Assembly (NCBI GenBank): GCA_964651115.1 | Contig: CAZYXJ010000001.1 | Location: 42,273 to 106,272 of the forward strand | Source of the DNA: an uncultured Candidatus Saccharibacteria bacterium | GTDB lineage: Bacteria; Patescibacteriota; Minisyncoccia; Phycocordibacterales; JACOZG01 | Length of the DNA: 64,000 bases | Direction: 5' to 3' | Shown: one piece after another, positions 1-64,000 of the stretch | How positions within the stretch are numbered: the first letter of the stretch is position 1 | Layout: every line of letters starts with the position of its first letter | Notes under the pieces: generated by a model | Databases searched by the model: none | What the model saw: the letters and a program-made list of their open reading frames with translations, nothing else | What the model was told of the DNA's origin: nothing | Program-made: the position numbers and the translations under genes

Positions 1-519
1 TTCGGCATGGGCGCCGTCGGGCACGATTCCCACGCGCAGAAGCCATCGCGACATTGAGGTCATCCTGGCGCTGATTGGCAACCAGGTGAACCTCTTCGAA
101 CCATCGGCCGCGGTGGAAATGGAGAGCATTTTCTTGGCGTCTCGACCTTCGATGATGTAGGTTCGGGACGTATCAAGATTTTCCACCTGCCAGGAGGGGA
201 GCTTGAGGCGCTTGATGATCGCCGGCAGGTCTCGCAGGTCCTTGATCTCCACCCGGATCTGTCCGGTCTGGAGATTGGCATAGAGCGTGCGCCGCTGAGG
301 AATCGGGGTCCCTGTGGAATTTTCCCCTTTGACCACGAAGATGCCTTCGAAGTCTGCACGTTGTCCTTCGGGAATCCGGGCCAACGTTTCCGTCTTGTTC
401 TGAGCAACGTTTTCCTTGGTGACGAGGGAGACCTCCTCTTCGACCACGAGGGTGGTTGGAGGAGACGACCACAGGCTTGATGTGCTTAAAAGCACCGCCG
501 CCAACATTGTCCACTTCAT
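1..519 (-). CDS. secreted hypothetical protein (3' partial, runs off window start)
   Basis: Open minus-strand frame from ATG (cat at 517-519) to position 1 with no stop. The N-terminus MKWTMLAAVLLSTSSLWS is signal-peptide-like. The six-frame track lists only the shorter alternative frames (60..407, 173..685). Confidence 0.4.
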   Translation of the reverse strand, partial: MKWTMLAAVLLSTSSLWSSPPTTLVVEEEVSLVTKENVAQNKTETLARIPEGQRADFEGIFVVKGENSTGTPIPQRRTLYANLQTGQIRVEIKDLRDLPAIIKRLKLPSWQVENLDTSRTYIIEGRDAKKMLSISTAADGSKRFTWLPISARMTSMSRWLLRVGIVPDGAHAE

Positions 520-576
520 TGACAATTTTCCTTTCCGAGAGACTGGTCTCTCTTGAGAGTTCTTGTTTTGAGTTGG

Positions 577-1101
577 TTAGAATTTGACTTGATAGCAGGT
601 GTTGGTACACGGATCGCACACCAGCCCTGGGGAACTTGGGTCGCAGGGGAGACCTGCGCAAGTACACGTGCACCCTAGATAGCACTTTTTCCTTGGGCTG
701 GTGTGTTCAACGACGTGGTCAACAGTACAGCTGACCTGTGAACAGATACCGCCGACGGGTGTGCAGTACACATCGACGAGGTAAACTCCTGTGGGCTGAA
801 TGAATCCGCCGCCGCCTTCCCCGTTGGGAACCGGTGGCTCTGTCCCCAGTACGCAGTCTCGGCAATCTTGCTGCTGACAAGCATATAGCCAGTCGCAGTG
901 TGCCGTAAAGACGTAAGTCGTGCTCGACATACAAACGCCGAGGTTGCAAGGGCAAGCATTTCCGGCTTGGGGCGGGATCGACGGCGACCACGTTCCGCTC
1001 AGGGCACAGCACGAATCATCCGCTGCATACGCGGTCGTGGGGGACCAGATTCCCAATGTCATGGACCCGATTAGGGTCATGACGAACATCAACTGTCTCA
1101 T
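577..1101 (-). CDS. cysteine-rich secreted protein (about 23 Cys in about 145 mature residues)
   Basis: ORF track 174 aa. It has an N-terminal hydrophobic signal-like segment (MFVMTLIGSMTLGIWSPTTAYAADD) and dense Cys spacing (CC, CPC, CTCTC). No family recognised. Confidence 0.5.
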   Translation of the reverse strand: MRQLMFVMTLIGSMTLGIWSPTTAYAADDSCCALSGTWSPSIPPQAGNACPCNLGVCMSSTTYVFTAHCDWLYACQQQDCRDCVLGTEPPVPNGEGGGGFIQPTGVYLVDVYCTPVGGICSQVSCTVDHVVEHTSPRKKCYLGCTCTCAGLPCDPSSPGLVCDPCTNTCYQVKF

Positions 1102-1178
1102 TCATTTCTCCTTTTGTCTTTCAGGAAGTCCAAAAATCTTTCGAGTCAGATTACATCAGCCGCTAACCGCGTTGGCAA

Positions 1179-2159
1179 TTAGCGCCGGTTGGCATCAAGG
1201 ACGCTGGGCGCCTTGGTGGCCAGGTTGTTCTTGGTAGCCAGAGTTTGCGCCTTAGATCGCAGGTCGCTGACGGGGCGATAGACTCCAAAACCAACCGATC
1301 GATGGTGGTAGAAGGTGAAGTAATCCGAAGCCGTCTCCTTGATTACTCCGCGATGATCCGCGTGGATGATTGAGAAAGTGTCCTTTTCCTTCACGGCGAT
1401 ACCGACATGAGGAATTTCCAGCCACTTTCCCCACGAAGCTCTTTTGGGGTTCTGTCGCCACGAGATAAGAGTGACAATATCGCCGCTTTTGATCTTGCTG
1501 GCCGCTTCGGCGACGTGCTCTTTGGGCACGTAGTCGATGGTGACCTTTTTGTCGGGGGGACAGTTTTCCAGCGCGTTGGCGATAGCTTCCGCTTTTTGCC
1601 GGCCGAGTTCGTTATCGTTTTCGCCCGTTTCGGCATTGTATTGACCGATTTTTAGGCCGCGGAGCTCTGCGGCGTACCGGAGATTGGCCTGGTAAGAGGC
1701 CACTGGTACACTAAGATCGAGCGTCACCTTTTCCAGCAAGCCCGAATCGAGAATGTCCTCGACGAACGGGCTGTGCTTGATTGGGCCGAGATTCGTTACG
1801 GGGCAGCGCAAAGCTTGCGTGCTCACGTAGAACTCGTTCCAATCTTGGGCAACGGCCTGTCCGACACTGCGCAGGATGAGGGTGAGGCAGTCAGCCGTAC
1901 GATAATCGTACAGGCCGCTGCCTAGCTTAAAGCTCGTCTCCTTCTGTAGCATCGCCGTTTGGGCGATGCGTTCGCCGAGCGGGACGTCGGCGTCCTGTTG
2001 CCGCTTAAGCGGCAAGTAGTCCGCCACGTCCTGGGCTAACCAGTTCTTCATTCCCGCCTCTTCCGCTCGGGCCACGGCGGCCTGTTCGGCCGGCGTGATG
2101 GCCAGAGCGGCCACGCTCGTCAGGAGCGTGGCCAGTACGGCAATCCACAACTTCTTCAT
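1179..2159 (-). CDS. secreted hypothetical protein
   Basis: 326 aa ORF with signal peptide MKKLWIAVLATLLTSVAALAITPAEQ. No confident family assignment. Confidence 0.55.
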   Translation of the reverse strand: MKKLWIAVLATLLTSVAALAITPAEQAAVARAEEAGMKNWLAQDVADYLPLKRQQDADVPLGERIAQTAMLQKETSFKLGSGLYDYRTADCLTLILRSVGQAVAQDWNEFYVSTQALRCPVTNLGPIKHSPFVEDILDSGLLEKVTLDLSVPVASYQANLRYAAELRGLKIGQYNAETGENDNELGRQKAEAIANALENCPPDKKVTIDYVPKEHVAEAASKIKSGDIVTLISWRQNPKRASWGKWLEIPHVGIAVKEKDTFSIIHADHRGVIKETASDYFTFYHHRSVGFGVYRPVSDLRSKAQTLATKNNLATKAPSVLDANRR

Positions 2160-2342
2160 ACCTGTCTCCTTACCTTATTTGGAGTCTGTCATCTCCCCGA
2201 GCAGTACCATACTGCTCTTGCTGGGGCACTACTATTTACTGATTGAAATTGGCAAAGTCCAGTCCGTTGGGTAGTGTAAATTATGTAAACGAGTTCGTCA
2301 ATGGCAGTTGGGGAATGGGATTCGTGTGTTATAATGCGCCTC

Positions 2343-3284
2343 ATGAATACCAAAACAACGGCGCGGGATTTTTTCCTGCAACTGGGAGTGACGGTGACGC
2401 TCTACGTGAGTGCTGTCAGTTTGCTGACCTTGCTCTTCCAGATTATTAATTTAGCTTTTCCGGATGCGCTCGAGTCCCGTTATTACGTCGACCCATACTC
2501 CACGGGCATGCGCTGGGCGATTGCCTGCCTCTTTATCGTTTTTCCGCTCTACTTGGTGCTCTCGTGGTTGGCCAACCGTGATTATCGTCGGGAGCCAGCC
2601 AAGCGCGAGCTCGGCATCCGCAAGTGGCTCATCTTTTTTACGCTCTTCGTGGCGGGGGTGGCGCTGGCCGTCGATCTGATTACGCTCATTAACTACTTTT
2701 TGGGCGGCGAGATTACGATCCGCTTCGTGCTTAAAGTCTTGGCGGTACTGGTGGTGGCGGCCGTCATCTTTGCCTATTACTTGGTGGAGGTCCGGCGCGA
2801 GCAGGGGTGGTCGCGGAGCGCCAATCGTGCCTTTGCCTGGGTGGATGGCGCGGCGGTCCTCGGGGCGATCATTCTTGGCTTTGTGGTGATGGGTTCGCCC
2901 TTTACCGTCCGGCTGGGACGTTTTGATCAGCAAAAGGTTTATGATTTAGAAAATATCCAGTGGCAGGTGATTGACTACTACCAGCGCCAAGCGCATCTCC
3001 CAGCTGATTTGGCCGCTCTGACCGACTCGATCGGTGGCTGGAGCGCGCCGCTTGATCCCCAGACTGGCCAGCCGTACGACTACCGGATGGTAACGCCGCT
3101 CTCCTTTGAGCTCTGTGCGGACTTTAATCGTGAAAGCGCCCCAAGCCAAGACAAGAGCTTGACGCGGCCGATTGAGCCGACCTTCTCTAACTGGGAGCAC
3201 GCGGCGGGGCGGCAGTGCTTTGCTCGCGTCATTGATCCGGTCCGCTATCCAGTGAACAAACTCAATGGAGACGTACGATCATAA
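2343..3284 (+). CDS. multi-pass membrane protein, DUF5671-like
   Basis: Several hydrophobic helices. The N-terminus MNTKTTARDFFLQLGVTVTLYVSAVSLL resembles the DUF5671 family common in Patescibacteria. An extended -10 (TGTTATAAT at about 2327-2335) sits immediately upstream, so the start is probably the internal Met at 2343 and the mRNA may be leaderless. The ORF track starts at 2301. Confidence 0.5.
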   Translation: MNTKTTARDFFLQLGVTVTLYVSAVSLLTLLFQIINLAFPDALESRYYVDPYSTGMRWAIACLFIVFPLYLVLSWLANRDYRREPAKRELGIRKWLIFFTLFVAGVALAVDLITLINYFLGGEITIRFVLKVLAVLVVAAVIFAYYLVEVRREQGWSRSANRAFAWVDGAAVLGAIILGFVVMGSPFTVRLGRFDQQKVYDLENIQWQVIDYYQRQAHLPADLAALTDSIGGWSAPLDPQTGQPYDYRMVTPLSFELCADFNRESAPSQDKSLTRPIEPTFSNWEHAAGRQCFARVIDPVRYPVNKLNGDVRS

Positions 3285-5544
3285 AAAGATAGAGTCGAAG
3301 TGGCGCGCGGCTTGGCGGGAGGCGCGCGCTTGGGCCACCCCGGCGACGCTGGCTGGACCAAAGACTTACGTGCTCGACATGTTCCCTTACCCCTCAGGCG
3401 AGGGTCTGCACGTGGGCCATCCCAAGGGTTACATCGCCACCGACATTTATTCCCGCTGGCGGCGGATGTGTGGCGATGCCGTGCTCCATCCGATGGGCTG
3501 GGACGCCTTTGGTTTGCCAGCCGAGAACTACGCGCTTAAGAATCACGTTCACCCCCGGCAGGCCGTGGAAAAGAATATTGCTCGCTTTAAGGAACAACTT
3601 TCGCTCTTGGGTTTTGATTATGATTGGGAGCGGGAGATTAACACGACGGATCCGGAGTATTATCGCTGGACGCAATGGATCTTTCTTAAACTCTACGAGC
3701 GCGGTTTAGCGTACCAGTCGCATGAGCCGATCAATTGGTGCCCGTCCTGCCAGACTGGTTTGGCCAACGAAGATCTGGAGGATGGCAAGTGCGAGCGCTG
3801 TGGCAGTGTGGTGGAAAAGCGTCCACTCCGGCAGTGGGTGCTTAAGATTACCGATTACGCCGATCGGCTGCTGGCCGATCTGGAGCCACTCTGTTGGCCG
3901 GAGTCGATTAAAGAATCTCAGCGCCACTGGATTGGCCGGAGCGAGGGGGCCGAGTTTGATTTTGCGCTCGAGGGTCGGACGGAGAAGTTGACTGTTTTTA
4001 CCACGCGACCCGATACGCTCTATGGCGTGACCTTTGTGGCGATTGCGCCGGAACTGGCTCTTAAATTGGGCGCGGCGGGGGAAGTTAAAAGTTTTTCCGA
4101 GACGGAAGTGGCCCGCCGCGCGGCAGCTGGCTTTAAGGAGGATCCGGCCAAGCGGGGGCTGGATACCGGCTGGCGCGCGCAACATCCGGCGACGGGCGAG
4201 TCGGTGCCGGTGTGGGTGACGAATTATGTTTTGGCGGACGTGGGGACTGGCGCCGTTATGGGCGTCCCGATGCACGATGAGCGCGACTTTGAGTTTGCCC
4301 AAAAATACAATTTACCAAATTCTGAGGCCGCGCTAATTTCTGCGGATGAGGCGTTGCGAGTGGGGAGTGGTCGGGCGCGGGTGACGTATCGTCTCCGCGA
4401 TTGGGTGTTTTCGCGTCAGCGCTACTGGGGCGAGCCGATCCCAATGATCCATTGTGCTAAGTGCGGCACCGTGCCGGTGCCAGAAAAAGATTTGCCGGTG
4501 CGCTTGCCGGAGGTCGAGCGCTACGAGCCCACCGGCACTGGCGAGTCACCACTGGCGGCGATTACCGATTGGGTTAACACGACTTGTCCTACCTGCGGCG
4601 GCCCCGCCAAGCGCGAGACCAACACTATGCCGCAGTGGGCCGGCTCGAGCTGGTATTATTTGCGCTATCTTGATCCGCGAAATGATTCTGCACTGGTTGA
4701 TCCGGCGCGTGAGCAGTATTGGTCGCCGGTCGATGTGTATGTCGGCGGCGCCGAGCACGCCACACGTCACTTAATTTACGCGCGTTTTTGGCACAAATTT
4801 TTACACGATATTGGCGTGGTGAGCCGGACCGAACCTTTCCAGCGCCTCGAGCACGTGGGCCTGATCTTGGCCGAAGATGGTCGCAAGATGAGTAAGCGCT
4901 TTGGCAACGTCATTAACCCTGACGAAATCGTGGAGCGTTACGGCGCCGACACTTTGCGTTTGTACGAAATGTTTTTGGGGCCATTTAATCAGGCGGTGGC
5001 TTGGAGTACCGAAAGTATTATTGGCCCGCGCCGCTTTATTGAACGAGTGTGGCGTTTGGCTGGTGCTGTTGATCGGTCTGGCGAGGCGCCGCGGTGGACA
5101 GAACTTAATCGGGTGATTGAGAAGGTGGGCGCCGACATTGCGGCCTTTAAGTTTAATACGGCGATCTCCGCGCTGATGATTGCGGTGAGTGAGCTGGAGA
5201 CCTTGCCGGCCGTGGCTCAGGCGGATTTTGAGACTCTGCTTAAGCTCTTGGCGCCCTTTGCTCCTCACGTCACGGAGGAGTTGTGGCAGAGTTTGGGCCA
5301 CGCTGATTCGATACACCAAGCCGGTTGGCCCGCGGCTATGGCGGGGGAGTGGCAGGCGCGCGTCAAAATCGTCATCCAGGTTAATGGGGTCAAGCGGGGC
5401 GAACTAGAGCTCTCTGGCGACTATCTGGAAGCAGAGGTCGTCGCCCAAGCCCAGGTCTTGCCCGAGGTGGCTAAGTGGCTGGCGGGCCAGAGCGTCAAGC
5501 GGACGGTCTATAAGCCGGGCCGGTTAATCAACTTCGTGGTCTAA
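3265..5544 (+). CDS. leuS: leucyl-tRNA synthetase
   Basis: HIGH-type motif (PYPSGEGLHVGHPKGY), KMSKS motif (KMSKRFGNV) and the editing/CP1-like region. The WCPSCQT...CERCG zinc motif is typical of LeuRS. 759 aa. Confidence 0.93.
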   Translation: METYDHKKIESKWRAAWREARAWATPATLAGPKTYVLDMFPYPSGEGLHVGHPKGYIATDIYSRWRRMCGDAVLHPMGWDAFGLPAENYALKNHVHPRQAVEKNIARFKEQLSLLGFDYDWEREINTTDPEYYRWTQWIFLKLYERGLAYQSHEPINWCPSCQTGLANEDLEDGKCERCGSVVEKRPLRQWVLKITDYADRLLADLEPLCWPESIKESQRHWIGRSEGAEFDFALEGRTEKLTVFTTRPDTLYGVTFVAIAPELALKLGAAGEVKSFSETEVARRAAAGFKEDPAKRGLDTGWRAQHPATGESVPVWVTNYVLADVGTGAVMGVPMHDERDFEFAQKYNLPNSEAALISADEALRVGSGRARVTYRLRDWVFSRQRYWGEPIPMIHCAKCGTVPVPEKDLPVRLPEVERYEPTGTGESPLAAITDWVNTTCPTCGGPAKRETNTMPQWAGSSWYYLRYLDPRNDSALVDPAREQYWSPVDVYVGGAEHATRHLIYARFWHKFLHDIGVVSRTEPFQRLEHVGLILAEDGRKMSKRFGNVINPDEIVERYGADTLRLYEMFLGPFNQAVAWSTESIIGPRRFIERVWRLAGAVDRSGEAPRWTELNRVIEKVGADIAAFKFNTAISALMIAVSELETLPAVAQADFETLLKLLAPFAPHVTEELWQSLGHADSIHQAGWPAAMAGEWQARVKIVIQVNGVKRGELELSGDYLEAEVVAQAQVLPEVAKWLAGQSVKRTVYKPGRLINFVV

Positions 5545-5598
5545 TTCTTGACTGTTTACGGGGTATATGATACAAATAATTCAATAAATTAAACCAAT

Positions 5599-6633
5599 AT
5601 GGTCAAAGAAGTTATTACGTTTAAGCCGAAAAAGGTGGTCAAGGAGCTTTTGGCTGGCGTCCCAGAGCGGGCGCGTCATATTATTACCCTTCGTTATGGT
5701 CTAGAAGAGTCCGAGCGCCTGACGTTGGAGGCGATTGGTAAAATCTATTCGATTACCCGTGAGCGGGTGCGCCAGATCGAGGACTTTACTCTTAAGTCAA
5801 TCAAGAAATCTGGGGCCGTCGATACTCGTCGAGATGTTTTTCGCGAATTAGAGCTGGCGATGGAAGAGTACGGTGGAATTGTCCATGAGCGAGAATTTTT
5901 AGAATATGTTTCTCCCAAGGATGAGGTGGTACAAAATATTATCCACTTTTTGTTGGTGCTTGGTGACTCGTTCGATAAATTAAAGGAGGACGAATCTTTT
6001 CATCATCGCTGGACGACTGATCGAGATTTAGCTCACGCTATTCACGAGTCACTTAAAAATTTGTGCGTTCAGATCTCCGATAATGATTTGCTGAGCGAAG
6101 AAGAGTTGATTGCTTTGTTTAAGAAAAATTTGGTGGCCAAAATCGCGCCGGCCAAGGCCGAGAAGCATGGGCGCACCTGGCTCAATCTTTCTAAAGAAGT
6201 CGGTCAGAGCCCGATTGGCGAGTGGGGTTTAACCAAATCTCCCAACGTTAAGGTGCGTGGCATTCGTGACTATGCTTATTTAATTATGCGCAAGCATGGT
6301 TCGCCGATGCATTTTACCGAAGTGGCTAAGGCCATCGAGACCGCTTTTAAAAAGAAGGCTAATCCCGCTACTTGTCATAACGAGTTGATTAAGGACGAGC
6401 GTTTTGTGTTGGTTGGTCGCGGTATCTATGCTTTGGCCGAATGGGGTTACGCCAAGGGCGTGGTGCGCGATGTGATCCGCGCCGTTCTTAAGGCCAATGG
6501 CCCCCTAACCAAAGACGAAATTTTAGAGAAGGTGCTCAAGGAGCGTTACGTTAAGGAAAATACGATCATCGTCAATCTCAAAAATTCTAAACACTTTAAG
6601 CACGACAAAGCGGGACGTTATTCGACGGTTTAG
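5599..6633 (+). CDS. putative transcription regulator: sigma-70 region-4-like HTH plus C-terminal HARE-HTH domain
   Basis: The N-terminus LTLEAIGKIYSITRERVRQIE matches the sigma-70 region 4 HTH, but there is no region 2. The C-terminus (MHFTEVAKAIE...CHNELIKDERFVLVGRGIYALAEWGY) resembles HARE-HTH. The gene has lower GC than its flanks. Confidence 0.55.
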   Translation: MVKEVITFKPKKVVKELLAGVPERARHIITLRYGLEESERLTLEAIGKIYSITRERVRQIEDFTLKSIKKSGAVDTRRDVFRELELAMEEYGGIVHEREFLEYVSPKDEVVQNIIHFLLVLGDSFDKLKEDESFHHRWTTDRDLAHAIHESLKNLCVQISDNDLLSEEELIALFKKNLVAKIAPAKAEKHGRTWLNLSKEVGQSPIGEWGLTKSPNVKVRGIRDYAYLIMRKHGSPMHFTEVAKAIETAFKKKANPATCHNELIKDERFVLVGRGIYALAEWGYAKGVVRDVIRAVLKANGPLTKDEILEKVLKERYVKENTIIVNLKNSKHFKHDKAGRYSTV

Positions 6634-6674
6634 GGCTGGTCAGCTGGGGTGGTTCTTTACTATAATAAAACTAA

Positions 6675-7931
6675 ATGGACTGGAGTCTTTTTTGGTCAGC
6701 GTCACTCGGCTACTTGTTTGGCGTCATTTTGCGGAGTGCGGTAGTGTGGTTGCCGCTGACTCTGGCTTATTTGTGGTGGGTGTTGCGGCTAGACGCGCTT
6801 CGGATTAAGACCATTGCGAGCCAGCAGCCGGTGTTGCTTGAAGTTAAGCTCCCGAAAGAGATTTTAAAATCACCCCAGGCGATGGAGTTGGTGATTACTT
6901 CGCTCTCCTTTAGCGGCGCGGCGACTTATCTAGAAACTTATCTTAAGGGCAAGATTAAACCTTGGTCGTCTTTGGAGATTGTCTCGCTGGGCGGCGCGGT
7001 TAAATTTTATTTTTGGCTGCAGGATCCGGGCAAAAAAAACACGGTTGAGTCGCAGATTTATGCTCAGTATCCCGGAGTGGAAGTGCGCGAGGTGCCCGAT
7101 TACACGCTCGAAGCGTATGATCCTGAAAAATATAATATGTGGGCCGGACATTTTAAGTTGTCTAGTGATAATGTTTTGCCGATCAAAACCTACATTGATT
7201 ATGGTTTAGACAAAAATCCCAAGGAGGAGCACAAGGTTGATCCCATTACGGTCATGCTTGAGTATTTGGGTTCGTTGCGTCCTGGGGAGCAGTGCTGGAT
7301 CCAGATTCTTATCCAGGCTCACGGCAAAGAAGGACTGAAAGAAGGTCGGCTCTACGAAAAAGCGAGCTGGGTCAAAGCGGGTGAGAAAAAAATTGAAGAA
7401 ATTATCAAAAAAGCCACTCCGCCGGATGGTAAGGGTCCACCTAATTTGACTCCCGGTCAGCTCGACATTATTAAGGCCATCGAGCGCGACATCAGTAAAA
7501 TTCCTTTCGAAACAATGATTCGAGGTTTGTATATCGCCACCAAGGAGGCTTTTAATCCTTCTAATATTGGTGGAATGATTGGCACTTTTCGCCAGTATAA
7601 CGCGCCCAACCTCAATGGCTTTAAAATTGGTTGGAACAGTGATCACAAGGCTCTGGGCAAAGATTTGGTGACCTTGTTTGGTTTTATCCCGTGGTTTAAT
7701 AATCACATGGCTAAACGTAAACTCAAGCAGGAGCGCGCCCTGTTTGATGCCTATCGCAAGCGCTCTTTTTTCTACTGGCCGTACGCGGGCTTGGGCAAAG
7801 ACCAGTCTTTTATTATGAATACCGAAGAGTTGGCGACGATCTTTCATTTCCCTGGTCAGGTCGCGGGGACGCCAACTTTGACCAAGATTGAGTCTAAGCG
7901 CGCCGAGCCTCCGGTTAACTTGCCCATCTAG
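6675..7931 (+). CDS. hypothetical membrane-anchored protein
   Basis: 418 aa with an N-terminal TM segment followed by a large soluble domain. No recognised family. A TGGTCA-N18-TATAAT promoter-like sequence lies at about 6637-6666. It shares lower GC with the preceding gene. Confidence 0.5.
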   Translation: MDWSLFWSASLGYLFGVILRSAVVWLPLTLAYLWWVLRLDALRIKTIASQQPVLLEVKLPKEILKSPQAMELVITSLSFSGAATYLETYLKGKIKPWSSLEIVSLGGAVKFYFWLQDPGKKNTVESQIYAQYPGVEVREVPDYTLEAYDPEKYNMWAGHFKLSSDNVLPIKTYIDYGLDKNPKEEHKVDPITVMLEYLGSLRPGEQCWIQILIQAHGKEGLKEGRLYEKASWVKAGEKKIEEIIKKATPPDGKGPPNLTPGQLDIIKAIERDISKIPFETMIRGLYIATKEAFNPSNIGGMIGTFRQYNAPNLNGFKIGWNSDHKALGKDLVTLFGFIPWFNNHMAKRKLKQERALFDAYRKRSFFYWPYAGLGKDQSFIMNTEELATIFHFPGQVAGTPTLTKIESKRAEPPVNLPI

Positions 7932-7933
7932 TA

Positions 7934-8818
7934 ATGCTTTCGGGACGTTTTTTCTGGTGGTTGGTGGCGGTAGCTATTTTGGCTTTGGGAACAGTCGGGT
8001 TGATTTCTATCTTGCCGCCGGCGAACTTTCCCGTTAATCAGATTGTGACGGTGGCGCCTGGTAGCACGGTAATTGATTTGGCGAAAGAGCTTCGCGCGCG
8101 AGGAGTGGTGAGGAGCGCGCGCGTCTATTCTTATTTGGCGCGTCATTTTAGGGCCGGCGAACTTAAAGCCGGTTATTACGAATTCGAACGGCCTCTGCCC
8201 GTTTTTTCGGTGGTCGAGCGTTTCAATCAGGGTATTTTTACTTTTTCGCCCGTCAAGATCACGATCCCCGAAGGTTGGAGTAACGAGAAAATTGCCGAGC
8301 GCTTAGGTGAGCGTCTAAGCGGCTTTGATAAAGAGGAATTTTTGCGTTTGGCCGAACCCTGGTCAGGGCAACTCTTTCCCGATACTTACTTTTTCCCGCC
8401 CCACACTGACCCCGCCACGGCCGTCGCTATTTTGCAGGCCCAGTTTAAAAATCAAATGGTTGAGATCCTACCTAAAATCGAAGCCGCCGGTCGCACTTTG
8501 CCCGAGGTGCTTGGACTCGCCGCCTTGATTGAGGGCGAAGTGCCCGGGATCAAAGATCGCCGCTTGGTGGCTGGTATTTTGTGGAAGCGTTACGACACCG
8601 ATCACTTACTCCAAGTAGATGTGGCCACCAGCACTTACGAAACTTTGGGTTTACCGGCGCGGCCGATTGTTAATCCCGGCTTAGAGGCGATTGAGGCGAC
8701 GCTTGAGTTTACGGAGTCACCTTTTTGGTTTTATCTTTCCGATCAGGAGGGAGTGACGCGTTACGCTAAGACGTATGCTGAGCATCAAGCTAATATTGCT
8801 AAGTATTTGCGAGACTAG
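7934..8818 (+). CDS. mltG: endolytic murein transglycosylase MltG (YceG family)
   Basis: N-terminal TM segment plus YceG-like motifs (AGYYEF, GILWKRYDTDHLLQVD, TYETLGLPARPIVNPG). Confidence 0.8.
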   Translation: MLSGRFFWWLVAVAILALGTVGLISILPPANFPVNQIVTVAPGSTVIDLAKELRARGVVRSARVYSYLARHFRAGELKAGYYEFERPLPVFSVVERFNQGIFTFSPVKITIPEGWSNEKIAERLGERLSGFDKEEFLRLAEPWSGQLFPDTYFFPPHTDPATAVAILQAQFKNQMVEILPKIEAAGRTLPEVLGLAALIEGEVPGIKDRRLVAGILWKRYDTDHLLQVDVATSTYETLGLPARPIVNPGLEAIEATLEFTESPFWFYLSDQEGVTRYAKTYAEHQANIAKYLRD

Positions 8819-8835
8819 TGGTCACGCCGTATAAT
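8807..8835 (+). promoter_or_regulatory. sigma70-like promoter TTGCGA-N17-TATAAT
   Basis: TTGCGA at about 8807-8812, a 17 nt spacer and TATAAT at about 8830-8835, about 10 nt before the ATG of the exonuclease gene. Confidence 0.4.
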
Positions 8836-8844
8836 TGGTGATCT

Positions 8845-9399
8845 ATGAAAAAACACAATCTGGCTTTTATTGATGTTGAGACCACGGGCCTTGATCCTGA
8901 TCGTCACGAGATAATCGAAATTGGCTGTATTGTGGCGAAGCAAGTTCCGAGCGGCAACGGTCGGGGAGCGACCTTAGAAATTTTGGAAGAATTTGAAAGC
9001 AAGGTTAAACCCGAACATTTAGAAACGGCCGAGCCCGAGGCGCTCCGCGTTAATGGTTACAATAGCGGCGATTGGCTCTTTGCCCCCGATTTAACTCAGG
9101 TAATGAAAACGGTGGCCGAGATTACGCCTGGCGCCAACATCATCGGGCAGAATGTTTTTTTTGATTGGCAGTTCGTGGATCGCGCTTTTAAAAAAACGGG
9201 GGTGCCAAATCGGATGCATTATCATCGCCTGGATTTGATGTCGATGGTCTTCGCCAAATGCTACCACGATGAGCGTCTCCAGCGCTTTAATCTCGGATCA
9301 CTTTGCGAATATTTTGGTGTTAAAAATGACGCCGCTCACACGGCTTTGGCCGACATCCGCGCGACGGTTGAAGTTTATAAGAAGTTGTTAGAGATTTAA
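8845..9399 (+). CDS. DEDDh 3'-5' exonuclease (DnaQ/epsilon-like)
   Basis: Exo I motif FIDVETTGLD, and a C-terminal H...D motif (HTALADIRATVEVY). Confidence 0.75.
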   Translation: MKKHNLAFIDVETTGLDPDRHEIIEIGCIVAKQVPSGNGRGATLEILEEFESKVKPEHLETAEPEALRVNGYNSGDWLFAPDLTQVMKTVAEITPGANIIGQNVFFDWQFVDRAFKKTGVPNRMHYHRLDLMSMVFAKCYHDERLQRFNLGSLCEYFGVKNDAAHTALADIRATVEVYKKLLEI

Positions 9400-9402
9400 T
9401 TT

Positions 9403-10167
9403 CTACTCCAGCAACAAGAGGAGATACATCAGGCCGATGCCCGAGATAAAGGCGGCGGCTTGCACCAGGCTCTTTTTAAGATCGCGCGTTTTGTGTAGTT
9501 CGGGCACTAGATCCGAACCGGCGATGTAGAGGAAGGAGCCAGCGGCCAGCGGTAGGAGAATTGATTGGACGGCTTCGAGTTGGGTGCCGAGGGCAAAGAC
9601 TAATAGCGCGCCCAAAACAGCTGCCAGGGCCGAGAGGAGATTAAACCACAGCGCTTGTCGTTTGCTGTAACCGGCATGCAAGAGGATGCCAAAGTCGCCA
9701 ATTTCCTGAGGAATTTCGTGCAGGATCACGGCGAGAGTGGTGGCGAGACCGAGGGGGATGCTGGCTAGAAAGCTGGCCGCAATGGCAATGCCATCAAGGA
9801 AATTGTGCAGACCATCCGCGAGAAGGTTGATTTTCCCCAATGGTTGGATGTGGGAATGGTGGCAATCAACGCATTGGTCTAATTCGTGATGATGATCCCA
9901 GTGGAGAAATTTTTCTAGTCCAAAGAGAACGACGATGCCCACTAAGATCCACAGGGCGGCGGTGGTTGGCTCGGCAGCGGCGACGAAAATCTCAGGGATA
10001 AGGTGCAGGAGCGCGTCGCCAAAGAGCGAGCCAGCGGCGAGGGCGACTAGGGCGAAGATGCCTCGCCGCAAAAGCTTTTCGTTGATGGAGAGCGTGAGGA
10101 TCCCAACTAGCGAAATGGCGCTGACGGCCAGGACGCTCAAGATGGTGCCGGTAAATGGGGTAAGCAT
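9403..10167 (-). CDS. ZIP family metal (zinc) transporter
   Basis: Multi-TM protein with the ZIP signature HEIPQEIGDFGILL and His-rich loops. Start chosen at the internal Met (cat at 10165-10167). The ORF track extends to 10245. Confidence 0.8.
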   Translation of the reverse strand: MLTPFTGTILSVLAVSAISLVGILTLSINEKLLRRGIFALVALAAGSLFGDALLHLIPEIFVAAAEPTTAALWILVGIVVLFGLEKFLHWDHHHELDQCVDCHHSHIQPLGKINLLADGLHNFLDGIAIAASFLASIPLGLATTLAVILHEIPQEIGDFGILLHAGYSKRQALWFNLLSALAAVLGALLVFALGTQLEAVQSILLPLAAGSFLYIAGSDLVPELHKTRDLKKSLVQAAAFISGIGLMYLLLLLE

Positions 10168-10274
10168 AATTTTCACTATACGGTATTGTTGCCAATTTAA
10201 CAAATTGCTGTTATGGTTAAGTCGGCGTTTTTTTTGATTAACCAAACAGTCCTTTTGGCGTAAAGGAGACGACG

Positions 10275-10901
10275 ATGGGCCTGACGAAGCTATTGTACAG
10301 CGGCGAGGATGTGGTCATTCCGATCTTTGATCAATGGCTGCGGCGATACTTGGGCGTTAATTTGTCCCCAAGCGAGTGGCAAAATCGCTATTTGGAACTG
10401 TCCGCGGCTCGAAAAATCAAGTTCGGGTACGTCGCGCTTTCCTTGGCGGTATTGTTGGTCGGTTTGTGTTGGGTGAGATTCGGCAATTCACCAATGCCCT
10501 GGTTGTGGGCAGAGCTGATGCTGATCGTGATCCCGGTGTACGGCCGCTTGACTTGCGGCAAGCTCTTTTGGGCCGAGCGGCGGTTTTTGGCCGATTACTG
10601 CCAGCTCACAGAACTTCTCCCGGGCAAGATGTTCTGTTGTCTTGAGGTGGATGAGGTTCGGCAGCCGGCTGAGAAAGAACTTCGAGAGCGTCTGTTTCGT
10701 TGTCAATCTGCCTTACAAAAAGATCCTGCCCTTAAGAAGGTGGAAACGATTCGTCTGTGCTATGACTATGGCAGAAAAGTGGAGGTCTTAAAACGGTTCG
10801 GTTTTTGGAATGCTTTTGGCGGTGACAAGGAGTCCGCCTTACCCGTGATCGCTCCCATTCCGATCACCGGCGTTCAGACGGTTCCTATTCCTGAGGGATG
10901 A
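10275..10901 (+). CDS. hypothetical membrane protein
   Basis: 208 aa with two predicted TM segments. No family recognised. Confidence 0.45.
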   Translation: MGLTKLLYSGEDVVIPIFDQWLRRYLGVNLSPSEWQNRYLELSAARKIKFGYVALSLAVLLVGLCWVRFGNSPMPWLWAELMLIVIPVYGRLTCGKLFWAERRFLADYCQLTELLPGKMFCCLEVDEVRQPAEKELRERLFRCQSALQKDPALKKVETIRLCYDYGRKVEVLKRFGFWNAFGGDKESALPVIAPIPITGVQTVPIPEG

Positions 10902-10968
10902 GTTCTTGCCCCCGCACGAGAAAAGTGCGGGGGCGTTTTGCGTCTGGCCAAAACGTGTTAGCGTGAGC

Positions 10969-12009
10969 ATGATGGCGCAAAAGAAAAAGGTATTTGTGGG
11001 CATGTCGGGCGGCGTTGATTCCTCCGTCGCGGTCGCGCTGTTGCTCCGCGGGGGTTACGACGTCGTGGGCGTTTTCATTCAGGCCTGGGAGATTCCTGGC
11101 CAGCCGTGCACTTGGCGTGCCGAGCGACGTGACGCGATGCGCGTCGCCGCTAGGTTGGGTATCCCACTTTTAACCCTCGACCTGTCTCAAGAATATAAGC
11201 AAGAGGTGATTGATTATCTGATTGCGGAATATGCCGCCGGTCGGACGCCTAATCCGGACGTGATGTGCAATCAGCAAATTAAATTTGGTCACTTTTATCG
11301 TTGGGCCCGTGCTTCGGGCGCGGACTTTGTCGCGACGGGTCACTATGCTCAGGTGCGCGCGGGGCAATTGTTCGCGGCGGTTGATCCGGCCAAGGATCAG
11401 TCATATTTTTTGTGGACGCTCTCGTCTCTCGAATTGGCTCACACGCTTTTTCCATTAGGTGGTTATAAAAAAGATCAGGTGCGCCACTTGGCTCGGCGTT
11501 ATGGCCTCCCGACCGCGGCCAAAAAAGACAGCCAAGGTTTGTGCTTTTTGGGTCCAGTAGACATGGAGTCTTTTTTGCGGGAATTTATTTTGCTCGCGCC
11601 GGGACCGATCGTGACGGAGGCGGGTGAGACGATTGGCCAACATGAGGGACTCCATTTGTTTACGCTGGGCCAGCGACATGGTTTTGCTACTACCGTGACT
11701 GGGCCGTGGTATGTGGTGGCGAAAAATTTTTCTACTAACACTTTGATCGTTTCAAAAACTATTGAGACCTCTACGGCACGGCGGATTAAGTTTCCACTTT
11801 CGCAAACAGTGTGGCGCCAGGCGCCGATTGGCCAGCTTGCTTGCCAAATTCGTTATCACGGCGAAATGATCCCTTGCCAAATTGAGGACGAGAAAATGGC
11901 CGTCTTAGCTGAGCCCCAACTCGTAGCGCCCGGACAGTCACTCGTGGTTTACCGGGGTGACAACTGCCTCGGCGGCGGCATAGTTGACGACGTCTCAGCG
12001 CGGGCGTAG
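10969..12009 (+). CDS. mnmA: tRNA-specific 2-thiouridylase MnmA
   Basis: PP-loop motif (VFVGMSGGVDSSVA), conserved Cys residues and an MnmA-like C-terminal domain. Start set at the internal ATG at 10969. Confidence 0.88.
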   Translation: MMAQKKKVFVGMSGGVDSSVAVALLLRGGYDVVGVFIQAWEIPGQPCTWRAERRDAMRVAARLGIPLLTLDLSQEYKQEVIDYLIAEYAAGRTPNPDVMCNQQIKFGHFYRWARASGADFVATGHYAQVRAGQLFAAVDPAKDQSYFLWTLSSLELAHTLFPLGGYKKDQVRHLARRYGLPTAAKKDSQGLCFLGPVDMESFLREFILLAPGPIVTEAGETIGQHEGLHLFTLGQRHGFATTVTGPWYVVAKNFSTNTLIVSKTIETSTARRIKFPLSQTVWRQAPIGQLACQIRYHGEMIPCQIEDEKMAVLAEPQLVAPGQSLVVYRGDNCLGGGIVDDVSARA

Positions 12010-12066
12010 GGTGAAAGTGGCGTAAAAGTAGCAACAGAACCTTGGAATAAAATTGGAGGTGTCAAA

Positions 12067-12846
12067 ATGGGTGGCAAAAAGTCGCCTGGTTCAGATGGTT
12101 CAAGTCTGTGGTGGAGAATGTTTACCGCTAGATCTAGAAATTCATTGGAGGACATCGCTGAGGAATATTGGGCTCCGGGCGAAACGGAAGTCGACGAACT
12201 GGAAATTGAGGAAAAATTCTCATTCACTCCCACTTCAGATGAGATTAAGGAATCTGATGAGGATAAGACTTGGAGTCGGGTCTTATCCAGGGCTGTTTAC
12301 ACTATCGGTTCCAGAATTCCTTTGGAGTTTGCCGCGAAACTTCGCCACTTTGTGGGCATCGATGATTACTTGATTATCAGGGATTGCCACGGTGAAGAAA
12401 CTTCTTTTCGGCTTAGAGGCGGAGCTGCCCGTCCGCCTCAGTTTACGATGAAGGTTCCATTGCCGGGAGAATCCAATCAAGTCAGGGAAGAACAGAATCT
12501 TGACTTTGAGTCTGATCCCAAATCTGCTTCCGTTGTGCGGGCGATTTTGAGACGTTTGTCTCGTCACGACAAGGACAATCAACCGATTATTTTCAGTGTT
12601 CGTCAGGAGGGGTCAATTTGGATTTTTCGGGACGTCAGCCGGGGAGTGAGTGTCGAGGTCACGGTTTACCGGATTGATCGTTTTTATCCCACGATCAAGA
12701 CGGGGGTATACGGGGAGGTAGAAATCATTGGAGCAACCTCGATTGGGGACGGCAAGGAGGCTCTGGGCCATTACACCCAGTTTCTAGACTTGGTGGGTAA
12801 AGAATGTTCGCAGAGCATCGCCGAACTTTTCCGTCCCAGTTCCTAG
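12067..12846 (+). CDS. hypothetical acidic cytoplasmic protein
   Basis: 259 aa. A strong RBS (GGAGGTG) lies 8 nt upstream of the ATG. GC is lower than in neighbouring genes. No family recognised. Confidence 0.5.
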   Translation: MGGKKSPGSDGSSLWWRMFTARSRNSLEDIAEEYWAPGETEVDELEIEEKFSFTPTSDEIKESDEDKTWSRVLSRAVYTIGSRIPLEFAAKLRHFVGIDDYLIIRDCHGEETSFRLRGGAARPPQFTMKVPLPGESNQVREEQNLDFESDPKSASVVRAILRRLSRHDKDNQPIIFSVRQEGSIWIFRDVSRGVSVEVTVYRIDRFYPTIKTGVYGEVEIIGATSIGDGKEALGHYTQFLDLVGKECSQSIAELFRPSS

Positions 12847-12986
12847 TTGACCAGTCCAGTTGCTCGTGCTATTGTTTAGCCAAGGATGGTTCGTGGTCAA
12901 GGATGACTGGACCACACCATTTTACGGCCCTTGCATCCGCGCTTGGGCCGTTTTTTTATTTTCAAAATCTGTTAGAATCGTCGCAT

Positions 12987-14807
12987 ATGCAATCTAATGA
13001 AATTCGTTCCCGTTTTCTCAAATTTTTTGAGCGTCGCGGTCACGCGATTATCCCTTCAGCTTCGCTAGTGCCCGAGAACGATGCTTCGGTGCTGTTTAAT
13101 ACCGCGGGCATGCAACCGCTGGTGCCTTATCTCTTGGGGCAACCTCATCCGGCGGGCCAACGGATTGCCAACGTGCAGAAGTGCGTCCGTACCGGTGATA
13201 TTGACGACATCGGCGACAATCGCCACCTCTCATTTTTTGAGATGCTCGGCAATTGGTCGCTGGGCGATTATTTTAAAGACGAATCAATTCGTTGGAGTTT
13301 CGAATTTCTTACTTCGCGCGAGGAGGGTTTGGGTCTGGATCCGCGACGATTGTACATTACGGTCTTTCGTGGTGAGCAGGGGATTCCGCGCGATAATGAG
13401 GCCATTGCGATTTGGCAGGATGTTTTTAAGTCAGTTGGGATCACGGCCGCGGTGGCCGGGGACGACGAGATGCTCGGCGGTGACGTGCGCATCGTGCCGC
13501 TGGGTGTGGACGATAACTTTTGGATTGCCGGTGCGACCGGCCCTTGTGGCGGTGATACCGAAATTTTTTATGATACGCGGCCGGAAGCTGGTCCGCTCAC
13601 TGGCCGCTTTACCGATCAAGTCAACGGCTTTCGCTTGATTGAGATCTGGAATAACGTGTTTATGGAGTTTAATAAAACCGCGACTGGCACTTACGAGCCG
13701 CTAGCCAGCAAGAACGTCGACACCGGCATGGGACTAGAACGGACGACCGCAGTGATTAATGGCGCCGCTACCGTGTTCGAGACCGATTGCTTTGCGCTGA
13801 TTTTGGAGGCCATCGCGGCGCGGGCCGAGACGCGTGACGAGCGGGCCGAGCGGATTATCGCCGACCACGTTCGGACGGCGGTGTTTATGATTGCGGACGG
13901 CGTCACGCCAGCCAACACTGATCGCGGTTACGTTTTGCGTCGACTTATTCGTCGCGCCGTGCGCTACGCCGCGACGCTGGCTTTGCCGGCCGATTTTTTG
14001 GCGGATTTGAGTCGGGTGGTGATCAAACAATATGCCGCCCCTTATCCGGAAGTGGCTTTGCGCGCCGAGACGATTGCGGCCGAAATTAGCGCTGAGGAAA
14101 AGCGTTTTCGCGAAACGCTGGCCCGCGGTTTGCGTGAGTTTGAGAAGGTGGCAACGCGCGGCGGGACCGAAATTTCTGGCGCCGAAGTTTTTGACCTTTA
14201 CCAGACTCACGGCTTTCCGCTGGAAGTCACTCGAGAAATCGCCCGCGAGCGGGGGATCGCTTTAGACGAGGACGGTTTTCAAGCTGAGTTGGCCAAGCAT
14301 CAAGATTTGTCCCGTGCCGGCGCCGAGCAAAAGTTCAAGGGTGGCTTGGCTAGCGCGGGCATGATGGAAACTAAGTATCACACCGCTACCCACCTTTTGC
14401 ATCAGGCTTTGCGTCAGGTTTTGGGTAGTCATGTTGAGCAAAAGGGGAGCAACATTACCGTCGAGCGTTTGCGCTTTGACTTTGCTCACTCGGGCAAGTT
14501 AACGGAGGAGGAGAAGGCCCAAGTCGAGTCGTTAGTTAACGAGCAGATTGCGGCTAATCGTCCGGTCCAGCAGGTAGTTTTGCCGCGCGCCGAAGCTGAG
14601 GCCACGGGTGCGCTCCATTTTTTCGCCGACAAATATGGCGACACGGTTTCGGTTTATTTTGTGGGCGACGATTTGACTACCGCGTATTCGAAAGAATTTT
14701 GTGGCGGCCCTCACGTCGCGCGTACCAGCGAGTTGGGCAAATTTAAAATTGTTAAAGAAGAAGCTGTCGCCGCGGGCGTTCGCCGAATCAAAGCAGTGTT
14801 GGTATAA
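12987..14807 (+). CDS. alaS: alanyl-tRNA synthetase (short form lacking the C-Ala domain)
   Basis: N-terminus MQSNEIRSRFLKFFERRGH, WGGDYFK-like motif (NWSLGDYFK) and editing-domain HxxxH (HTATHLLHQALRQVLGSH). About 606 aa from the internal ATG at 12987. The ORF track frame opens at 12804. Confidence 0.88.
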   Translation: MQSNEIRSRFLKFFERRGHAIIPSASLVPENDASVLFNTAGMQPLVPYLLGQPHPAGQRIANVQKCVRTGDIDDIGDNRHLSFFEMLGNWSLGDYFKDESIRWSFEFLTSREEGLGLDPRRLYITVFRGEQGIPRDNEAIAIWQDVFKSVGITAAVAGDDEMLGGDVRIVPLGVDDNFWIAGATGPCGGDTEIFYDTRPEAGPLTGRFTDQVNGFRLIEIWNNVFMEFNKTATGTYEPLASKNVDTGMGLERTTAVINGAATVFETDCFALILEAIAARAETRDERAERIIADHVRTAVFMIADGVTPANTDRGYVLRRLIRRAVRYAATLALPADFLADLSRVVIKQYAAPYPEVALRAETIAAEISAEEKRFRETLARGLREFEKVATRGGTEISGAEVFDLYQTHGFPLEVTREIARERGIALDEDGFQAELAKHQDLSRAGAEQKFKGGLASAGMMETKYHTATHLLHQALRQVLGSHVEQKGSNITVERLRFDFAHSGKLTEEEKAQVESLVNEQIAANRPVQQVVLPRAEAEATGALHFFADKYGDTVSVYFVGDDLTTAYSKEFCGGPHVARTSELGKFKIVKEEAVAAGVRRIKAVLV

Positions 14808-14816
14808 TAGTTTTTA

Positions 14817-15923
14817 ATGTCGCGACTCGCGATTATTGATTTGGGTACGACGTCGGTCGGGCTGGCCTTGGTCCAGCGTCCCGGCGGAAAAATTATTTTT
14901 TCTGATCGCGTCGAAGCACCTTTCGCCGCGGATGGAGTTGATCCCGCGCGTTTTATGACGGCGATCATGACGGCACTAAAAGAGGTGCTTAATCGCAGTC
15001 TTAAATCTGCTCCCGGCGCCCCCGAGGAAGTGGTTTGTTTTTTGTCTGGGCCATTTTACGCCTCGGCCACGCGGATTATTAAAAAGTCTGACCCTAAAAA
15101 GTTAATGATTACACCCGAGACGATTAATTCTTGGGTGGAGGAGGGGGCGCCAAATCTGCCAGCTAATCATGAGTGGCTAGAGGACGCGGTGTTAGAATTG
15201 TTGGCCAATGGTTATCCGATCGCTCGTCCCAGTCGTCAGGTGGCGGAGGAGATTGAGCTTTATCATTTTACTTCTTACGCACCGCAAGAGATTTTGGCGC
15301 AGCTCCGCCAGGTCATCGGAGGCGCTTTCCATCACGAAAAAATTTCTTTTCATAGTTTTGTGTACGCGCTGTATCGCTCGTTGGCCCAATGTGTCGCCAA
15401 CGAACGCAATTTGCTTTTGCTTGATTTAGGCGGGGAGTTAGCGGAGTTGTCGTTGGTCTGGCACGGCGTCCTCCGGGAGACGGTCTCTTTCCCCGAAGGT
15501 CGTAATTGGCTGATTCGTCAGGTGGCGGCGGCTAACCACACGACCCCAGCCGAAGCTTATTCCGCCCTCAAATTGTTGGCCAGCAATGAGCGCCAACCAG
15601 GCGACGAGCGACTGGTCCAAGCACTGGCCGCGGCTAAAGAAGAGTGGACCACTAAGTTCAAGCAGGCCCTTGATCAAGTTTTGCAGTCTTGTTTTATTCC
15701 GGAACGAATCCTCTCCTTTGGCGATCCAGCTTTGGTGCCGATTTATCAAAATTGGCTTGAGGGCTTGGAGCATCTAGCGCCGACCTTGGGTAATCGTCAC
15801 TTTAAGAGTGCTCATTTGACCGAGGCGGCCCTAGATAAGTTTTGTGATCAGGCCGCGACGGTGCGCCGAGACTTTTCCCTCATGGTAGAAGCCGTGTTTT
15901 GTGATACACTAAAAACGAACTAA
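14817..15923 (+). CDS. ASKHA (actin/Hsp70-fold) ATPase, Ppx/GppA- or PilM/FtsA-like
   Basis: Phosphate-1 motif IIDLGTTSVGLALV and phosphate-2-like motif LLLLDLGGELAELSLV. Subfamily is uncertain. Confidence 0.5.
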   Translation: MSRLAIIDLGTTSVGLALVQRPGGKIIFSDRVEAPFAADGVDPARFMTAIMTALKEVLNRSLKSAPGAPEEVVCFLSGPFYASATRIIKKSDPKKLMITPETINSWVEEGAPNLPANHEWLEDAVLELLANGYPIARPSRQVAEEIELYHFTSYAPQEILAQLRQVIGGAFHHEKISFHSFVYALYRSLAQCVANERNLLLLDLGGELAELSLVWHGVLRETVSFPEGRNWLIRQVAAANHTTPAEAYSALKLLASNERQPGDERLVQALAAAKEEWTTKFKQALDQVLQSCFIPERILSFGDPALVPIYQNWLEGLEHLAPTLGNRHFKSAHLTEAALDKFCDQAATVRRDFSLMVEAVFCDTLKTN

Positions 15924-15939
15924 TCGCACATCAATCATT

Positions 15940-17193
15940 ATGTTTCAAGATATTCGTCGACCTAAAAAAAGTTTGCGCGAAATTTTGCCCGGTCGGGCCT
16001 CGGTGGCCGAAGTAGAACCAAGTTACGAGGAAGCAGCGCCGACCGTTGATCAGTACGTGAGTCGCCCTGTTCGCCAGCCCCGTTCGCGGGGCTGGGGTTT
16101 GGTGGTGGTGGCTTTGTTGATTGTGGGTTTGGGTTACTGGGTCTCGCGACAGGTAGCGACGGCCACGGTGACGATTACGCCCAAACAAACCATAATAAAT
16201 TTGGCTGACGCCTCGCTCTCTCTGCCTTATGAGGTGGCCACTCTTGACCCGATTAGCGCCGCTCGACCGGTTACCGCGACTGAGGCTCGCCCGGTAGAGC
16301 GTAAAGCCACTGGTAAAATTGTTATTTATAACGCTTTTTCGTCCGCCCCTGAGCGTTTGGTGGCTAATACTCGATTTATGGCGGCCAGTGGTAAGATCTA
16401 CCGGATTAGCGGTGCCGTCACTGTGCCCGGTCTTAAGGGCGATGTGCCTGGTTCGATTGAGGCGACGGTGACAGCGGATGCCCCCGGGGAGAGTTATAAC
16501 GCGCCGTTGACCGATTTCACCATCCCGGGTTTTAAGGGTACACCCCGAGAAAAGAAGCTTTACGCTCGCTCTCAAACACCCATAACTGGTGGTTTTGCTG
16601 GGACGGAGCGAGTCGTCCCCGAGGCCGAGAAAACGGCCTTGGTTACCGAGCTTAAGTCGGAGATTATTGCTCGCGCCAAACAACAGGCCGAGTTCCAAAT
16701 TCCCAAAGATTACGTCTTGTTGCCTGATGGCCTGGAGATGACCTGGACGGAACGGGTTGAGGGCGCTTCGACGGTGGCCAGTTCCAGTTTGGTTGTTGAG
16801 GGGACACCGCAGGTGTTGCTGGCGAAGCGCTCAGTCTTGGATGAGAAAATCGTGGCCGCCGGCAACCTCGATCCGAGTGATCATTTGTCGATTTCTAATC
16901 TGGAAAATCTCGAGTTAAACTTCACTAACGTGGCGGCTTTAGCGGCGGCGACTACTCCGGGCAGTCGAGTGGCCAATGTCTCAGCTCGCGGTCAACTTAA
17001 GGCCCAAATGCCCCTTGATCCTGAGGAGTTGGCTAACAAATTAGCTGGTCAATCTAAGGCCGAAGCGAACGTGGTTTTCCAACAATTCCCGGGAATCGCC
17101 TCGGCGGTTCCGAGCTTCCATCCTCCCTGGATTAGGAGCTTCCCCAACGACCCCAGTCGAATCAAAATTAACCTGGTCAGCGAGACTAATTAA
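15940..17193 (+). CDS. bitopic membrane protein (about 60 aa cytoplasmic N-terminus, one TM segment, large extracytoplasmic domain)
   Basis: 417 aa. TM segment WGLVVVALLIVGLGYWV. No family recognised. It immediately follows the ASKHA ATPase. Confidence 0.5.
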   Translation: MFQDIRRPKKSLREILPGRASVAEVEPSYEEAAPTVDQYVSRPVRQPRSRGWGLVVVALLIVGLGYWVSRQVATATVTITPKQTIINLADASLSLPYEVATLDPISAARPVTATEARPVERKATGKIVIYNAFSSAPERLVANTRFMAASGKIYRISGAVTVPGLKGDVPGSIEATVTADAPGESYNAPLTDFTIPGFKGTPREKKLYARSQTPITGGFAGTERVVPEAEKTALVTELKSEIIARAKQQAEFQIPKDYVLLPDGLEMTWTERVEGASTVASSSLVVEGTPQVLLAKRSVLDEKIVAAGNLDPSDHLSISNLENLELNFTNVAALAAATTPGSRVANVSARGQLKAQMPLDPEELANKLAGQSKAEANVVFQQFPGIASAVPSFHPPWIRSFPNDPSRIKINLVSETN

Positions 17194-17250
17194 CAACCCT
17201 TCTTGACTCTTATTGGCTCAATCTGTTAGGATTAGCCCCGTAACTCATAA

Positions 17251-17490
17251 ATGGATAACGGTAGTGGAAAAAGCCAATCATCCGAGAGGCAAGGAGACGT
17301 TGCCTCCGGAATTGTAGTGGAAGCACTACCGAATACCTTGTTCCGGGTAGAACTGGAAGGGGGGACCATTATTTTGGCCTACCTTTCGGGAAAGATGAGG
17401 TTACATCGAATTCGCGTTCTTGTCGGCGACCGGGTTGACGTTCTGCTTGACCCTTACGGCGGCAAGGGCCGAATTATCAAGCGTCTCTAA
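17251..17490 (+). CDS. infA: translation initiation factor IF-1
   Basis: S1-like IF-1 core [45 protein letters not shown]. Confidence 0.85.
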
Positions 17491-17498
17491 AAAACTTT

Positions 17499-17615
17499 AT
17501 GCACGTACGAGCTTCAATTAAAAAGCGTTGCGCCGGCTGCAAAATGGTTCGTCGCCGAGGGCATCTCTATATTATTTGCAAAACTAAACCTAAGCACAAA
17601 CAAAAGCAGGCCTAA
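17499..17615 (+). CDS. rpmJ: 50S ribosomal protein L36
   Basis: Not in the ORF track because it is under 60 aa. Translates to [38 protein letters not shown] with the C-x2-C...C zinc ribbon, in the canonical infA-rpmJ-rpsM position. Confidence 0.8.
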
Positions 17616-17620
17616 TTTTT

Positions 17621-18001
17621 ATGCGTATCGCCGGTATTACCATTCCCGATAACAAGCGGTTAGAAGTAGCTCTCACTACGATTTATGGCATTGGCCGCAA
17701 TCGCAGTCGCCGCATTTTGACTGAAGCTGGCGTTAGTTTTGATACGCGCGCTAAAGAATTAAATGCTGATCACGAAAACAACCTTCGTCGTCTGATCGAA
17801 AGTTATACGATTGAGGGTGTTTTGCGTCGCGAAGTCGGAGGCAACATTAAGCGCTTGATGGATATTAAGAGTTATCGAGGGGTACGGCACATGCGTCGTT
17901 TGCCGGCTCGTGGTCAGCGGACCAAAACTAATTCGCGAACCCGTCGAGGCAACGTCCGCAAGACGATGACTTCGGGTCGTAAGAAGCTAGAAAAGAAATA
18001 A
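17621..18001 (+). CDS. rpsM: 30S ribosomal protein S13
   Basis: [33 protein letters not shown] matches the S13 consensus. Confidence 0.95.
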
Positions 18002-18004
18002 TTT

Positions 18005-18439
18005 ATGGGCAAGAAACGAATCATTACCGAGAGTGGAGTGGATACTCAGGCGTTGGCAGAAAAATCAGCCCAGGCAGTTTCTTCGAAGAAGAAATTGGTG
18101 GAAGGAGTGGTGGCCATTTCCGCGACTTACAACAACACGATGTTGGTGCTAACTGATCGAGCGGGCAATGCCGTTTTGTGGTCATCGAGCGGCGCTCTCG
18201 GCTTTAAGGGCGCGAAGAAGGGGACGCCTTTTGCCGCCGGCAAGGTGGCCGAGGTTCTGGCGGAAAAAGCTCAAACCTTGGGTCTGAAGGAGGTTGACGT
18301 GGTCGTTAAGGGAGTTGGGGCTGGTCGAGAATCAGCCATCCGCGCCCTGGCCGGTAAGGGTTTGGTAATTAATTCGATTAAGGACGCCACGCCGGTTCCG
18401 TTTAATGGACCTAAGCCGCGCAAGCCTCGCCGCGTCTAA
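18005..18439 (+). CDS. rpsK: 30S ribosomal protein S11
   Basis: Conserved S11 core (ATYNNTMLVLTD...SSGALGFKGAKKGTPFAA). Confidence 0.95.
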   Translation: MGKKRIITESGVDTQALAEKSAQAVSSKKKLVEGVVAISATYNNTMLVLTDRAGNAVLWSSSGALGFKGAKKGTPFAAGKVAEVLAEKAQTLGLKEVDVVVKGVGAGRESAIRALAGKGLVINSIKDATPVPFNGPKPRKPRRV

Positions 18440-18456
18440 ATTATTTTTTTTTCATT

Positions 18457-19074
18457 ATGAAGATTGGACCAAAATTTAAAATCGCTCGACGCCTTGGGGC
18501 CCGCATTTTTCCTAAGACGCAAACGACCAAATTTACGACCTCAACGGGTGGTACTAGCCGCGGTGGTGGTCGCGGTCGACCTCGCGCCCTCTCTGATTAC
18601 GGCGCTCAATTGATCGAAAAGCAGAAGGCTCGTTACACTTATGGTCTCAAAGAACATCAGTTTGCTAGCTACGTGAAAAAAGCTCGCGCCGCCGCTGGTC
18701 AGAGTCCGGTGGCCGCTCTCTACAGCACGCTCGAACGCCGTCTCGATAACGTGGTCTTCCGCCTGGGATTGGCGCCATCTCGCGCCTTTGCCCGACAGAT
18801 GGTGACTCACGGCCACGTAGTGGTTAATGGTCGCCGCGTTAACGTCCCTTCTTACCAGGTAAAGGTGGGAGATAAGGTGGGCGTGCGAGAGCAGAGCAAG
18901 GGTTTGGGATTGTTTAAGTCTTACGAAGAGCGGACCAAGGATTATCGCGTGCCAACTTGGCTCTCGTTTGACCCAGCGGCCAAGGCGGGAGTTCTGGCGG
19001 CCGAACCACTGAAGCAAGATGCGGATGTGGATATCAATTTTAGTTCCATTTTAGAGTTTTATAGCCGCGTTTAA
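18457..19074 (+). CDS. rpsD: 30S ribosomal protein S4
   Basis: S4 domain LERRLDNVVFRLGLAPSRAFARQMVTHGHVVVNGRRV. Confidence 0.95.
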   Translation: MKIGPKFKIARRLGARIFPKTQTTKFTTSTGGTSRGGGRGRPRALSDYGAQLIEKQKARYTYGLKEHQFASYVKKARAAAGQSPVAALYSTLERRLDNVVFRLGLAPSRAFARQMVTHGHVVVNGRRVNVPSYQVKVGDKVGVREQSKGLGLFKSYEERTKDYRVPTWLSFDPAAKAGVLAAEPLKQDADVDINFSSILEFYSRV

Positions 19075-19095
19075 TAACTAATTTTTTATACGCGT

Positions 19096-20061
19096 ATGAT
19101 GGATAGCATGATTATTTTGCCCTCAAAACCAAAGATCGTCACTGATGAGCCAAAGAGTGGCGTTTTTGAGATTGAGGGTTTGCACCCAGGTTATGGTTAC
19201 ACCCTAGGTAATTCTTTGCGTCGAATTATTCTTTCCTCTTTGCCCGGCAGCGCCATTACTTCGCTGAAGATCGAAGGAGCGCCGCATGAGTTTTCTACTC
19301 TCTCGGGTGTTAAGGAGGACGTGATTATGCTCATTCTTAATCTCAAGAAGGTTCGCTTTGCTTGGGAGGGTAATGAGCCTCAACGCCTCTCGCTAACGGC
19401 TAAGGGTCAGAAGATGGTTACGGCGGGCGATATCGAAACTGGTGGTTTGGTGGAAATTCTTAATCCTAATCAGCCAATCGCGGCGCTCTCGGATAAGAAT
19501 GCCGAGATCTCGATCGAAATGACGGTCGAAAAGGGCCTGGGCTACTTATCGAAGGAGGCCATCCGCAAGGATCGCAACGAGATTGGAACGATTTTTGTTG
19601 ACGCCACGTTTACGCCGATTACCAAAGTTAGTTACGAGGTAGAAAATATGCGTGTCGGCGATCGAACGGATTATAATCGTTTGCGGATCGCGATCGAAAC
19701 TGATGGTACGCTCTCGCCCAAGATGGCCCTGGAGAAGTCGATCTACACCATGATCGAACAACTTAAGGCGATTGTTGGTTTTAAGGAAGAGGTTTTTGAG
19801 TCAGAATTGTCGGCTGGTCAAGACGCCGAAGAGTTGGATGCTGAAGGCAAGAAAGCCGATGGTGATTCTCTCAAGACGCGGATTGAGGATCTAGATCTTT
19901 CAGCTCGAACGATCAAAGCCCTCACCAACGAAGGCATTCGGACAGTTGGCGGCTTGGCGCGAAAGAAGGAGGCCGACCTCTCGGAGATCGCCGGCTTGGG
20001 AGATAAGGGAATCGCGGAAATTATCCAGGCCTTGAGTAATTTGGGAATTTCGTTAAAATAG
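19096..20061 (+). CDS. rpoA: DNA-directed RNA polymerase subunit alpha
   Basis: N-terminal dimerisation domain and C-terminal CTD (DLDLSARTIKALTNEGIRTVGGL). Confidence 0.95.
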   Translation: MMDSMIILPSKPKIVTDEPKSGVFEIEGLHPGYGYTLGNSLRRIILSSLPGSAITSLKIEGAPHEFSTLSGVKEDVIMLILNLKKVRFAWEGNEPQRLSLTAKGQKMVTAGDIETGGLVEILNPNQPIAALSDKNAEISIEMTVEKGLGYLSKEAIRKDRNEIGTIFVDATFTPITKVSYEVENMRVGDRTDYNRLRIAIETDGTLSPKMALEKSIYTMIEQLKAIVGFKEEVFESELSAGQDAEELDAEGKKADGDSLKTRIEDLDLSARTIKALTNEGIRTVGGLARKKEADLSEIAGLGDKGIAEIIQALSNLGISLK

Positions 20062-20067
20062 CCAGTT

Positions 20068-20418
20068 ATGCGACACAGCAATGCCAATCGAAAGTTTGGA
20101 CGAGAGCGCGGACAGCGCCGGGCTTTGCTGCGTTCTTTGGCCGAGAGCTTGATTAAGCACGGCCAGATCACCACTACCGAGGCTAAGGCTAAGGAGTTGC
20201 GTCCTTATGTGGAGAAGCTGGTCACTAAGGCTCGGGAGGGTACTTTGACGTCTCGTCGTCTCGTTACCTCCCGCTTGGGCACCGCTAAGCGAGCCGCGCC
20301 CCTGTTTGCGGGGTTGGCTGGTCGTTACAGTGGCCGCGCGGGCGGTTATACGCGGATTACTAAGTTGCCGCCACGCAAAAGTGATGGCAGTAAGATGGCT
20401 TTGATCGAATTTGTTTAA
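20068..20418 (+). CDS. rplQ: 50S ribosomal protein L17
   Basis: MRHSNANRKFGRERGQRRALLRSLAESLIKHGQITTTEAKAKELR. Confidence 0.95.
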   Translation: MRHSNANRKFGRERGQRRALLRSLAESLIKHGQITTTEAKAKELRPYVEKLVTKAREGTLTSRRLVTSRLGTAKRAAPLFAGLAGRYSGRAGGYTRITKLPPRKSDGSKMALIEFV

Positions 20419-20423
20419 ATTTT

Positions 20424-20786
20424 ATGACCACTTCGACTAACAACGAAATTACGATTGACGCCACGGGACGGAGCATTGGTCGCGTGGCCAGTGAGGCCGC
20501 CGTCATTTTGCGAGGCAAAAATTCTCCAGCTTTCCAGCGCCATCTTTTGCCAACCACGCGAGTGCACATCACTAACGCCAAGGCTTTGCGCATTAGCGAT
20601 AAGAAAGCCGGGGAGAAAATTTACACTCACTATACGGGTCATCCGGGTGGTTTGCGCCAAGTACCGCTCGCTCGCGTTTTGGCGAAGAAGGGTTACGGCG
20701 AACCACTTAAGAAGGCGATTTACGGAATGTTGCCTAATAATAAATTGCGTCGCCAAATCATGAAGCATCTAACTATTTCTGAATAA
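20424..20786 (+). CDS. rplM: 50S ribosomal protein L13
   Basis: L13 consensus (GRVASEAAVILRGK...YTHYTGHPGGLR). Confidence 0.95.
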   Translation: MTTSTNNEITIDATGRSIGRVASEAAVILRGKNSPAFQRHLLPTTRVHITNAKALRISDKKAGEKIYTHYTGHPGGLRQVPLARVLAKKGYGEPLKKAIYGMLPNNKLRRQIMKHLTISE

Positions 20787-20789
20787 TTT

Positions 20790-21197
20790 ATGACTGCCGC
20801 CAAAAAAGAAACCTACGTGGAAGCTATCGGACGTCGCAAGACGGCAGTGGCTCGGGTGCGTCTCTTGCCTGCCGCTAAGGGTGTTTTCCAAGTAAACGAC
20901 CGCGATTTTAAAGATTACTTCCCAACCGAATTATTGCAGACGGCCGTTCGTCGTCCTTTGGTAGAGGCTCAGATGGATGGGGCGATTTCGATCAGTGCTA
21001 AAATTGTTGGCGGGGGCATTAGTTCTCAGGCTGGCGCTTTGGCTCACGGTATTGCTCGAGCGCTCATTAAGCACAAGGAAGAGGTTAAGCCATCTCTGCG
21101 TCAGGGAGGCCATCTCACTCGCGATTCGCGCATGAAGGAACGCCGCAAGTTCGGTCTCAAGAAGGCCCGCAAGAGCCCACAGTGGTCTAAGCGCTAG
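20790..21197 (+). CDS. rpsI: 30S ribosomal protein S9
   Basis: GRRKTAVARVRL and the C-terminal tail GGHLTRDSRMKERRKFGLKKARKSPQWSKR. Confidence 0.95.
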   Translation: MTAAKKETYVEAIGRRKTAVARVRLLPAAKGVFQVNDRDFKDYFPTELLQTAVRRPLVEAQMDGAISISAKIVGGGISSQAGALAHGIARALIKHKEEVKPSLRQGGHLTRDSRMKERRKFGLKKARKSPQWSKR

Positions 21198-21199
21198 GT

Positions 21200-21228
21200 T
21201 GACAAACTCGTTTTTAGGGCTTAATATA
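21200..21228 (+). promoter_or_regulatory. sigma70-like promoter TTGACA-N17-TAATAT abutting the annotated grpE ATG
   Basis: TTGACA at about 21200-21205, a 17 nt spacer and TAATAT ending at the first ATG. If it is functional, the true grpE start is probably the downstream Met at about 21255. Confidence 0.35.
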
Positions 21229-21803
21229 TGGCTGCTTTAACCAGTTTTTTCCCTATGGTAAAAACCCACGATGAATCAAATGAAGATATTACGTTTGATC
21301 CTGAAGAGGAGTTAGACAATCCCGCTCAGAGTTTAAAAAAATTGCGGGAAAAACTGAGAGCTTGCCAAACGGAGCGGCAAGAATACTTGGATACCAGCCA
21401 GCGATTGCGAGCCGATTACCTTAATCTCAAACGAGAAGCCGAAAAAGATAAAGAAGAAATGGCGCGGTTCGCTAAGGGGGGATTGTTAATCGAATTATTG
21501 GATCTGGCGGATAGTTTCGAACTAGCTTTTGGCAACCGCGAAGTTTGGGAGAGTGTTAACGAGAACTGGCGTCGAGGGATTGAGTACATTTATTCTAAGT
21601 TAGTCACGATCTTTGAACAGAATGGTTTGACGGAAATCAACCCGTTGGGGCAAGACTTTAATCCCGCGGAACATCATGCCCTCGCCACAATTGACGTGGC
21701 TGGGGCGTCAGAAGATAATAAAGTGCTAGCTGTCATCCAAAAAGGTTATCGTTTGCACGGTCGAGTAATTAGACCAGCTAAAGTTAAATTAGGTCACAAA
21801 TAA
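21228..21803 (+). CDS. grpE: nucleotide exchange factor GrpE
   Basis: Coiled-coil N-terminus and GrpE C-terminal beta-domain ([22 protein letters not shown]). Confidence 0.85.
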
Positions 21804-21813
21804 TTTTATATTT

Positions 21814-23676
21814 ATGGCAAAAATTTTAGGCATTGATTTGGGAACGACTAATTCGGCAATGGCTTATGTGGAGGGTGGTGAGCCGCGCGTCCTCGAAAAT
21901 ATTGAGGGTGCTCGGACGACGCCTTCGATTGTGGCGCACGCCAAAAACGGTGAGCGTTTGGTGGGCTTGCTCGCCAAGCGCCAGGCCATCACTAATCCTA
22001 AAAACACCGTTCACGGCATTAAGCGATTGATGGGCCATCCATTCGAAGATCCTAACGTCCAGAAAGACAAGGAGATTGTTTCGTACGAGATTAGTCGCTC
22101 TGATGACGGTGGAGTTAAGGTGATGATGGGCGAAAAATATCATCGACCGGAAGAAATTTCGGCCATGATTTTGCAAAAGCTAAAGAAGGATGCCGAAGCC
22201 AAGTTGGGCGAAAAAATCGAAGAAGCGGTAATCACGGTGCCAGCTTATTTTGACGACGCCCAACGTCAGGCCACGCGTAATGCGGGAGAAATTGCCGGCT
22301 TTAAGGTGCGTCGGATTATCAACGAGCCGACGGCGGCCGCTTTGGCTTATGGTTTTAACAAAAAGAAAGACGAGCAGATCGCGGTCTACGACTTTGGCGG
22401 CGGCACCTTCGACATTTCGATTTTGGAAATTACGGGGGCTGAGGGTGAACAATCAATCCAAGTTAAATCAACTGACGGCGACTCACACATGGGTGGTGAA
22501 GATATTGACCAGGATATTATCCGCTGGATTGCCGATGAGTTTAAGAAAGAGACCGGGATTGATGTGACCAAAGATGAGTTGGCGCTTCAGCGTCTGAAGG
22601 AGGCCGCAGAAAAAACCAAGCACGAACTTTCGACGACGATCGAATCCGAGATTAATATTCCATTTATCGCTTCAGACACCTCTGGTCCGCGCCACCTAGT
22701 GCTTAAGATGACTCGCGCCAAATTGGAAGAGTTGGCGCAAAAATACATTGATCGTTCGATCGAAATTACCAAGCGGGCAGTGGCCGCTTCAGGTTACCAA
22801 GTGGGGGATATCGAAGAAATTATTATGGTTGGCGGCCAGACGCGGATGCCAGCGATTGTTGACGCGGTACGCAAGTTTTTCGGCAAAGAACCGAATCGTT
22901 CGATTAATCCTGATGAAGTGGTGGCCGTTGGCGCCGCCGTCCAGGCGGGCATCTTTCAGGGTGATGTTAAGGATGTGCTGCTTCTCGATGTGATCCCACT
23001 TTCTTTGGGTATTGAGACGCTCGGTGGCGTGTCGACTAAGTTGATTGAACGCAACACCACCATTCCCGCTTCGAAGTCGCAAATTTTCTCGACCGCGGCC
23101 GATAATCAAACTTCGGTTCAGATTAGAGTTTCGCAGGGTGAGCGTCAGATGTTTGCCGACAACAAGTTTTTGGGCGAATTTAATCTCGATGGCATCCCAC
23201 CATCACCGCGAGGCCTGCCGCAAATCGAAGTCACTTTTGACGTCGATGCCAACGGTATTTTGAGCGTTAAAGCCAAAGACAAGGCTAGTGGTAAAGAACA
23301 ATCGATTCGGATTGAGGCCCGCTCTGGTTTGACTGACGCCGAGATCGAAAAGATGAAAAAGGATGCCGAACTGCACGCGGAGGAAGATCGCTTAAAAAAG
23401 GATCAGGCCGAAACGCGAAATCAAGCCGAACAACTTAGCTACACCGCCGAGAAAGCGCTTAAGGATGCTACGGGGAAAATCGGTGATGACCTAGTCAAGG
23501 AAGTGCAAGAAAAAATTGATGAGTTAAAAAAGGTTAAGGAGGGGAGCGATGTCGCGGCCATTAAGACGGCGATGGAAGCTCTGAGCACGGCAATGCAAAA
23601 GATCGGTCCGGCCATGGGCGCCAATCAGTCTACGGACAATAATCCTACCACTAACCCTAATCCCACCCAAAATTGA
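21814..23676 (+). CDS. dnaK: chaperone DnaK (Hsp70)
   Basis: [25 protein letters not shown] and the full substrate-binding and lid domains. 620 aa. Confidence 0.97.
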
Positions 23677-24740
23677 AAAATTACTACGAAATTTTAGGGG
23701 TCAGCAAAACCGCTTCTGGTGACGAAATCAAAAAAGCCTTCCACAAACTGGCGCACAAGTATCATCCTGATAAAAAAGATGGTAATGAAGCGAAGTTTAA
23801 GGAAGTGAACGAGGCGTACCAGATTTTGTCGGACGCCAAAAAACGTCAGCAGTATGATGCTTTTGGTTCTGGTGGCGGAGCCGGGTTTGATCCCAGTAAT
23901 TTTGCCGGTTTCGATTTTTCGGGTTTTACGCGCAACGCTGAAGGGGGAATTGAGTTTGACCTGGGGGATATTTTTGGCGAATTCTTTCGGGGCGGTGGCG
24001 GGCAGACTCGGGTCAAACGGGGGCGAGATATTTCGATCGACATTGCGATCTCTTTCGCTGAGGCGGTTTTTGGTACTTCGCGCGCCGTCTTGGTAAATAA
24101 AATTTCAGTTTGCGAAACCTGTAATGGTTCGGGCGCGGCGGCCGGGAGCAAAACAACGACCTGTAGCGTTTGCCAGGGACGAGGACGAGTCGATGAACAG
24201 CGTCGCTCTATTTTGGGCATGATCACCCAGACGCGTGAATGTGCTAAGTGCCACGGACGCGGGACGGTTGCCGAAAAATCTTGCACGACCTGTAGTGGCG
24301 CTGGGGTGCGGGAACGTTCTCAGGATATTAAAATTAGGGTTCCAGCTGGCGTCGAGAGCGGCGAGATGATCCGTTTATCTGGTCAGGGCGAGGCGGCGCC
24401 AGGCGGCGTGGCCGGCGACCTGTACGTTCGACTTCACGTGGAGAAGCATCCGATCTTTAAGCGGGCGGGCTTTGATTTGACGATGGACTTACCTTTAAAA
24501 TTAAGTGAGGCCCTGCTCGGTTGTGACCGCGATTTAGAAACCTTGGATGGGTCATTAAAACTTTCCATCCCCGCGGGAACTTCTTCGGGCGAGGTGCTAC
24601 GAGTTCGCGGTAAGGGTGTGCCCAGTGGCGGCGGCAATAAACGCGGTGATCTCTTGGTTAAGGTGGTGGTAAAAATCCCTGGTAAACTTTCCCGCAAGGC
24701 GAAAGACTTGGTAGAAAAATTACAAGCCGAGGGAATTTAA
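23673..24740 (+). CDS. dnaJ: chaperone DnaJ
   Basis: J-domain with HPD (YHPDKK), G/F region and four CxxCxGxG zinc-finger repeats. It starts with TTG, overlapping the dnaK stop (ATTGA). Confidence 0.9.
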
Positions 24741-24748
24741 AATCCGGC

Positions 24749-26320
24749 GTGAGTCTCATAAAAATTTCTAGAGTTCTAAAAGAGTACGGTCAACACACCG
24801 TTTTAAAAGACGTTTCTTTTGCGGTGGAGCGTGGCGATCGCTTGGCGCTGGTTGGGCATAACGGCAGTGGCAAAAGCACCTTGCTTAAATTATTGGCCGG
24901 ACAAGAAACGGAGGACTTCGGCTCAATTATTCGCGCCCAAGATTTGCGCCTCTCTTATTTGCCGCAAGATACGAGTTTATTGAGCGATCAGTTAGTCGCT
25001 GAATATTTGGCCGAAGTGGGAGACCGTCCACCACATCAAGTGGAAACCATTTTGGCGGGCTTTGGCCTGGACGTCAAAGTTTTGGATCGTTCGCTAAAAG
25101 AGTTAAGTAGCGGCCAAAAGACCAAGATTGCCCTGGCGCGCGTCTTGCTAGAAGAAGCCGATTTACTTTTGCTGGATGAGCCAACTAATAATCTCGACTT
25201 GCCCGCTCTGTTGTGGTTAGAAGAATTTTTGCTTCAGTCTCGCGCGGCCTACGTCGTGATCTCTCATGATCGCCAATTTTTAGATCGAGTCGCTGAAAAA
25301 ATTATTGAAGTTGATTGGCAAGATCATAGTTTGATTATTAACAAAGGTTCTTATAGCGACTATCGGGAACAGGAAGCTCGTCGTCGCGCTCATTTGAAAA
25401 GTGAGTACGAGACGCGTCAGGCTGAGGTCGAGCGGATCGCGGAGCGAGCCGCCAAACTCAAAGCCTTAGCTGAGGCTGGGCCGCGCTGGACCAGTACCGA
25501 CAACGACAAGCACGTGAAATTTTATCGTTCTCAACGGGTGGCTCGGACGGCCCGGACCGCCAAGACTCTCGAACGGCGGGCCTGGCGTCTAGATACCCTG
25601 GATGCCCCAATCGAGCGAGGACTTTTAGAACTGCCCCTCGCGAGCCACAAGCGCGGTGGCGCCTTTGATTTAGAGCTGATCGCCGCTACTACCGGCTATG
25701 CCAGCGGCTTTGAGCTAGGGCCGTGTGACCTGGACATCCGTTACGGGCATCGGGTGGGCATTATTGGTCTAAATGGTTCGGGCAAATCTACACTTTTAAA
25801 GTTGATTAAGGGCGAGGTGCCAGTCCTGGGCGGAGAGCGGAAGGTGGGCTCGGGCGTTAAGATTGGTGATCTGACCCAAGAGCACGAGAGTCTGCCGCGC
25901 GAACAATCCCTAGTAGATTTTTTACTCAATAAGACCTCGGCGGACCGCTCGCAGGTTTATGAAATCCTCACTCGATTTAGCTTTAATGCTGATCGAGCCA
26001 CCTCGCCGATAGGTACTCTTAGTCCCGGAGAACGCGCCCGGCTTATTTTGGCCTTGTTTACCATGATGGAAATTAACACTTTAATTCTGGACGAGCCAAC
26101 CAATCATTTGGATTTGGAAGCGTTGGAGGCACTGGAGGAGGCACTGGAAACCTTTACGGGTACCTTGATTGTCGTCTCGCATGATCGCTACTTTTTGGAG
26201 CGTTCTCGCCTCGAGCGCCTCTACCAAGTGACGGCCGGGACACTCGCGCCGATTGGTGATTATCAGGCCTACTTAGCCGCCGCCGAGACGCAGGCGAAAA
26301 AATTAATTCGCTTATTGTAA
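24749..26320 (+). CDS. ABC-F family ATPase (two tandem ABC domains, no TMD)
   Basis: Two Walker A motifs (GHNGSGKST, GLNGSGKST), two LSGG/LSPG signatures and an inter-domain linker. Confidence 0.85.
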   Translation: MSLIKISRVLKEYGQHTVLKDVSFAVERGDRLALVGHNGSGKSTLLKLLAGQETEDFGSIIRAQDLRLSYLPQDTSLLSDQLVAEYLAEVGDRPPHQVETILAGFGLDVKVLDRSLKELSSGQKTKIALARVLLEEADLLLLDEPTNNLDLPALLWLEEFLLQSRAAYVVISHDRQFLDRVAEKIIEVDWQDHSLIINKGSYSDYREQEARRRAHLKSEYETRQAEVERIAERAAKLKALAEAGPRWTSTDNDKHVKFYRSQRVARTARTAKTLERRAWRLDTLDAPIERGLLELPLASHKRGGAFDLELIAATTGYASGFELGPCDLDIRYGHRVGIIGLNGSGKSTLLKLIKGEVPVLGGERKVGSGVKIGDLTQEHESLPREQSLVDFLLNKTSADRSQVYEILTRFSFNADRATSPIGTLSPGERARLILALFTMMEINTLILDEPTNHLDLEALEALEEALETFTGTLIVVSHDRYFLERSRLERLYQVTAGTLAPIGDYQAYLAAAETQAKKLIRLL

Positions 26321-26323
26321 ATT

Positions 26324-27619
26324 TTGATGTTTGATTTTACCGAAAAAATTTATTGGGCGATCAAAGACCGTCATTCCCATCGCCAATTTGGCGGGGCGCC
26401 ACGATTGTGCGTGGTGAATTTGCCCCGTCCCTCGCCTCGCTGGGGGATTGAGGTCTATTCGCGGCTTGGCTGGTTGGCCGAAACCGATCAAGAGTTTGGC
26501 GCTCTGCATCTCCTCGAACATTATCTGGCTGGTAGTGTGCGCGAGGTGGTGACTCATCCCGCCCACACCAATGGCCACGTGGGCATGGATCGCATGGGTT
26601 TTGAGGCTGACTTCCATCGCGACCAAGCAGCCAGCTTGGTCGAAACCTATTTGGACGGCCTCTTTCGCCCCAAGTGGCACCGCCAAGATCTCTTGGCCTA
26701 CGAGCGCGACTCCATTCTTAACGAGATGAACGTCAAGACCCATGACTTAGAATATGCCATCTTTCGCGCTGTAACCAAACAACGTTTTGCGCCCAACTCG
26801 CGTTACGGTCGGGCCTCAGTGGAATCACTCGACTCGACCTTGGCTCTATCGCTCGACGATATCGTCAATACCTACGAACGCTGGCGCGAAAGTCCGCTGG
26901 TAGTTTTTTTGTGGGGCCATCAATTGCCAGCGGCGTTGGTTGATCGCGTTCGCCGCTATCTCGAAGCTTGTGAGCTTAAGCCCTGGCAAAAAGACACCTG
27001 GCCGTCGGTGGATTATTCCCCGAGGCACATCGAATTGCGCCCCGATCCTAGTATCCGCGGGGTCTACATTAGTCTCTCTTTTCCGGCGGGCACCTGCCAA
27101 GATCCCGATCGAGACCTCTTAGCTCAGCGACGCCTGGGGCAATTTATTACCAGCAATCATCCCAAATCGGGCTTTCGACGGTTGCGCGAGCAGGGGATCT
27201 ACTTTTTTCGTTACGAGGCCGCGCGCTTTGGCAGTGCTGGCTTTTGGATTTTTCATAGTTATTGTACGCGCGAGCAGTTGCCAAAAACGCTCGGCGCGAT
27301 TGCTGAGGTTTGGCGGGAGATTAAGAAAAATTCGGTACCGGAAGGATATCTTTTGGATCTAAAAAAAGAGTCGCACTTTGCCATTGAGCGCGAGTGGTAT
27401 CAGAACGATAGTCGATACGACTGGATCGTCTCGGACGTTTTAGAAAATGAGCCGATCAAAACGATCGCTCAAGAAAAGGCGGTGGTCAACTCGGTCACGA
27501 GCGAGGTAATCGCCACGGTGGCCAATCGCACCCTCGACTCAACCAAGCTCAATCTCACGCTTACCGGCGACGTCCAAGGACTAGATCAGCAAGCGATAAC
27601 CACGGCCCTAGAATTTTAG
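26324..27619 (+). CDS. M16 (pitrilysin/insulinase-like) zinc peptidase
   Basis: Inverted zinc motif HxxEH (ALHLLEHYLAG) and a downstream Glu-rich region. Confidence 0.7.
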   Translation: MMFDFTEKIYWAIKDRHSHRQFGGAPRLCVVNLPRPSPRWGIEVYSRLGWLAETDQEFGALHLLEHYLAGSVREVVTHPAHTNGHVGMDRMGFEADFHRDQAASLVETYLDGLFRPKWHRQDLLAYERDSILNEMNVKTHDLEYAIFRAVTKQRFAPNSRYGRASVESLDSTLALSLDDIVNTYERWRESPLVVFLWGHQLPAALVDRVRRYLEACELKPWQKDTWPSVDYSPRHIELRPDPSIRGVYISLSFPAGTCQDPDRDLLAQRRLGQFITSNHPKSGFRRLREQGIYFFRYEAARFGSAGFWIFHSYCTREQLPKTLGAIAEVWREIKKNSVPEGYLLDLKKESHFAIEREWYQNDSRYDWIVSDVLENEPIKTIAQEKAVVNSVTSEVIATVANRTLDSTKLNLTLTGDVQGLDQQAITTALEF

Positions 27620-27634
27620 TTACCTAATCTGTTT

Positions 27635-28111
27635 ATGTTTTATAAAAAAATTCTTACGTTCGTAAAAGAGGACCAGGCCGATCGAGCAATGATTCGGAAA
27701 AAATTGCCACCAAGCAAGAAGATGTTGTTGTGGTTAAAAAGACGAGATGAACAGCGATTGAAAGATATTTGTAAGCTTGGTGCTCAAAATTATCATAAAT
27801 TCTCAAAGAAAACCCTTTTCAATGTTGCTTTAATTATGACTCATGCTTTGCCACTAGAGCATCAGTTAGTTGCTGGAGTTATTGCCGATAGGAGCTATTC
27901 TTTAGGGTTTAAGCGGGCCGATAAACTAAGAAAAATAACAGCGGATAGAATATTGGTTTCAAAATATCAAAAACAAAAATATGGCACTCAGCAGCAATAT
28001 CTGAATGGTAAGTTTATTCCTTATCCGGTAAGTCATAAGCTGAAAGATCCGTTAATTGAATTAACCCCGGAAGAAAAAGAAGTTATTGTTGGAAAAGCGT
28101 TTTCTGTTTGA
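27635..28111 (+). CDS. hypothetical protein (low GC)
   Basis: 158 aa basic protein with no recognised family. This is the first gene of the low-GC block. Confidence 0.4.
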   Translation: MFYKKILTFVKEDQADRAMIRKKLPPSKKMLLWLKRRDEQRLKDICKLGAQNYHKFSKKTLFNVALIMTHALPLEHQLVAGVIADRSYSLGFKRADKLRKITADRILVSKYQKQKYGTQQQYLNGKFIPYPVSHKLKDPLIELTPEEKEVIVGKAFSV

Positions 28112-28113
28112 GG

Positions 28114-29442
28114 CTAGAGATACCCCCACTCGCGGAGTTTGTCCATGCCGCTTTTGATAAAACGATTGCCGATGTCGTTGCGGTAAAACATTTTAGGGAT
28201 GTACACTTTATTGGCCAAGCCATAAACTTTGTTTTGGGCCTGCTCGACTGTCTGACCCATACCCGTGATGTAAAGCACATAACCGCGATGATCGGAGATG
28301 TAATACTGGTTTTCTCCGGCGCGGAGAGCCATCTCTTCGAAGTGGAAGTGCCGCCACTCATCCTTTTTTAACTTGTCGTCAAAGTAGATATTCAAACCAT
28401 AGGGCGAGTTTTGGGGCAACTTCTTGTTGTGGGGGAAAGGGGGGACGGTGATCAAAATGACGATACCATAACCACGACGCCATTTGAGTTTATATGGTTC
28501 GCCTTTGGCCACGGCGTAAAGAAATTCCCCCCACGGCGACTGATGGATCTCGTCATGCAAATAAGTAATCGGTGAGCCAAAGCGAGGAGTCGCCTCAAGG
28601 GGGTAGGCACCCGTTTCGTTAACGATGCAATTGATATCGATATCGCCCCGGAAGCCAATCTCTTGTAAGTAGGGTTTGAGTTTAGCTAGGGTCTCTTGGA
28701 ATAATTTATTTTCTGCCTCGTTATCGTCATACCAAGCCAGGGTGCCCATCTCGCTAGTTGGGGGGCCAAGATCTCCCGGGAAGAACTTTTTGTGTTCTAC
28801 GTTCATCTCGATTGGACCAACCCAATCATTGCCGTTAAAGTAGCGGCCGACGCCAATTTCGACACCGTCGATACGCTCTTGGAGAGTAATCGCCCGCGCT
28901 TGGCTCTTGAGATTACGATTGTAGTTTTCTAAGACACTGGCCACATCACGACTATCGGCAAAATGAGAGACGTAGTTGAGACTTTTGGAAGCGTTGCCGT
29001 TCTGCTTGATTACCCACGCGCCACGATTATCTTTTAGGAATTGAATGGCGTCAAGAATATCTTTAAAGGTCTTGAGGGGGACCGTTTTGATTCCATATTT
29101 TGCAAAAATGGCCTGACCGTATTGACGATCAGACTCTAATTTATCCCCCAATTCACAACCCCCAAAAACTGTATAACCCTCTTTGCGCAAGTCGTCTTGG
29201 ACTTTTCCCGAGCCAATGTCGTCAAAAATAATTAGTCCATTCTTGCCGACCCAAAAGAGTTCCTGGCGCCAGTCTTGAGTCTTTTCGACCAAGCCAGAGA
29301 AGTTGGTTTGGGCCTCGGGGGGCAGATAGAGCCGGACACTGTGGCCCTCTTGCTTTAGACGCACCGCTAAGTGCGGGGCGATCATATTTTCGGACGATAC
29401 AAACAGGATATTCCTGGCAGTCATATGTTGTATTTCTAACAC
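28114..29442 (-). CDS. phosphoribosylamine--glycine ligase (PurD/GARS)-like ATP-grasp enzyme
   Basis: Collinear similarity to PurD: AWVIKQNGNASKS resembles IVIKADGLAAGKG, EATPRFGSP resembles EFNCRFGDPE, and the C-terminus GMGQTVEQAQNKVYGL...RNDIGNRFI resembles the PurD C-domain (ALGHTVAEAQKRAY...RKDIGWRAI). Confidence 0.65.
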   Translation of the reverse strand: MLEIQHMTARNILFVSSENMIAPHLAVRLKQEGHSVRLYLPPEAQTNFSGLVEKTQDWRQELFWVGKNGLIIFDDIGSGKVQDDLRKEGYTVFGGCELGDKLESDRQYGQAIFAKYGIKTVPLKTFKDILDAIQFLKDNRGAWVIKQNGNASKSLNYVSHFADSRDVASVLENYNRNLKSQARAITLQERIDGVEIGVGRYFNGNDWVGPIEMNVEHKKFFPGDLGPPTSEMGTLAWYDDNEAENKLFQETLAKLKPYLQEIGFRGDIDINCIVNETGAYPLEATPRFGSPITYLHDEIHQSPWGEFLYAVAKGEPYKLKWRRGYGIVILITVPPFPHNKKLPQNSPYGLNIYFDDKLKKDEWRHFHFEEMALRAGENQYYISDHRGYVLYITGMGQTVEQAQNKVYGLANKVYIPKMFYRNDIGNRFIKSGMDKLREWGYL

Positions 29443-29477
29443 ATAAACAGTATCACGTAAAGCCCCAGACTGTCAAA

Positions 29478-30398
29478 TTAGCCGTAGAAAGCTAGGCCTA
29501 TGCCGCCAAGAACAAGTAATAGGATGGCAATAAATTTTTTTACCAAATTTTTTCGATCTAAAGATTCATTAAAGTGGCGAGGAAGAAATTTTGTTAGCAA
29601 GGCGCCGATAACAAGAACGAATAGTGGCTGAAGAGAGTTAACAACATAGACAAGTGCCACCGGGGCTAGAAGTACAGCATAATTAAAAAGTAAATCTGCG
29701 CCGATCATAGAGCCTTCGGTGGCTGATCCAAATTTAATCATTTTGATTCCTGCGCTGCGATAGAGGGCGAAAAAATCTCGACGGTACGAACCAATAAAAA
29801 TTAAGAGCAGTAAACCGAGAAGCATGATGCCGGAGTATTCCCAAAATTGTGATTGCCAATAACCCGCATCCAGAGCAATTTTCTTAAAGATCACGCCAGA
29901 CAGAGCCGAAAAAAAAGAGGCTGTGCCCATAAGCAACAAGAGTTTACCCTTTAACTTAAAGGTGCCATTTTCAGTAGCCAAAGAAAGCAAAAAAGCTCCT
30001 AAAATAATTACCGCACACAGAATCATTTGAATCGCAGAAAGTTGTTCTCCTAGAACGACATAACCCAAAACATAGGAAAAAACTGGGATTAATTGATAAA
30101 GCGGAACAACCAATGAGGCCTCATACCTATGGAGAGCATTAAGATATAGCGCCAGGCTACTCATGCTGATAACCCCATTAATAACCAGCGTGATTTTAAA
30201 AGTCGAAGAAAGTAAAAAAACTCCCTGATCAAGAAAGAAAGAGATGGGAACCATGATTCCCGCAAAAAGTGCTGAAAAAATGACGATCCCGCCAATACCA
30301 CCATCTTCTTTTACGAAATGACTAAGAACGAACTTGTCGATGAAATTGGCCGCGGTATACAGCAAGGGCGCCCCCAGGGCCACTAGAAACCAAGACAT
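29478..30398 (-). CDS. EamA-like (DMT superfamily) transporter
   Basis: 306 aa with about 10 TM helices in two repeated halves. Low GC. Confidence 0.7.
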   Translation of the reverse strand: MSWFLVALGAPLLYTAANFIDKFVLSHFVKEDGGIGGIVIFSALFAGIMVPISFFLDQGVFLLSSTFKITLVINGVISMSSLALYLNALHRYEASLVVPLYQLIPVFSYVLGYVVLGEQLSAIQMILCAVIILGAFLLSLATENGTFKLKGKLLLLMGTASFFSALSGVIFKKIALDAGYWQSQFWEYSGIMLLGLLLLIFIGSYRRDFFALYRSAGIKMIKFGSATEGSMIGADLLFNYAVLLAPVALVYVVNSLQPLFVLVIGALLTKFLPRHFNESLDRKNLVKKFIAILLLVLGGIGLAFYG

Positions 30399-30589
30399 AA
30401 GGTGTAGTATAATTTAAACAATAAATCTAATCCACTAGCATTTATGACCCTTGCGTCCAAAATTTTAGTTGCCGTTCTTTTATATGCAATATTTTTTTCA
30501 ATTTTTGTTACCTTCCACCAGGGGGTAATTTTAAAAAAATATGATCTAATTAGCACTGAAGAGAATTAAACTTTAGCGACCAATGAACT

Positions 30590-31117
30590 CTAAATAACTT
30601 GTCTATTAATTTTTTCTTGTAAATACCACTGAAAATACCCTTTGTATCTTTTTTGCAATTCTTTGTTTTTCCAATCTTGGTCGGTGATGATATTTCTACA
30701 GTTCTTAGAGGCACACAAACAATTTAGAGAATACGAAACTTGTTCGCTCTCTGATCCAAGAGCCATTGCATAATCAAAAGTTACAGCTTCCCCAACTAAA
30801 ATTTCTCTCATGGCCACCAAAATAATCTGTCCATGAAAGCCAGCATTTGGGTCACAGGAATGATTGAAAAAACAAGCTGGTTCGATTTCTGATTCTTTTT
30901 TTATCCCCAAAACAAAATCATCACCAATCTGTAGGCCATAATCAGAAAGATTGGCTGGGCCTTCTTTTTCTTCTTTTATTGTCATCACGTATCCTCCAAA
31001 TATTGCTAAAACTTCGCCCTTCATTATTTTTTTTGCGGCAAATACGCCCCTCCCTGCCCCAGAAGTTGTTTCTTGCAACTTTAGTTTTTCGTTAACCCAA
31101 GAGAAAGAATTGTGCAT
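30590..31117 (-). CDS. SET-domain protein (putative protein-lysine methyltransferase)
   Basis: GRGVFAAKKI (GxG), FFNHSCDPN (NHSCxPN), EAVTFDY (ELxFDY) and post-SET CLCASKNC. Low GC, about 38%. Confidence 0.8.
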   Translation of the reverse strand: MHNSFSWVNEKLKLQETTSGAGRGVFAAKKIMKGEVLAIFGGYVMTIKEEKEGPANLSDYGLQIGDDFVLGIKKESEIEPACFFNHSCDPNAGFHGQIILVAMREILVGEAVTFDYAMALGSESEQVSYSLNCLCASKNCRNIITDQDWKNKELQKRYKGYFQWYLQEKINRQVI

Positions 31118-31160
31118 TTAAATTTGTTTATAAGTAAAAACTCACGCTATAATCATAAGT

Positions 31161-32825
31161 ATGCTAAATAACCTCATTACTTGTCCAGATTCTGTGCCAA
31201 ACTTCCTGGGAATTGTTGATACCCAACTAGCCCCTCCATTGCTATTTTATTCATATCTACCAATTATTGCCATTTGCTTATTTATGGGGGGATACGTTCT
31301 TGCGGCAAGCAAGTTTTCCCTAATTTCTAAAGCTTTCTTGGCCATCAGCATATTTTTTTCATTATGGTCAGCAAACGCACTTTTCCAGTGGATCGGGGTT
31401 CACGCCGACATAGTTCACTTTTCTTGGCAAATAATCATATTGTTTGAAGCCCTAATGTTTATTTCCGTGTTTTATTTTTCTTACGTTTTTTTACACAACA
31501 AGACACCATCGATATGGTGGCAAGTTGCACTGTCGGTTATTTTGTTCCCAATTATCTTACTTTTACCGTCCCGTTTGAATATCACCGCTTTTGATTTAAC
31601 TAATTGCGCCGGACTAGTTGGCTCTTTATGGCGATACGAATATGTAATGGAATTTTTCATTGCAATTTTGATTTTGTATTTTACCTTTAAGAAATGGCAA
31701 ATTAAAAAGAACATGAAAAGTAAAGAGGTTCTTTTGGGAGTTTCGTCCACTTTTTTTCTGGTCTTATTTTCGATTACAAACATAATTGGCGACGCCACTG
31801 GTTACTATCAAGTAACACTGGCGGGATCTATAGGTTTTGCAGTTTTCTTGGGAGCAGTTGTTTTCCTCATCGTCCGCTATAAGGCCTTCAATATTAAGAT
31901 CATTGGAACACAGGCCCTGGTTGTAACTTTGTGGGTTTTGACTGGATCATTGCTTCTGGTGGCCAAATCGGAAGTCACCCGAATCATTGTGGCATTAACA
32001 GAGATCGTCTCAATTATCTTCGGTCTCATTTTGATTAAAAGTGTTAAGCGAGAAGTCGCGCAGCGGGAAAAAATCGAAAAATTGGCCAGTGCCCTGGCGG
32101 AGACAAACGACGAGCTAAACGTGGCTAACGAAAAACTTAAAGAACTAGACAAACAGAAAACCGAATTCGTTTCGGTGGCGTCGCATCAGTTGCGTGCTCC
32201 GACTACGGCCATCAAAGGTTACTCCTCAATGCTTCTCGAAGGTTCTTATGGTCCGCTGGAAGAGAAGGCCAAGCAAGCTGTCGACGTCATTTTCCAATCA
32301 GCCCAAAAACTTAATTTCGTGATCGAAGATTTTCTCAACATTACCCGCATTGAGTTGGGCAAAATGAAGTATGAGATTTCTGAAGTTGATTTAAAGAAAA
32401 TGGTTGATCAGGTATTTAAGGAGCTCGACCCCGTGGCCAAGCGCAAGGGTCTCGAATTTAGCTTTAGTGCTGGACGAGGCTCGTTTAAGGTGATGGCCGA
32501 TCCCAGCAAGCTTTCCCAAGTCATTATGAATATTGTGGATAACTCAATTAAATATACTCCCAGTGGTTCAATTAAGGCTCGCCTTGAGGTCAAGGGAGGC
32601 AAACGTCTCTTTAGTATTACCGACACCGGTGTCGGCATGAGCGAAGAGACTCGGGGGCGCCTATTCCAAAAGTTTACTCGTGCCTACAACGCCAGCGCCT
32701 CTAACGGCACCGGTACTGGCTTAGGACTCTTCGTCGCCAAACAAATGATCGAGGCCCAAGGCGGACGTCTGTGGGTTGAGTCTGCCGGCGAAGGGAAGGG
32801 GAGCACCTTCTTTGTGGAGTTGTAG
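31161..32825 (+). CDS. sensor histidine kinase with N-terminal multi-TM sensor domain (orphan)
   Basis: About 7-8 TM helices, then HisKA H-box FVSVASHQLRAPTTAIKGY and HATPase_c G-boxes (DTGVGM, GTGLGLFVAK). No response regulator is adjacent. A TATAAT lies about 8 nt before the ATG. Confidence 0.85.
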   Translation: MLNNLITCPDSVPNFLGIVDTQLAPPLLFYSYLPIIAICLFMGGYVLAASKFSLISKAFLAISIFFSLWSANALFQWIGVHADIVHFSWQIIILFEALMFISVFYFSYVFLHNKTPSIWWQVALSVILFPIILLLPSRLNITAFDLTNCAGLVGSLWRYEYVMEFFIAILILYFTFKKWQIKKNMKSKEVLLGVSSTFFLVLFSITNIIGDATGYYQVTLAGSIGFAVFLGAVVFLIVRYKAFNIKIIGTQALVVTLWVLTGSLLLVAKSEVTRIIVALTEIVSIIFGLILIKSVKREVAQREKIEKLASALAETNDELNVANEKLKELDKQKTEFVSVASHQLRAPTTAIKGYSSMLLEGSYGPLEEKAKQAVDVIFQSAQKLNFVIEDFLNITRIELGKMKYEISEVDLKKMVDQVFKELDPVAKRKGLEFSFSAGRGSFKVMADPSKLSQVIMNIVDNSIKYTPSGSIKARLEVKGGKRLFSITDTGVGMSEETRGRLFQKFTRAYNASASNGTGTGLGLFVAKQMIEAQGGRLWVESAGEGKGSTFFVEL

Positions 32826-32921
32826 CTTAAGCGAGCTATAGTATACTTCTAAGTAGACCCAACCATAAGTTCTCGTGCGAGAGCGGGGTGGGACGATCTT
32901 TACCAAAATAGGAGATGGGCC

Positions 32922-34037
32922 ATGTGGTTAACCGGTTGTTTGGTTGCCGCCTCAGCTCTGGCGGTTGGCCAGACCGAGTACGAAACTTTTTACCCCTTAA
33001 GCCAACAGCGACCGACTCTGCAGCACGTCGCGCGTCCCGTCGGCCAACAAACAAGAGGACGATACCTTTTTTCTGATCCCGAACGACTTACCGCCGGGCA
33101 AGTTGCGGGGATCCAATTCTCCACTCTTATTTATTTTTCCCCGGAGGGACTGCCCAAATCACCCGTCCGCGTGCGCCTGTGGCTTTACGAAGAACCGGTC
33201 GCCCCGAGCATCGCTCACGGGCAGATCCAAGTCGCGCGCGTCACCAGTTCTTGGGAAGCCAAAAAAGTTACTGGCCGTTTAATGGGCCAAGCCAAATCTT
33301 CACGTCGTCACGCCTGGAAGTTCATTGATCTGACCGAGACTTATTTGGCGTGGCGCTCGGGGCTGTGGACCGAGCAGAATTATGGTCTAGCCATTTGCCC
33401 GACGGCTAAGTCAACCGACCCAGGCCAGATGAACTCTTTTGCGAGCTGGGAACATCCGGTAGAATCGGTTAGGCCTTTTCTGGCAATCCAAACGGCCGAT
33501 ACTGGCTGGTACCATTTTCCTTTGCGGGGAGGTTATTTGCCCGAGATGATTACTGGTTACAACTTTGGCGAACCGTGGTTGCCAGAGAGCCAGCGAACCA
33601 TCTCGCCAGCCAATTTTCCTCTCTTGCATACAGGCATTGATTTGCGAGCAGAAGTCGGCGATCCGGTCTGTGCGATTGCCTCAGGGATGGTGAGGCTCTC
33701 AACGGCTGATGAGAAGTGGGGTGGATACATCGTGGTAGAGCATCATCACGGCGACACTCCTTACACCGCCACTTACACTCACGTCCTACCTGGTGGACTG
33801 TGGGTTAGTCAGCTCTTTTGGGTTCAGGCCGGAGACGTTCTGGGGACTATTGCGCCCGGTAACGCCAATTTTTCGCCCCACCTGCACTTCCAGATCAGAT
33901 TGGGCGAGTATGACCCGACTCGATCATTGCTCGGCAGGCTACCAGAAGTTTCCGCCACCACCACCGCCTCACCAACCGTGCCCGAGCCAGCCTTTCCCGA
34001 AAATTTTTATGACCCACGGGTGATGCCTTGGGAATAA
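32922..34037 (+). CDS. secreted M23 (LytM-type) metallopeptidase
   Basis: Signal peptide, HTGIDLRAEVGDPV (HxxxD), and HHHGDTPYTATYTHV...SPHLHFQI (HxH). Confidence 0.8.
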   Translation: MWLTGCLVAASALAVGQTEYETFYPLSQQRPTLQHVARPVGQQTRGRYLFSDPERLTAGQVAGIQFSTLIYFSPEGLPKSPVRVRLWLYEEPVAPSIAHGQIQVARVTSSWEAKKVTGRLMGQAKSSRRHAWKFIDLTETYLAWRSGLWTEQNYGLAICPTAKSTDPGQMNSFASWEHPVESVRPFLAIQTADTGWYHFPLRGGYLPEMITGYNFGEPWLPESQRTISPANFPLLHTGIDLRAEVGDPVCAIASGMVRLSTADEKWGGYIVVEHHHGDTPYTATYTHVLPGGLWVSQLFWVQAGDVLGTIAPGNANFSPHLHFQIRLGEYDPTRSLLGRLPEVSATTTASPTVPEPAFPENFYDPRVMPWE

Positions 34038-34044
34038 AAATATA

Positions 34045-34080
34045 AGCGCCAGTACCACCTTAAGTGGTACTGGCGCTCTT
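34045..34080. terminator. bidirectional hairpin terminator between convergent genes
   Basis: Perfect 14 bp stem AGCGCCAGTACCAC/GTGGTACTGGCGCT with a 5 nt loop. U-rich flank on the minus strand, weaker on the plus strand. Confidence 0.55.
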
Positions 34081-34086
34081 CGCTGC

Positions 34087-34350
34087 TCACAGATCATACT
34101 CTCCTCCTTCGCCCGCGCTTAAGCGGGGGCAATTTTCCATGACGTCCTTCGCTTCCGCTCGGGGTCTCACTGTCCACGCTGGCGGTAGGGGATAAGGCCG
34201 CTCCGCTTTGGGGACAGCGACGACGGCCTGCGGCGGCTCCACCTTGGGTGGAGGAGCTTCAGCGGGCGGTGCAACCTCCGGCGCCGAGGAGTTTTCGCAA
34301 CTCGGAGCCAGCACCAACACCAGGAGTACCAGCCAGATCAGACTCTTCAT
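34087..34350 (-). CDS. small secreted Pro/Ala-rich protein
   Basis: 87 aa with signal peptide MKSLIWLVLLVLVLAPSC, possibly a lipobox. It overlaps the upstream gene by 92 nt in another frame. Confidence 0.4.
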   Translation of the reverse strand: MKSLIWLVLLVLVLAPSCENSSAPEVAPPAEAPPPKVEPPQAVVAVPKAERPYPLPPAWTVRPRAEAKDVMENCPRLSAGEGGEYDL

Positions 34351-34714
34351 CGATCACCTCCTTAGAAAGAGTGGGGTTCCAATACAACGCCAGGATCGCT
34401 TCGCCACACGGCACGCAAGTTTGATAACAACCTACCTGGTCATTGTAGTAGTAATAGGCCTTGGCACAGCCCGTGTCGCAACCACTGCGCACGGCATCCA
34501 TTTCTTCCCCATAGCTATAGCCATCGGCATAATCTTGCCTGGCGGCGGAGATGATCGAAGCGATGTAGTTATCGCTATAACCCGCGGGTCGACATAGGCG
34601 ATAAGCCCGGTCGACGGGCGACTCCACGACGGGGGCCGGGGCACAACCCTGACCGGATAGGAAGGGGAAGATCAACCACAAGGCGACGATCCCCACAAAC
34701 AGTTTTCGACTCAC
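34259..34714 (-). CDS. small Cys/Tyr-rich secreted (lipo)protein
   Basis: 151 aa with signal peptide MSRKLFVGIVALWLIFPFLSGQGC, eight Cys residues and a YYYY motif. Confidence 0.45.
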   Translation of the reverse strand: MSRKLFVGIVALWLIFPFLSGQGCAPAPVVESPVDRAYRLCRPAGYSDNYIASIISAARQDYADGYSYGEEMDAVRSGCDTGCAKAYYYYNDQVGCYQTCVPCGEAILALYWNPTLSKEVIDEESDLAGTPGVGAGSELRKLLGAGGCTAR

Positions 34715-34841
34715 GAGATTTCCTCCTAAAAATAGAGAGGGGAAAAGGGACCAGTCAACATTTAGAGAGCAACGAGCTCCACCTTTAGACTAGCACACTC
34801 TAGTTTTACCCGCACTATTTTTTTGCTATGATTGTCCACAT

Positions 34842-35792
34842 ATGGTCAATCAAGAAAAAGTCCTCCTTTCCGGTGTTAAGCCGACAGGCCGCCCCCACTT
34901 GGGCAATTATTTTGGCGCCTTAAAACAGTTTGTTAACCTGCAAAATGAGTATCGCTGTTTTATTATGCTGGCCGATTATCACGCCCTAACGACTGAGAAC
35001 GATCCGGCCGCCTTGCGCCAAAACACCCTCGATCTAGCCATCGATTATTTAGCCATTGGCCTGGATCCAGAGCGCGTGACTCTCTTTAAGCAATCAGCCG
35101 TGCCAGCGCACACCGAGCTCGCTTGGATCTTTAACTGTCTCACCACCATGCCTTACTTGATGCGCGCGCACGCCTTCAAGGACGCGGAAGCCAAAAACAA
35201 AGAGATTAGTGTGGGTACTTTTGACTACCCAATGCTCATGGCCGCCGACATTCTACTTTATGAGGCTGATGTCGTGCCGGTGGGACAGGATCAGAAACAG
35301 CATATCGAGATCGCTCGCGACACGGCCGAAAAATTTAATCGACTGTTTGGCGAAACCTTTAAACTTCCCGAGCCCCTGATTTTGCCCGAAGTAAAAACGG
35401 TGCCCGGTATTGATGGCCAAAAAATGAGTAAAAGCTACGGCAACACCATCCCGCTCTTTGCTTCTGATGAGGAAATCACCAAACAGGTAATGGCAATCGT
35501 CACTGATTCCAGCGGCGAGGTGCCACAAAATGTTTACGAGATCCACAAACTTTTCCGCAGCCCCGAGGACTTGGTCGCGATTTACGAGTCCAAAAAGGGG
35601 AGGTATAAAGAACTTAAAGAGGCTTTAATTACTGATATTTGCCAGTTCGTGGCGCCGCTACGCGAGCGGCGAGCGGCCATTGCCTCGGACCCGTCAAGAG
35701 TGGAAGAAATTTTAACGCTCGGCGCGGAGACGGCCCGGACCCGGGCCCAGGCCACTCTTGAGCGCGCTCGCTCCGCCGTCGGAATTTCTTAA
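34842..35792 (+). CDS. trpS: tryptophanyl-tRNA synthetase
   Basis: HIGH-region (GVKPTGRPHLGNYFGA), KMSKS motif and TrpRS-specific motif (GQDQKQH). Confidence 0.93.
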   Translation: MVNQEKVLLSGVKPTGRPHLGNYFGALKQFVNLQNEYRCFIMLADYHALTTENDPAALRQNTLDLAIDYLAIGLDPERVTLFKQSAVPAHTELAWIFNCLTTMPYLMRAHAFKDAEAKNKEISVGTFDYPMLMAADILLYEADVVPVGQDQKQHIEIARDTAEKFNRLFGETFKLPEPLILPEVKTVPGIDGQKMSKSYGNTIPLFASDEEITKQVMAIVTDSSGEVPQNVYEIHKLFRSPEDLVAIYESKKGRYKELKEALITDICQFVAPLRERRAAIASDPSRVEEILTLGAETARTRAQATLERARSAVGIS

Positions 35793-37625
35793 ATGAGAGA
35801 ACGAATTCGTAAAATCAGAAGTTCGTCTTGGGCCTTGCTTAAAAATTGTTGGCGTTCGTTGGGTTACGCCTATCAATTTTCGCCCCGAGCCATCATCCTC
35901 ATGCTCGTTCTGGGCTCCCTGATTCCAGCCCTGACCTTCGCTCAAAATAAATATTTTGGGCGCGTGATTGACGGACTGGTTTCTTCCGTCGCGGCTCGCG
36001 AGCTTAATGCGCTGTGGCAACTGGTAGGCATCTATGCCCTCCTACTGATGATTAGCCCGATCTTGCGGGCGATTCGCCTCGCGGTGGAGAAACGCTACTA
36101 TCTCAAGCTCCAAGAGGGCATGGAAATTTTGTTGCTCCGGCGCCGAAGCGAGACCGATATCGCCACGCTGGAAGACAAAAATTACCAAGACCTCCTTCAG
36201 CGAGCGCTCCAGCGCGGCCACTGGCCCATCAGTTCGATTGTCGACCACCTACTCATCGCCTGGCAGAGCCTGATGGCCGTAGCGATCGGCTCGCTCGTCG
36301 CCGTCTGGTTTGACTGGCGGATCTTTGTGATTGTGATTACCGCTTCACTTCCCAAATTTGTTGCCGACATCAGGCACGGCCAAGACGTGTGGAGCATTCA
36401 CGCTCACGCCAGCCCTGATCAGCGACGCTTTGGCGACTTGCGTTTCCACATTGGCAATCGCATCTCTCTGATTGAGACCAAGCTGTATCAAAGCAGTAAT
36501 TGGATCATCAACTGGATGGGAAAAATTTTGGGCAAGTTTACGGACGACCAAATCTCGGCCGAACAGCGTCGCCTAAAATGGGTCGTGATGGCAGAGGTGC
36601 TTTCCACCGCCGGCTTCGTGCTCGCCATTCTCTTGATTGTTCGTGAGGTAATGGCGGGCAACATCCAGATCGGCGCGATGACCTTCGTGGTTGCTTCGCT
36701 GTCTCAGCTCGATAGTTCCATTTCTGGTCTATTGATTAGCATTGCCAAGCAGTACGAAGCTAACCAATATGCTAACGATATCTATCGGGTAATGGATTGG
36801 CCGCCCGCGATTGCGCACGCCAAGAAACCCAAAAAACTTGAGCTTGATGGGCCACCCGAAATCGTTTTCGAAAACGTCTCCTTTCATTACCCCCACGATC
36901 CCAAACTGATTCTTGACGGTCTTAACCTCACAATCAAAGCCGGAGAAAAATTGGGGATCGTCGGCATCAACGGTGCCGGTAAAACCACGCTCGTTAAGCT
37001 CTTGTGTCGGATCTATGATCCAACCAGTGGGCGCATTCTCGTCAATGGTCTCGACCTGCGCCAAGTAGAACTGGAAGAATGGCATTCGGTTTTAGCCGTT
37101 TTGTTCCAGGACTACACGTCCTTCGATTTCCAGACCGACCAAGCGATTGCCATGGGGCGAGTCGAGCAGGAAATTGTTCCTGAGCAAGTCCGAGCCGCGG
37201 CCGAAACTAGTGATGCCGATTCCTTTATTCGTCATTGGAAAAACCAATACGAAGAAATGTTGGGTGTGGAATTCGGCGGTCAGGAGCTCTCACGCGGCCA
37301 GCGCCAGAGATTGGCCATTGCGCGAGCGGCTTATCGTCAGGGACGCGTCCTCGTCCTCGACGAACCAACGGCCTCCGTCGACGCCGATTCGGAGATGAAA
37401 ATCTTTGAACGGTTAGAGTCCTGGAATGGGGCGACAATGATCCTCATTTCTCATCGCTTCAACACTCTGCGCCGCGCCAGTCGGATCATGTTGATCGAGG
37501 GCGGCAAGGTGGCGGAGATCGGCTCGCACGAAGAGCTGATGGCCCTCGGTGGACGCTATGCCGAAATGTTTACGCGGCAAGTGGAGAGCTACGTCGAGAC
37601 CCCGACCGAAAGCACGGTCAGTTAA
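35793..37625 (+). CDS. ABC exporter, fused permease-ATPase (MsbA/type I exporter-like)
   Basis: Six-TM domain plus NBD with Walker A GINGAGKTT, signature LSRGQRQR and Walker B LVLDEPT. Confidence 0.85.
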   Translation: MRERIRKIRSSSWALLKNCWRSLGYAYQFSPRAIILMLVLGSLIPALTFAQNKYFGRVIDGLVSSVAARELNALWQLVGIYALLLMISPILRAIRLAVEKRYYLKLQEGMEILLLRRRSETDIATLEDKNYQDLLQRALQRGHWPISSIVDHLLIAWQSLMAVAIGSLVAVWFDWRIFVIVITASLPKFVADIRHGQDVWSIHAHASPDQRRFGDLRFHIGNRISLIETKLYQSSNWIINWMGKILGKFTDDQISAEQRRLKWVVMAEVLSTAGFVLAILLIVREVMAGNIQIGAMTFVVASLSQLDSSISGLLISIAKQYEANQYANDIYRVMDWPPAIAHAKKPKKLELDGPPEIVFENVSFHYPHDPKLILDGLNLTIKAGEKLGIVGINGAGKTTLVKLLCRIYDPTSGRILVNGLDLRQVELEEWHSVLAVLFQDYTSFDFQTDQAIAMGRVEQEIVPEQVRAAAETSDADSFIRHWKNQYEEMLGVEFGGQELSRGQRQRLAIARAAYRQGRVLVLDEPTASVDADSEMKIFERLESWNGATMILISHRFNTLRRASRIMLIEGGKVAEIGSHEELMALGGRYAEMFTRQVESYVETPTESTVS

Positions 37626-37635
37626 ATCAAAACTC

Positions 37636-37660
37636 GGGACCCCTTAAGGGGTCCCTTTTT
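37636..37660 (+). terminator. rho-independent terminator
   Basis: GGGACCCC-TTAA-GGGGTCCC followed by TTTTT, directly after the ABC exporter stop codon. Confidence 0.8.
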
Positions 37661-37728
37661 CTTATTCACAATTATAAAAATATGTGGTATAAGAAAAAGG
37701 GACATTCAAACTGAAAAGGAGGTCAGTG

Positions 37729-38310
37729 ATGCAACGGATTCTTTTGGCGGCACTAGCCCTGGCTAGTGCCGGATGCTTTTCACCTCGAGGTACCGTCACC
37801 GTCGGAGCTAGTGTCAGGCAAATTAGGGGCAATTACAACGGCTTCCGCAGCCGCGCCACCATTCCCGTCGGCACTGTCCGCTTGGCTCAACCCATGGGAA
37901 AGAAGCTGGAAATCTGGCACGAGTGGCAGGGCAATCAGGGCCGAGTACCCGCCGATCATCTCGTGGCCCGAGGAGAGGGTGAGGGTTGGCTGTGGGCATC
38001 GGCCACTGGGATCGCATTGTATCCGGCCGAAACACGCCTCTTGGGCTTAACAATGGGCGGAGAGTTTTTTGAGGCGCGATACCGGATGACGGGACGGCTC
38101 GGACCCCTTCGTTCGCAAGAGCGAGATCATTTCTCGGGCGTAGGATTGGTCCTCGGCTTAAGAAGCGAGCTTCCTCTCGATCGGAATAAGCGCTTTGGTC
38201 TAGTCATTGAGGGCGGTTACCGCTTTACCGACACCTGGACCACCAAAGCCCGGATCGACGGCGATGGCTGGTATGGCACCATTGGCCTGGCTATCCAGTT
38301 GGGCCCTTAA
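37729..38310 (+). CDS. lipoprotein with beta-rich C-terminal domain
   Basis: Signal peptide plus lipobox LASAGC with alternating beta-like segments ending ...WYGTIGLAIQLGP. A TTCACA-N17-TATAAG promoter lies at about 37665-37693 and the RBS AAAGGAGGT is upstream. Confidence 0.55.
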   Translation: MQRILLAALALASAGCFSPRGTVTVGASVRQIRGNYNGFRSRATIPVGTVRLAQPMGKKLEIWHEWQGNQGRVPADHLVARGEGEGWLWASATGIALYPAETRLLGLTMGGEFFEARYRMTGRLGPLRSQERDHFSGVGLVLGLRSELPLDRNKRFGLVIEGGYRFTDTWTTKARIDGDGWYGTIGLAIQLGP

Positions 38311-38318
38311 GCATTTCA

Positions 38319-38366
38319 CCCCCCCCCCCTGATCAACACCGAGTGTTGATCAGGGGTTTTCTTTTG
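38319..38366 (+). terminator. terminator hairpin formed by dispersed palindromic element (copy 1) with C11 tract
   Basis: C11 (38319-38329), then TGATCAACAC-CGA-GTGTTGATCA, then GGGG and TTTTCTTTTG. Together these give a 14 bp stem ending in a T-run. An inverted copy occurs at about 59951-59995. Confidence 0.7.
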
Positions 38367-38405
38367 AACGTTTTTCTTTTGAGAAAATATGTTAAACTCA
38401 ACTTG

Positions 38406-39800
38406 ATGAAAAATAGAACTAATATTAAAGACCTTAGTCAAAAAGTGGGGGAGGAGGTGGTAATTGCCGGCTGGGTGGATGTCCGCCGCGACCAGGGCAA
38501 AATGATCTTCTTCGACTTCCGCGATAAAACCGGTAAGGTGCAAGGCGTGATTCTTCCGGGCGCCAAAGAGGCGCACGCCGTGGGCGAAAAGCTCCGCCCC
38601 GAGTGGGTGGTCGAAGTAACGGGTAAGGTCAACGCTCGACCCGAGAAAAACATCCAAGCCGACAAACTAAACGGCGGGATTGAACTAGAAATTTTGGGAC
38701 TTAAAATTTTGAACGAAGCTACCACGCCGCCCATCCCACTCGGCGATGACGGGTACGAAATTGGTGAGGAGAACCGACTCAAGTATCGCTACTTAGACTT
38801 ACGCCGCGAGCGACTGCAAAAAAATCTTCGCCTACGCCACGAAGTAATCCGCCTGATCCGCAATCATTTAAGTGACCAAGGATTTGCGGAGGTCGAAACA
38901 CCGATTTTAACCAAATCAACGCCCGAAGGTGCTCGGGACTATGTTGTCCCTTCGCGGGTTTATCCCGGCAAATTCTACGCCCTGCCCCAGTCGCCCCAGC
39001 AATACAAACAATTGCTCATGGCCGCCGGTCTAGAGAACTATTTCCAAATTGCTCGCTGTTTCCGCGACGAGGACACTCGCGGTGATCGTCAGCCAGAATT
39101 TACTCAGTTAGATATGGAGTTGTCTTTTGTGGATCGCGAAGAGGTGATGGAACTTAACGAAGAGCTTTTGATTAAGATTGTCCAGACCCTCACGCCCGAG
39201 AAAAAAATTCAAACCATTCCCTTCCCGCGTCTAACCTACGCCGAAGCGATGGAAAAGTATGGCACTGACCGACCTGACTTGCGCGAAAATAAGGATGATC
39301 CAAACCTACTCGCTTTTTGCTGGGTAATCGATTTCCCCTTCTTTGAAAAAACCGAGGAAGGTGGCTGGACTTTTACTCACAACCCCTTCTCTCGGGCCAC
39401 CGCCGAATGGGAGAGCGCCCTCATGGAGAAGCGCGACCTCGAAAAGATTTTAACGACTCAGTATGACGTCGCCCTCAATGGCTTCGAAATTGGCGGCGGC
39501 TCGATTCGTAATCATCGGCCCGAGGCGCTCAAAAAAGTTTTTGAAATAATGGGCTTTAGCGAAGACAGAATTGTTAAAAACTTCGGCCACATGCTAGAAG
39601 CCTTGGGATCGGGGGCGCCACCACATGGCGGCATTGCCTGGGGTCTCGACCGCTTTATCTCTCTCTTGGCTGGCGAACCAAATATTCGAGAAGTAATTGC
39701 GTTCCCCAAAACCGGCGAGGGTCAAGACTTGATGATGAACGCCCCTTCAGACATCGAAGCTAAACAATTAAATGAACTCCGAATCAAAGTTTCAAGTTAA
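38406..39800 (+). CDS. aspS: aspartyl-tRNA synthetase (short, no GAD insertion)
   Basis: OB-fold N-domain and class II motifs. TKSTPEGARDYVVPSRV...FYALPQSPQQYKQLLM and QIARCFRDEDTRGDRQPEFTQLD are diagnostic for AspRS. Start set at the internal ATG at 38406. Confidence 0.92.
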   Translation: MKNRTNIKDLSQKVGEEVVIAGWVDVRRDQGKMIFFDFRDKTGKVQGVILPGAKEAHAVGEKLRPEWVVEVTGKVNARPEKNIQADKLNGGIELEILGLKILNEATTPPIPLGDDGYEIGEENRLKYRYLDLRRERLQKNLRLRHEVIRLIRNHLSDQGFAEVETPILTKSTPEGARDYVVPSRVYPGKFYALPQSPQQYKQLLMAAGLENYFQIARCFRDEDTRGDRQPEFTQLDMELSFVDREEVMELNEELLIKIVQTLTPEKKIQTIPFPRLTYAEAMEKYGTDRPDLRENKDDPNLLAFCWVIDFPFFEKTEEGGWTFTHNPFSRATAEWESALMEKRDLEKILTTQYDVALNGFEIGGGSIRNHRPEALKKVFEIMGFSEDRIVKNFGHMLEALGSGAPPHGGIAWGLDRFISLLAGEPNIREVIAFPKTGEGQDLMMNAPSDIEAKQLNELRIKVSS

Positions 39801-40512
39801 AGTTGGTGAGTTCGAGGGACCGCTCGAAGTTTTGTTGGGCTTAATCGAAGAGCGCAAATTGCACATTTCTCAAGTCTCGCTAGCGGCGGTGGCGGATTCT
39901 TTTATTGAGCATATGCAAAAATTTGGTGAGCAGCTAGAGAAGGGGATGATGGCCAACTTTGTCTTGGTGGCCTCGACCCTAATGCTGATCAAATCCATCT
40001 CTCTTCTGCCGACCCTGCCCATCACGCCCGAAGAATCGAGTGATATGCAGGACCTCGAAAGACGCCTCCGCTTACTAGAAAAGGTGCGCGTTGTCAGTGG
40101 CTTTATTAAGGAGCGCTTTGGCCATCAGATCATTTTTACCCCGGCTGGTCAGAGAGCGCGTCTCGTGGTTTTTGCGCCCGCTCACGACCTCACTTTGACC
40201 ACCGTCGTCGAAGCGATCAAAGCGGTGATCAATAATTTACCAAAAACCGAAATAATCCCTCAAGTTGTCGTCAGAAAAGTTTTAAGTTTAGAAGAGGCAA
40301 TTACCGATCTGGCCAAACGAGTCCAGGGGGCTCTGCGGATGAGTTTTAAAGATTTTGTCCGAGATAAAGCAGAAAAAGTTAACGTCATTGTTAGCTTTTT
40401 GGGCATGCTCGAACTAGTCAAACGGGGCATTGTGACCGTCGAGCAGTCCGCTCAGTTTGACGACATCGCCATCGAAACAGCTGGCCCCAGCAGTGTGCCG
40501 CGTTACGAATAA
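39772..40512 (+). CDS. scpA: segregation and condensation protein A
   Basis: The N-terminal FEGPLEVLLGLIEERKLHISQVSLAAVADSF matches ScpA. Confidence 0.8.
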   Translation: MNSESKFQVKVGEFEGPLEVLLGLIEERKLHISQVSLAAVADSFIEHMQKFGEQLEKGMMANFVLVASTLMLIKSISLLPTLPITPEESSDMQDLERRLRLLEKVRVVSGFIKERFGHQIIFTPAGQRARLVVFAPAHDLTLTTVVEAIKAVINNLPKTEIIPQVVVRKVLSLEEAITDLAKRVQGALRMSFKDFVRDKAEKVNVIVSFLGMLELVKRGIVTVEQSAQFDDIAIETAGPSSVPRYE

Positions 40513-40574
40513 TTATCGACATTTCTGGTTTTGCGAAAAACCCCCAAACCAGCTATACTGCTCAACAATTAGTC

Positions 40575-41099
40575 ATGCCACGTCACGCCCAAATTGAGGC
40601 AATTTTATTTTGGAAAGCCGAGCCGGTCCCGCTGGCTGATCTGGCCGCTTGGCTAGATTGTTCTCCGGAAGAAATTTCCTCCGCCCTCGAAGAATTGAGC
40701 CAAAAGTTAGCTGACCGGGGACTGACCCTAATTCACGACGAACTTTCGGCGACCCTGGGAACCCAGCCCGCCGCCAGCGAATTAATCGCCAAACTAACCA
40801 AAGAGGAACTCTCTCGCGACCTGGGTAAGGCCGCGCTCGAAACGCTCTCCATCGTCGCCTACAAGGGACCAATCACTCGAGCCGAAATCGACTACATTCG
40901 CGGAGTTAATTCCAGTTTTATTCTCCGCGCGCTGCAAATTCGTGGCTTGGTGGAGCGGCTCACTAACCCAGCCGACGCTCGCACTTATCTCTACCAACCC
41001 ACTCTAGAATTGTGGCAATATCTCGGCCTAACTTCGCCTAACGACCTACCCGATCGCGAAGCCGTTCGAGCCGAGCTAACCATTAATTCTCAAAATTAA
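40575..41099 (+). CDS. scpB: segregation and condensation protein B
   Basis: Two winged-helix repeats. AILFWKAEPVPL and LETLSIVAYKGPITRAEIDYIRGV match ScpB. Confidence 0.82.
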   Translation: MPRHAQIEAILFWKAEPVPLADLAAWLDCSPEEISSALEELSQKLADRGLTLIHDELSATLGTQPAASELIAKLTKEELSRDLGKAALETLSIVAYKGPITRAEIDYIRGVNSSFILRALQIRGLVERLTNPADARTYLYQPTLELWQYLGLTSPNDLPDREAVRAELTINSQN

Positions 41100-41100
41100 T

Positions 41101-42156
41101 ATGTTGATTACTTTTTTCAAAGTTTTTGCACCTATCACCTTATCTTTCTTTGTGGGTATCGCCATCGCCCCAGTGCTGACTAACTATCTATATCGTCATA
41201 AGTTGTGGAAGCGTCGCGCCGGCAAGATTGATCCTAGCGGCAACGCTACCCCCATCTTTAACAAACTCCACGAACACAAAGAGACGGGCACGCCCAGAAT
41301 GGGCGGTGTGATCATTTGGGCTAGCACGTTGATCACCGTGGCGGCCCTGGTTTTGGCCTCAATCTTTTTGCCCGGTGATTTATGGGATCGACTTAATTTT
41401 TTGTCACGCGGACAAACCTGGATCCCATTCGTGACGCTTATCTTTGGCTCGCTGGTTGGATTAATCGATGACTGGCTTGAGGTCAGAGGCACGGGGCGTT
41501 ACGCCTCAGGCGGGTTACCATTTAAACAACGCTTAATTATTGTTTTAGGCATTGCGCTAGCGATCGGACTGTGGTTTTTTTGGAAGCTAGAAGTGCAAAC
41601 TTTATTCGTGCCGTTTGTGGGAGAAATTTTCGTTGGTTGGTGGTTGGTACCAATTTTTATGGCGGTGATCGCCGCCCTATTCTCTAGCGGCGTCATTGAT
41701 GGATTGGATGGTTTAGCCGGGGGAGTGATGGCCATTATTTTTGCCACCTACACGGCCTTAGCCTTCTTCGAAAACCAAATTGACTTGGCCGCCTTAACGG
41801 CTTCCATTACTGGCGCGACCTTAGCCTTTTTGTGGTTCAATATTCCGCCCGCACGCTTCTACATGTCCGAGACGGGGATTATGGGATTGACCCTCACCTT
41901 GGGCGTGGTGGCTTTCCTCACCAATTCCGTTCTGCTCTTGCCGCTCTTGGCCTTCCCTTTATTCGCCACCGTTTTGGGCAACGTCATTCAACTTGGCTCC
42001 AAAAAACTACGGGGCAGAAAGGTGTTTTTGGTTGCTCCCATCCACCACCACTTTGAAGCCATCGGTTGGCCCGCCTACAAAGTAGTGATGCGTTATTGGG
42101 TAATCGGTATCATTACCGCCATTCTCGGCTTAATCATCACTCTTATTGGCCGCTAA
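41101..42156 (+). CDS. mraY: phospho-N-acetylmuramoyl-pentapeptide transferase
   Basis: MraY motifs (PRMGGVIIW, DDWLEV, GLDGLAGG, VAPIHHHFE). Confidence 0.93.
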   Translation: MLITFFKVFAPITLSFFVGIAIAPVLTNYLYRHKLWKRRAGKIDPSGNATPIFNKLHEHKETGTPRMGGVIIWASTLITVAALVLASIFLPGDLWDRLNFLSRGQTWIPFVTLIFGSLVGLIDDWLEVRGTGRYASGGLPFKQRLIIVLGIALAIGLWFFWKLEVQTLFVPFVGEIFVGWWLVPIFMAVIAALFSSGVIDGLDGLAGGVMAIIFATYTALAFFENQIDLAALTASITGATLAFLWFNIPPARFYMSETGIMGLTLTLGVVAFLTNSVLLLPLLAFPLFATVLGNVIQLGSKKLRGRKVFLVAPIHHHFEAIGWPAYKVVMRYWVIGIITAILGLIITLIGR

Positions 42157-42158
42157 GC

Positions 42159-43256
42159 ATGAGTCGCACCAAACCAGATCGCTTATTTTTCTTTCTCGTC
42201 CTGGGCCTATCCTTGCTAGGATTTTTCGTCTTCTCCTCCGCTTCTTTAGGACTTCTCAGTCGAGAGGGCGCCACCGTCGGAACGGTGGCGCTAAAACAAT
42301 TCCTAATTTTACTGGTTAGTTGGTTAGTTTTTTTAATCGTCTCGGCGATTGATTACCGCTTGTGGCGAAAATACAGTCTGATTTTATTTGTGGCTTCGGT
42401 GGTAGCGACGCTCTTGGTCTTTGTGCCCGGACTCGGCTTTGCCTCAGGCGGAGCGAGGCGCTGGATTCTTTTGGGCTCACTCACCATCCAGCCCTCAGAA
42501 TTTTTGAAATTAGGTTACGTCTTATTTCTCGCTGCCTGGTTAGCCAAAAATAAAAACGACCTCAGCCGCCCGCGCCAAGGATTATTCCCATTCCTCATCC
42601 TGCTCGGGATCATTGGCGTCGTAATGGCTCTCCAGCCAGACATCGACACGCTGGTAATTATGTTCAGTGCCGGCTTAGCCATGTTTTTCGTCGCCGGCGC
42701 TCGATGGCGAGACTTATTTATTCTGTGCCTACTGGTCGTCGTTGGCATTGCTGGCGTGGCAACCTACAAACCCTATATCGTTGCCCGAGTTAAAACCTTT
42801 ATTAACCCCGACGCCAACATCTTGGGATCAAGTTATCAAATAAATCAATCACTGATTGCCATTGGCTCCGGGGGAATATTTGGCCGCGGCTTTGGCCAAA
42901 GCATTCAAAAGTTTAAATATCTACCAGAACCGATCGGCGACTCAATCTTTTCGGTCGCGAGCGAAGAGTTTGGCTTCGTCGGCGCAACCACGATCTTGGC
43001 TGTCTTCCTCCTCTTTGCTTTGGCGGGCTTCCGGATCGCCACCCGGGCCCCCAATCAGTTCGGTAGACTGGTCACCGTGGGGATTGTTATAATGATTATG
43101 ACCGGAACATTTATTAATATCGCCTCAATGCTCGGGGTGATTCCGCTCACAGGGACCCCCTTACTCTTTGTGAGTCACGGCGGAACGGCTCTCTTGTTTG
43201 CCTTATTAGAAGCCGGAATTATTGTAAGTATTTCAAGACACACCCGACAATCATGA
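42159..43256 (+). CDS. ftsW: SEDS family peptidoglycan glycosyltransferase FtsW/RodA
   Basis: Ten-TM SEDS topology with conserved PSEF (QPSEFLK) and the C-terminal loop. Internal ATG at 42159, right after the mraY stop. The ORF track frame opens at 42066 inside mraY. Confidence 0.82.
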   Translation: MSRTKPDRLFFFLVLGLSLLGFFVFSSASLGLLSREGATVGTVALKQFLILLVSWLVFLIVSAIDYRLWRKYSLILFVASVVATLLVFVPGLGFASGGARRWILLGSLTIQPSEFLKLGYVLFLAAWLAKNKNDLSRPRQGLFPFLILLGIIGVVMALQPDIDTLVIMFSAGLAMFFVAGARWRDLFILCLLVVVGIAGVATYKPYIVARVKTFINPDANILGSSYQINQSLIAIGSGGIFGRGFGQSIQKFKYLPEPIGDSIFSVASEEFGFVGATTILAVFLLFALAGFRIATRAPNQFGRLVTVGIVIMIMTGTFINIASMLGVIPLTGTPLLFVSHGGTALLFALLEAGIIVSISRHTRQS

Positions 43257-44380
43257 AAATAGTTTTTACTGGCGGCGGAACAGGCGGGCACTTTTACCCC
43301 TTAATTGCTGTCGCTCAAGAGCTTAATGAGCTAGTCAAAGAAAAGCGCCTCGTCGGCGTTAAGCTCTACTATTTTTCTGACACTCCCTACAACTCACAAT
43401 TATTGTACGAAAATAATATCGAATTTGTAGCGATCCCGGCCGGAAAATTGCGCCGCTATTTTTCGCTAAAAAACCTTACGTCCGCGGTGGTGACGGGGTG
43501 GGGGATTATCACTGCCCTCATTAAGCTCTATTTGATTTTCCCTGACGCCATTTTTAGCAAGGGAGCTTACGCCAGCTTCCCCAGCTTATGGGCGGCCCGA
43601 CTTCTGGGTATTCCCGTAATCATCCACGAATCGGATGCCCATCCAGGCAGAGTCAGTTTGTGGTCAGGGAAATTTGCTCGCCGAGTAGCCGTGTCTTACC
43701 CCGAAGCTGCCACTTATTTCCCGCCTGATCGAACAGCCGTAACTGGCAACCCAATTAGACGCGAACTACGTCAACCTATCACCCTCGGCGCACGAGAATT
43801 TCTTAAGCTAGAACCAAATCTGCCGACCATCTTTATCACCGGCGGCTCATTGGGCGCCCAAGCCATTAATGACGTCGTCCTCGATATTTTGCCGGAATTA
43901 GTTAAAAAGTTTCAAATCATCCATCAGGTGGGGGACCGGAACTTAGACGATGTTAAAAAAAGAGCAGCTCTCAAGCTTGAAGATTCTCCAGATAGGAATC
44001 GCTACCAAATCCACGGCACTCTCAATACCTCGGCCATGCAAATGGTCGCCGGAGTGGCCGATCTGGTGATTAGCCGAGCTGGTTCAATTATTTTCGAAAT
44101 CGCGATTTGGGGAACGCCGTCGATTATTATTCCGATCCCCGAAGAAATCAGCCACGACCAGCGTCACAACGCTTTTAACTACGCTCGCTCGGGCGGCGCG
44201 ATCGTCATCGAACAAAGCAATTTAACTCCCTCCGTCCTCTTGGGCGAAATCAACCGCCTCTTAAGCAATCCCCAAACCCTAGCCACGATGAAGGCCGGAG
44301 CCAAAAATTTTTCTCGGCCCGAGGCCGCTCACTTAATTGCTTACGAACTCTTAAATCTAGCTCTGGAACATGAACAATAA
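43253..44380 (+). CDS. murG: undecaprenyldiphospho-muramoylpentapeptide beta-N-acetylglucosaminyltransferase
   Basis: N-terminal GGGTGGHFYP and a GT-B C-terminal domain. Confidence 0.9.
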   Translation: MKIVFTGGGTGGHFYPLIAVAQELNELVKEKRLVGVKLYYFSDTPYNSQLLYENNIEFVAIPAGKLRRYFSLKNLTSAVVTGWGIITALIKLYLIFPDAIFSKGAYASFPSLWAARLLGIPVIIHESDAHPGRVSLWSGKFARRVAVSYPEAATYFPPDRTAVTGNPIRRELRQPITLGAREFLKLEPNLPTIFITGGSLGAQAINDVVLDILPELVKKFQIIHQVGDRNLDDVKKRAALKLEDSPDRNRYQIHGTLNTSAMQMVAGVADLVISRAGSIIFEIAIWGTPSIIIPIPEEISHDQRHNAFNYARSGGAIVIEQSNLTPSVLLGEINRLLSNPQTLATMKAGAKNFSRPEAAHLIAYELLNLALEHEQ

Positions 44381-45665
44381 AGTTATCACTCGCTTCCCAC
44401 CTTCGCCGACGGGCTATTTCCATATCGGTCGCGCCCGGACCGCTTTGTTTAATTATCTTTTTGCGCGTCAACATGGCGGCCAAATGATTTTTCGGATCGA
44501 AGATACTGATCAGCAACGTTCCAAAAAAGAATTTGAAATCGACTTAATCGAGGGGCTAAAGTGGCTAGGTCTGAGCTGGGACAATCCCGAGATCCCACGT
44601 CAATCCGATCGCACCGATCGCTACCGAGACGAATTAGCAAAACTTTTAGCGGCCGGGCAGGCCTACGTTTCGCGCGAAAAGCACGAAGAAACCGGCCTCG
44701 AATCCGAGGTGGTGCGACTCAAAAATCCAAATCGACAACTAACTTTTACTGACTTAATTCGTGGCGAAATAACCTTCGACACCACCGAACTGGGCGACTT
44801 CATTATTGCTCGCAGTATTACCGATCCACTCTACCATCTAACCGTCGTGGTTGATGATTTCGATATGGGGATTACGCACGTCATTCGGGGCGAAGACGGC
44901 ATCTCCAACACGCCGCGGCAGATTTTGATTCAAGAAGCCATTGGCGCCCCACGGCCAATTTATGCCCACCTACCATTCATTTTAGAGCGAGATCGTTCTA
45001 AGATGTCGGGCCGCCACGGCGCCGTGAGCGTTAGGGACTACCGTGAAAAAGGTTACTTGCCAGAAGCGCTAATTAACTACCTCGCGCTACTAGGCTGGCA
45101 TCCTGAGGATGATCAAGAAATCTTTACTCTGGAAGATTTGGTCACCGCCTTCCAATTAACTCGCGTCCAAAAAGGGGGGGCCATCTTCGACTTAGAAAAA
45201 TTAAACTGGTTAAACCGAGAACATCTTAAGCGCAAAACTGACGTCGAACTAATCGCTTTAATTGCCCCCCGCTGGCCAGAGGCCTCGACCGAATTAATCA
45301 GACGTGCCCTACCAGAACTCCGCTCACGCCTCACAACCCTAGCTGACGTTGATCAGATGGTGGCCAGTGGCGAACTAGATTTTTACGTTCATCCGCCAGC
45401 TCCCAGTCGCGAACTCCTGCGTTCAACTGCTCACTTAGGACAATTAATCTTGTTGTTAAACGCAGTGCCAGATAATGAATTTACCGCCGACAAAGTTAAG
45501 GCCGCGGTCTGGGACTTCGCCACCGCCGAAGGGCGGGGGATTGTCTTGTGGCCCTTTCGCGTCGCGCTCTCGGGTCGAGAGAAATCTCCCGATCCGTTTG
45601 CTATCGCCGCGGTTTTGGGTAAAAATGAGACGATCAAACGTCTCACCCATGCCGCCACTCTTTAA
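44370..45665 (+). CDS. gltX: glutamyl-tRNA synthetase (short form)
   Basis: HIGH-region FPPSPTGYFHIGRARTALFNYLFAR, KMSGRHG (KMSKS-like). 431 aa. Confidence 0.88.
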   Translation: MNNKVITRFPPSPTGYFHIGRARTALFNYLFARQHGGQMIFRIEDTDQQRSKKEFEIDLIEGLKWLGLSWDNPEIPRQSDRTDRYRDELAKLLAAGQAYVSREKHEETGLESEVVRLKNPNRQLTFTDLIRGEITFDTTELGDFIIARSITDPLYHLTVVVDDFDMGITHVIRGEDGISNTPRQILIQEAIGAPRPIYAHLPFILERDRSKMSGRHGAVSVRDYREKGYLPEALINYLALLGWHPEDDQEIFTLEDLVTAFQLTRVQKGGAIFDLEKLNWLNREHLKRKTDVELIALIAPRWPEASTELIRRALPELRSRLTTLADVDQMVASGELDFYVHPPAPSRELLRSTAHLGQLILLLNAVPDNEFTADKVKAAVWDFATAEGRGIVLWPFRVALSGREKSPDPFAIAAVLGKNETIKRLTHAATL

Positions 45666-46917
45666 AACAATTTTGTTTTCACTCATCTTTATCCTCGGCT
45701 TAACGCCAGGGTCAACCGCTTTAGCTCAAGCTTCGCTCTCAGATCTCCAAAGTCAAATTCGCGACCGTAATTCCAAAATCGAAGCTCTGGAAAAAGAGAT
45801 CGCCGCCTACCAAAAAAACATTTCTACCACCCAAGCTCAAGCCAGCACATTGAAGGGGGAAATGGCTCGACTGGACGCCGCGCTTAAAAAACTTAATGCT
45901 GACGTTAGATTAACCCAAGCAGAAATCGAGCGAGCGGAATTAACTCTCAAAAAACTTGGTCTCGAGATTGGCCGCAAAAGTCAGGGGATTGAGGCGCAGG
46001 TTGCCGCCCTGGCTTTTTCTCTCCGTCGTCACCGGGAATTAACTCAAGCTAGTTTTTTAGAATTGGCCTTAGCTGATGAAAGTCTCAACGCGCTCTGGAG
46101 CGAAGAGGGTAAATTAGAAAAACTCCAAGGGGGGATTGTAACTACGATGGACGAGCTCCGCACCGCCAAAGCCGACCTCGAGGATCAGCACCAAGCCACG
46201 GAAAAGGAACAAAAGAAACTGCTCGCCCTAAAAGCCCAATTAGCTGATCAACAAAAAATCGAGAACAATAATAAAAAAGAAAAAAGCGCTCTCCTAGCCG
46301 CCACCCAAAACCAAGAAGCCAACTACAAAAAGCTTTTAGCGGACCGCCAAGCCCAGAAGGCGGCCTTCGAGCGGGAACTTTTTGCCTTCGAATCACAGCT
46401 TAAGCTAGCCGTTGACCCAGCCAAAATTCCTAATCGTGGCAAAATCTTTTCCTGGCCCTTAGATAACGTTTTTATCACTCAATACTTCGGCCGAACAGTC
46501 GACGCCGCTCGGCTATACGTCTCCGGCACTCATAATGGCATCGACTTACGAGCGGCTGACGGTACCCCCGTCAAAGCGGCGGGCTCCGGCATCGTCACCG
46601 CCACCGGCAATACCGACGAACAGGTGGGTTGCTACTCCTACGGTCGCTGGGTTCTCCTGCGCCATCCCAATGGCCTCTCCACGCTCTACGCTCATCTCAG
46701 TCTCACCAAGGTAGCCACTGGCCAAGCGATCACCGCTGGTCAATTAATCGGCTATTCCGGCCGTACGGGCTACGCTACCGGCCCTCACTTACACTTCTCC
46801 GTCTACGCCTCGGAAGGCGTCCGTGTTCAACGCTACGTGACCAGCATAAACTGTCAGAACGTCACCATCCCCATGGCTGACCCCAAAGCTTATCTTGATC
46901 CACTGCTATACCTCTAA
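45625..46917 (+). CDS. secreted coiled-coil M23 peptidase (EnvC-like architecture)
   Basis: Signal peptide, a long heptad-rich coiled coil, and a C-terminal M23 domain (HNGIDLRAADGTPV, GPHLHFSVY). The start is ambiguous between the ATG at 45625 and the one at 45649, and it overlaps the 3' end of gltX. Confidence 0.72.
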   Translation: MRRSNVSPMPPLFKTILFSLIFILGLTPGSTALAQASLSDLQSQIRDRNSKIEALEKEIAAYQKNISTTQAQASTLKGEMARLDAALKKLNADVRLTQAEIERAELTLKKLGLEIGRKSQGIEAQVAALAFSLRRHRELTQASFLELALADESLNALWSEEGKLEKLQGGIVTTMDELRTAKADLEDQHQATEKEQKKLLALKAQLADQQKIENNNKKEKSALLAATQNQEANYKKLLADRQAQKAAFERELFAFESQLKLAVDPAKIPNRGKIFSWPLDNVFITQYFGRTVDAARLYVSGTHNGIDLRAADGTPVKAAGSGIVTATGNTDEQVGCYSYGRWVLLRHPNGLSTLYAHLSLTKVATGQAITAGQLIGYSGRTGYATGPHLHFSVYASEGVRVQRYVTSINCQNVTIPMADPKAYLDPLLYL

Positions 46918-46937
46918 TCCTTTGTTATAATAAATTC

Positions 46938-47159
46938 ATGATTCAACAAAAGAACAGGGGACTAATCAAACTGCTGCTCCTAATTATTGTGGCGATTATT
47001 GTGTTGGGTTATTTTCGCATTGACCTCCGATCAATTATTGAGTCCGAAGCCGTCCAGACTAATCTGGATTATGCCTGGGCCTTGGTCGTCAAATTCTGGG
47101 ATCAAATCGTTATTGACCTGATTTGGGAGAATTTTAAGGGCCTCAAAAACCGAATTTAG
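46938..47159 (+). CDS. small membrane protein
   Basis: 73 aa with one TM segment (LLLLIIVAIIVLGYF). No family recognised. Confidence 0.35.
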   Translation: MIQQKNRGLIKLLLLIIVAIIVLGYFRIDLRSIIESEAVQTNLDYAWALVVKFWDQIVIDLIWENFKGLKNRI

Positions 47160-47195
47160 CCAAATTTGACAGATTTCATCTAATATTGTGGGGTA

Positions 47196-47224
47196 TTGAC
47201 AGCCACCCATGGCTGTGCTATGAT
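47196..47224 (+). promoter_or_regulatory. consensus sigma70 promoter TTGACA-N17-TATGAT
   Basis: TTGACA, an exact 17 nt spacer, then TATGAT. Two short inverted repeats lie in the following leader (CAGCCAC/ATGGCTG and AATGGCT/AGCCATT), about 85 nt before the transglycosylase-like ORF. Confidence 0.5.
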
Positions 47225-47308
47225 GGTCTTGTAGGGATTGACGAAATGGCTTATTAGAGCCATTTTTCATTTCTACATCCTATTTATACCTCAATCTTAC
47301 AAATAAGC

Positions 47309-47713
47309 TTGGCAAGCTTAATAGCGTTAAACAGTCAGTTGACCACGAATGATAGCCTTACTGCAAGTGTGACGCTCGCTAACCCAGTTTCCGCCCAAGT
47401 CCAGAGTCTGCACGACATTATTACGAGCAAAGCCGAGGACGCGGGAGTTGGTAGTAAACTCGCTCTGAAAGTAGCTTTCTGCGAAAGTACCCTGCGCCAG
47501 TTCGACAAGGACGGAAAGGTACTCCGCGGATTGCACAATCCTGATGACGTCGGTTTGTTCCAGATCAATGAGCACTTCCACTTAGCGAAGAGCCAGGAGC
47601 TGGGCTACGACATCTACACCACTGAGGGTAATATCGATTACGCGATGTGGTTGATTAAGAACGAGGGGATCTATCACTGGAAGTGGAGCCAACCTTGTTG
47701 GGGTAAGGCCTAA
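47309..47713 (+). CDS. small lytic transglycosylase (SLT/GEWL-like) domain protein
   Basis: E-S...GLFQIN...Y pattern (FCESTLRQFD...VGLFQINEHFH...YDIYTTEGNIDYAMWL) resembles the SLT catalytic core. 134 aa. Confidence 0.45.
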   Translation: MASLIALNSQLTTNDSLTASVTLANPVSAQVQSLHDIITSKAEDAGVGSKLALKVAFCESTLRQFDKDGKVLRGLHNPDDVGLFQINEHFHLAKSQELGYDIYTTEGNIDYAMWLIKNEGIYHWKWSQPCWGKA

Positions 47714-47729
47714 GCAAACTAACTGTCAA

Positions 47730-47768
47730 AAATCACCAGTCCGAATTAACGGAGCTGGTGATTTTTGT
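47730..47768 (+). terminator. rho-independent terminator
   Basis: Stem AATCACCAG/CTGGTGATT (9 bp) with a 15 nt loop, followed by TTTTGT. Confidence 0.55.
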
Positions 47769-48001
47769 AGTTTGAATCAAAAACTTAAATTTGCTTGAAT
47801 AAGCATTCATGGGAGAAAAGATCCTAATGTACGGCAAAGCTTTATTGATCCTGGTGGCATGGCTCCTATTCCTCGGGGGGATTAAGTTTTTGGAATGGTT
47901 AGAGTTGAAGGAATAAACTAATTTTTTAAAATACAATGTCGCAAAATATATGTTGTGCGACGTTATGTTTGTTTTAATCCCCAGCGCCGACCCTCCCTTC
48001 C

Positions 48002-48697
48002 CTAGCGACCACCAGAGCGATGCCGCGGTCGATGCTCCTCAGCAATCATCCCGTCAGATAAGACAACAATCCGATCAGTTAAATCAGCGTACTCCGGCTC
48101 GTGCGTCACCATCACGATCGTCTGGCCTTGGCGATGAAGGTCAAGAAAGCTATCGAGCACTACCCTAGCGGTCTCACTGTCGAGGTTGGCGGTTGGCTCA
48201 TCGGCAAAAATAATTTTTGGATTATGACCGATCGCTCGCGCAATACTCACCCGCTGCTGCTGACCACCAGAAAGTTGGCTCGGTAAGTTGTCGTGCTTAT
48301 CAGACAAACCGATCCGATCCAGGGCCTTAGCCGATTCGGCCCGCGCCGATAGCAAACTCTTGCCCTGCATCAGAAGAGGCAACATGACATTTTCCATCGC
48401 CGTTAACTCGGGCATCAAAGCGTAGTCTTGAAAGACATAGCCAAGCTCAGTCAAACGAAAACGGGTACGCTCCCCCTGCGACAAAGCCAGGACGTCAACG
48501 CCGTCAATAATTATTTCGCCGGCGGTAGGGTGGTCGAGTAAGCCCAATTGATACATCAGGGTTGATTTACCAGAACCAGAACGACCAGTGATGGCAACGA
48601 ACTCTCCGGCCTTAACCGTTAGATCCAAACCCTTCAAAACCGTCAACTCGTGATCGCCGTCGTAGAAGCTTTTTACTAATTTTTTTACCGTAATCAT
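48002..48697 (-). CDS. ABC transporter ATP-binding protein (MacB/LolD-type)
   Basis: Walker A GRSGSGKST, signature LSGGQQQR and Walker B IIFADEPT. Confidence 0.9.
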   Translation of the reverse strand: MITVKKLVKSFYDGDHELTVLKGLDLTVKAGEFVAITGRSGSGKSTLMYQLGLLDHPTAGEIIIDGVDVLALSQGERTRFRLTELGYVFQDYALMPELTAMENVMLPLLMQGKSLLSARAESAKALDRIGLSDKHDNLPSQLSGGQQQRVSIARAIGHNPKIIFADEPTANLDSETARVVLDSFLDLHRQGQTIVMVTHEPEYADLTDRIVVLSDGMIAEEHRPRHRSGGR

Positions 48698-48703
48698 GAT
48701 TAA

Positions 48704-49975
48704 TTATTTGCGCCCCAAAATCGCATCCAAAGTATTTTGGCGGACAATCAACTTAGCGGGGATGTAACCAGCCCCAATCGTCGCGATCATCAAAATAATT
48801 GCTCTAATTAATGTGCCAGAAACGGGAGCGACCAAAATGCCATCACTAAAGGGGAAGTTGATCGGATGAGCCGCGAAAAAGGGCACTAGCAACCCATAGA
48901 TAATTAAAACACCAACCACAATCCCCGCGGCGGCATAAAAGATGGCTTGCATCATGTAAGAGATCTGGATGGCCGCGCCCTCGATCCCAATCCCCTTCAG
49001 AATGCCGATGTACTTGCGGCGAGTAATAGCGTTAACGAAGATCACGATAAAAATCGTAATCGACGCCACCGCCAAACCAATACTGCCGATCACGTTGCCC
49101 AGTAGAGCGAAAGTGTTTTTGATATCCTTCAAAAATTTAGGTTCGGCCTCCTCAGAACTCTGGACGCGAGCGTAAGCCCCCACGCCAGCCGCTAAAATTT
49201 GGTCCTTAACTCTCAAGGAATCGGTGCCCGGAATTAATTTAATCGCGATTTCGTCAACCCCATAATCATACCGACCAGCAATGCTCCGCAGGAGAGTGTC
49301 GTTCATAAAAATACGATTATCGACCTCCCCCACCTTGCTCCGCAAGATACCTTTAATTGTATAAAGTCGTGTCGAATCGCCGATTGTCATCCGAACCTTA
49401 GAACCAATAGCCACATCCTTAAGCGTCTCGAGGCCAGGTGACTCAATCGGTAAATACTTAGCTAACTTGTCGGCGCCAATCAAAATAAAATCACCATCGC
49501 CGGGATTTAAAAATTCGCCCTCGATAACGCGCGAAGAGAGATTAGTCGTCCGATCTTCGGCCAAAGGATCAATCCCCGCCACCAGGCTCCCCACGCGATT
49601 AGGCAGCTCATTGCCGCGCCGCACTTTTTGATAATTGGCCTCCACGCTCCCCGACTCTAGATAACGCGCCGATAGAGACTGGACACTAGGCAAACGTTTG
49701 ACGGTTTCGATAATCCGCGGGGACTGCTCGATGTAGGTCCGGTTAGGCAAAGTCGAAATAATAATATCGCCGGTATAAAGACCCTTGTTGACCTGAACCG
49801 AACCCTCAATCAAGCCCACCAAAATACCCGTCACCACCACCAAATTGAGAAAGGTTAGGGCCATGACGAAAATGATCAAGACCGTAGTCCCCAAACTGGA
49901 ACGCTTAAGTTGCCGCCAGGCCAAAAAATGACCCACCGAGATGGCGATCCACCACCGCTTAAAACGCGCGCTCAT
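48704..49975 (-). CDS. ABC transporter permease, FtsX/MacB-like
   Basis: N-terminal TM segment, a large extracytoplasmic domain and three C-terminal TM helices (FtsX fold). Confidence 0.82.
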   Translation of the reverse strand: MSARFKRWWIAISVGHFLAWRQLKRSSLGTTVLIIFVMALTFLNLVVVTGILVGLIEGSVQVNKGLYTGDIIISTLPNRTYIEQSPRIIETVKRLPSVQSLSARYLESGSVEANYQKVRRGNELPNRVGSLVAGIDPLAEDRTTNLSSRVIEGEFLNPGDGDFILIGADKLAKYLPIESPGLETLKDVAIGSKVRMTIGDSTRLYTIKGILRSKVGEVDNRIFMNDTLLRSIAGRYDYGVDEIAIKLIPGTDSLRVKDQILAAGVGAYARVQSSEEAEPKFLKDIKNTFALLGNVIGSIGLAVASITIFIVIFVNAITRRKYIGILKGIGIEGAAIQISYMMQAIFYAAAGIVVGVLIIYGLLVPFFAAHPINFPFSDGILVAPVSGTLIRAIILMIATIGAGYIPAKLIVRQNTLDAILGRK

Positions 49976-49995
49976 TAAGCATAGTTTAGCAAATT

Positions 49996-50331
49996 CTAAG
50001 GCAATTGACAGTTAGCGGCTCGAGTATAGCCCGCCGCCTCCGCGGCCGCGGGGCTGGCAAAATAAATCCGATTGGCCGCCACAATCTGTTTCGCCCCCGG
50101 ACAAGTCAGTTCGTGATATTTGGTACCATTTTTTGACGCCACAATTTGCCCAGTGGTCGGCGCGGCCGGCAAACTGGACGTCGCCGTAGAAATCTTAAGG
50201 GGTGGCCGATTAATTTCTAGATTTGACAATATTCCCAAACCATAGCCCAATAAAAAAGCGAGGGCCACCGCGGCTAGAGCCCACCACTCCCCTAACCCCT
50301 TGATCTTTTCCGATAACTGCGCTATATTCAT
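49996..50331 (-). CDS. small membrane-anchored protein with C-terminal Cys/His motif domain
   Basis: One TM segment (WWALAAVALAFLLGYGLGIL) and the C-terminus KYHELTCPGAKQI...NRIYFASPAAAEAAGYTRAANC. Start set at the internal Met (50331) because rpmA occupies the opposite strand at 50357 and beyond. Confidence 0.45.
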   Translation of the reverse strand: MNIAQLSEKIKGLGEWWALAAVALAFLLGYGLGILSNLEINRPPLKISTATSSLPAAPTTGQIVASKNGTKYHELTCPGAKQIVAANRIYFASPAAAEAAGYTRAANCQLP

Positions 50332-50356
50332 GCTGCTTAGATTGTAACAAAAGACT

Positions 50357-50632
50357 ATGGCAACAAAGAAATCAGGTGGCACAGCTAAGAACTTACGCGA
50401 CTCAAATCCTAAGTATTTGGGTGTTAAATTGTTCGCTGGCGAGTACGCGACTCCAGGCTCAATCATCGTGCGTCAGCGAGGGACTCACTACACCTCGGGT
50501 ACTGGCACGCGAATGGGAAAAGATCACACCATCTTCTCCGACACTTCAGGGGTAGTGGCCTTTCGTGACAGACGCAAAACTGGTTACGACGGACGACGCA
50601 GCACTATCAAAGAAGTAAGCGTCAACGATTAG
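50357..50632 (+). CDS. rpmA: 50S ribosomal protein L27
   Basis: [29 protein letters not shown]...[10 protein letters not shown] matches L27. Confidence 0.9.
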
Positions 50633-51077
50633 TCGCCGCTCGTCTCACGTCCACCACTAAACTGCCGGTCTCACCGGCGGTTTTTAGTTTGACAATCGAA
50701 GTACCGACTGACTTCAGGGGAGATGGCAACACAAACCATTCGGCCGAAACTGGCAAATGACTAGCCGCCTTAAGGGCCGTGGCCAGATCGCGAGCGTGTA
50801 AGCCGGCAAACAAATGGCCTTCGGTACTGGCTGGCGCCACCATCACTAATGGATGCTTGGCCGCGTAGGCCACGATAGCGCGAAAATCTTTTTGCTCACG
50901 GGTGACGCCAGAAGTGGCCACTCGCCGCTCGGCTTCAACTTTACGTAAATTCTCGGGCGTGGCGAGCAAGGCCCGACCGCGACCAATCAAAACTGTCCGA
51001 CCATAACCGTCAGCCACCTCCTTAATCTCGTAACGACGGCCGATCCGCGCTACGTCAGTGAGTAAAATTACCTTCAT
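50622..51077 (-). CDS. rplI: 50S ribosomal protein L9
   Basis: [31 protein letters not shown] matches the L9 N-domain. It overlaps rpmA convergently by 11 nt. Confidence 0.88.
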
Positions 51078-51084
51078 ATTAACT

Positions 51085-52299
51085 TTAACGTTTACGTCCT
51101 AGTAAAAAATCAATCGCCGCTTCCAGTGGCCGATCCGGCGCTGAGTCAGCCGTCGAAGTGGCCGCCTCCACCACGACATCTGGATCCAAACCATCGTGAG
51201 AAATAGAAATTCCCTTGGGGGTCAACCAACGAGCCACCGTCACTTTAAGCGCCGTGTCGGAAGAGATTGGCACCAACTCCTGGACGGATCCCTTGCCGAA
51301 GGTTTTAGTGCCAATTAGCGTCGCTACGCCATGCTCACGCAAAGCCCCAGCCAAAATCTCGGAAGCCGAGGCGCTCCCCTCGTCAACCAAAACAACCATT
51401 TTTAGCTTCTCATTAAAGAGGCCGCGATCATCGCTTTTGTAAACCTTACTCTCACCATCGCGCCGCTCCTCCCGAACCACCACCTGATCAGCGGGCAAGA
51501 ACCAGCTGGCAATATCAACCGCCGCATCCAAGTAACCACCAGGGTTACCCCGCAAATCCAAAATTAGTTTGTCGGTTTTGGAGCGAACGAACTCGCTAAG
51601 CGCCGTCCGAAATTGGCGCTCACTTGTGCCGCCAAAATTAAACAGTTTGATTAAGAAAATTTTCTCTGGCAACAGCTTCGTCTCCATGGTGGGCACTTCG
51701 ATCCGCGCCCGAGTAAGAGTCACGTCGAAAGTGGTTTGATCAGCCGACGAAGCACCGCGCAAAATACTCAACTTAACCTTGGTACCAATATCACCCCGGA
51801 TTTTACTAATGGCCTCGGCAACGCTCATCTCGGCCGCCGCCTGTCCATCAATGGACAAGATTTTATCGCCGGCCTTTAGGCCGGCGGCGGCGGCCGGCGT
51901 CCCGGGCAAGGGAGCAATAATCGTGAGCATCCGATCACGGGCGCCGACCTCCATCCCCACACCACCAAATCGCCCACTAACCTCCTCCTTAAAACTTTTG
52001 TTTTCTTCCGGTGGCAAAAAGACAGTATAAGGATCATCAAACGAATCAACTAACCCACCGATCGCCCCCCACAACTTTTGCTCATTCGTTACCGCCGCAC
52101 TGCTAGTGGCCGAAGAAACAAAACGCTCATCGAGCAAATTCCAGACTCGCCAGAAGTCATCAAGGTTAACCTCAGCTGGCTCGGTCGCCGCCCGGTTCTG
52201 AAATCCCCAAGCCACCCCGCCCACAAACGCTCCGCCGACCAAAATTAAAGCCAGGACCAAAAAACTCAAACTTTTTAGAGTCTTATTCATGTTGCTCAA
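51085..52299 (-). CDS. carboxyl-terminal processing protease (S41, CtpA-like)
   Basis: N-terminal TM segment, PDZ domain (GLKAGDKILSIDG) and S41 catalytic region (LVDEGSASASEILAGAL, GTKTFGKGSVQ). Confidence 0.85.
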   Translation of the reverse strand: MSNMNKTLKSLSFLVLALILVGGAFVGGVAWGFQNRAATEPAEVNLDDFWRVWNLLDERFVSSATSSAAVTNEQKLWGAIGGLVDSFDDPYTVFLPPEENKSFKEEVSGRFGGVGMEVGARDRMLTIIAPLPGTPAAAAGLKAGDKILSIDGQAAAEMSVAEAISKIRGDIGTKVKLSILRGASSADQTTFDVTLTRARIEVPTMETKLLPEKIFLIKLFNFGGTSERQFRTALSEFVRSKTDKLILDLRGNPGGYLDAAVDIASWFLPADQVVVREERRDGESKVYKSDDRGLFNEKLKMVVLVDEGSASASEILAGALREHGVATLIGTKTFGKGSVQELVPISSDTALKVTVARWLTPKGISISHDGLDPDVVVEAATSTADSAPDRPLEAAIDFLLGRKR

Positions 52300-52356
52300 T
52301 TATCCCAAATTGACCCTTGGTGGTCAAACTAAAATCACGCTATACTATGGGGGAAT

Positions 52357-53256
52357 ATGTTGCGCACGTTTACCTACAAAGAAATCCACTGGTTGGATCT
52401 AGAAAGTCCCACGGAAACCGAATTAGCTGAAGTGGGCAACAAATACAATCTCCACCCCCTCACCCTCGAAGAATTACGCCGCCCTTCCAACCGCAGCAAG
52501 GTCGACGCCTATCAAGACTACCTGTATCTCATTCTCCATTTTCCTGATCGACCAAATCAAGAAGCTCAAGAAGTGGACTTTGTTGTTGGATCCGACTTTA
52601 TCATTACCGCTCATTACGAACCAATTAATTCTCTACTTGATTTTGCTAAAATTTTTGAAACCGATCTGGCCTTAAAAAAGAATAATCACAAAGTCCACGG
52701 CGGTCTCGTCCTCTATTTGATCCTGCGCGAAATGTACGCCACGCTCGATCTTAGTCTCTCAGCAATTAACAATCGCCTAAAAACCATTGAGCCCAAAGTC
52801 TTCTCTGGTAAAGAACGCGAGGTCGTCACCGACCTCGCCGGCGTTAGTCGGGACTTGCTCGACTGCCAATGGAATATCAAGACTCATCGCGAAGTCCTCC
52901 AATCTCTCAACTACTCTGGGCGAGAGCTGTTTGGAGACAAATTTAATTACTATAGCCAGGCCTTAAGCAGTGAATACGATAAGGTCTGGAACTCAATCGA
53001 AAACATCCGTGGCACCTTTAACGAACTGCGCCAAACCAACGAGTCCCTGCTGGCCATTAAGTCTAACGAAACGATGAAATTACTCACCGTTTTGGCCTTC
53101 GTCTTCTTCCCCCTCTCCGTCATCCCTCAAATTTTCGGCATGAATACGGAACTGCCACTCATCGGTCAACCCTACGACTTTTACAGCGTACTTGCGCTTA
53201 TGTTTGGTTCGAGTATTGTGATGTACGTCTTGGCCCGATTTAAAAAATGGTTCTAA
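52357..53256 (+). CDS. corA: CorA-family Mg2+/Co2+ transporter
   Basis: Two C-terminal TM helices with the GMN motif (IFGMNTE). Confidence 0.8.
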   Translation: MLRTFTYKEIHWLDLESPTETELAEVGNKYNLHPLTLEELRRPSNRSKVDAYQDYLYLILHFPDRPNQEAQEVDFVVGSDFIITAHYEPINSLLDFAKIFETDLALKKNNHKVHGGLVLYLILREMYATLDLSLSAINNRLKTIEPKVFSGKEREVVTDLAGVSRDLLDCQWNIKTHREVLQSLNYSGRELFGDKFNYYSQALSSEYDKVWNSIENIRGTFNELRQTNESLLAIKSNETMKLLTVLAFVFFPLSVIPQIFGMNTELPLIGQPYDFYSVLALMFGSSIVMYVLARFKKWF

Positions 53257-54593
53257 ATCTTTACAACACCCTTAGTCGCCAATTTGACCCCGCCCCTCCC
53301 CACTCGCCGGTGGGGCTCTACGTTTGTGGCCCAACCGTCTACGATTATGCTCACTTAGGCAACTGGCGCACGCTTGTCGTAGCCGATCTTTTGCGCCGCT
53401 CTTTGGAATATAACGACCTAAAGGTTAAGCACGTCATGAACATCACTGACGTTGACGATAAAACTATTGCCGCTAGTCAGAACCAGGGCGAAGACTTGGC
53501 CACCCTCACTAAACGTTACGAACAATTATTTTTGACTGACTTTGCCGAACTTAATCTCCTACCCCCCACCACCCTAACGCGCGCCACCGAACATCTGGGC
53601 GAAATGATCGCGCTAATCGAAACTCTGATTGAAAAAGGTCATGCCTATCGCGGAGAAGATGGGATCTATTTTTCCATCGCTTCTTTTGCTCCTTATGGCC
53701 GGCTCTCCGGTCGTCCACTTGATCAAGATCTCGAACAAGGCGAGACTCCAGCGCGAGGCAAACGCGACCGACGTGACTTTGCGCTCTGGAAATTCCCCAC
53801 TCCAGAAGATGGTCCCAATCACTGGCCTGCCCCTTTTGGCGACGGGCGACCGGGCTGGCACATCGAATGCTCGGCCATGAGTCTTAAAGAGTTGGGATCC
53901 GGCTTTGATTACCACCTCGGCGGCACTGACCTAATCTTCCCTCACCACGAAAACGAAATTGCTCAATCTGAGGCCGCCACCGGTAAACCCTTCGCTAAAC
54001 ACTGGATCCACGCCGCCTTCCTGATGGTCAATGGCCAAAAAATGAGCAAATCTTTGGGTAACTTCTTTACTCTCGCCGACATTAGAGCCAAGCAAGTTTC
54101 GCCTCTGGCTTACCGCTATTGGCTCCTCACCTCTCATTATCGCTCGTTGGCCAACTTTACCTGGGAGGCCCTGGCTGGCGCCGAGAGCGCGCTTAAAAAA
54201 CTAAACCACTTTGCCGCCAGCGCCGACCCGTCAAACCAAGCCGTCAATGCCGAGTACGACGAAAAATTTAAAACCTGTCTGGCTAATGATCTAAACCTGC
54301 CGGAAGCTGTCGCGCTCGCCTGGCAATTAGTCAAAGACGACTCCCTGACTCCCGCCGAACGGGTGGCCACGCTGTTAAAATTCGATCAAGTGTTGGGACT
54401 TAAATTGGGCACGAAGACGCCAAGCATCATCCCGGCCGAAATCACTCAGCTGGTCGCCGAACGCCAAGTCGCTCGCCAAGCCGGCAACTGGGCCGAAGCC
54501 GATCGCCTCCGCCAGCAAATTGCCGAACAGGGCTTTGACTTAAACGACACCTCCACCGGCACCGAAGTTATCCCCCGGATGTCCACTATCTGA
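53247..54593 (+). CDS. cysS: cysteinyl-tRNA synthetase
   Basis: CGPTVYDYAHLGN (HIGH-like), KMSKSLGN, and zinc ligands. Confidence 0.93.
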   Translation: MVLNLYNTLSRQFDPAPPHSPVGLYVCGPTVYDYAHLGNWRTLVVADLLRRSLEYNDLKVKHVMNITDVDDKTIAASQNQGEDLATLTKRYEQLFLTDFAELNLLPPTTLTRATEHLGEMIALIETLIEKGHAYRGEDGIYFSIASFAPYGRLSGRPLDQDLEQGETPARGKRDRRDFALWKFPTPEDGPNHWPAPFGDGRPGWHIECSAMSLKELGSGFDYHLGGTDLIFPHHENEIAQSEAATGKPFAKHWIHAAFLMVNGQKMSKSLGNFFTLADIRAKQVSPLAYRYWLLTSHYRSLANFTWEALAGAESALKKLNHFAASADPSNQAVNAEYDEKFKTCLANDLNLPEAVALAWQLVKDDSLTPAERVATLLKFDQVLGLKLGTKTPSIIPAEITQLVAERQVARQAGNWAEADRLRQQIAEQGFDLNDTSTGTEVIPRMSTI

Positions 54594-54643
54594 ACACTTG
54601 GGCTTGATTTTTTGCCTCCGGTGAGCGTGGTACAATCTGCCTA

Positions 54644-56011
54644 ATGAGCGAACTAAGAACCGCTGGCGAATTTGTAAAAAGTCCGCTAAGAATCCCGCCA
54701 CAGGATATTGGCGCCGAGCAGGCACTGCTCGGCGCGATCATGCTCCGTCCCGACGCCATCTACGAAGTAATGGACGTCATTGATGGCACTGACTTTTACG
54801 CCGAAAAGCATCGCAAAATCTACAAAGCGATGATGGCCCTCCACGAAAAGGGCGAACCGATCGACATGGTGGCGCTCACTGGGTACTTAAAAGAACGCAA
54901 GCAAATTGAGCAAATCGGCGGGGCCGCCTACATCGCCGAAATGGTTAACGCCGTCCCCTCCACCAGCAACGTTAAGTATTACGCCGAAATCGTTAAGAAA
55001 AAATCCATTCTCCGGCAATTAATCTCTTCGGCCGATAGCATTGCCGAACTAAGCTACAACGAATCCGAAGATCTCGACACCGTTTTTGATAAGGCTCAAC
55101 GCACCATTTTGGAAATTGGTCACTATTCCAAAAAAACTTTTACGCGAATCAAAGACACCTTAGTTGACGCCTGGGAACGGCTCGACAAACTCCACAAATC
55201 TGATGGGGAAATGCGCGGCGTGCCAACGGGCTTCCGAGATATCGATAACAAACTAGCCGGTCTCCAAAGATCCGATTTAGTGATTTTGGCAGCCCGCCCC
55301 TCGGTGGGTAAAACTTCGCTAGCGCTCGACATTGCTCGCAACGTCGCTTGTGGTCAGAATAAAGTAGTTGGCATCTTTTCGCTCGAAATGAGCACACAGC
55401 AACTGGTCGACCGTCTCTTAGCCGCCGAAAGTAAGGTGGACTCCTGGCAATTGCGCACGGGAAAAGTAAAAACCGATGACGACTTTGGCCGCATCCGCGA
55501 CGCCCTTGATCGCCTAGCCACAGCCCCGATCTTTATCGACGACGAACCCGGCAACACCATCACCAAAATGAAGTCGGTCTGCCGCAAACTTAAAGCGGAA
55601 CATGGTTTAGATTTAATCATCGTTGATTACCTCCAGTTAATGGTGCCCAAGAAAGACAGCGACTCTCTCGTCCAGCAAGTCACCGAGATCTCGCGCTCGC
55701 TCAAAGCTCTCGCTCGCGAAATGGAGGCCCCCGTCTTGGCCCTCTCGCAACTCTCGCGCGCCGTCGAACAACGAGGCGGCAAACCACGACTCTCCGACCT
55801 GCGCGATTCTGGTTCGATCGAACAAGATGCCGACGTGGTGATGTTTATTCACCGCGAAGACAAAATGAACGAAAATTCGGACAAGAAAAACATTGCCGAA
55901 ATCATCATCGCCAAACATCGCAATGGACCAACGGGCGAAGTCCAACTCTACTTTGATGAAGCTCGCACCAGCTTTAACACCCTCGAGAAAAGCGACTTTG
56001 GCGGCTTTTAA
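54644..56011 (+). CDS. dnaB: replicative DNA helicase DnaB
   Basis: N-terminal domain, Walker A (ARPSVGKTSLAL) and RecA-like fold. 455 aa, no intein. Confidence 0.95.
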   Translation: MSELRTAGEFVKSPLRIPPQDIGAEQALLGAIMLRPDAIYEVMDVIDGTDFYAEKHRKIYKAMMALHEKGEPIDMVALTGYLKERKQIEQIGGAAYIAEMVNAVPSTSNVKYYAEIVKKKSILRQLISSADSIAELSYNESEDLDTVFDKAQRTILEIGHYSKKTFTRIKDTLVDAWERLDKLHKSDGEMRGVPTGFRDIDNKLAGLQRSDLVILAARPSVGKTSLALDIARNVACGQNKVVGIFSLEMSTQQLVDRLLAAESKVDSWQLRTGKVKTDDDFGRIRDALDRLATAPIFIDDEPGNTITKMKSVCRKLKAEHGLDLIIVDYLQLMVPKKDSDSLVQQVTEISRSLKALAREMEAPVLALSQLSRAVEQRGGKPRLSDLRDSGSIEQDADVVMFIHREDKMNENSDKKNIAEIIIAKHRNGPTGEVQLYFDEARTSFNTLEKSDFGGF

Positions 56012-56020
56012 ACCTACTCC

Positions 56021-56650
56021 ATGAGCGACAAGGTGATCCAACAGCTAGCGGAAGAGTTCCGCAAATTCCCCGGCATTGGTCCGCGTCAAGCCGAGCGCTT
56101 CGTCTATTACCTCCTGCGCGCTCCCGGCGGCACCATCCATACCCTCATCGAACGAATCAAAGAACTACGAGCGCAAGTTAATCAATGTCCAACTTGCTAC
56201 CGCTTTTTTTCTGGCCGCGAACATCAGTCGACCAACTCGCTCTGCCCCATCTGCGCCAACCCCAAACGCGATCCTCGACTCTTGTTACTAATTGAAAAAG
56301 ATACCGACCTAGAAACAATCGAGCGTTCGCGCACTTACGAAGGCCGCTACTTTGTTTTGGGCTCTTTGGTTCCCGTCTTAGAAAAAAATCCCGAACTCCG
56401 ACTGCGGGGCCCAGAGCTTTTGGCCCAAATTTCTGAACGGGCCACTCGAGGATTAAAAGAAATTATTCTCGCTCTTTCGGCCAATACAGAAGGCGATCAC
56501 ACGGCCGACTTTTTACGTCAATATTTGGAACCAGCCCTCAAACTCCATGGGCTCAAAATTTCGACGCTCGGCCGCGGACTTTCGACTGGCTCAGAACTAG
56601 AATACAGCGATCCCGAGACCATCAAAAACGCCCTCAAACATCGCGAGTAG
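56021..56650 (+). CDS. recR: recombination protein RecR
   Basis: HhH (FPGIGPRQAERF), C4 zinc finger (CPTC...CPIC) and Toprim domain. Confidence 0.93.
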   Translation: MSDKVIQQLAEEFRKFPGIGPRQAERFVYYLLRAPGGTIHTLIERIKELRAQVNQCPTCYRFFSGREHQSTNSLCPICANPKRDPRLLLLIEKDTDLETIERSRTYEGRYFVLGSLVPVLEKNPELRLRGPELLAQISERATRGLKEIILALSANTEGDHTADFLRQYLEPALKLHGLKISTLGRGLSTGSELEYSDPETIKNALKHRE

Positions 56651-56679
56651 AGGGCGCTTGAACCTAAAAATAAAGGGGC

Positions 56680-56994
56680 TTACTTGATCTCGTTAATCTT
56701 GACCGAAGTAAAGGGCTGACGATGACCGTACTTAACGCGGTAACGGCTCTTGGCGCGGTACTTGATACCCACCACCTTGTCTCCCCGACCCGCCTCCTCC
56801 ACCACCGTGGCGGTAACCTTGGCGCCCGAAGCCGCCTCACCCACGCGGGTGGTCGCGCCATCGTCAACCAACAACACCTCGTCAAAAGTGATTTGGCCCC
56901 CCTTTTCCGCCTCAACCAACTTCTCGATCTTGATCGTATCGCCAGCCGAAACCTTATATTGCTTGCCCCCGGTCTTAATTACTGCAAATGACAT
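56680..56994 (-). CDS. rplU: 50S ribosomal protein L21
   Basis: MSFAVIKTGGKQYKVSAGDTIKIEKL...GHRQPFTSVKINEI matches L21. Start at the internal Met (56994). The ORF track opens at 57072. Confidence 0.88.
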   Translation of the reverse strand: MSFAVIKTGGKQYKVSAGDTIKIEKLVEAEKGGQITFDEVLLVDDGATTRVGEAASGAKVTATVVEEAGRGDKVVGIKYRAKSRYRVKYGHRQPFTSVKINEIK

Positions 56995-57036
56995 AGTGGC
57001 TCTTATTGTACACATCCAAAACGAAAAGGCAAGACA

Positions 57037-57079
57037 GAAAAAAGCCCGTCGAGGAGCCGGGGTGGACTCCATCGACGGG
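57037..57079 (-). terminator. hairpin with T-run (minus strand), terminator of the SDR gene or rplU leader structure
   Basis: GCCCGTCGA/TCGACGGGC 9 bp stem with a 19 nt loop, followed on the minus strand by TTTTTTCTG. It lies between the SDR stop (57111) and the rplU start (56994). Confidence 0.45.
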
Positions 57080-57110
57080 CCGGGCGCTGGGTCTCCCCAG
57101 CCTAAGATCG

Positions 57111-57863
57111 CTAGGGCAAAACAGCCCTACAGGCAAAATGAGCAATCAGCGGCGCTTCCGGATCATTAAGGTAAGTGGCAATCCACTCGCCGATTGCCTC
57201 GGGCTGGACCGCGTCCACTGCCGGATCGGCCGACGTCTTCTCCCGGATGAGGGCCTCGGTATCCCGAGTGTTGATGATCCCCGGACGCAGGTCCGTGGTG
57301 CGGATAGCCAAACTCTCGCCCTCGAAACGGAGAGCCAGCTGAAACATCAGATTGCTCCCCACTTGCTTGGCCAAGCGATAGGCAAAATTACCCGCCAGTT
57401 CCTCCTTTTCAACCACGTGAGAAGAAACGTGGAAGATGTGCCCATGATTCTGCTCCTTGAAGTGATCGGTAAAGGCCAGCGCCGGCACCATCGTCGGACG
57501 GACCATCGCTTGCCGCATCCGCTCTTCCGCGGCCAAAAGCTCGTCAGCAGGATTAATCAAGACCTCCGAACGGCTCCAGCTGCCCGCCGAGAGAATAACG
57601 CCATCAATTAAGCGGAAGCGCGCCATCGCCTCGGGGATAACCCGATCGCGAATGGCCACCAAGTCGGACGCATCCGCCGCCACTGCGAGCACTCTCTCGG
57701 ACCCAATCTCTCGCAACAGCTCATTGAGCTTGTCCTGACCACGCGAAACCAGCACCAAATTGGCTCCCTGGCCGCTCAAATAGCGCGAAAGCGGCCAGCC
57801 GAGGCCACCCGTCGCCCCAATCACTACAATGGTTTTTCCCTTAAGCATTTTAAGTTCCTCCAA
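57111..57863 (-). CDS. short-chain dehydrogenase/reductase (SDR)
   Basis: GATGGLG Rossmann motif and catalytic YRLAK (YxxxK). Confidence 0.85.
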   Translation of the reverse strand: MEELKMLKGKTIVVIGATGGLGWPLSRYLSGQGANLVLVSRGQDKLNELLREIGSERVLAVAADASDLVAIRDRVIPEAMARFRLIDGVILSAGSWSRSEVLINPADELLAAEERMRQAMVRPTMVPALAFTDHFKEQNHGHIFHVSSHVVEKEELAGNFAYRLAKQVGSNLMFQLALRFEGESLAIRTTDLRPGIINTRDTEALIREKTSADPAVDAVQPEAIGEWIATYLNDPEAPLIAHFACRAVLP

Positions 57864-57934
57864 TTAAGAATCTGTCCCCTACTCTAGCATAAAATCAAAT
57901 AGTTGCGCACCTACTTTTTGTATGCTATTGTAGC

Positions 57935-58078
57935 CCACAGGAGACCTTGGTCTCCAAAGAGAGAATCAGACTTCCACTCGCTGCGGCGTCCCGCTGACCG
58001 CGCCAAATTCTTAAGGACGCCGCACGCCTCACACAACCCGCCAGATTATCCTCAGGGAAACTGGCGGTTTCTTTTTGC
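57935..58078 (+). ncRNA. candidate structured small RNA with intrinsic terminator
   Basis: This intergenic segment holds three hairpins (GGAGACC/GGTCTCC, GCGGCGTCC/GGACGCCGC, CGCCAG/CTGGCG). The last is followed by GTTTCTTTTTG. A weak TTGCGC...TATTGT promoter-like sequence lies upstream. There is no convincing ORF. Confidence 0.25.
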
Positions 58079-58081
58079 CCG

Positions 58082-59158
58082 CTATTCTTCCCGCTGAGGA
58101 GCATCGACCAACTCCAGGGCCAAGCCGGGCGCCGCGCCCGAGATCCGCATCACGTCCTTGTCGATTTTTTTAAGCTCCTTACTGCCGTTATTAAAATGAT
58201 TAACCACGGTGCCCAGCGAGTTGCCTAATTTAAGGTGGTACTCCTCGTAGGCCTTGAGGTGCTTACCAAGCTCGGCCACGCGCTTAACAATCTCTTGCGC
58301 CTTCTCCTCAATCTTCATCGCGTTTAAGCCCTGCAGCACCGTTTGCAAATAAGCCAGGAAGGAAGTTGGCGAAACGATAATGACGTGATACTTACTGGCC
58401 GCGCGCTGGATCAAATTTTCCGTATCATCCTTTAGTGCGCCGACGGTGTTGACCAAGAGATCGTAATAAATGGCCTCATGCGGAATAAACATAAAGGCAA
58501 ACTCAAGCGTCCCCCGCTCCGGCTGGATATACTTGGCCGTCTCCTGGATCCGCAGCTTAAGATCGCTCACGAACAATTTTTCTAATCGTTCGCGCTCGGC
58601 TGGCTCGCGCTCGGCCACCAAGCGATTATAGTTCTCCAGCGAAAATTTGGAGTCCACGGGAATAATCTTGTCGCGCACAAACACCGCCGCGTCCACAATC
58701 GTGCCGTCGGGAAAGGGGTACTGCATCTGGAAGGAGCCGGGTGGGAGCACATTTTTTAGCAAAGTTTCTAAATAATACTCGCCCAAGATCCCCCGCTGTT
58801 TGGGATTTTTTAAAATATCTTGCAGATCGCGAAGCTGTTCGGTAAAGTTCATCACCTGCTTTTGCCCCTCACCCACTCGCGCCAGCTCGCTGGTGATCTC
58901 GCGAATAATTTTGGTTGATTCGGAAAACTGGCTCCGCAAAGAATCCTGCATCCAGCGACTAGATTCGGTGAGCTTGCCATCCATCAAGCGGCCAAACTCA
59001 CTTATCGCCCGCGCCTGCTCGGCCAACTGGCTCTGGATCAAGAGAAGGCCCTGATCGTTGCCAGGCGCCGGGGCCTCTTTTTGGCGACGCAGGAGCCAGA
59101 CGATGACGCCAACGGCCGCCACCAAGAGCCCGATCAAAACATAAAAGCTTGCCTCCAT
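58082..59158 (-). CDS. rmuC: DNA recombination protein RmuC
   Basis: N-terminal TM segment, long coiled coil and the RmuC C-terminal domain (FAFMFIPHEAIYYDLL...HVIIVSPTSFLAYLQ). Confidence 0.85.
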   Translation of the reverse strand: MEASFYVLIGLLVAAVGVIVWLLRRQKEAPAPGNDQGLLLIQSQLAEQARAISEFGRLMDGKLTESSRWMQDSLRSQFSESTKIIREITSELARVGEGQKQVMNFTEQLRDLQDILKNPKQRGILGEYYLETLLKNVLPPGSFQMQYPFPDGTIVDAAVFVRDKIIPVDSKFSLENYNRLVAEREPAERERLEKLFVSDLKLRIQETAKYIQPERGTLEFAFMFIPHEAIYYDLLVNTVGALKDDTENLIQRAASKYHVIIVSPTSFLAYLQTVLQGLNAMKIEEKAQEIVKRVAELGKHLKAYEEYHLKLGNSLGTVVNHFNNGSKELKKIDKDVMRISGAAPGLALELVDAPQREE

Positions 59159-59237
59159 TGCCCTCTATCGTACCACGCGTCCGGTCCCCCACCAACGGTT
59201 GCGAACGAATAAAAATATGGTACCATTACTGCCGAAC

Positions 59238-59277
59238 GGCCCTATCGTCCCTGCCTGCGCAGGCAGGTAATGGCTAG
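59238..59277 (+). other. tRNA-Glu 5' fragment copy interrupted by a perfect 18 bp palindrome
   Basis: GGCCCTATCGTC, then CCTGCCTGCGCAGGCAGG, then TAATGGCTAG. The two flanks are identical to nt 1-12 and 13-22 of the downstream tRNA, with the palindrome inserted between them. Confidence 0.45.
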
Positions 59278-59323
59278 TGATGTTCCGGATAAAACAAAAA
59301 GAATCGTTTCGTAAATAACATAA

Positions 59324-59398
59324 GGCCCTATCGTCTAATGGCTAGGACATCACCCTCTCACGGTGGTAATCGGGGTTCGACTCCCCGTAGGGTCACCA
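59324..59398 (+). tRNA. tRNA-Glu (anticodon CUC), CCA encoded
   Basis: Manual cloverleaf: acceptor GGCCCTA/TAGGGTC, D-arm GTCT..GGAC, anticodon stem TCACC/GGTGG with loop CTCTCAC, T-arm CGGGG-TTCGACT-CCCCG, discriminator A and CCA. Confidence 0.7.
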
Positions 59399-59438
59399 AG
59401 TCGTGCTGAGTCTGTATGCACGAGAAGCGTCGAAAAAT

Positions 59439-59945
59439 ATGGAACAAATTCTCAAGTTAAATCCAAGCAATATCACCGATGAAGCGTCTGCCCGCCTAAA
59501 AACAAGGTTCGCTTCTAGGGGTGTTGTTTTTGACGGGGATAAAAATGTAGCTCTTCTGCCAGTAACGGCTCATAACTATTACAAACTTCCTGGCGGCGTG
59601 ATAGAAGATGGTGAGGATAAGGTGGAAGCTTTTCGCCGAGAATGTTTGGAGGAAATCGGTACGGATGTGGATGTAATCCAGGAACTCGGTTCAGTGGTGG
59701 AATATCGGGCAGAATTTTCTCTGGTTCAAACATCCTACTGCTATGTCGGCAAAATAAAAGGTGAAAAACATAAAGCTACATTTACTCAACACGAGCTAGA
59801 TAGTGGTTTTCGAGATGCAATTTGGCTACCACTGGAGAAAGCTATTGAGCTCATGGAAAGTCAGGCCGATAATCATGAGGGCAAATATGTTGTTGAGAGA
59901 GATACTTTCTTACTGAAAAAAGTTGGGGCCTTAAAAACTATCTAG
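59439..59945 (+). CDS. NUDIX hydrolase
   Basis: Nudix box GGVIEDGEDKVEAFRRECLEEIG (Gx5Ex7REUxEExGU). Start probably the ATG at 59439 (MEQILK). The ORF track opens at the GTG at 59403. Confidence 0.72.
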   Translation: MEQILKLNPSNITDEASARLKTRFASRGVVFDGDKNVALLPVTAHNYYKLPGGVIEDGEDKVEAFRRECLEEIGTDVDVIQELGSVVEYRAEFSLVQTSYCYVGKIKGEKHKATFTQHELDSGFRDAIWLPLEKAIELMESQADNHEGKYVVERDTFLLKKVGALKTI

Positions 59946-59950
59946 CCAAA

Positions 59951-59995
59951 AACCCCCTGATCAACACTCGGTGTTGATCAGGGGGGGGGGGTGAC
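59951..59995 (-). repeat. dispersed palindromic element copy 2 (inverted) with G11 tract
   Basis: CCCCCTGATCAACAC-TCG-GTGTTGATCAGGGGG followed by G-run 59981-59991. It is the reverse complement of copy 1 (38319-38366), including the 11-nt homopolymer. Confidence 0.65.
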
Positions 59996-60065
59996 AGGGG
60001 TTCTTAAAAAAAATTAGGGGGCGCTCGAGAAGCATAATTAATGGCTTTTCTGCTATCATACTATT

Positions 60066-60608
60066 ATGAATAGCTCAGTCATCGTTCTAAACGGTCCAAT
60101 GTGTGCAGGAAAAAGCACGATCACAAAGCTACTGATGCAGAATAATAATGTTTTTCGTGGTTCTTATGATGCAGTTAAGTGGCTTATAAGTAACTATTCT
60201 GCCGACAATGAAAATCATAGAAGAATTGCAAAAGAAGTAATTTTCAGTGCAATAACTACTGCTATTGAATCTGGTTTATCTATTGTTATAGATGGCGGTT
60301 TTGCAGATTTTAGAAACAGATACAAAGAACTTGCTCAAAAGTTTAATTTTGAGTATATAAGTCTAAATATTGAGGCGCCTATCAAAGTTTTAGAAAAAAG
60401 ATTCTTGGAACGAGTTAATTCCGCTAACCAAGTAAATAGTAAGACTATCAGTGTAACAACGCTAGAAGGTTTTTATTCTCGATATCAATGGTATTTGAGT
60501 ACCAACAAAGATTTTGATGGAATTACCTTTGATTCGAGTAAATTAACAGCAGAAGAGATTGTTACCGAAATTATAAAATTAACCAAAGTCCGCCACATGG
60601 CGGGCTAG
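60066..60608 (+). CDS. P-loop kinase, chloramphenicol phosphotransferase (CPT)/zeta-toxin-like
   Basis: VIVLNGPMCAGKSTI resembles the CPT N-terminus IILNGGSSAGKS. About 180 aa, similar in size to CPT. Very low GC, about 35%. Confidence 0.6.
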   Translation: MNSSVIVLNGPMCAGKSTITKLLMQNNNVFRGSYDAVKWLISNYSADNENHRRIAKEVIFSAITTAIESGLSIVIDGGFADFRNRYKELAQKFNFEYISLNIEAPIKVLEKRFLERVNSANQVNSKTISVTTLEGFYSRYQWYLSTNKDFDGITFDSSKLTAEEIVTEIIKLTKVRHMAG

Positions 60609-60648
60609 GTAGGGTCGCGAGTCGAGTGAACACGCGAGAACTTGTGAC

Positions 60649-60667
60649 CGACTCCCCGTAGGGTCAC
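60649..60667 (+). repeat. direct repeat of tRNA-Glu 3' end (attR-like)
   Basis: CGACTCCCCGTAGGGTCAC is identical to tRNA positions 59376-59394. A second GTAGGGTC motif lies at 60609-60616. Confidence 0.6.
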
Positions 60668-60829
60668 AAAGTCCTTGAGCTTGACAAATACTTAAAATAT
60701 AACATACTTATTAGGATTCCTTAGCTTGTTGCTAGGGAAAATTAACAAACGTCTCTGGGGGTCCGCCCCCTCGTCCGGTCCGCCGGAGACAAAGAGACCA
60801 ACGCGCCTCCGTGGTGCAAGGAGCTTGAG

Positions 60830-61426
60830 ATGTCGAATGTAACTTGGGTCGCCTGCGGTCTGGTTGCCGCGAGCATGATCCTGGCGAAGGTCTGGTCAAA
60901 AGTAGCGTCCAGGCGCTTCTTGAAACGTAAATCTTCGTTTTCCTCGGTGCTCAGGTGCGCCGAGGACATGGGCTTCGGGAACCTCTCCCGAGTCCTTCAA
61001 CGCCTCCGGATTATCAAGGTGTTCGAAAGCGGAGAGGGCAATCTTCGAGTCGAGATAAACACTCGACTCCTCTCAACCAAGAGAAGGGGTTTATACTTGG
61101 TTGACAACGACCTGGCATTGATATCGCTCGGTTCGATTCTCCACGCCCGCCCAGACGATGAAGCGCTCTGGCAACAGGTTGCCAGCTTTATCGTCGACGA
61201 GAGTCACAGGTGTCCCAAAAATAGGACGCTGGCGATAGAGACAATGATCTCTTTGCTGGCGCGGCGACACAACGAGATCTTCGAGCCAATGAAAACTCGG
61301 TGCAAAGACCTCGTGAGCGCGCACCAGATGATCGACCGGGCACGGGAAACGGCTCACCAAATCCGGCGAGCTGGCGGTGACCCGGACGGGTGTGCCGTTG
61401 AACTCCGAGACGACGTGCTGGCCTAA
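60830..61426 (+). CDS. hypothetical protein
   Basis: 198 aa, high GC. RBS AAGGAG lies 6 nt before the ATG and is preceded by a GC-rich structured leader (GGGGG-TCCG-CCCCC). No family recognised. Confidence 0.5.
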   Translation: MSNVTWVACGLVAASMILAKVWSKVASRRFLKRKSSFSSVLRCAEDMGFGNLSRVLQRLRIIKVFESGEGNLRVEINTRLLSTKRRGLYLVDNDLALISLGSILHARPDDEALWQQVASFIVDESHRCPKNRTLAIETMISLLARRHNEIFEPMKTRCKDLVSAHQMIDRARETAHQIRRAGGDPDGCAVELRDDVLA

Positions 61427-61437
61427 ACCGCCAGCAC

Positions 61438-61492
61438 CACCCCTGAAAAAAGCACTCGCTTTTTTCAGGGGTGCTTTTTTGTTTTATTTTTT
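61438..61492. terminator. strong hairpin terminator between convergent genes
   Basis: CACCCCTGAAAAAA-GCACTCGC-TTTTTTCAGGGGTG (14 bp stem) followed by CTTTTTTGTTTTATTTTTT. Confidence 0.8.
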
Positions 61493-61495
61493 AAA

Positions 61496-62791
61496 TTACC
61501 GCTTCTTCCACTCGGGGTCTTGGCGGACGAGGAGTTCGGCGGCGCGGGCGGGTTCGGCCATGATCTCCTCCACCACTTTTTCTAGACGAATGGATTGTGA
61601 CCCCTTAACTAGCACGATATCACCCGGCTGGAGCAAGGCCTGCAACTTCTCCCCCACCCCCTGCCACGTATCAAAATGGAGCATCTGCTTCTTAAGCATT
61701 TTATGTTGATGAGCGGCCTCGGCCAAAAATTTGGTTCTCATCCCCACCGTAATTAAAAAATCTATTTTAGCGGCGGCCACTTGTTCTCCGGCCCGCCGAT
61801 GCGCCTCGATCGTCAGCGGTCCAAGCTCCAACATATCACCCAAAACAGCCAAGCGCCGACCAGACGCACCCATTTTAGAAAAAGTTTCGATTGCGGCCTC
61901 AAGCGCCGCGGGTGAAGAATTGTAACTATCATCCACGATCAAGGTCTCTTTAATCCCCGGAATCAACCGAAAACGGCCCGGTGGAGTTTCTAGATAAGCC
62001 AGCGATTCGGCAATTTCGACTAAATTAAGACCAACAAACTGGCCCACCGCGACGGCCGCCATCACGCCATACAACTGATGAGGCGCGGCCAGACCCCTAA
62101 TCCGCACTGGTAAATTGTGCCCAGCGGTGGCCAGCTTAAAACTTAATCCCTTGAGCACCCCCTCTTCCATCAAGGACTCTGGATGCTCGCCCCGGATAGT
62201 TAGTCCCTGGCCAAAGCCGTAAGTCACCACCGGAGCCGCCAGACCTCGTGAGCGCGCCATAATCCGCTCATCGTCACCGTTTAAAATTACCTGCCCCGCG
62301 GCCGGGACGGCGCGAGCTAATTTCATCTTCTCCTCGGCCACCTCTTCGGGTGACGAAAAATATTCCACGTGGACCGGCACTTCGGGCAAGCGGGTAACAA
62401 TCGCGACATCAAATTTAACCCAACTAGTAATCCAATCAATGTCGCCGGGCTGTTCCACCCCCACCTCCAACACCAACCACTCCGGGTAAGGACTTTTAAA
62501 CAAAATGAGACTGGCTCCCTCCACAATATTTTTTAACCACCCCGACAAACTCCACCACGCATTAGGCAAATTTAAAATCGTCAGCGGCACACCCAACTCT
62601 CCGTTGAAACTTTTGGCGCTTTGCCGGACCTGGTAACGCGAACGAAGCACGGCGGCCACCGCCTCTTTTGTCCCCGTCTTGCCGACACTACCAGTAATCC
62701 CCACAATTTTGGGGCGATATTTACGGAGAACCAACTTGGCCTCCCAACGAATAATGGCGATAACAATCGAGCGTAAAAAGTGGCGAGCCAT
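61496..62791 (-). CDS. murF: UDP-N-acetylmuramoyl-tripeptide--D-alanyl-D-alanine ligase
   Basis: Mur ligase P-loop GITGSVGKTGTKE, central and C-terminal Mur ligase domains. Confidence 0.88.
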   Translation of the reverse strand: MARHFLRSIVIAIIRWEAKLVLRKYRPKIVGITGSVGKTGTKEAVAAVLRSRYQVRQSAKSFNGELGVPLTILNLPNAWWSLSGWLKNIVEGASLILFKSPYPEWLVLEVGVEQPGDIDWITSWVKFDVAIVTRLPEVPVHVEYFSSPEEVAEEKMKLARAVPAAGQVILNGDDERIMARSRGLAAPVVTYGFGQGLTIRGEHPESLMEEGVLKGLSFKLATAGHNLPVRIRGLAAPHQLYGVMAAVAVGQFVGLNLVEIAESLAYLETPPGRFRLIPGIKETLIVDDSYNSSPAALEAAIETFSKMGASGRRLAVLGDMLELGPLTIEAHRRAGEQVAAAKIDFLITVGMRTKFLAEAAHQHKMLKKQMLHFDTWQGVGEKLQALLQPGDIVLVKGSQSIRLEKVVEEIMAEPARAAELLVRQDPEWKKR

Positions 62792-62801
62792 CGTAAAAAG
62801 A

Positions 62802-64000
62802 TTAGCGGTCCGGGGGCACTTGATAATAGTTTATCAAAAAGTTGGTCAGATTCATAAACGGCTGAGTGAGGGTCTCGGAAGCGTACTGCACCCCCTGGGG
62901 GTAAACCACATACAAAAAGGTTAAGAAGCGTGGCGCCGAAGCCGGAAAGTAACCAAAGAAGGAATGGAGGTAACGATCGGCATAGTAACCACCAGCCGGA
63001 TTAGCCATTTGGGCCGTTCCGGTTTTGGCCGCCACCTGATAATGTTCGAGCTTGGCCTTGCCGCCCGCCAACGACTCATCCACCACGCGCACCAACATCC
63101 GACTAATTTCGGCACTGGTCTCGGGCCGCAAAACGGTTCGGCCCGGTAGCGGAGTAACCTCGCTCGACAACCGACTATTGTAACGATCAAACCGCGCCAC
63201 GACGTACGGGGTCACCAACTTACCGCCGTTCGCCAACACCGCCAAAGCTCGCGCCATGGCAATGGGAGTGACGGCAATCCCCTGCCCAAAAGAGGCCGTG
63301 GCGTACTCAACCTCGCGCGGACTAGCTAAGTTTTTTAACAAGCCCGTGCCCTCGCTCGGTAAATCGATCCCCGTCTTTTCGTTTAAACCATAACCATAAA
63401 AATAATCGCGAAATTTGGACTTACCCAAACTCTGCATCGCAAAAACCGCTCCCGTATTTAGCGACTGATTAAGTACTTGCTGCATCGACACGGTGCCATG
63501 ACTTTTACCATCATGATTCATGATCGGACGACCATCAATCACCAAGCGACCGGTGTCGACGTAGGTGGTGTCGGCCGTAATCGTCCCGGCATCCAAGGCG
63601 GCCGCCACCGTAAGCGGCTTAATAATCGAACCCATTTCGTAAACCTTGCTCACCAGAGGGTTGGTGAGAATCGAGATATCGCTCTGGCGGCCGCCGGGAT
63701 CAAAGCTGGGCGCCGCCGCCATCGCCACCACCGCGCCGGTGGTTGGCTCCAGCACGATACCACCAACTTCGGCGGCGGCATAACGCTCGCGCACCAAGGC
63801 TAATTCCTTTTCTAAATTAAGCTGGACCTCCGGCTCAATCGTCAGCACTAAATCGGCCTCGGTTTGCGTCAGTTGGCCAGAGGCCGTCCCGCGGATCTCC
63901 GCAAAAGCCCGGCCCAAAAAATTAAGAAAAGTTTGGGTCGGATCACGCTCCAAAATTTGGTTATACTGCCGCTCTAAACCATAACGTCCGGTGCGCGTGT
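62802..64000 (-). CDS. ftsI: penicillin-binding protein transpeptidase (FtsI/PBP2-like), 5' partial
   Basis: Transpeptidase motifs SxN (SLNTGA) and KTG (AKTGTAQ). The frame continues past the window end. Confidence 0.82.
   Translation of the reverse strand, partial: TRTGRYGLERQYNQILERDPTQTFLNFLGRAFAEIRGTASGQLTQTEADLVLTIEPEVQLNLEKELALVRERYAAAEVGGIVLEPTTGAVVAMAAAPSFDPGGRQSDISILTNPLVSKVYEMGSIIKPLTVAAALDAGTITADTTYVDTGRLVIDGRPIMNHDGKSHGTVSMQQVLNQSLNTGAVFAMQSLGKSKFRDYFYGYGLNEKTGIDLPSEGTGLLKNLASPREVEYATASFGQGIAVTPIAMARALAVLANGGKLVTPYVVARFDRYNSRLSSEVTPLPGRTVLRPETSAEISRMLVRVVDESLAGGKAKLEHYQVAAKTGTAQMANPAGGYYADRYLHSFFGYFPASAPRFLTFLYVVYPQGVQYASETLTQPFMNLTNFLINYYQVPPDR

Follow-up and report, generated by a model that had tools for sequence, protein, structure and literature searches.

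Two inverted copies of a 45-nt unit carrying a predicted intrinsic terminator in a Patescibacteria genome

A 45-nt unit built like an intrinsic terminator is present twice, in opposite orientations, in the window, the whole analysed stretch of 64,000 nucleotides, and is probably a terminator module native to this Patescibacteria genome which has recently been duplicated once. Copy 1 follows the stop codon of a lipoprotein-like gene upstream of aspS, at a position where related genomes possess equally strong hairpins of unrelated sequence, while copy 2 is located between two genes of a low-GC accessory islet next to a tRNA-Glu gene. The repeat units and the homopolymeric tracts that they include are as follows.

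38316..38360, + strand: repeat unit copy 1, TCAC-C11-TGATCAACAC-CGA-GTGTTGATCA-GGGG-TTTT (inverted-repeat pair and alignment)
38319..38329, + strand: C11 homopolymer of copy 1, of which the last 4 C's alone pair with GGGG; its length is uncertain, at least 12-13 in Logan contigs
59950..59994, - strand: repeat unit copy 2, the reverse complement of copy 1, between the NUDIX and kinase genes
59981..59991, + strand: G11 homopolymer of copy 2 (C11 on the - strand)

In the window sequence, the two arms and the loop of copy 1, TGATCAACAC/CGA/GTGTTGATCA, occupy positions 38330-38352 and are followed by GGGG at 38353-38356 and subsequently by TTTTCTTTTG up to position 38366, and positions 59953-59991 read CCCCC-TGATCAACAC-TCG-GTGTTGATCA-G11, which is the exact reverse complement of copy 1. 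A repeat search of the window recovers 38316-38360 and 59950-59994 as inverted arms of 45 nt which are 98% complementary and 21,589 nt apart, and pairwise alignment extends over 41 of 41 identical consecutive bases, from TCAC through the C-run and the hairpin to GGGG, with flanks that are unrelated. The inverted recurrence of the core together with the same 11-nt homopolymer, which had been pointed out in the initial annotation, is hence borne out at 59950-59994 (45 nt, 98%, 41 nt exact). Allowing up to 3 mismatches, the 23-nt core is found exactly 2 times in the 64-kb window versus 0.01 occurrences expected, exact TGATCAACAC is confined to the four arms of the two copies, and the pair constitutes the sole repeat of at least 30 nt in the window. 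The 45-nt duplication is far beyond chance and, as the identity reaches the asymmetric TCAC-C11 side, the two units have arisen by copying and not by convergence. Both tracts are equally exceptional as homopolymers, since no other C/G run in the 64 kb reaches a length of 8; runs of at least 11 are expected ~0.03 times from base composition according to our own arithmetic, and neither the rest of the window nor ~33 kb of related loci contains long G/C runs. An extension of the repeat to the 'TTAAG' found upstream of both copies has been rejected, TTAAG containing in copy 1 the conserved stop codon of the gene.

The surroundings of copy 1 comprise the following features.

37726..38310, + strand: lipoprotein-like gene, 193/194 aa, with signal peptide and Cys, conserved in the relatives L017 and L018
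38326..38356, + strand: terminator hairpin with a 14-bp perfect stem and the 3-nt loop CGA (terminator scan and folding)
38357..38366, + strand: T-rich tail TTTTCTTTTG, the terminator U-tract (sequence and terminator scan)
38406..39800, + strand: aspS (aspartate--tRNA ligase, 464 aa; PF01336 and PF00152; P0001 100% identical), followed by scpA, scpB and mraY

By every sequence criterion, copy 1 is predicted to be an intrinsic (Rho-independent) terminator. The terminator scan reports a hairpin of 14 pairs, 8 of them G-C, with a 3-nt loop and the tail TTTTCTTTTG on the + strand, and the fold has an energy of -25.5 kcal/mol with z = -6.7. Directly 3' of the stem, on the + strand and thus on the strand of the upstream gene, stands TTTTCTTTT, and the stem begins 15 nt past the TAA at 38308-38310 of the lipoprotein-like gene, the product of which has been assigned to no Pfam family in a Pfam scan. 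In the RNA, C4 plus the 10-nt arm would pair across the loop CGA with the second arm plus G4, and the 14-bp hairpin, placed 15 nt past the stop codon and 40 nt ahead of the aspS start, would at once be followed by UUUUCUUUU; copy 1 can in this manner end transcription of the lipoprotein-like gene independently of Rho. With the proposal of the initial annotation that C11, the arms, GGGG and the T-run together form a 14 bp stem terminator after the lipoprotein gene, the sequence, the scan and the predicted energy of -25.5 kcal/mol agree, and the downstream gene order aspS-scpA-scpB-mraY was given rightly.

The AspRS of the window shares 71-74% identity with proteins assigned by name to Candidatus Vogelbacteria, Paceibacterota and Patescibacteria. 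In two related loci, L017 (AspRS 87% identical) and L018 (84%), the order lipoprotein-like gene to aspS is retained and the lipoprotein-like gene is directly followed by a GC-rich hairpin, GCGCTGGGGA..TCCCCAGCGC-TTTTTTT in L017 and GCGCCCGAGGAC..GTCCCGGGCGC-TTTTTT in L018, each of them unrelated to copy 1. Hairpin and T-run aside, the lipoprotein-aspS intergenic sequences of the window, L017 and L018 do not align. Unrelated terminators at an orthologous position point to a conserved terminator slot with a fast turnover of its sequence. Since the terminators of the relatives are equally strong and located at the same place, they also imply that aspS possesses a promoter of its own, and control of aspS by read-through, on which the downstream genes had initially been suggested to depend, appears unlikely from these comparisons. 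Two further terminator-like sites of the window, at 34044-34078 and 61438-61473, are built alike, their perfect stems spanning 16 bp and their loops 3-4 nt, a likeness which suggests that the hairpin style of copy 1 is native to the genome.

Copy 2 is found in a different setting, of which the components are listed below.

59324..59398, + strand: tRNA-Glu(CTC), left islet border
59378..59402, + strand: 25-nt direct repeat, left copy (3' end of tRNA-Glu), 24/25 identical to the right copy
59439..59945, + strand: NUDIX hydrolase gene, GC 0.43, absent between tRNA-Glu and the kinase gene in L019 and L020
59953..59985, - strand: copy 2 hairpin, 15-bp stem, with the T-run TTTTT on the - strand only; the + strand continues GGGGGGTGACAGGGG
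60066..60608, + strand: P-loop kinase gene (AAA_18/AAA_33), GC 0.34, with a homologue directly after tRNA-Glu in L019 and L020
60649..60673, + strand: 25-nt direct repeat, right copy (tRNA-Glu 3'-end fragment), right islet border

What had been called a tRNA island is not a tRNA cluster, but a single tRNA-Glu(CTC) with an islet of 1.27 kb, the GC content of which is low, 0.34-0.43 versus ~0.52 for the window. The islet holds the NUDIX and the kinase gene only; no integrase has been found in a Pfam scan of its ORFs and no relative of either gene in IMG/VR, and homologues of the kinase with 76-86% identity are encoded by other Paceibacteria. The direct repeats of the tRNA 3' end with 24/25 identical positions and the foreign composition are the signature of integration at a tRNA gene and suggest such an origin, although no integrase is present. 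In L019 and L020, nucleotide homology covers the tRNA and restarts at window position 60014; this gap in the homology identifies 59398-60013, with the NUDIX gene and copy 2, as an extra segment, which may have been inserted here or lost from the other loci, with copy 2 at its right-hand joint.

The hairpin of copy 2 has 15 pairs and the tail TTTTTGGCTA on the - strand according to the terminator scan, with a fold of -31 kcal/mol and z = -6.1. On the + strand, the sense strand of both neighbouring genes, GGGGGGUGACAGGGG (GGGGGGTGACAGG) stands 3' of the 15-bp hairpin, which lacks a U-tract there. Copy 2 would represent the same DNA pasted the opposite way into an accessory islet, mosaic and low in GC, at the tRNA-Glu 3' end, where it could form a hairpin on the NUDIX/kinase mRNA, but one that lacks the U-tract, the putative terminator being complete on the - strand only. 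At most, copy 2 might act as a block to antisense transcription, and it is probably most readily understood as a side product of the rearrangement by which the NUDIX segment would have been joined to the kinase segment.

An alternative origin of the pair is a non-autonomous mobile palindromic element, REP/REPIN-, MITE- or TRIT-like, which carries the terminator, belongs to a larger family and is mobilized by a transposase encoded elsewhere. We judge this unlikely, albeit with some weight on its side, as an identical unit of 41-45 nt at two unrelated intergenic sites in opposite orientations is what such an element would leave, the pair is the sole repeat of this size in the window, the orientation of copy 2 is 'useless' to its neighbours as in a function-blind insertion, and the terminator sequence turns over quickly at the orthologous site. 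Furthermore, two copies per 64 kb are not a low density and, if this density were uniform, would correspond to some tens of copies per genome, and dispersed terminators conserved in sequence are known, such as TRIT with 147 copies in M. tuberculosis (PMC3152330). On the other hand, the window holds two copies only, even at 3 mismatches, and single arms are not enriched, with 6 matches at one mismatch versus 2.5 expected and a shuffle maximum of 7. Alignment of the flanks has revealed no target-site duplication at either copy, terminal repeats beyond the hairpin itself are missing, and no domain of a Y1-transposase (RAYT), DDE transposase, integrase or recombinase has been detected by Pfam in 15 window ORFs, all low-GC ones included. 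Many copies and a 5' GTAG-type tetranucleotide would be expected of REP sequences, and neither is seen here.

Wider searches weigh in the same direction, as no related copy has been recovered from 185,579 species genomes, JGI metagenomes, IMG/VR, PLSDB or phages. The exact core, TGATCAACACNNNGTGTTGATCA, searched in the species genomes, the JGI metagenomes and IMG/VR, has 13 matches in all, 5 of them in species genomes (Lacticaseibacillus 16S-23S spacer, a Magnetococcales gene, Poribacteria), 8 in metagenomes and 0 in viral contigs; none possesses the C/G tract and all stand in unrelated contexts, and lacking the tract they have been rejected as relatives. With blastn, the 61-nt region gives only ~20-nt matches with E = 5 among PLSDB plasmids and INPHARED phages. 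Rfam reports the tRNA only at gathering thresholds, and generic hairpin (miRNA-precursor) noise at E <=10. Of the REP/MITE-like mobile element proposed in the initial annotation, the two identical copies stand, while target-site duplication, transposase, RAYT or integrase in the 15 ORFs and relatives in public collections are all wanting. The count of occurrences likewise comes to two in the 64-kb window at up to 3 mismatches, with none related among the 185,579 species genomes, the JGI metagenomes and IMG/VR. A single duplication of a resident terminator module remains the preferred reading of the pair.

A number of other roles for the arms have been considered. A DNA uptake sequence has been rejected, as the single arm is not enriched, and so has GATC avoidance or a restriction-site role, with 383 GATC observed versus 250 expected. 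The likeness of the arm to a DnaA box (7/9) and to parS or LexA boxes has been judged to be chance.

The palindrome can also be conceived as a protein-binding site, either the operator of a dimeric regulator or a recombination/inversion site, the inverted copies of which would allow a 21.6-kb inversion. A perfect 10-3-10 palindrome indeed lies upstream of aspS and upstream of the kinase gene, and 45-nt copies in inverted orientation offer the geometry that inversion needs, but this explanation is highly improbable to us, as the asymmetric flanks are identical, which speaks for copying and not for a convergence of sites, the genes on either side of copy 1 are in the ancestral order, as in L017 and L018, the GC skew keeps the sign of the flanks throughout the interval of 38-60 kb and gives no hint of a fixed inversion, the segment between the copies consists of housekeeping genes, and no recombinase has been found among the Pfam-scanned ORFs nearby. 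A transposon or invertible segment bounded by both copies has been rejected on the synteny with L017/L018, the GC skew and the housekeeping content of the 21.6 kb.

Whether the length of the C/G tract affects the predicted terminator has been addressed by refolding the copy 1 RNA with 0-16 C's. The minimum free energy is -26.5 to -27.8 kcal/mol with the same 14-bp hairpin for every tract of 4-16 C, and the fold is weaker only with fewer than 4. In copy 1, 11 C's face 4 G's and 7 C's stay unpaired, and in copy 2 eleven face five. As any 4 of the 11 C's can close the stem, and the distance between stem and U-tract is fixed by the G side, slippage by a few bases is predicted to leave both the hairpin and the distance to the U-tract unchanged. 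The tract is intergenic, outside ORFs, and a promoter with the tract as spacer has been rejected, as acceptable hexamers are found on neither strand. The C11/G11 run would rather lengthen, on one side only, the G/C clamp that closes the base of the stem, and would be surplus to pairing and not a switch. The phase-variable terminator strength put forward in the initial annotation is accordingly at odds with the folding, in which the energy is flat for 4-16 C and only 4-5 C's can pair. Neutrality alone does not, however, explain the persistence of a tract of 11 (or at least 13), of the same length in both copies.

The tract length itself differs between assemblies. In the Logan assembly of run SRR14271375, three contigs match the window with 100% identity along 3.7, 4.6 and 2.4 kb, and this complete identity elsewhere identifies them as the same strain; the comparison of the tract concerns copy 1. 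One of them starts with C13-TGATCAAC and another (L007) ends with TCAC-C12-GCGGG, both breaking exactly at the tract, while the other contig ends lie in ordinary sequence. Against 11 in the window, the independently assembled contigs of this strain thus give a tract of at least 12-13, and the homopolymer of 11 that had been noted initially holds for the window sequence but is not secure, given C12 and C13 in these contigs. The disagreement may reflect real heterogeneity or may be due to trouble in sequencing a homopolymer beside a strong hairpin, which is a classic site of sequencing and assembly errors. In practical terms this is a warning, as one assembly gives a tract length of 11 and a second assembly of this strain contradicts it with at least 13.

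A contingency, i.e. phase-variable, locus would imply that slippage of the C/G tract alters expression, either via the terminator or via a two-tetrad G-quadruplex formed with at least 11 G's. C/G runs of at least 11 are within the length range in which slippage occurs, the assemblies of the same strain differ (11 versus C12 versus at least C13) with both Logan contigs breaking at the tract, and the G-strand RNA is predicted to refold precisely once the tract reaches 11. When G-quadruplex energies are included, this RNA switches to a two-tetrad quadruplex at tracts of at least 11, a prediction that depends on generous two-tetrad parameters and on an uncertain tract length; a G-quadruplex switch at 11 G's is no more than a speculative lead. 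A contingency locus is nevertheless very unlikely, since the energy and the geometry of the hairpin are constant for tracts of at least 4, the tract is located outside ORFs and does not separate promoter hexamers, the equal length at both copies in the window is unlike that of independent hypermutable tracts, and the location beside a strong hairpin is that of a typical technical error, as which the 'GCGGG' end of L007 appears. No relevant precedent of phase-variable terminators with homopolymeric tracts has been found in the literature.

The same observations raise the suspicion that the homopolymer length, or even the whole duplicated unit, is not real but an artefact of assembly or sequencing. 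The variation of the tract between assemblies and the contig breaks at this site would be accounted for, and equal tracts of 11 at both loci could stem from a collapsed shared repeat or a basecaller limit. The independent assembly of SRR14271375, though, reproduces the copy 1 unit with both unique flanks, copy 1 occupies the terminator position of the relatives and is followed by a proper T-run, and both junctions are biologically coherent. An artefact is hence an extremely improbable explanation of the element, and doubt is limited to the exact length of the tract.

If the duplication of a native terminator module holds, the locus is a small and neat example of terminator turnover, as the orthologous slot is occupied by three unrelated hairpins in three related genomes, and the resident one would have been copied into a tRNA-linked accessory islet. 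To our knowledge, repeats and mobile elements have rarely been described for CPR genomes. It is quite improbable, though of more consequence, that a species-specific, terminator-carrying miniature mobile element of a CPR genome has been sighted here in its first member, with a tract that is hypermutable in vivo (11 to at least 13). If this were true, streamlined, repeat-poor genomes would gain a way of terminator 'pasting' together with a contingency tract, and the G-rich strand would cross the threshold of a self-contained G-quadruplex at 11 G's or more. Many copies in a complete genome, if present, would equally signify that an ultra-small CPR genome harbours a family of mobile terminators, and the locus would also matter more if the tract length truly switches in vivo.

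Among known systems, contingency loci of Neisseria, Haemophilus and Campylobacter and the fim promoters of Bordetella carry their tracts in an ORF or between promoter elements. The G/C homopolymer of at least 11, with a length prone to slipped-strand mispairing, is shared with them, whereas the tract described here stands 5' of a terminator stem, where its length is predicted to be irrelevant. MITEs possess terminal inverted repeats and a target-site duplication and extend over ~50-500 bp, in contrast to a unit of 45 nt with no duplicated flank, the sole inverted repeat of which is the hairpin. REP/REPIN sequences are imperfect palindromes with a 5' GTAG-type (GT(A/G)G) tetranucleotide, present in tens to hundreds of copies in genomes that encode a RAYT, an IS200/IS605-like Y1 transposase; they often form closely spaced inverted doublets and often double as terminators or mRNA stabilisers. 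A short (~35-45 nt) intergenic palindrome in either orientation is common to both, but the palindrome is perfect here, with TCAC-C11 as its flank, a distance of 21.6 kb separates the copies, and there are two copies in 64 kb and no RAYT in the 15 window ORFs scanned with Pfam.

Inverted pairs of the Neisseria DUS and the Pasteurellaceae USS form terminators (PMC2397512). As in these pairs, a 10-nt word makes up the terminator stem as an inverted pair, but uptake words are over-represented singly throughout the genome, whereas the exact 10-mer is found here inside the two copies only. TRIT, with 147 copies that overlap the ends of coding sequences (~position -8), is restricted to Mycobacterium (Gardner et al., 2011; PMC3152330). 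The module differs from it by two known copies, by a location downstream of stop codons, by its occurrence in Patescibacteria and by the lack of sequence similarity, and resembles it as a terminator-like palindromic hairpin of which the sequence, and not just the structure, recurs at different gene ends. With respect to canonical intrinsic terminators, finally, the recurrence of 45 nt in inverted orientation at a place that lacks a sense U-tract and the one-sided C11 with 7 unpaired bases are unusual, while copy 1 shares with them the GC-clamped perfect hairpin, the short loop and the immediate U-rich tail near a stop codon.

Immediately 3' of the tRNA-Glu(CTC) gene (region 59324-60673, tRNA gene included) lies a low-GC islet of 1.27 kb, in which the NUDIX gene and the P-loop kinase gene have GC contents of 0.43 and 0.34 respectively, and whose borders are a direct repeat of the tRNA-Glu 3' end (59378-59402 and 60649-60673, 24 of 25 positions identical). 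No integrase is found in this 1.27-kb islet. Because the kinase gene directly follows tRNA-Glu, with the NUDIX gene missing, in L019 and L020, two related loci with a homologue of the kinase gene, the stretch 3' of tRNA-Glu has the appearance of a small hotspot of variation in Paceibacteria.

At the other side, 85 nt upstream of the tRNA-Glu gene (region 59239-59267), 12 nt from the 5' end of tRNA-Glu are present a second time (GGCCCTATCGTC), which may be the remnant of a tRNA gene. Next comes the palindrome CCTGCCTGCGCAGGCAGG, exactly within which falls the terminus of L008, a contig of the Logan assembly of the same strain.

A second contig of that assembly, L007, has a variant end at the C tract preceding the terminator hairpin downstream of the lipoprotein-like gene. 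At positions 4591-4607, which correspond to window positions 38319-38329 and beyond, L007 ends in TCAC-C12-GCGGG and does not continue into TGATCA. This variant end recurs, with two or more sightings given k-mer filtering, and represents either a minor structural variant or a sequencing error that arises systematically behind the homopolymer and hairpin. Two more hairpins with perfect 16-bp stems and T-runs are located at gene ends, at 34044-34078 and 61438-61473, the latter between murF and a convergent ORF of 198 aa, where the predicted hairpin may act in both directions.

The cumulative GC skew reaches its maximum at around 28-29 kb, where the sign of the skew flips (region 26000-33000), and a low-GC patch (27.6-32.8 kb, GC 0.35-0.43) coincides with this sign change. 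Within the patch lie an unassigned ORF of 158 aa and genes for a GARS-like ATP-grasp protein, an EamA transporter, a SET-domain protein and a histidine kinase. The region may contain a terminus or an origin of replication, or may have been acquired as a block. The SET-domain protein (30590-31117, minus strand, 175 aa; PF00856, E = 2e-13) is encoded by a Patescibacteria genome inside this low-GC patch.

Around aspS, a gene for a 610-aa ABC transporter (35793-37625) is flanked by a tRNA-synt_1b gene on one side and the lipoprotein-like gene on the other. Among the window and the related loci L017 and L018, retrieved via AspRS, only L017 lacks the transporter gene at this position. L018 has two additional genes: one of 131 aa on the minus strand, which separates the lipoprotein-like gene from aspS, and one of 204 aa after aspS. 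The three loci share a core that is otherwise syntenic, with small indels of entire genes around it.

Follow-up and report, generated by a model that had tools for sequence, protein, structure and literature searches.

A tRNA-Glu-linked islet with a foreign NUDIX hydrolase gene and a foreign P-loop kinase gene that appears to be composite, in a Paceibacteria-like genome

The islet lies in a window of 64 kb (the whole stretch of DNA analysed) from a small Paceibacteria-like (Patescibacteria/CPR) genome, where a tRNA-Glu(CUC) gene is flanked by rmuC on one side and by the murF end of a cell-division gene cluster on the other. The intact tRNA gene, with its CCA encoded, occupies 59324–59398 on the forward strand and was the sole tRNA called there by ARAGORN and Rfam alike (Rfam tRNA, 58 bits). 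It is followed on the same strand by a NUDIX hydrolase gene (59439–59945) and a P-loop kinase gene of the AAA_18/AAA_33 type (60066–60608), which are the only plausible genes between the two copies of a repeat enclosing the 1.25-kb islet. A first-pass annotation, made from the letters of the window, had listed the intact tRNA, a 5' tRNA fragment, both genes and a 19-bp copy of the tRNA 3' end, and all of these were recovered in place; that no integrase lies between the repeats was likewise borne out. Both genes are compositionally foreign. GC content was 42% in the NUDIX gene and 34% in the kinase gene, compared to 53–58% in the flanking genes and 51% over the whole window, so that the contrast reported earlier holds while the figures given for it (45%, 35% and 58%) were slightly off. 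GC3 was 0.36 and 0.28, respectively, and 0.59–0.68 in the flanking host genes.

Upstream of the tRNA gene, a displaced 5' tRNA-Glu fragment (59238–59277, forward strand) was recognized by reading the sequence directly, on the basis of exact 12-nt and 10-nt matches. The fragment is interrupted: tRNA nucleotides 1–12 (59238–59249) are separated from nucleotides 13–22 (59268–59277) by CCTGCCTGCGCAGGCAGG, a perfect 18-nt palindrome at 59250–59267. Relative to L096, the closest related locus found, this region carries an 86-bp micro-insertion (59250–59335, forward strand) that has the 12-bp direct repeat GGCCCTATCGTC at its borders and gives the live tRNA its 5' end. In L096 the identical upstream flank passes straight into the tRNA (blastn breakpoints 59249/59324), and the two tRNAs are identical at 75 of 75 nucleotides. 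Duplications of this kind were also found in L086, L070, L076 and L098, with 5'-side fragments stopping at variable positions (nt 8–22). Rfam, run on the islet and on the mini-inserts of relatives, returned tRNA only. A 16/20 repeat between the upstream flank of the tRNA and the start of the NUDIX gene was at about chance level and was dropped.

The spacer between tRNA and NUDIX gene (59399–59438, forward strand) contains a small hairpin and the motif GCACGAGAAGC (59418–59428) and is conserved in L096. In the form GCWCGAGAAGC the motif occurs twice in the window, ahead of the NUDIX gene and ahead of the kinase gene; elsewhere, related motifs come after tRNA-Glu and at the edges of kinase cassettes. 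The NUDIX protein, at 168 residues from its ATG, has the length of its homologues, scores 50.5 bits against PF00293 (cut-off 21.1) and retains an intact Nudix box, GX5EX7REX2EEXG, which reads GVIEDGEDKVEAFRRECLEEIG. In PADLOC it gave a generic match to the candidate system PDC-S07 only (33.5 bits). The gene is followed by a perfect hairpin with a 15-bp stem and then a G run (59953–59985), reading as an intrinsic terminator on the minus strand.

The kinase is a protein of 180 residues with a confidently predicted fold (pLDDT 92), a Walker A motif, a conserved Asp after strand 2 and lid arginines. These features are common to the AAA_33/AAA_18 group, in which PSTK, Pnkp/T4 Pnk, APS kinase, CPT, TmrB and the zeta toxins are found; unlike those, however, the window kinase passes no family model convincingly. 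Its best Pfam scores were for the generic models AAA_18 (36 bits) and AAA_33 (33.8 bits). PF07931 (CPT) was matched at its cut-off (22.1 bits against 22) over residues 4–119 only, and Zeta_toxin stayed below its own (20.0 bits against 22.3; residues 5–93 only). The domain searches proposed in the first-pass annotation thus upheld PF00293 and AAA_33, left CPT on the line and went against Zeta_toxin, and the description "CPT/zeta-like" is sound at the level of the P-loop kinase superfamily but no narrower. Fold searching yielded generic P-loop nucleotide-kinase folds only (TM 0.6–0.69), with no zeta structure in the top 50 matches, and as these matches are generic they do not allow a substrate to be assigned. 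The kinase family is small and uncharacterised, with proteins of about 175 residues in 35 clusters at E ≤ 1e-30. Searches for relatives in viral contigs, a phage collection and a plasmid collection gave nothing beyond 30-aa P-loop matches, and an origin of the kinase from phage or plasmid therefore has no support from those collections. Exact-sequence look-ups of the window kinase and NUDIX proteins matched no contig.

Both enzymes look catalytically intact, and their substrates, as we infer, are most likely small molecules of the nucleotide or nucleoside type. Since various NUDIX subfamilies are enriched near the window's kinase family and the 168-aa NUDIX gene precedes non-homologous kinase genes elsewhere (PRK family in L096, APH in L098), a loose functional or metabolic link between the two is plausible, and they possibly serve one pathway. 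To this extent the earlier pairing of the two genes is partly saved. The orthologous pair was seen at no other locus among the relatives; what L106 has near its kinase gene is a different NUDIX-domain gene. Nor is there any support for the two being a toxin-antidote pair, as had also been suggested: the kinase occurs at several loci with no NUDIX visible in the available flanks (in L086, for example, the neighbouring ORFs are unrelated), and no conserved adjacent small antitoxin partner was seen, the neighbours varying by locus. No single anti-phage defence system in PADLOC was matched significantly by both proteins, the best for the kinase being VakA (E = 0.007).

The 19-bp repeat CGACTCCCCGTAGGGTCAC was found in exactly two copies in the 64 kb, at 59378–59396 within the tRNA gene and at 60649–60667 downstream of the kinase gene, as the first-pass annotation had it, and no match arose in 100 shuffles, with up to 3 mismatches allowed. 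It spans the tRNA from T-loop C56 through the acceptor 3' strand and the discriminator to C74, and extends to 25 nt at 96% identity when trailer sequence is included (59378–59402 and 60649–60673, forward strand). The distal copy holds the T-arm variant of the host lineage (GACTCCCC), unlike the low-GC genomes that carry related kinases, and this fragment is therefore host-derived and not imported. Its counterpart lies on the other side of the kinase gene. At 59987–60003, on the forward strand, 13 of 17 nucleotides match tRNA positions 59362–59378, the 17 nucleotides immediately before the 19-mer, with the T-loop TTC at the end; the agreement was reached in 16 of 20000 shuffles. When 60004–60648 is taken out, the flanks align as a single 41-nt copy of the tRNA 3' end. 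From this alignment, a 645-bp single-gene kinase cassette (60004–60648, forward strand) can be read as splitting, at the T-loop, a partial copy of the tRNA 3' half whose left half is degenerate and whose right half is the 19-mer. Accordingly, the att-site duplication proposed earlier stands as far as the repeat anatomy at the T-loop and 3' end is concerned, but not as the classic bracket of a single island.

The cassette consists of an A-run, a leader with GCTCGAGAAGC (60023–60033), the kinase ORF and a tail of 40 nt whose last bases are GTGAC. Kinase gene and leader share 82.9% nucleotide identity with L086 over 60014–60583, and in that genome (35% GC) the homology begins 3 nt past the end of an intact tRNA-Glu(CUC). 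The left junction of the cassette is without the duplicated core expected from a clean integration, and a secondary deletion of about 20 bp must therefore be assumed. Among the ends of mini-inserts in relatives, the (G/C)TGAC junction is common to L032 and L106 only; homology of the 40 nt ahead of the 19-mer to the right ends of these inserts was considered, the ends are too diverse, and no claim is made.

The window and L096 are collinear on both sides of the islet at 84–87% nucleotide identity, with amino acid identities of 95% for RmuC, 93% for MurF and 97% for the PBP. L096 has the tRNA, a homologous spacer and the NUDIX gene (86% amino acid identity; GC3 0.38) in the same place, and has neither the kinase nor the repeat: window positions 59924–61499 are wholly divergent from it, and the best match to a 3' tRNA fragment showed 10 mismatches in 23 nt, no better than random. 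The empty-site comparison that had been proposed therefore came out half empty, with kinase and repeat absent and the NUDIX gene retained, at a distance of about 85% nucleotide identity that is not strain-level. As L096 has the tRNA and NUDIX gene without kinase or repeat, the NUDIX gene is the older resident, and it is on balance probable that the two genes were acquired separately, the NUDIX gene earlier and the kinase later. L096 could have lost an earlier kinase and repeat, which leaves this order unproven.

The divergent segment also contains ORF198 (60830–61426, forward strand), an ORFan of host-like composition (GC3 0.68) flanked by a promoter-like site (60681–60708) and a terminator (61438–61473), which probably lies outside the kinase cassette. 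Its sole database match was itself; no Pfam, NCBIfam, PADLOC or PHROG match was found, and it has no similarity to the genes at the same place in L096. The only exact match to the locus came via ORF198, from a contig identical to the window, and strain variation is for that reason invisible. L108, an independent Logan assembly, matches 60047–64000 (3954 bp) at 100% identity and confirms the junction running from kinase through repeat and ORF198 to murF. That the low-GC kinase had been mis-joined at the G run and hairpin by the assembler can hardly be credited: L108 does break at 60047, just past the G run, and the NUDIX–kinase junction comes from one assembly only, yet over 3954 bp L108 runs at 100% identity from the kinase into ORF198, murF and the PBP gene, a host-type tRNA fragment follows the kinase and the matching left half precedes the cassette.

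The window locus is an ordinary kind of tRNA-linked islet, and related kinase cassettes recur beside tRNA-Glu in related bacteria. Homologues of the kinase were all found on contigs of 32–44% GC, in genes of 25–37% GC, and in 7 of 14 distinct loci a tRNA-Glu (CUC or UUC) lies within 3.5 kb of the kinase gene. In L090/L091 the kinase sits between tRNA-Glu and a T-loop-to-3' fragment, and in L106/L107 a related kinase is again found between tRNA-Glu and its 3' fragment. L106 has an exact direct repeat of 19–21 nt with the same T-loop start as the window, enclosing the kinase, a hydrolase-NUDIX gene and one more ORF, and shows a degenerate inner fragment in addition to the exact outer one. In fact, one 739-bp cassette (88% nucleotide identity) is common to L090 and L106 in two different neighbourhoods, at different tRNA-Glu isoacceptor genes. 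A start of the 3' fragment in the T-loop region (about nt 53–60) is common to the window, L106 and L090, and it recurs in seven independent mini-inserts at tRNA genes for Glu, Arg, Leu and Lys. Among the relatives, the tRNA-Glu site forms a hypervariable hotspot: 48 of 50 long ORFs in their murF-tRNA-rmuC intervals are singletons, and the orientation of the tRNA flips among their genomes. The kinase homologues of L090 and L106 are opposite to the window kinase in orientation relative to the tRNA, for which an inversion or a second mode of insertion is needed.

We consider it on balance probable that the islet arose by serial, T-loop-targeted integration, catalysed in trans, at the tRNA-Glu(CUC) hotspot, giving a composite, integrase-free islet in at least two steps. 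In the first and older step, before the split from L096, a foreign NUDIX gene would have been placed directly 3' of the tRNA, leaving downstream a partial tRNA 3'-half copy resembling an attR scar. In the second, recent and confined to the window lineage, the 645-bp kinase cassette would have come from a low-GC relative and entered at the T-loop of that partial copy, after which a loss of about 20 bp may have occurred at the left junction. A third, separate event at the same tRNA gene would be the 86-bp insertion on its 5' side. A boundary running from T-loop to 3' end is a signature of conservative site-specific recombination by a T-arm-targeting tyrosine-type integrase, and an enzyme of this type is what we infer here along with the order of events. 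The anatomy of the locus, the L096 comparison, the foreign composition and the recurrence of the cassette at tRNA-Glu support this scheme. Neither a tyrosine nor a serine recombinase turned up among 30 ORFs of the window, 20 ORFs from hotspots of relatives or the genes called around kinase and NUDIX loci, and the window and 108 related loci showed no integrase-bearing element that uses the same att site. As the recombinase was not found, the elements would need mobilisation in trans, and may pile up by accretion in the manner of cis-mobilisable remnants.

A fairly unlikely alternative dispenses with a site-specific recombinase altogether. DNA uptake followed by homologous or homology-facilitated illegitimate recombination, with the conserved tRNA, murF and rmuC as anchors, would leave the tRNA fragments as scars of unequal or illegitimate cross-overs and small duplications. 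In its favour are the result of the recombinase search (none in the roughly 50 ORFs tested or in existing annotations), the extreme variability of gene content between conserved flanks and the variable ends of the 5' fragments; genes for type IV pili/T2SS, a typical feature of competent cells, also occur in these neighbourhoods. Random cross-overs would not, however, cluster the starts of 3' fragments at the T-loop, nor does this mechanism readily account for one 739-bp cassette at two tRNA-Glu isoacceptor genes.

The single two-gene island favoured by the first-pass annotation is unlikely. On that account NUDIX and kinase genes integrated together, the integrase has since been lost and L096 has secondarily replaced the distal half. 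An exact direct repeat brackets just these two genes, both are low in GC, an identical 11-mer precedes each, the L106 island bounded by tRNA-Glu combines a NUDIX-domain gene with a kinase, and NUDIX genes are enriched around the kinase family. Against this, the tRNA-NUDIX unit of L096 stands at genome-average identity with no kinase or repeat, GC3 is unequal in the two genes, a partial tRNA copy split by the kinase cassette lies between them, the kinase leader is homologous to sequence directly after the tRNA in L086, and the orthologous pair is confined to this locus. The 645-bp kinase cassette stands as a unit of its own.

It is very improbable that the association with tRNA-Glu is functional, the kinase acting on tRNA-Glu, Glu-tRNA or RNA ends and the fragments and motifs serving as regulatory mimics or co-regulation signals. 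PSTK (E = 5e-6) and bacterial Pnkp (E = 2e-4) were the best sequence matches among PDB structures, PHROG gave a polynucleotide kinase at 35 bits, and the invariant residues of the family, D35-x-x-K38 and two lid arginines, recall the active site of T4 polynucleotide kinase. In addition, the kinase gene adjoins genes for cyclodipeptide synthases, enzymes that use aminoacyl-tRNAs, in L082–L085 and has one nearby in L105. The family-level matches are nevertheless far under their cut-offs and largely P-loop-driven (25 bits for the NCBIfam Pnkp and PSTK equivalog models, whose cut-offs are 750 and 290), the fold matches are those of generic nucleotide kinases and half of the kinase loci have no nearby tRNA-Glu. 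Fragments that are missing in L096 and variable in orientation fit scars better than operators.

Integration at tRNA genes has precedents. Williams (2002, NAR 30:866) is said to have described tRNA-integrated islands and prophage remnants with att duplication. Like these, the window has an intact tRNA at one border, a T-loop-to-3' direct repeat at the other and cargo of foreign composition that varies among relatives; the islet differs in being tiny and composite, without an integrase or other mobility gene, in that its proximal gene is common to the nearest relative and in that its distal gene splits an attR-like fragment. It is well documented that integrated elements can leave fragments of tRNA genes as attR scars (PMC9897764). 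Cis-mobilisable elements (CIMEs) are documented as att-flanked elements without an integrase, their accretion at att sites has been reviewed (PMC5704250), and they are catalogued in ICEberg 2.0 (PMC6323972). CIMEs resemble the window islet in their att-like flanking repeats and their lack of recombination or transfer genes, and their accretion as tandem units at one attachment site resembles the inner degenerate and outer exact fragments of L106. The units seen here are far smaller, however, ranging from gene-free inserts of about 120–190 bp to single genes, and these bacteria have no known cognate element that bears an integrase. In Dehalococcoides, horizontally acquired islands at ssrA are reported to be mobilised by a site-specific mechanism (PMC3146451). 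There one small-RNA gene is the target, the genome is streamlined and strain-specific genes gather at the hotspot, all as in the window, where by contrast the target is tRNA-Glu and no recombinase was seen. Integrons, like the islet, take in promoter-proximal single-gene units at a fixed site, and they do so in arrays by means of the IntI integrase and attC sites. The inverted and direct core copies of the relatives' mini-inserts could pair in an attC-like manner, a resemblance only, whereas no IntI-like integrase, attC consensus or array is present here.

More tentatively, and with considerable doubt, Paceibacteria may carry integrase-free miniature elements that insert at the tRNA T-loop/3' end, regenerate the tRNA, pile up in tandem and are moved in trans by a recombinase, the window islet being one accreted example. 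Candidates range from the gene-free inserts to single-gene cassettes of 645–740 bp. No account of such elements in Patescibacteria came up in a literature search. If real, they would in effect be a cassette system with tRNA genes as its attachment sites.

CPR bacteria are generally regarded as poor in mobile elements. The present case shows gene exchange in such small-genome bacteria, with at least three separate insertions at one tRNA-Glu gene and a kinase gene that crossed a gap of about 20 percentage points in GC between lineages. It also ties a kinase family to tRNA-Glu genes and NUDIX hydrolases, giving an enzyme pair that can be tested for nucleotide or nucleoside salvage in organisms dependent on scavenging. 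If the integrase-free mini-cassettes are actively mobile, this would point to a recombination system as yet undescribed in CPR bacteria.

The tRNA-Glu(CUC) at 59324-59398 (CCA encoded; Rfam, 58 bits) was the sole tRNA found by ARAGORN in the 64-kb window. A 19-mer from its 3' end, CGACTCCCCGTAGGGTCAC, occurs exactly twice, within the tRNA (59378-59396) and at 60649-60667. Shuffled controls gave no matches even at three mismatches, which places the direct repeat reported in the first-pass annotation beyond chance. With one mismatch the repeat extends to 25 nt, running from C56 of the T-loop through the 3' strands of the T-stem and acceptor and reaching one base past the discriminator. The 19-mer is host DNA, since its T-arm sequence is the variant of the host lineage and differs from that of the low-GC genomes carrying the kinase. 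The tRNA 5' fragment upstream was likewise confirmed, in two pieces (nt 1-12 at 59238-59249 and nt 13-22 at 59268-59277) parted by an 18-nt perfect palindrome.

Only two ORFs lie between the 19-bp repeats and, as already described, neither is an integrase. One encodes a 168-aa NUDIX hydrolase (59439-59945; PF00293, 50.5 bits; Nudix box intact) and the other a 180-aa P-loop kinase (60066-60608; AAA_18, 36 bits; AAA_33, 33.8 bits). Third-position GC was 0.36 for the NUDIX gene and 0.28 for the kinase gene against 0.59-0.68 for five flanking genes, bearing out the foreign composition claimed for both. The NUDIX label held, and the CPT/zeta label for the kinase applied no more closely than to the P-loop kinase superfamily: in the Pfam profile search Zeta_toxin scored under the cut-off, and CPT scored at the cut-off over part of the protein only. 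A confident structure model of the kinase (pLDDT 92) matched only generic nucleotide-kinase folds (TM 0.6-0.69), and the nearest solved proteins by sequence, PSTK and the Pnkp kinase domain, were both far under family level. The kinase has a conserved Walker A motif, an Asp35 that is invariant and two conserved arginines in the lid.

Whether these genes form one island was addressed by an empty-site comparison with the closest relative found, L096 (GCA_964444555.1), reached via its NUDIX homologue and sharing 95%, 93% and 97% identity with the window in RmuC, MurF and PBP. By blastn the two are collinear at 84-87% nucleotide identity in three stretches: 51352-59249, 59324-59923 (tRNA, spacer and almost all of NUDIX) and 61500 onward. 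No blastn match to 59924-61499 was found in L096, which has in its place an opposite-strand PRK-family kinase and three unannotated ORFs; that stretch has no second tRNA 3' end, the best match being at random level. The 86 bp that separate the 5' fragment from the tRNA in the window are missing from L096 as well, where the upstream flank joins the tRNA directly. The proposed single two-gene island is thus not supported, as L096 keeps tRNA and NUDIX without the kinase and without the repeat. Because L096 shares tRNA-NUDIX, the NUDIX gene, despite its foreign composition, would already have been in the common ancestor, and the kinase, the 19-mer repeat and the 5' micro-insertion appear private to the lineage of the window.

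The 17 nt at 59987-60003 (GGGGGTGACAGGGGTTC) are identical at 13 positions to the 17 tRNA nt directly before the 19-mer; shuffling the intergenic stretch 20000 times gave a match this good only 16 times. When the 645-bp single-gene kinase cassette (60004-60648) was deleted in silico, the flanks aligned to the tRNA 3' half as one copy of 41 nt, the join carrying one additional C. Kinase and leader (60014-60583) share 82.9% nucleotide identity with L086, a metagenome contig of 35% GC in which the homologous block starts 3 nt past an intact tRNA-Glu(CUC). The simplest reading of these alignments starts with a partial, attR-like copy of the tRNA downstream of NUDIX; the kinase cassette would then have inserted into the T-loop of that copy, and roughly 20 bp of duplicated core would afterwards have been lost at the left junction of the cassette. 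An independent Logan assembly contig of the same strain (L108; window 60047-64000) ends at 60047, just past a G run and hairpin, reflecting either sequencing drop-out at the poly-G or a population branch point at the NUDIX-kinase junction.

About 50 relatives of the kinase (43-86% identity) were found among 5.8 billion proteins, all from CPR-type sources and bearing generic names only (AAA family ATPase, predicted kinase, shikimate kinase); the full representative library gave 35 clusters at E <= 1e-30. At seven of 14 distinct loci with flanks, the kinase has a tRNA-Glu (CUC or UUC) no more than 3.5 kb away. In the related contigs L090/L091 a tRNA-Glu(CUC) lies on one side of the kinase and a fragment running from T-loop to 3' end on the other. 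The L106/L107 kinase belongs to a 2.9-kb island adjoining tRNA-Glu(UUC), together with a hydrolase-NUDIX fusion and a small ORF; the island is bounded by an exact repeat of 19-21 nt that has the same T-loop start as in the window and is preceded by CTGAC (GTGAC in the window). L090 and L106 have a 739-bp cassette in common at 88% nucleotide identity in different neighbourhoods, one by rmuC and the other near tsaD. Viral contigs, phage records and plasmid records gave no relative beyond 30-aa P-loop matches. Small GIY-YIG nuclease genes (~80 aa) adjoin tRNA-Glu in another such contig (L105:3668-3907) and lie a few kb from the kinase in L106 (2108-2356).

The orthologous NUDIX and kinase pair was seen in this window only, and it is therefore not a conserved two-gene system, nor the toxin-antidote-like pair raised as a possibility in the first-pass annotation. 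NUDIX-box ORFs lay within 3.5 kb of the kinase at five or six of the 14 loci, against a background of six in 1.16 Mb. The kinase following the 168-aa NUDIX differs by genome, being of AAA_33 type in the window and of unrelated types in L096 (PRK) and L098 (APH), which looks like non-orthologous replacement of a kinase partner. In the L096 segment (8001-9161) the kinase is of PRK/uridine-kinase type on the opposite strand, and in the L098 segment (8001-10212) an APH-type phosphotransferase lies two genes on. The 11-mer GCWCGAGAAGC occurs twice in the window, once ahead of each gene, where 0.11 would be expected by chance. Given the NUDIX genes near kinase loci, the kinases after NUDIX and the common 11-mer, a common role in nucleotide- or nucleoside-type metabolism, or common regulation, is plausible. 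A motif around GCNCGAGA(A/G)G(G/C), containing the palindrome CTCGAG, stands directly after tRNA-Glu in several genomes and also borders the cassettes of kinase and NUDIX genes, in many cases with a -10-like TGATATAAT shortly downstream (window 59418-59428, 60023-60033; L096:7980-7990; L105:3998-4008, 5845; L086:1540; L090:546, 1200; L106:5968, 6643). Its stricter 14-nt form, CGAGARGNGTMGAA, occurs in 1.45 Mb only directly after tRNA-Glu or at cassette edges; the motif could act as promoter or operator, or else be copied from the tRNA trailer. In one contig family (L082:577-1754, L083, L084, L085) a cyclodipeptide synthase (CDPS) gene (PF16715) follows the kinase homologue by 9 bp, and in L105 the kinase has a CDPS fusion gene 4 kb away (372-1775). 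Since CDPS enzymes use aminoacyl-tRNAs, the substrate of the kinase might be a cyclodipeptide, which it would tailor, or a related molecule.

RmuC, encoded next to the tRNA, has hundreds of relatives at 60-70% identity, all in Patescibacteria (Paceibacteria-type) metagenome bins. Approximately 20 keep the order PBP gene, murF, tRNA-Glu(CUC), a variable 1-8 kb and rmuC, with the tRNA orientation flipping from genome to genome, and 48 of 50 long ORFs in the variable interval are singletons. The tRNA-Glu(CUC) sits in a hypervariable hotspot, since the interval ORFs are almost all unique between conserved flanks. A Shedu defence gene (SduA C-terminal domain, E = 2e-27) lies ~400 bp after the tRNA in one relative (L012:416-2198), and the hotspot therefore takes up defence genes too. 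Inverted 16-nt copies of the tRNA-Glu T-loop-to-acceptor-3' segment (0-1 mismatch) lie ~50 nt downstream of the tRNA in two others (L017:2229-2244; L020:6040-6055) and could explain both orientations of tRNA and kinase cassette. Downstream of the 19-mer copy, ORF198 (unit 60681-61473) is host-like in composition and looks like a complete transcription unit: it has TTGACA-16-CATACT ahead of it, and its stop is closely followed by a perfect 16-bp terminator. Among the 5.8 billion proteins its only match is itself. Elsewhere in the window, a second low-GC patch (27635-32825; 35-43% GC vs ~51-55%) may also be of foreign origin; it encodes an EamA transporter, a SET-domain protein, a histidine kinase and a 158-aa ORF that has no annotation, and no tRNA or recombinase was found near it.

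T-loop-to-3'-end fragments are reportedly the classic footprint of T-arm-targeting tyrosine integrases. No recombinase was found in 30 window ORFs, 20 ORFs of relatives' hotspots or any annotated neighbour, and given this the elements would be either remnants or mobilised in trans, as cis-mobilisable elements are. Those elements accrete at att sites (PMC5704250), and the islet shares with them the lack of a recombinase and a probable accretion at an att-like site; tRNA fragments are widespread as attR scars (PMC9897764). The main rival is recombination that uses the conserved tRNA and core genes as anchors and needs no dedicated enzyme. It is less likely, as 3' fragment starts cluster at the T-loop region in L090, L106 and the window and also in seven mini-inserts (Glu, Arg, Leu and Lys tRNAs). 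These mini-inserts were observed at 7 of 66 tRNAs in relatives, each with a direct copy of the tRNA's own T-loop-to-3' end 140-211 nt downstream (L005:12133-12375, L011:3770-4056, L021:6441-6675, L027:9650-9882, L032:1050-1284, L073:160-410, L079:1642-1885). All are gene-free, with a terminator-like hairpin just after the tRNA and an inverted T-arm copy able to pair with the direct fragment; no Rfam family matched. As they are uniform in size, a miniature element seems a better explanation than random decay. On the 5' side of tRNA-Glu, displaced copies of nt 1-8 up to nt 1-22 lie 49-192 bp upstream of the live tRNA (window 59238-59335; L086:840-887; L070:~8063-8254; L076:~12924-12983; L098:6496-6587), a short perfect palindrome following or interrupting the fragment in the window and L086; the 86-bp window version is not in L096.

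The islet is real: it is composite, has no integrase and lies at a tRNA hotspot, which makes it a familiar type of feature in a bacterial group that has been little studied. What adds interest is that the single-gene kinase cassette recurs and that relatives have miniature insertions at tRNA ends.

Follow-up and report, generated by a model that had tools for sequence, protein, structure and literature searches.

A truncated tRNA-Glu copy split by a perfect 18-bp palindrome: a probable cassette scar and a dispersed palindromic insertion in Patescibacteria

The first 22 nt of a tRNA-Glu gene, interrupted by a perfect 18-bp palindrome (here called PAL), were found a short distance in front of the intact gene in a 64-kb stretch of bacterial DNA; this whole stretch is referred to as the window. 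The 22-nt copy is a truncated, non-functional leftover, and the locus probably bears the marks of two selfish processes at one tRNA, the scar of a decayed GIY-YIG nuclease cassette and the insertion of PAL into the remaining tRNA fragment. The window locus itself looks like a decayed scar of modest importance, but it exposes an unusually small dispersed palindromic insertion which is apparently undescribed.

Results

Structure of the tRNA-Glu locus

The features of the locus are listed in Table 1. A preliminary sequence-only reading had described an exact copy of tRNA nt 1-12 and nt 13-22 separated by an insert, and this was borne out by direct reading and by a pattern search in which the split pattern (nt 1-12, PAL, nt 13-22) had no match in 100 shuffles. 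The insert is, as that reading had it, a perfect palindrome of 18 bp. An intact tRNA does lie downstream of the fragment as described, although the distance of 47 that had been given for it is one too many, the gap being 46 nt. PAL is single-copy in the window, even when up to three mismatches are allowed, and as single-stranded DNA or RNA it folds into a 7-bp stem with a 4-nt loop. The other long palindromes of the window (at 1998, 32620, 37636 and others) were an ordinary terminator and coincidences in coding sequence, and none was PAL-like.

Table 1. Coordinates of the features at and around the tRNA-Glu locus, numbered from the first nucleotide of the window
Feature	Position	Strand	Remarks
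Candidate promoter 5′ of the fragment	59199..59226	+	TTGCGA, 16 nt, TGgTACCAT; read by eye; consensus scan score below threshold
Copy of tRNA-Glu nt 1-12	59238..59249	+	GGCCCTATCGTC; 12/12 identical to 59324-59335
Region within the nt 1-12 copy	59238..59249	+	Acceptor 5′ strand, nt 8-9 and first 3 nt of the D-stem
PAL, perfect 18-bp palindrome	59250..59267	.	CCTGCCTGCGCAGGCAGG; between tRNA nt 12 and 13; target bases neither duplicated nor lost
Copy of tRNA-Glu nt 13-22	59268..59277	+	TAATGGCTAG; 10/10 identical to 59336-59345; D-loop and start of the D-stem 3′ strand
Spacer, 46 nt	59278..59323	+	A/T-rich; perhaps what is left of the 3′ end of a lost GIY-YIG cassette
tRNA-Glu(CTC), intact	59324..59398	+	CCA encoded; ARAGORN; Rfam RF00005, 58 bits
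Direct repeat, 25 nt, left copy	59378..59402	+	tRNA nt 55 to the 3′ end plus 4 nt; starts in the T-loop
Low-GC island	59403..60648	+	32-46% GC against 52-58% in the flanks; without integrase
NUDIX gene	59403-59945	.	Inside the low-GC island
P-loop kinase-like gene	60066-60608	.	Inside the low-GC island
Direct repeat, right copy (displaced tRNA 3′ end)	60649..60673	+	24/25 identical; CCA changed to CAA

Beyond nt 22 of the fragment no further alignment to tRNA-Glu was detected. The spacer starts with (G)TGATGTTCC, which resembles the reverse complement of tRNA nt 22-30, and derivation of the fragment as a fold-back copy was considered on this basis (9/10), as was a tRNA with an internal deletion on the basis of a likeness between the spacer start and tRNA nt 40-51 (8/12); in both cases the match was too short. 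A tandem duplication of the leader and the tRNA 5′ end was also rejected, the sequence upstream of the fragment being unrelated to the spacer. An Rfam scan of the region returned the tRNA only and no intron family, a uxuA-like match being noise (23 bits; gathering score 66.8). If the candidate promoter is used, the fragment and PAL would lie in the pre-tRNA leader; when co-transcribed in this way the fragment is simply part of the tRNA-Glu leader, and the working gene is the intact tRNA-Glu.

The same rmuC gene, fragment and fragment/PAL junction were present in a separate Logan assembly of run SRR14271375 (L001), a run which may also have fed the MAG, and this contig terminates within PAL. 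The right-hand junction was sought in independent assemblies through the NUDIX and kinase proteins, neither of which was on record.

The locus in related genomes

Judged by its RmuC homologues, the window belongs to Patescibacteria and falls among Paceibacteria/Zambryskibacteria-like MAGs, the closest relatives at hand showing an RmuC identity of only ~74%, and the murF ... rmuC interval varies among these relatives. When the tRNA-Glu locus was aligned across them the fragment was missing from L247, in which the tRNA-Glu is identical to that of the window, from L005, which has a tRNA-Glu of a different allele, and from L006, which has an intact tRNA-Glu and, 135 nt further on, a displaced 3′ end that belongs to another tRNA-Glu allele. 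Conservation of the fragment as an element is thereby ruled out. An imperfect match to the tRNA, or a fragment common to all relatives, had been named beforehand as grounds for abandoning the initial description; the alignment proved exact and the fragment proved absent from these three relatives.

A different arrangement was found at the syntenic murF-rmuC locus of L002 and L003, where tRNA-Glu nt 1-35 are followed by two GC-rich hairpins, a GIY-YIG gene of 86 aa and an intact tRNA-Glu of the other allele. The orientation of the L002 tRNA relative to rmuC is opposite to that in the window, so that strict collinearity is lacking. At the syntenic place this lineage does have a 5′ fragment of tRNA-Glu next to a predicted nuclease gene.

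Distribution of the palindrome

An exact scan for the 18-mer, covering one genome per species and 596 Gb, located PAL in at least 120 genome stretches, compared with ~9 by chance at equal base frequencies; the expectation in low-GC DNA is far lower. Among the matches listed, 71/120 carried the name of a patescibacterial lineage in the record title and came from many unrelated projects, although the taxonomic proportions among these matches may be skewed by database order. The hosts among the matches listed included WWE3, Microgenomates, Saccharibacteria, Dojkabacteria and Paceibacterota, together with Woese-, Gottesman-, Beckwith-, Shapiro-, Uhr-, Kaiser-, Nomura-, Yonath-, Zambryski-, Wildermuth-, Magasanik- and Staskawiczbacteria. 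The listed matches outside Patescibacteria were in Bacteroidota, in which PAL forms the core of longer repeats of modular structure, in some doubtfully labelled low-GC bins and in GC-rich genomes. Some hits in the last of these (Streptomyces, Terriglobia, Burkholderiales and most viral contigs) are probably chance or native sequence. A phage origin was rejected; PAL was present in 25 IMG/VR contigs, but most of these have 58-67% GC and no tRNA context, and their copies are probably chance or native.

The flanks of the PAL copies are mutually unrelated. Identical PAL loci recur across independent samples and assemblies (L034, L195 and L216 are the same locus, as are L154, L156 and L184). Further copies in the same 8-kb stretches, which had not been selected for, amounted to five exact copies, five with one mismatch and none with two or three mismatches, a density of about one PAL per 100 kb. 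This mismatch profile suggests that the copies are either young or constrained. Neither the 18-mer nor 'LPAQAG', the peptide that it most often encodes (see below), was found in any paper in the searchable literature, and PAL appears to be undescribed. A dispersed insertion family in Patescibacteria is strongly supported by these comparisons, its mobility being deduced from the distribution of the copies.

Insertion sites and variants

Precision of insertion was assessed at four empty-site controls, namely the window fragment against its own tRNA and L034, L117 and L045 against adjacent copies. Exactly 18 bp had been added in each, with 0 bp of target duplication or deletion. In low-GC sites the base preceding PAL (-1) was a purine at 79/98 and the base following it (+1) a pyrimidine at 74/98, with no other positional bias. 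The -1/+1 bias is symmetric, as expected if one rule holds on both strands. The window site (C|PAL|T) fits only the pyrimidine half of the purine|PAL|pyrimidine pattern.

In PAL variants the arms CCTGCCTGC and GCAGGCAGG were kept, while the centre differed (CG, CCGG or CCGGT) or an extra CCTG was present, as would be expected if what counts is the stem or the contact that a protein makes with the arms. Solitary half-sites were PAL variants with changed centres. The possibility that PAL is the footprint of a larger transposon with CCTGCCTGC...GCAGGCAGG ends was examined and rejected, as no half-site pairs 0.3-6 kb apart bound anything in the low-GC loci.

Copies within protein genes

PAL contains no stop codon in any frame, and among the matches listed 69 copies were located in open frames of at least 200 aa. 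Fifty-one of these are read as LPAQAG, 12 as PACAGR and six as CLRRQ, compared with 23.6, 17.5 and 28.0 expected from purine|pyrimidine sites in the same ORFs (p = 9e-12); in the low-GC loci the corresponding counts were 39, 9 and 2 (p = 1.5e-10). The host genes include those for GatB, UvrD/PcrA, DnaG, SOD, GlyRS, a DnaQ-like exonuclease and EF-Ts. LPAQAG falls in an alignment gap when SOD and UvrD are compared with solved structures, and among 14 patescibacterial SODs it was present only in the query and its 99% twin, being missing from 12 orthologous SODs. From the frame bias we infer that PAL is translated and that selection purges the other two frames; the bias makes both excision from the RNA and an artefact less likely.

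Copies within tRNA genes and the GIY-YIG cassette

A scan of metagenomes for PAL followed within 0-2 nt by TARTGG, for which the listing is complete, yielded 94 stretches with 99 sites (89 of them distinct) in which PAL lies in a tRNA D-arm. The sequence-only reading had offered as one possibility that a very small palindromic element had inserted into a copy of the tRNA. With the same 18-mer at more than 100 unrelated patescibacterial sites, and repeatedly in tRNA D-arms, this suggestion gained considerable weight, while the further detail that the copy was an ancestral one is not needed, since elsewhere PAL occupies the redundant copy of a pair. Wherever the contig was long enough, a full-length tRNA with PAL had an intact twin of the same anticodon adjacent to it, and PAL persists in the redundant member of the tRNA pair.

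In the main architecture PAL follows tRNA-Gln nt 1-10 and precedes nt 11 to ~25, a GIY-YIG ORF begins at once, and an intact tRNA-Gln is located ~270 nt past PAL. GIY-YIG ORFs directly after a 5′ fragment and PAL numbered 37, and an intact tRNA-Gln was found downstream in 34 of them. These ORFs encode 80-93 aa with the motif MWYVYILKS..WYYVGSTN..HN.G and match Pfam PF01541. The nearest solved structures are UPF0213 proteins (1zg2 and 1ywl; BH0048 and EF2693), with SLX1 a weak match, and the protein is a bare catalytic domain of about 85 aa without a DNA-binding domain. In the 64-kb window and the 8-kb stretches, this nuclease gene was the sole protein gene to recur beside PAL. An ORF in L044 was considered as an HNH nuclease and rejected, a DFDH...CANCH motif seen by eye being the only indication and Pfam and NCBIfam returning no match. 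Cassettes without PAL also exist (L002, L016 and L155), and the metagenome set, chosen by PAL near TARTGG, overstates the share of cassettes with PAL.

Two loci from different samples, L187 and L211, share 311 nt at 100% identity, a segment that runs from the fragment through PAL and the nuclease gene into the first 10 nt of the tRNA that follows. The anticodon stems and flanks of their downstream tRNA-Gln genes differ, and the identical cassette therefore entered different alleles. Other arrangements were also observed, with an intact tRNA, the nuclease gene and a full-length copy with PAL in L188, L197 and L239, and with the nuclease gene, an intact tRNA and a copy with PAL in L171 and L045. 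Some copies carry two 18-nt inserts (L188, L194, L197/L213, L189 and L230), the second of which interrupts either the T-loop or the anticodon loop (35/36 or 37/38).

Independent insertion points were seen: insertion after nt 10 characterises the large tRNA-Gln group, insertion after nt 12 was seen in the window and in L172, L238/L244 and L127/L243, and insertion after nt 9 was seen in tRNA-Thr-like fragments (L101); loop positions were also hit. The position 10/11 in tRNA-Gln may represent one ancient insertion which spread with the cassette and not many separate hits. Among low-GC PAL sites that had not been selected for tRNA context, ~8/105 were in tRNA fragments, far above the genomic share of such DNA. 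This excess points to a preference of PAL for tRNA DNA, to carriage of PAL along with the cassette, or to a combination of the two. No other exact copy of tRNA-Glu with PAL was found in the metagenome scan or among the genome matches listed, and the window copy is presumably a private event.

Short-spacer derivatives and the window spacer

A fragment with PAL, a spacer of 16-83 nt and an intact tRNA were found at 13 sites, and in three of these the ends of the cassette could still be recognised. The last 43 nt of the L204 spacer resemble the 3′ end of L229 (E = 2e-6), the last 27 nt of L238 resemble the 3′ end of L172 (E = 1e-6), and L169 still has the beginning of the ORF as well as its end (E = 3e-5 and 0.002). 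L204, L238 and L169 are thus internal-deletion derivatives, and the comparisons as a whole show that GIY-YIG cassettes duplicate the 5′ parts of tRNA genes and decay to short spacers.

The nearest analogue of the window is L238, in which PAL also follows nt 12 and the spacer is ~45 nt. The window spacer itself shows a weaker resemblance to a cassette, in that its nt 14-29 match positions 3580-3595 of L002, the 3′ end of the GIY-YIG gene, at 14/16, a score equalled by 2.5% of shuffles; the two matching segments are equally placed, 16-17 nt from the start of the tRNA. Comparison of the window spacer with the tRNA-Gln cassettes was not significant (E = 0.37), and neither a GIY-YIG gene nor a remnant of one at the protein level was detected in the window. 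The window locus is presumed to be a decayed cassette derivative and is not itself a member of the cassette group.

Discussion

Origin of the window locus

The reading that we favour starts from a cassette, composed of a small UPF0213/Slx1-like GIY-YIG gene and a replacement tRNA 5′ part, which would invade the tRNA-Gln and tRNA-Glu genes of the lineage. Its entry would generate the order old 5′ fragment, nuclease gene, intact tRNA. At the window locus an internal deletion would then have removed the nuclease gene and left the 46-nt spacer. Earlier or later, PAL entered the fragment between nt 12 and 13, a step shown by comparison with the other sites. PAL inserts precisely, without target duplication and with a preference for a purine/pyrimidine junction, and survives only where it is tolerated, in intergenic DNA, in redundant tRNA copies and in protein loops in the LPAQAG frame.

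Alternatively, PAL may have come first, inactivating a sole tRNA-Glu(CTC), with an intact copy being acquired downstream at a later stage, by recombination with incoming DNA or with the nuclease cassette, and then selected, so that the fragment is the damaged original. Full-length tRNA-Gln genes with PAL do exist (L161, L171, L203, L226 and L241), a GIY-YIG gene and an intact tRNA are directly beside the full-length PAL copy in L171, L188 and L197, and the window fragment is preceded by its native rmuC-side flank with a plausible promoter. The final structure predicted by such a rescue is, however, the same as that predicted by the decay of a cassette. In addition, tRNA-Glu(UUC) could read GAG, so that loss of the CTC gene may be only weakly selected against, and no full-length tRNA-Glu with PAL was found in the metagenome scan. 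We regard this order of events as unlikely, though it deserves serious consideration.

A bolder extension of the cassette reading would make PAL the cis part, and the ~85-aa GIY-YIG protein the trans part, of a two-component mobile system. The nuclease would recognise an extruded palindrome or hairpin structure, spread solitary copies of PAL, including the LPAQAG inserts in essential genes, and home its own cassette into tRNA genes. This proposal is speculative and, in our estimation, rather improbable.

The sequence-only reading had stated that the tRNA 3′ end is also duplicated nearby, and this was found to be correct (Table 1). The 25-nt repeat encloses a low-GC island of 1.27 kb, and repeat and island together resemble classical tRNA 3′-end integration. 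Foreign DNA bounded by copies of a tRNA 3′ part in direct repeat, as at attL/attR sites, is present on the 3′ side only, and the 5′ fragment is not part of this arrangement. Integration by tyrosine integrases duplicates the 3′ part of a tRNA, and because of this the 5′ fragment is unlike integrase-type integration. The proposal of successive integration or excision at this tRNA consequently stands for the 3′ repeat and the island and falls for the 5′ fragment. Repeated integration and excision of islands might still be invoked for both fragments, the palindrome being an attachment-site core or a recombination junction, and a displaced 3′ end of a tRNA also occurs in L006. The ORFs enclosed by the repeats or next to them, however, were NUDIX, P-loop kinase and a hypothetical protein, with neither a tyrosine nor a serine integrase among them; nt 1-22 is the wrong part of the tRNA; and PAL is not specific to the locus, occurring unchanged at over 100 unrelated sites, some of them inside genes. 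Such a history is most improbable as an account of the split fragment.

A functional cis-element has even less to recommend it. PAL could be an operator in the divergent rmuC/tRNA-Glu promoter region, or the fragment a leader decoy that pairs with the acceptor 3′ strand; the position in a divergent intergenic region would suit this, as would the predicted fold of a hypothetical precursor, in which an upstream GGCCCUA pairs with the tRNA 3′ strand. The predicted fold is no better than that of shuffles (z = -1.18), however, the element is missing in all relatives examined, even in L247 with its identical tRNA, the same palindrome occurs inside coding regions elsewhere, and a second exact tRNA-Glu with PAL was found neither in the metagenome scan nor among the genome matches listed. 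We give this explanation very little credence. An assembly or library artefact, either a chimeric join or an adapter-like palindrome, can practically be dismissed, for although palindromes break de Bruijn graphs and L001 ends inside PAL, the tRNA sequence runs on across PAL in direct orientation with no base missing, unlike adapters or inverted chimeras, identical PAL loci recur in independent samples and assemblies, and the copies show a strong reading-frame bias and a restriction to particular lineages.

Implications

Patescibacteria genomes are among the smallest and most streamlined, yet it appears that they have repeatedly received an 18-bp palindrome whose sequence is fixed, even in essential enzymes. 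If confirmed, PAL would represent a new class of extremely small selfish DNA. It would offer a natural test of which protein loops can accommodate six additional residues, and would serve as a marker of recent insertion in uncultivated lineages. It would also be a practical hazard, breaking short-read assemblies, as at the end of L001, and hiding or splitting tRNA genes for annotation tools. The GIY-YIG/tRNA cassette would account for puzzling fragments beside tRNA-Gln and tRNA-Glu genes and points to a possible function for UPF0213 proteins. Were the two-component proposal true, PAL would be the smallest known mobilisable DNA unit and the UPF0213 family would receive its first assigned function.

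Comparison with known systems

Insertions in the tRNA genes of Patescibacteria have already been catalogued as group I introns, including introns at position 35/36, in a 2026 survey which makes no mention of palindromes, GIY-YIG or tRNA-Gln (PMC13011429). The catalogued introns are self-splicing, several hundred nt in length and located in functional tRNA genes. Unlike these and the archaeal bulge-helix-bulge introns, PAL is 18 nt, has no intron features and is found in redundant or truncated copies, the window copy stopping at nt 22.

A precedent for the cassette is SegB of phage T4, a free-standing GIY-YIG homing endonuclease gene among tRNA genes (PMC2988022; SegB also in PMC13096335). The cassette is similar in that a GIY-YIG gene lies beside tRNA genes and is passed on together with the tRNA sequence next to it, the same cassette being found in different alleles (L187 and L211). 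It differs in encoding a bare UPF0213/Slx1-like domain, in its cellular host and in the duplication of the 5′ part of the target tRNA. A nuclease gene next to its target, the hallmark of a homing cassette, is absent from the window and present in L002/L003 and in the 37 PAL-bearing tRNA-Gln loci.

Among mobile elements, PAL differs from MITEs in the lack of a target-site duplication and in its size, 18 bp (two 9-nt arms with nothing between them) against about 50-500 bp. Insertion without target duplication is shared with the palindrome-associated elements derived from IS200/IS605; PAL, however, has no one-sided tetra- or pentanucleotide target, its insertion signal is symmetric, and it is a single hairpin in place of distinct left and right ends.

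PAL resembles REP/REPIN sequences as a short, GC-rich, dispersed hairpin with a master sequence and one-mismatch neighbours. In that system RAYT (TnpA-REP), encoded by a single-copy, repeat-flanked gene, is proposed to act in trans, and the GIY-YIG gene after PAL is analogous; we know of no link between RAYT and PAL. REPs lie outside genes, are species-specific and form imperfect palindromes headed by a conserved GTAG-type motif, whereas PAL is a perfect palindrome without such a head, is found inside genes and is common to phylum-level lineages.

The mobile GC clusters of yeast mitochondria have spread in an AT-rich genome, sometimes in-frame in coding sequence (var1) and also in rRNA genes. 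They are organellar, about 30-50 bp in length, fall into several classes and are flanked by target dinucleotide repeats. PAL is likewise a small GC-rich palindrome, but no target duplication accompanies it.

The Rickettsia palindromic elements (RPEs) are reportedly accommodated in proteins as additional peptide segments at the surface. Their length is about 100-150 bp, their copies are divergent and they are confined to Rickettsia. PAL is unlike them in being 18 bp, which leaves no room for a consensus, in being letter-perfect across many patescibacterial classes and in adding six residues; it is like them in being inserted in-frame in conserved protein genes, where the insert is apparently translated.

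PAL in protein genes and related palindromes

In-frame copies of PAL were found inside conserved housekeeping genes at the positions listed in the table and at ~60 others, the host genes being those for GatB, UvrD/PcrA, SOD, GlyRS, DnaG, a DnaQ-like exonuclease and EF-Ts. Nearly all in-gene copies were read as LPAQAG, and the CLRRQ frame was depleted ~5–10-fold.

Variants of PAL retained the arms CCTGCCTGC and GCAGGCAGG; they differed in the centre (CCGG, CCGGT or CCGA), in the gain of one CCTG unit, or in having a loop of 18 nt. PAL also formed the centre of longer repeats in Bacteroidota bins, namely Sphingobacteriales MAG bin43 (loci L019, L040, L078, L084, L090 and L109) and a Bacteroidota MAG (L112/L119). 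The arm modules flanking PAL in these repeats (GCGTTAACGAYGGTAGCGG, AGCGTGTTA, GGGCGTTT and GGATG) were paired differently on the two sides, as if PAL had been the point of an arm exchange. Another perfect palindrome rich in GC, TCCGCCAGCTGGCGGA (16 bp), was detected in six unrelated loci (L073, L089, L104, L112, L119 and L166), representing both Patescibacteria and Bacteroidota and all drawn from a set retrieved solely for containing PAL; this sequence may constitute a sister family.

Three perfect palindromes with a length of 18 bp or more were observed in the window, against ~0.24 expected. TTGCCGCTTAAGCGGCAA, a perfect palindrome of 18 bp, lies within a long open frame and is read LPLKRQ; GGGACCCCTTAAGGGGTCCC is followed by a T-run and is an ordinary terminator-like palindrome.

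Table. Positions of palindromes, tRNA fragments and associated features in the window and in the compared loci (L numbers)
Feature	Locus	Position
Palindrome TTGCCGCTTAAGCGGCAA	Window	1998-2015
Palindrome GGGACCCCTTAAGGGGTCCC	Window	37636-37655
Near reverse complement GTGATGTTCC	Window	59277-59286
25-nt direct repeat of tRNA-Glu 3' end and bounded island	Window	59378-60673
End of contig inside PAL	L001	1 (= window ~59266)
tRNA-Glu 'B' 3' end and downstream flank	L006	3002-3040
Stretch compared with L006 3002-3040	L002	3670-3710
GC-rich hairpins before GIY-YIG gene	L002	3294-3323
	L016, L087	
311-nt cassette block	L187	367-677
	L211	1-311 (reverse strand)
tRNA fragment with PAL, 111-aa ORF and intact tRNA	L044	3540-4000
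PAL in tRNA-Thr-like fragments	L101	4643; 6119
Two inserts in tRNA-Gln	L188	810; 854
	L197 (= L213)	4265; 4307
	L189	1066
	L194, L230	
PAL variants	L195/L216	8651; 10083
	L110	486
	L168	3218
	L039	3426; 4814
	L219/L235	
	L094	393
	L225	4190
	L043	3404
In-frame PAL in housekeeping genes	L036	4497
	L051	2175
	L087	4948
	L115	3434
	L127	6192
	L043	6279
	L075	1106

The tRNA-Glu locus in the window and in relatives

The part of tRNA-Glu repeated on the 3' side begins at T-loop nt 55, and the distal copy has CAA for CCA. The two copies enclose a 1.27-kb low-GC island with genes for a NUDIX hydrolase and a P-loop kinase-like protein; no integrase gene was present in this island, which looks like the leftover, or the cargo, from integration of an element into the 3' end of tRNA-Glu. 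Directly behind the nt 1-22 copy, GTGATGTTCC is a near match to the reverse complement of tRNA nt 22-30 (GGACATCAC), and in the predicted precursor fold it pairs with those nucleotides of the intact tRNA. This near match may be the trace of a template switch or may have arisen by chance.

In the murF-rmuC loci of two relatives, partial tRNA-Glu copies lie beside intact genes of another allele. Of the 'B' allele, L006 retains no more than the final 17 nt with the native downstream flank, 135 nt beyond an intact 'A' allele, and L002 has kept nt 1-35 of 'A' ahead of an intact 'B'. At this single locus, 'A' and 'B' have taken each other's place in sister lineages.

The independent Logan short-read contig of the window locus, L001, stops inside PAL. 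Assemblies of Patescibacteria are probably broken up by perfect palindromes such as this one, which probably also conceal the adjoining tRNA genes.

Nuclease cassettes beside tRNA genes

A block comprising a tRNA-Gln fragment, PAL and a GIY-YIG gene was 100% identical over 311 nt in L187 and L211, which derive from two samples. The tRNA-Gln bodies that follow have different anticodon stems and different flanks, and the downstream tRNA carries PAL in L187 and lacks it in L211. The two loci differ in whether PAL is present, on a cassette that is identical in all other respects.

Other GC-rich hairpins precede PAL-less GIY-YIG genes of the cassette family in L002, L016 and L087. Ahead of its GIY-YIG gene, L002 has hairpins such as TCCTCCGAAGGAGGA and CCCTCCTCCGGAGGG; the example in L172 is CCCGCCGAAGAGGCGGG, which follows PAL there. 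In L044 a PAL-bearing tRNA fragment (nt 1 to ~38) and an intact tRNA flank a 111-aa ORF in place of the GIY-YIG gene; its product has an HNH-like DFDH...CANCH motif and gave no match in Pfam or NCBIfam.

Positions of PAL within tRNA genes

Full-length tRNA-Gln copies with two 18-nt inserts were found in five loci. One insert was PAL after nt 10. The other, either exact PAL again or a sequence close to it (CCCGCCTGCGTAGGCAGG, CCTGCATGCGCAGGCATG), occupied the anticodon stem, the anticodon loop between 35/36 or 37/38, or the T-loop at 56/57. An intact twin lay near each copy where the contig permitted a check. In the Saccharibacteria locus L101, short 5' fragments resembling tRNA-Thr carry PAL after nt 9 and lie ~19 nt ahead of intact tRNA genes. 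The architecture is that of the window, here seen in a different tRNA family and a different class.

PAL recurred at two D-arm positions, after nt 10 in the tRNA-Gln group and after nt 12 in the window, L172, L238/L244 and L127/L243, and the distance between them is exactly 2 nt. Characterised GIY-YIG endonucleases cut to leave a 2-nt 3' overhang. The offset equals this stagger, which could be a coincidence or a hint of insertion after nuclease cleavage.
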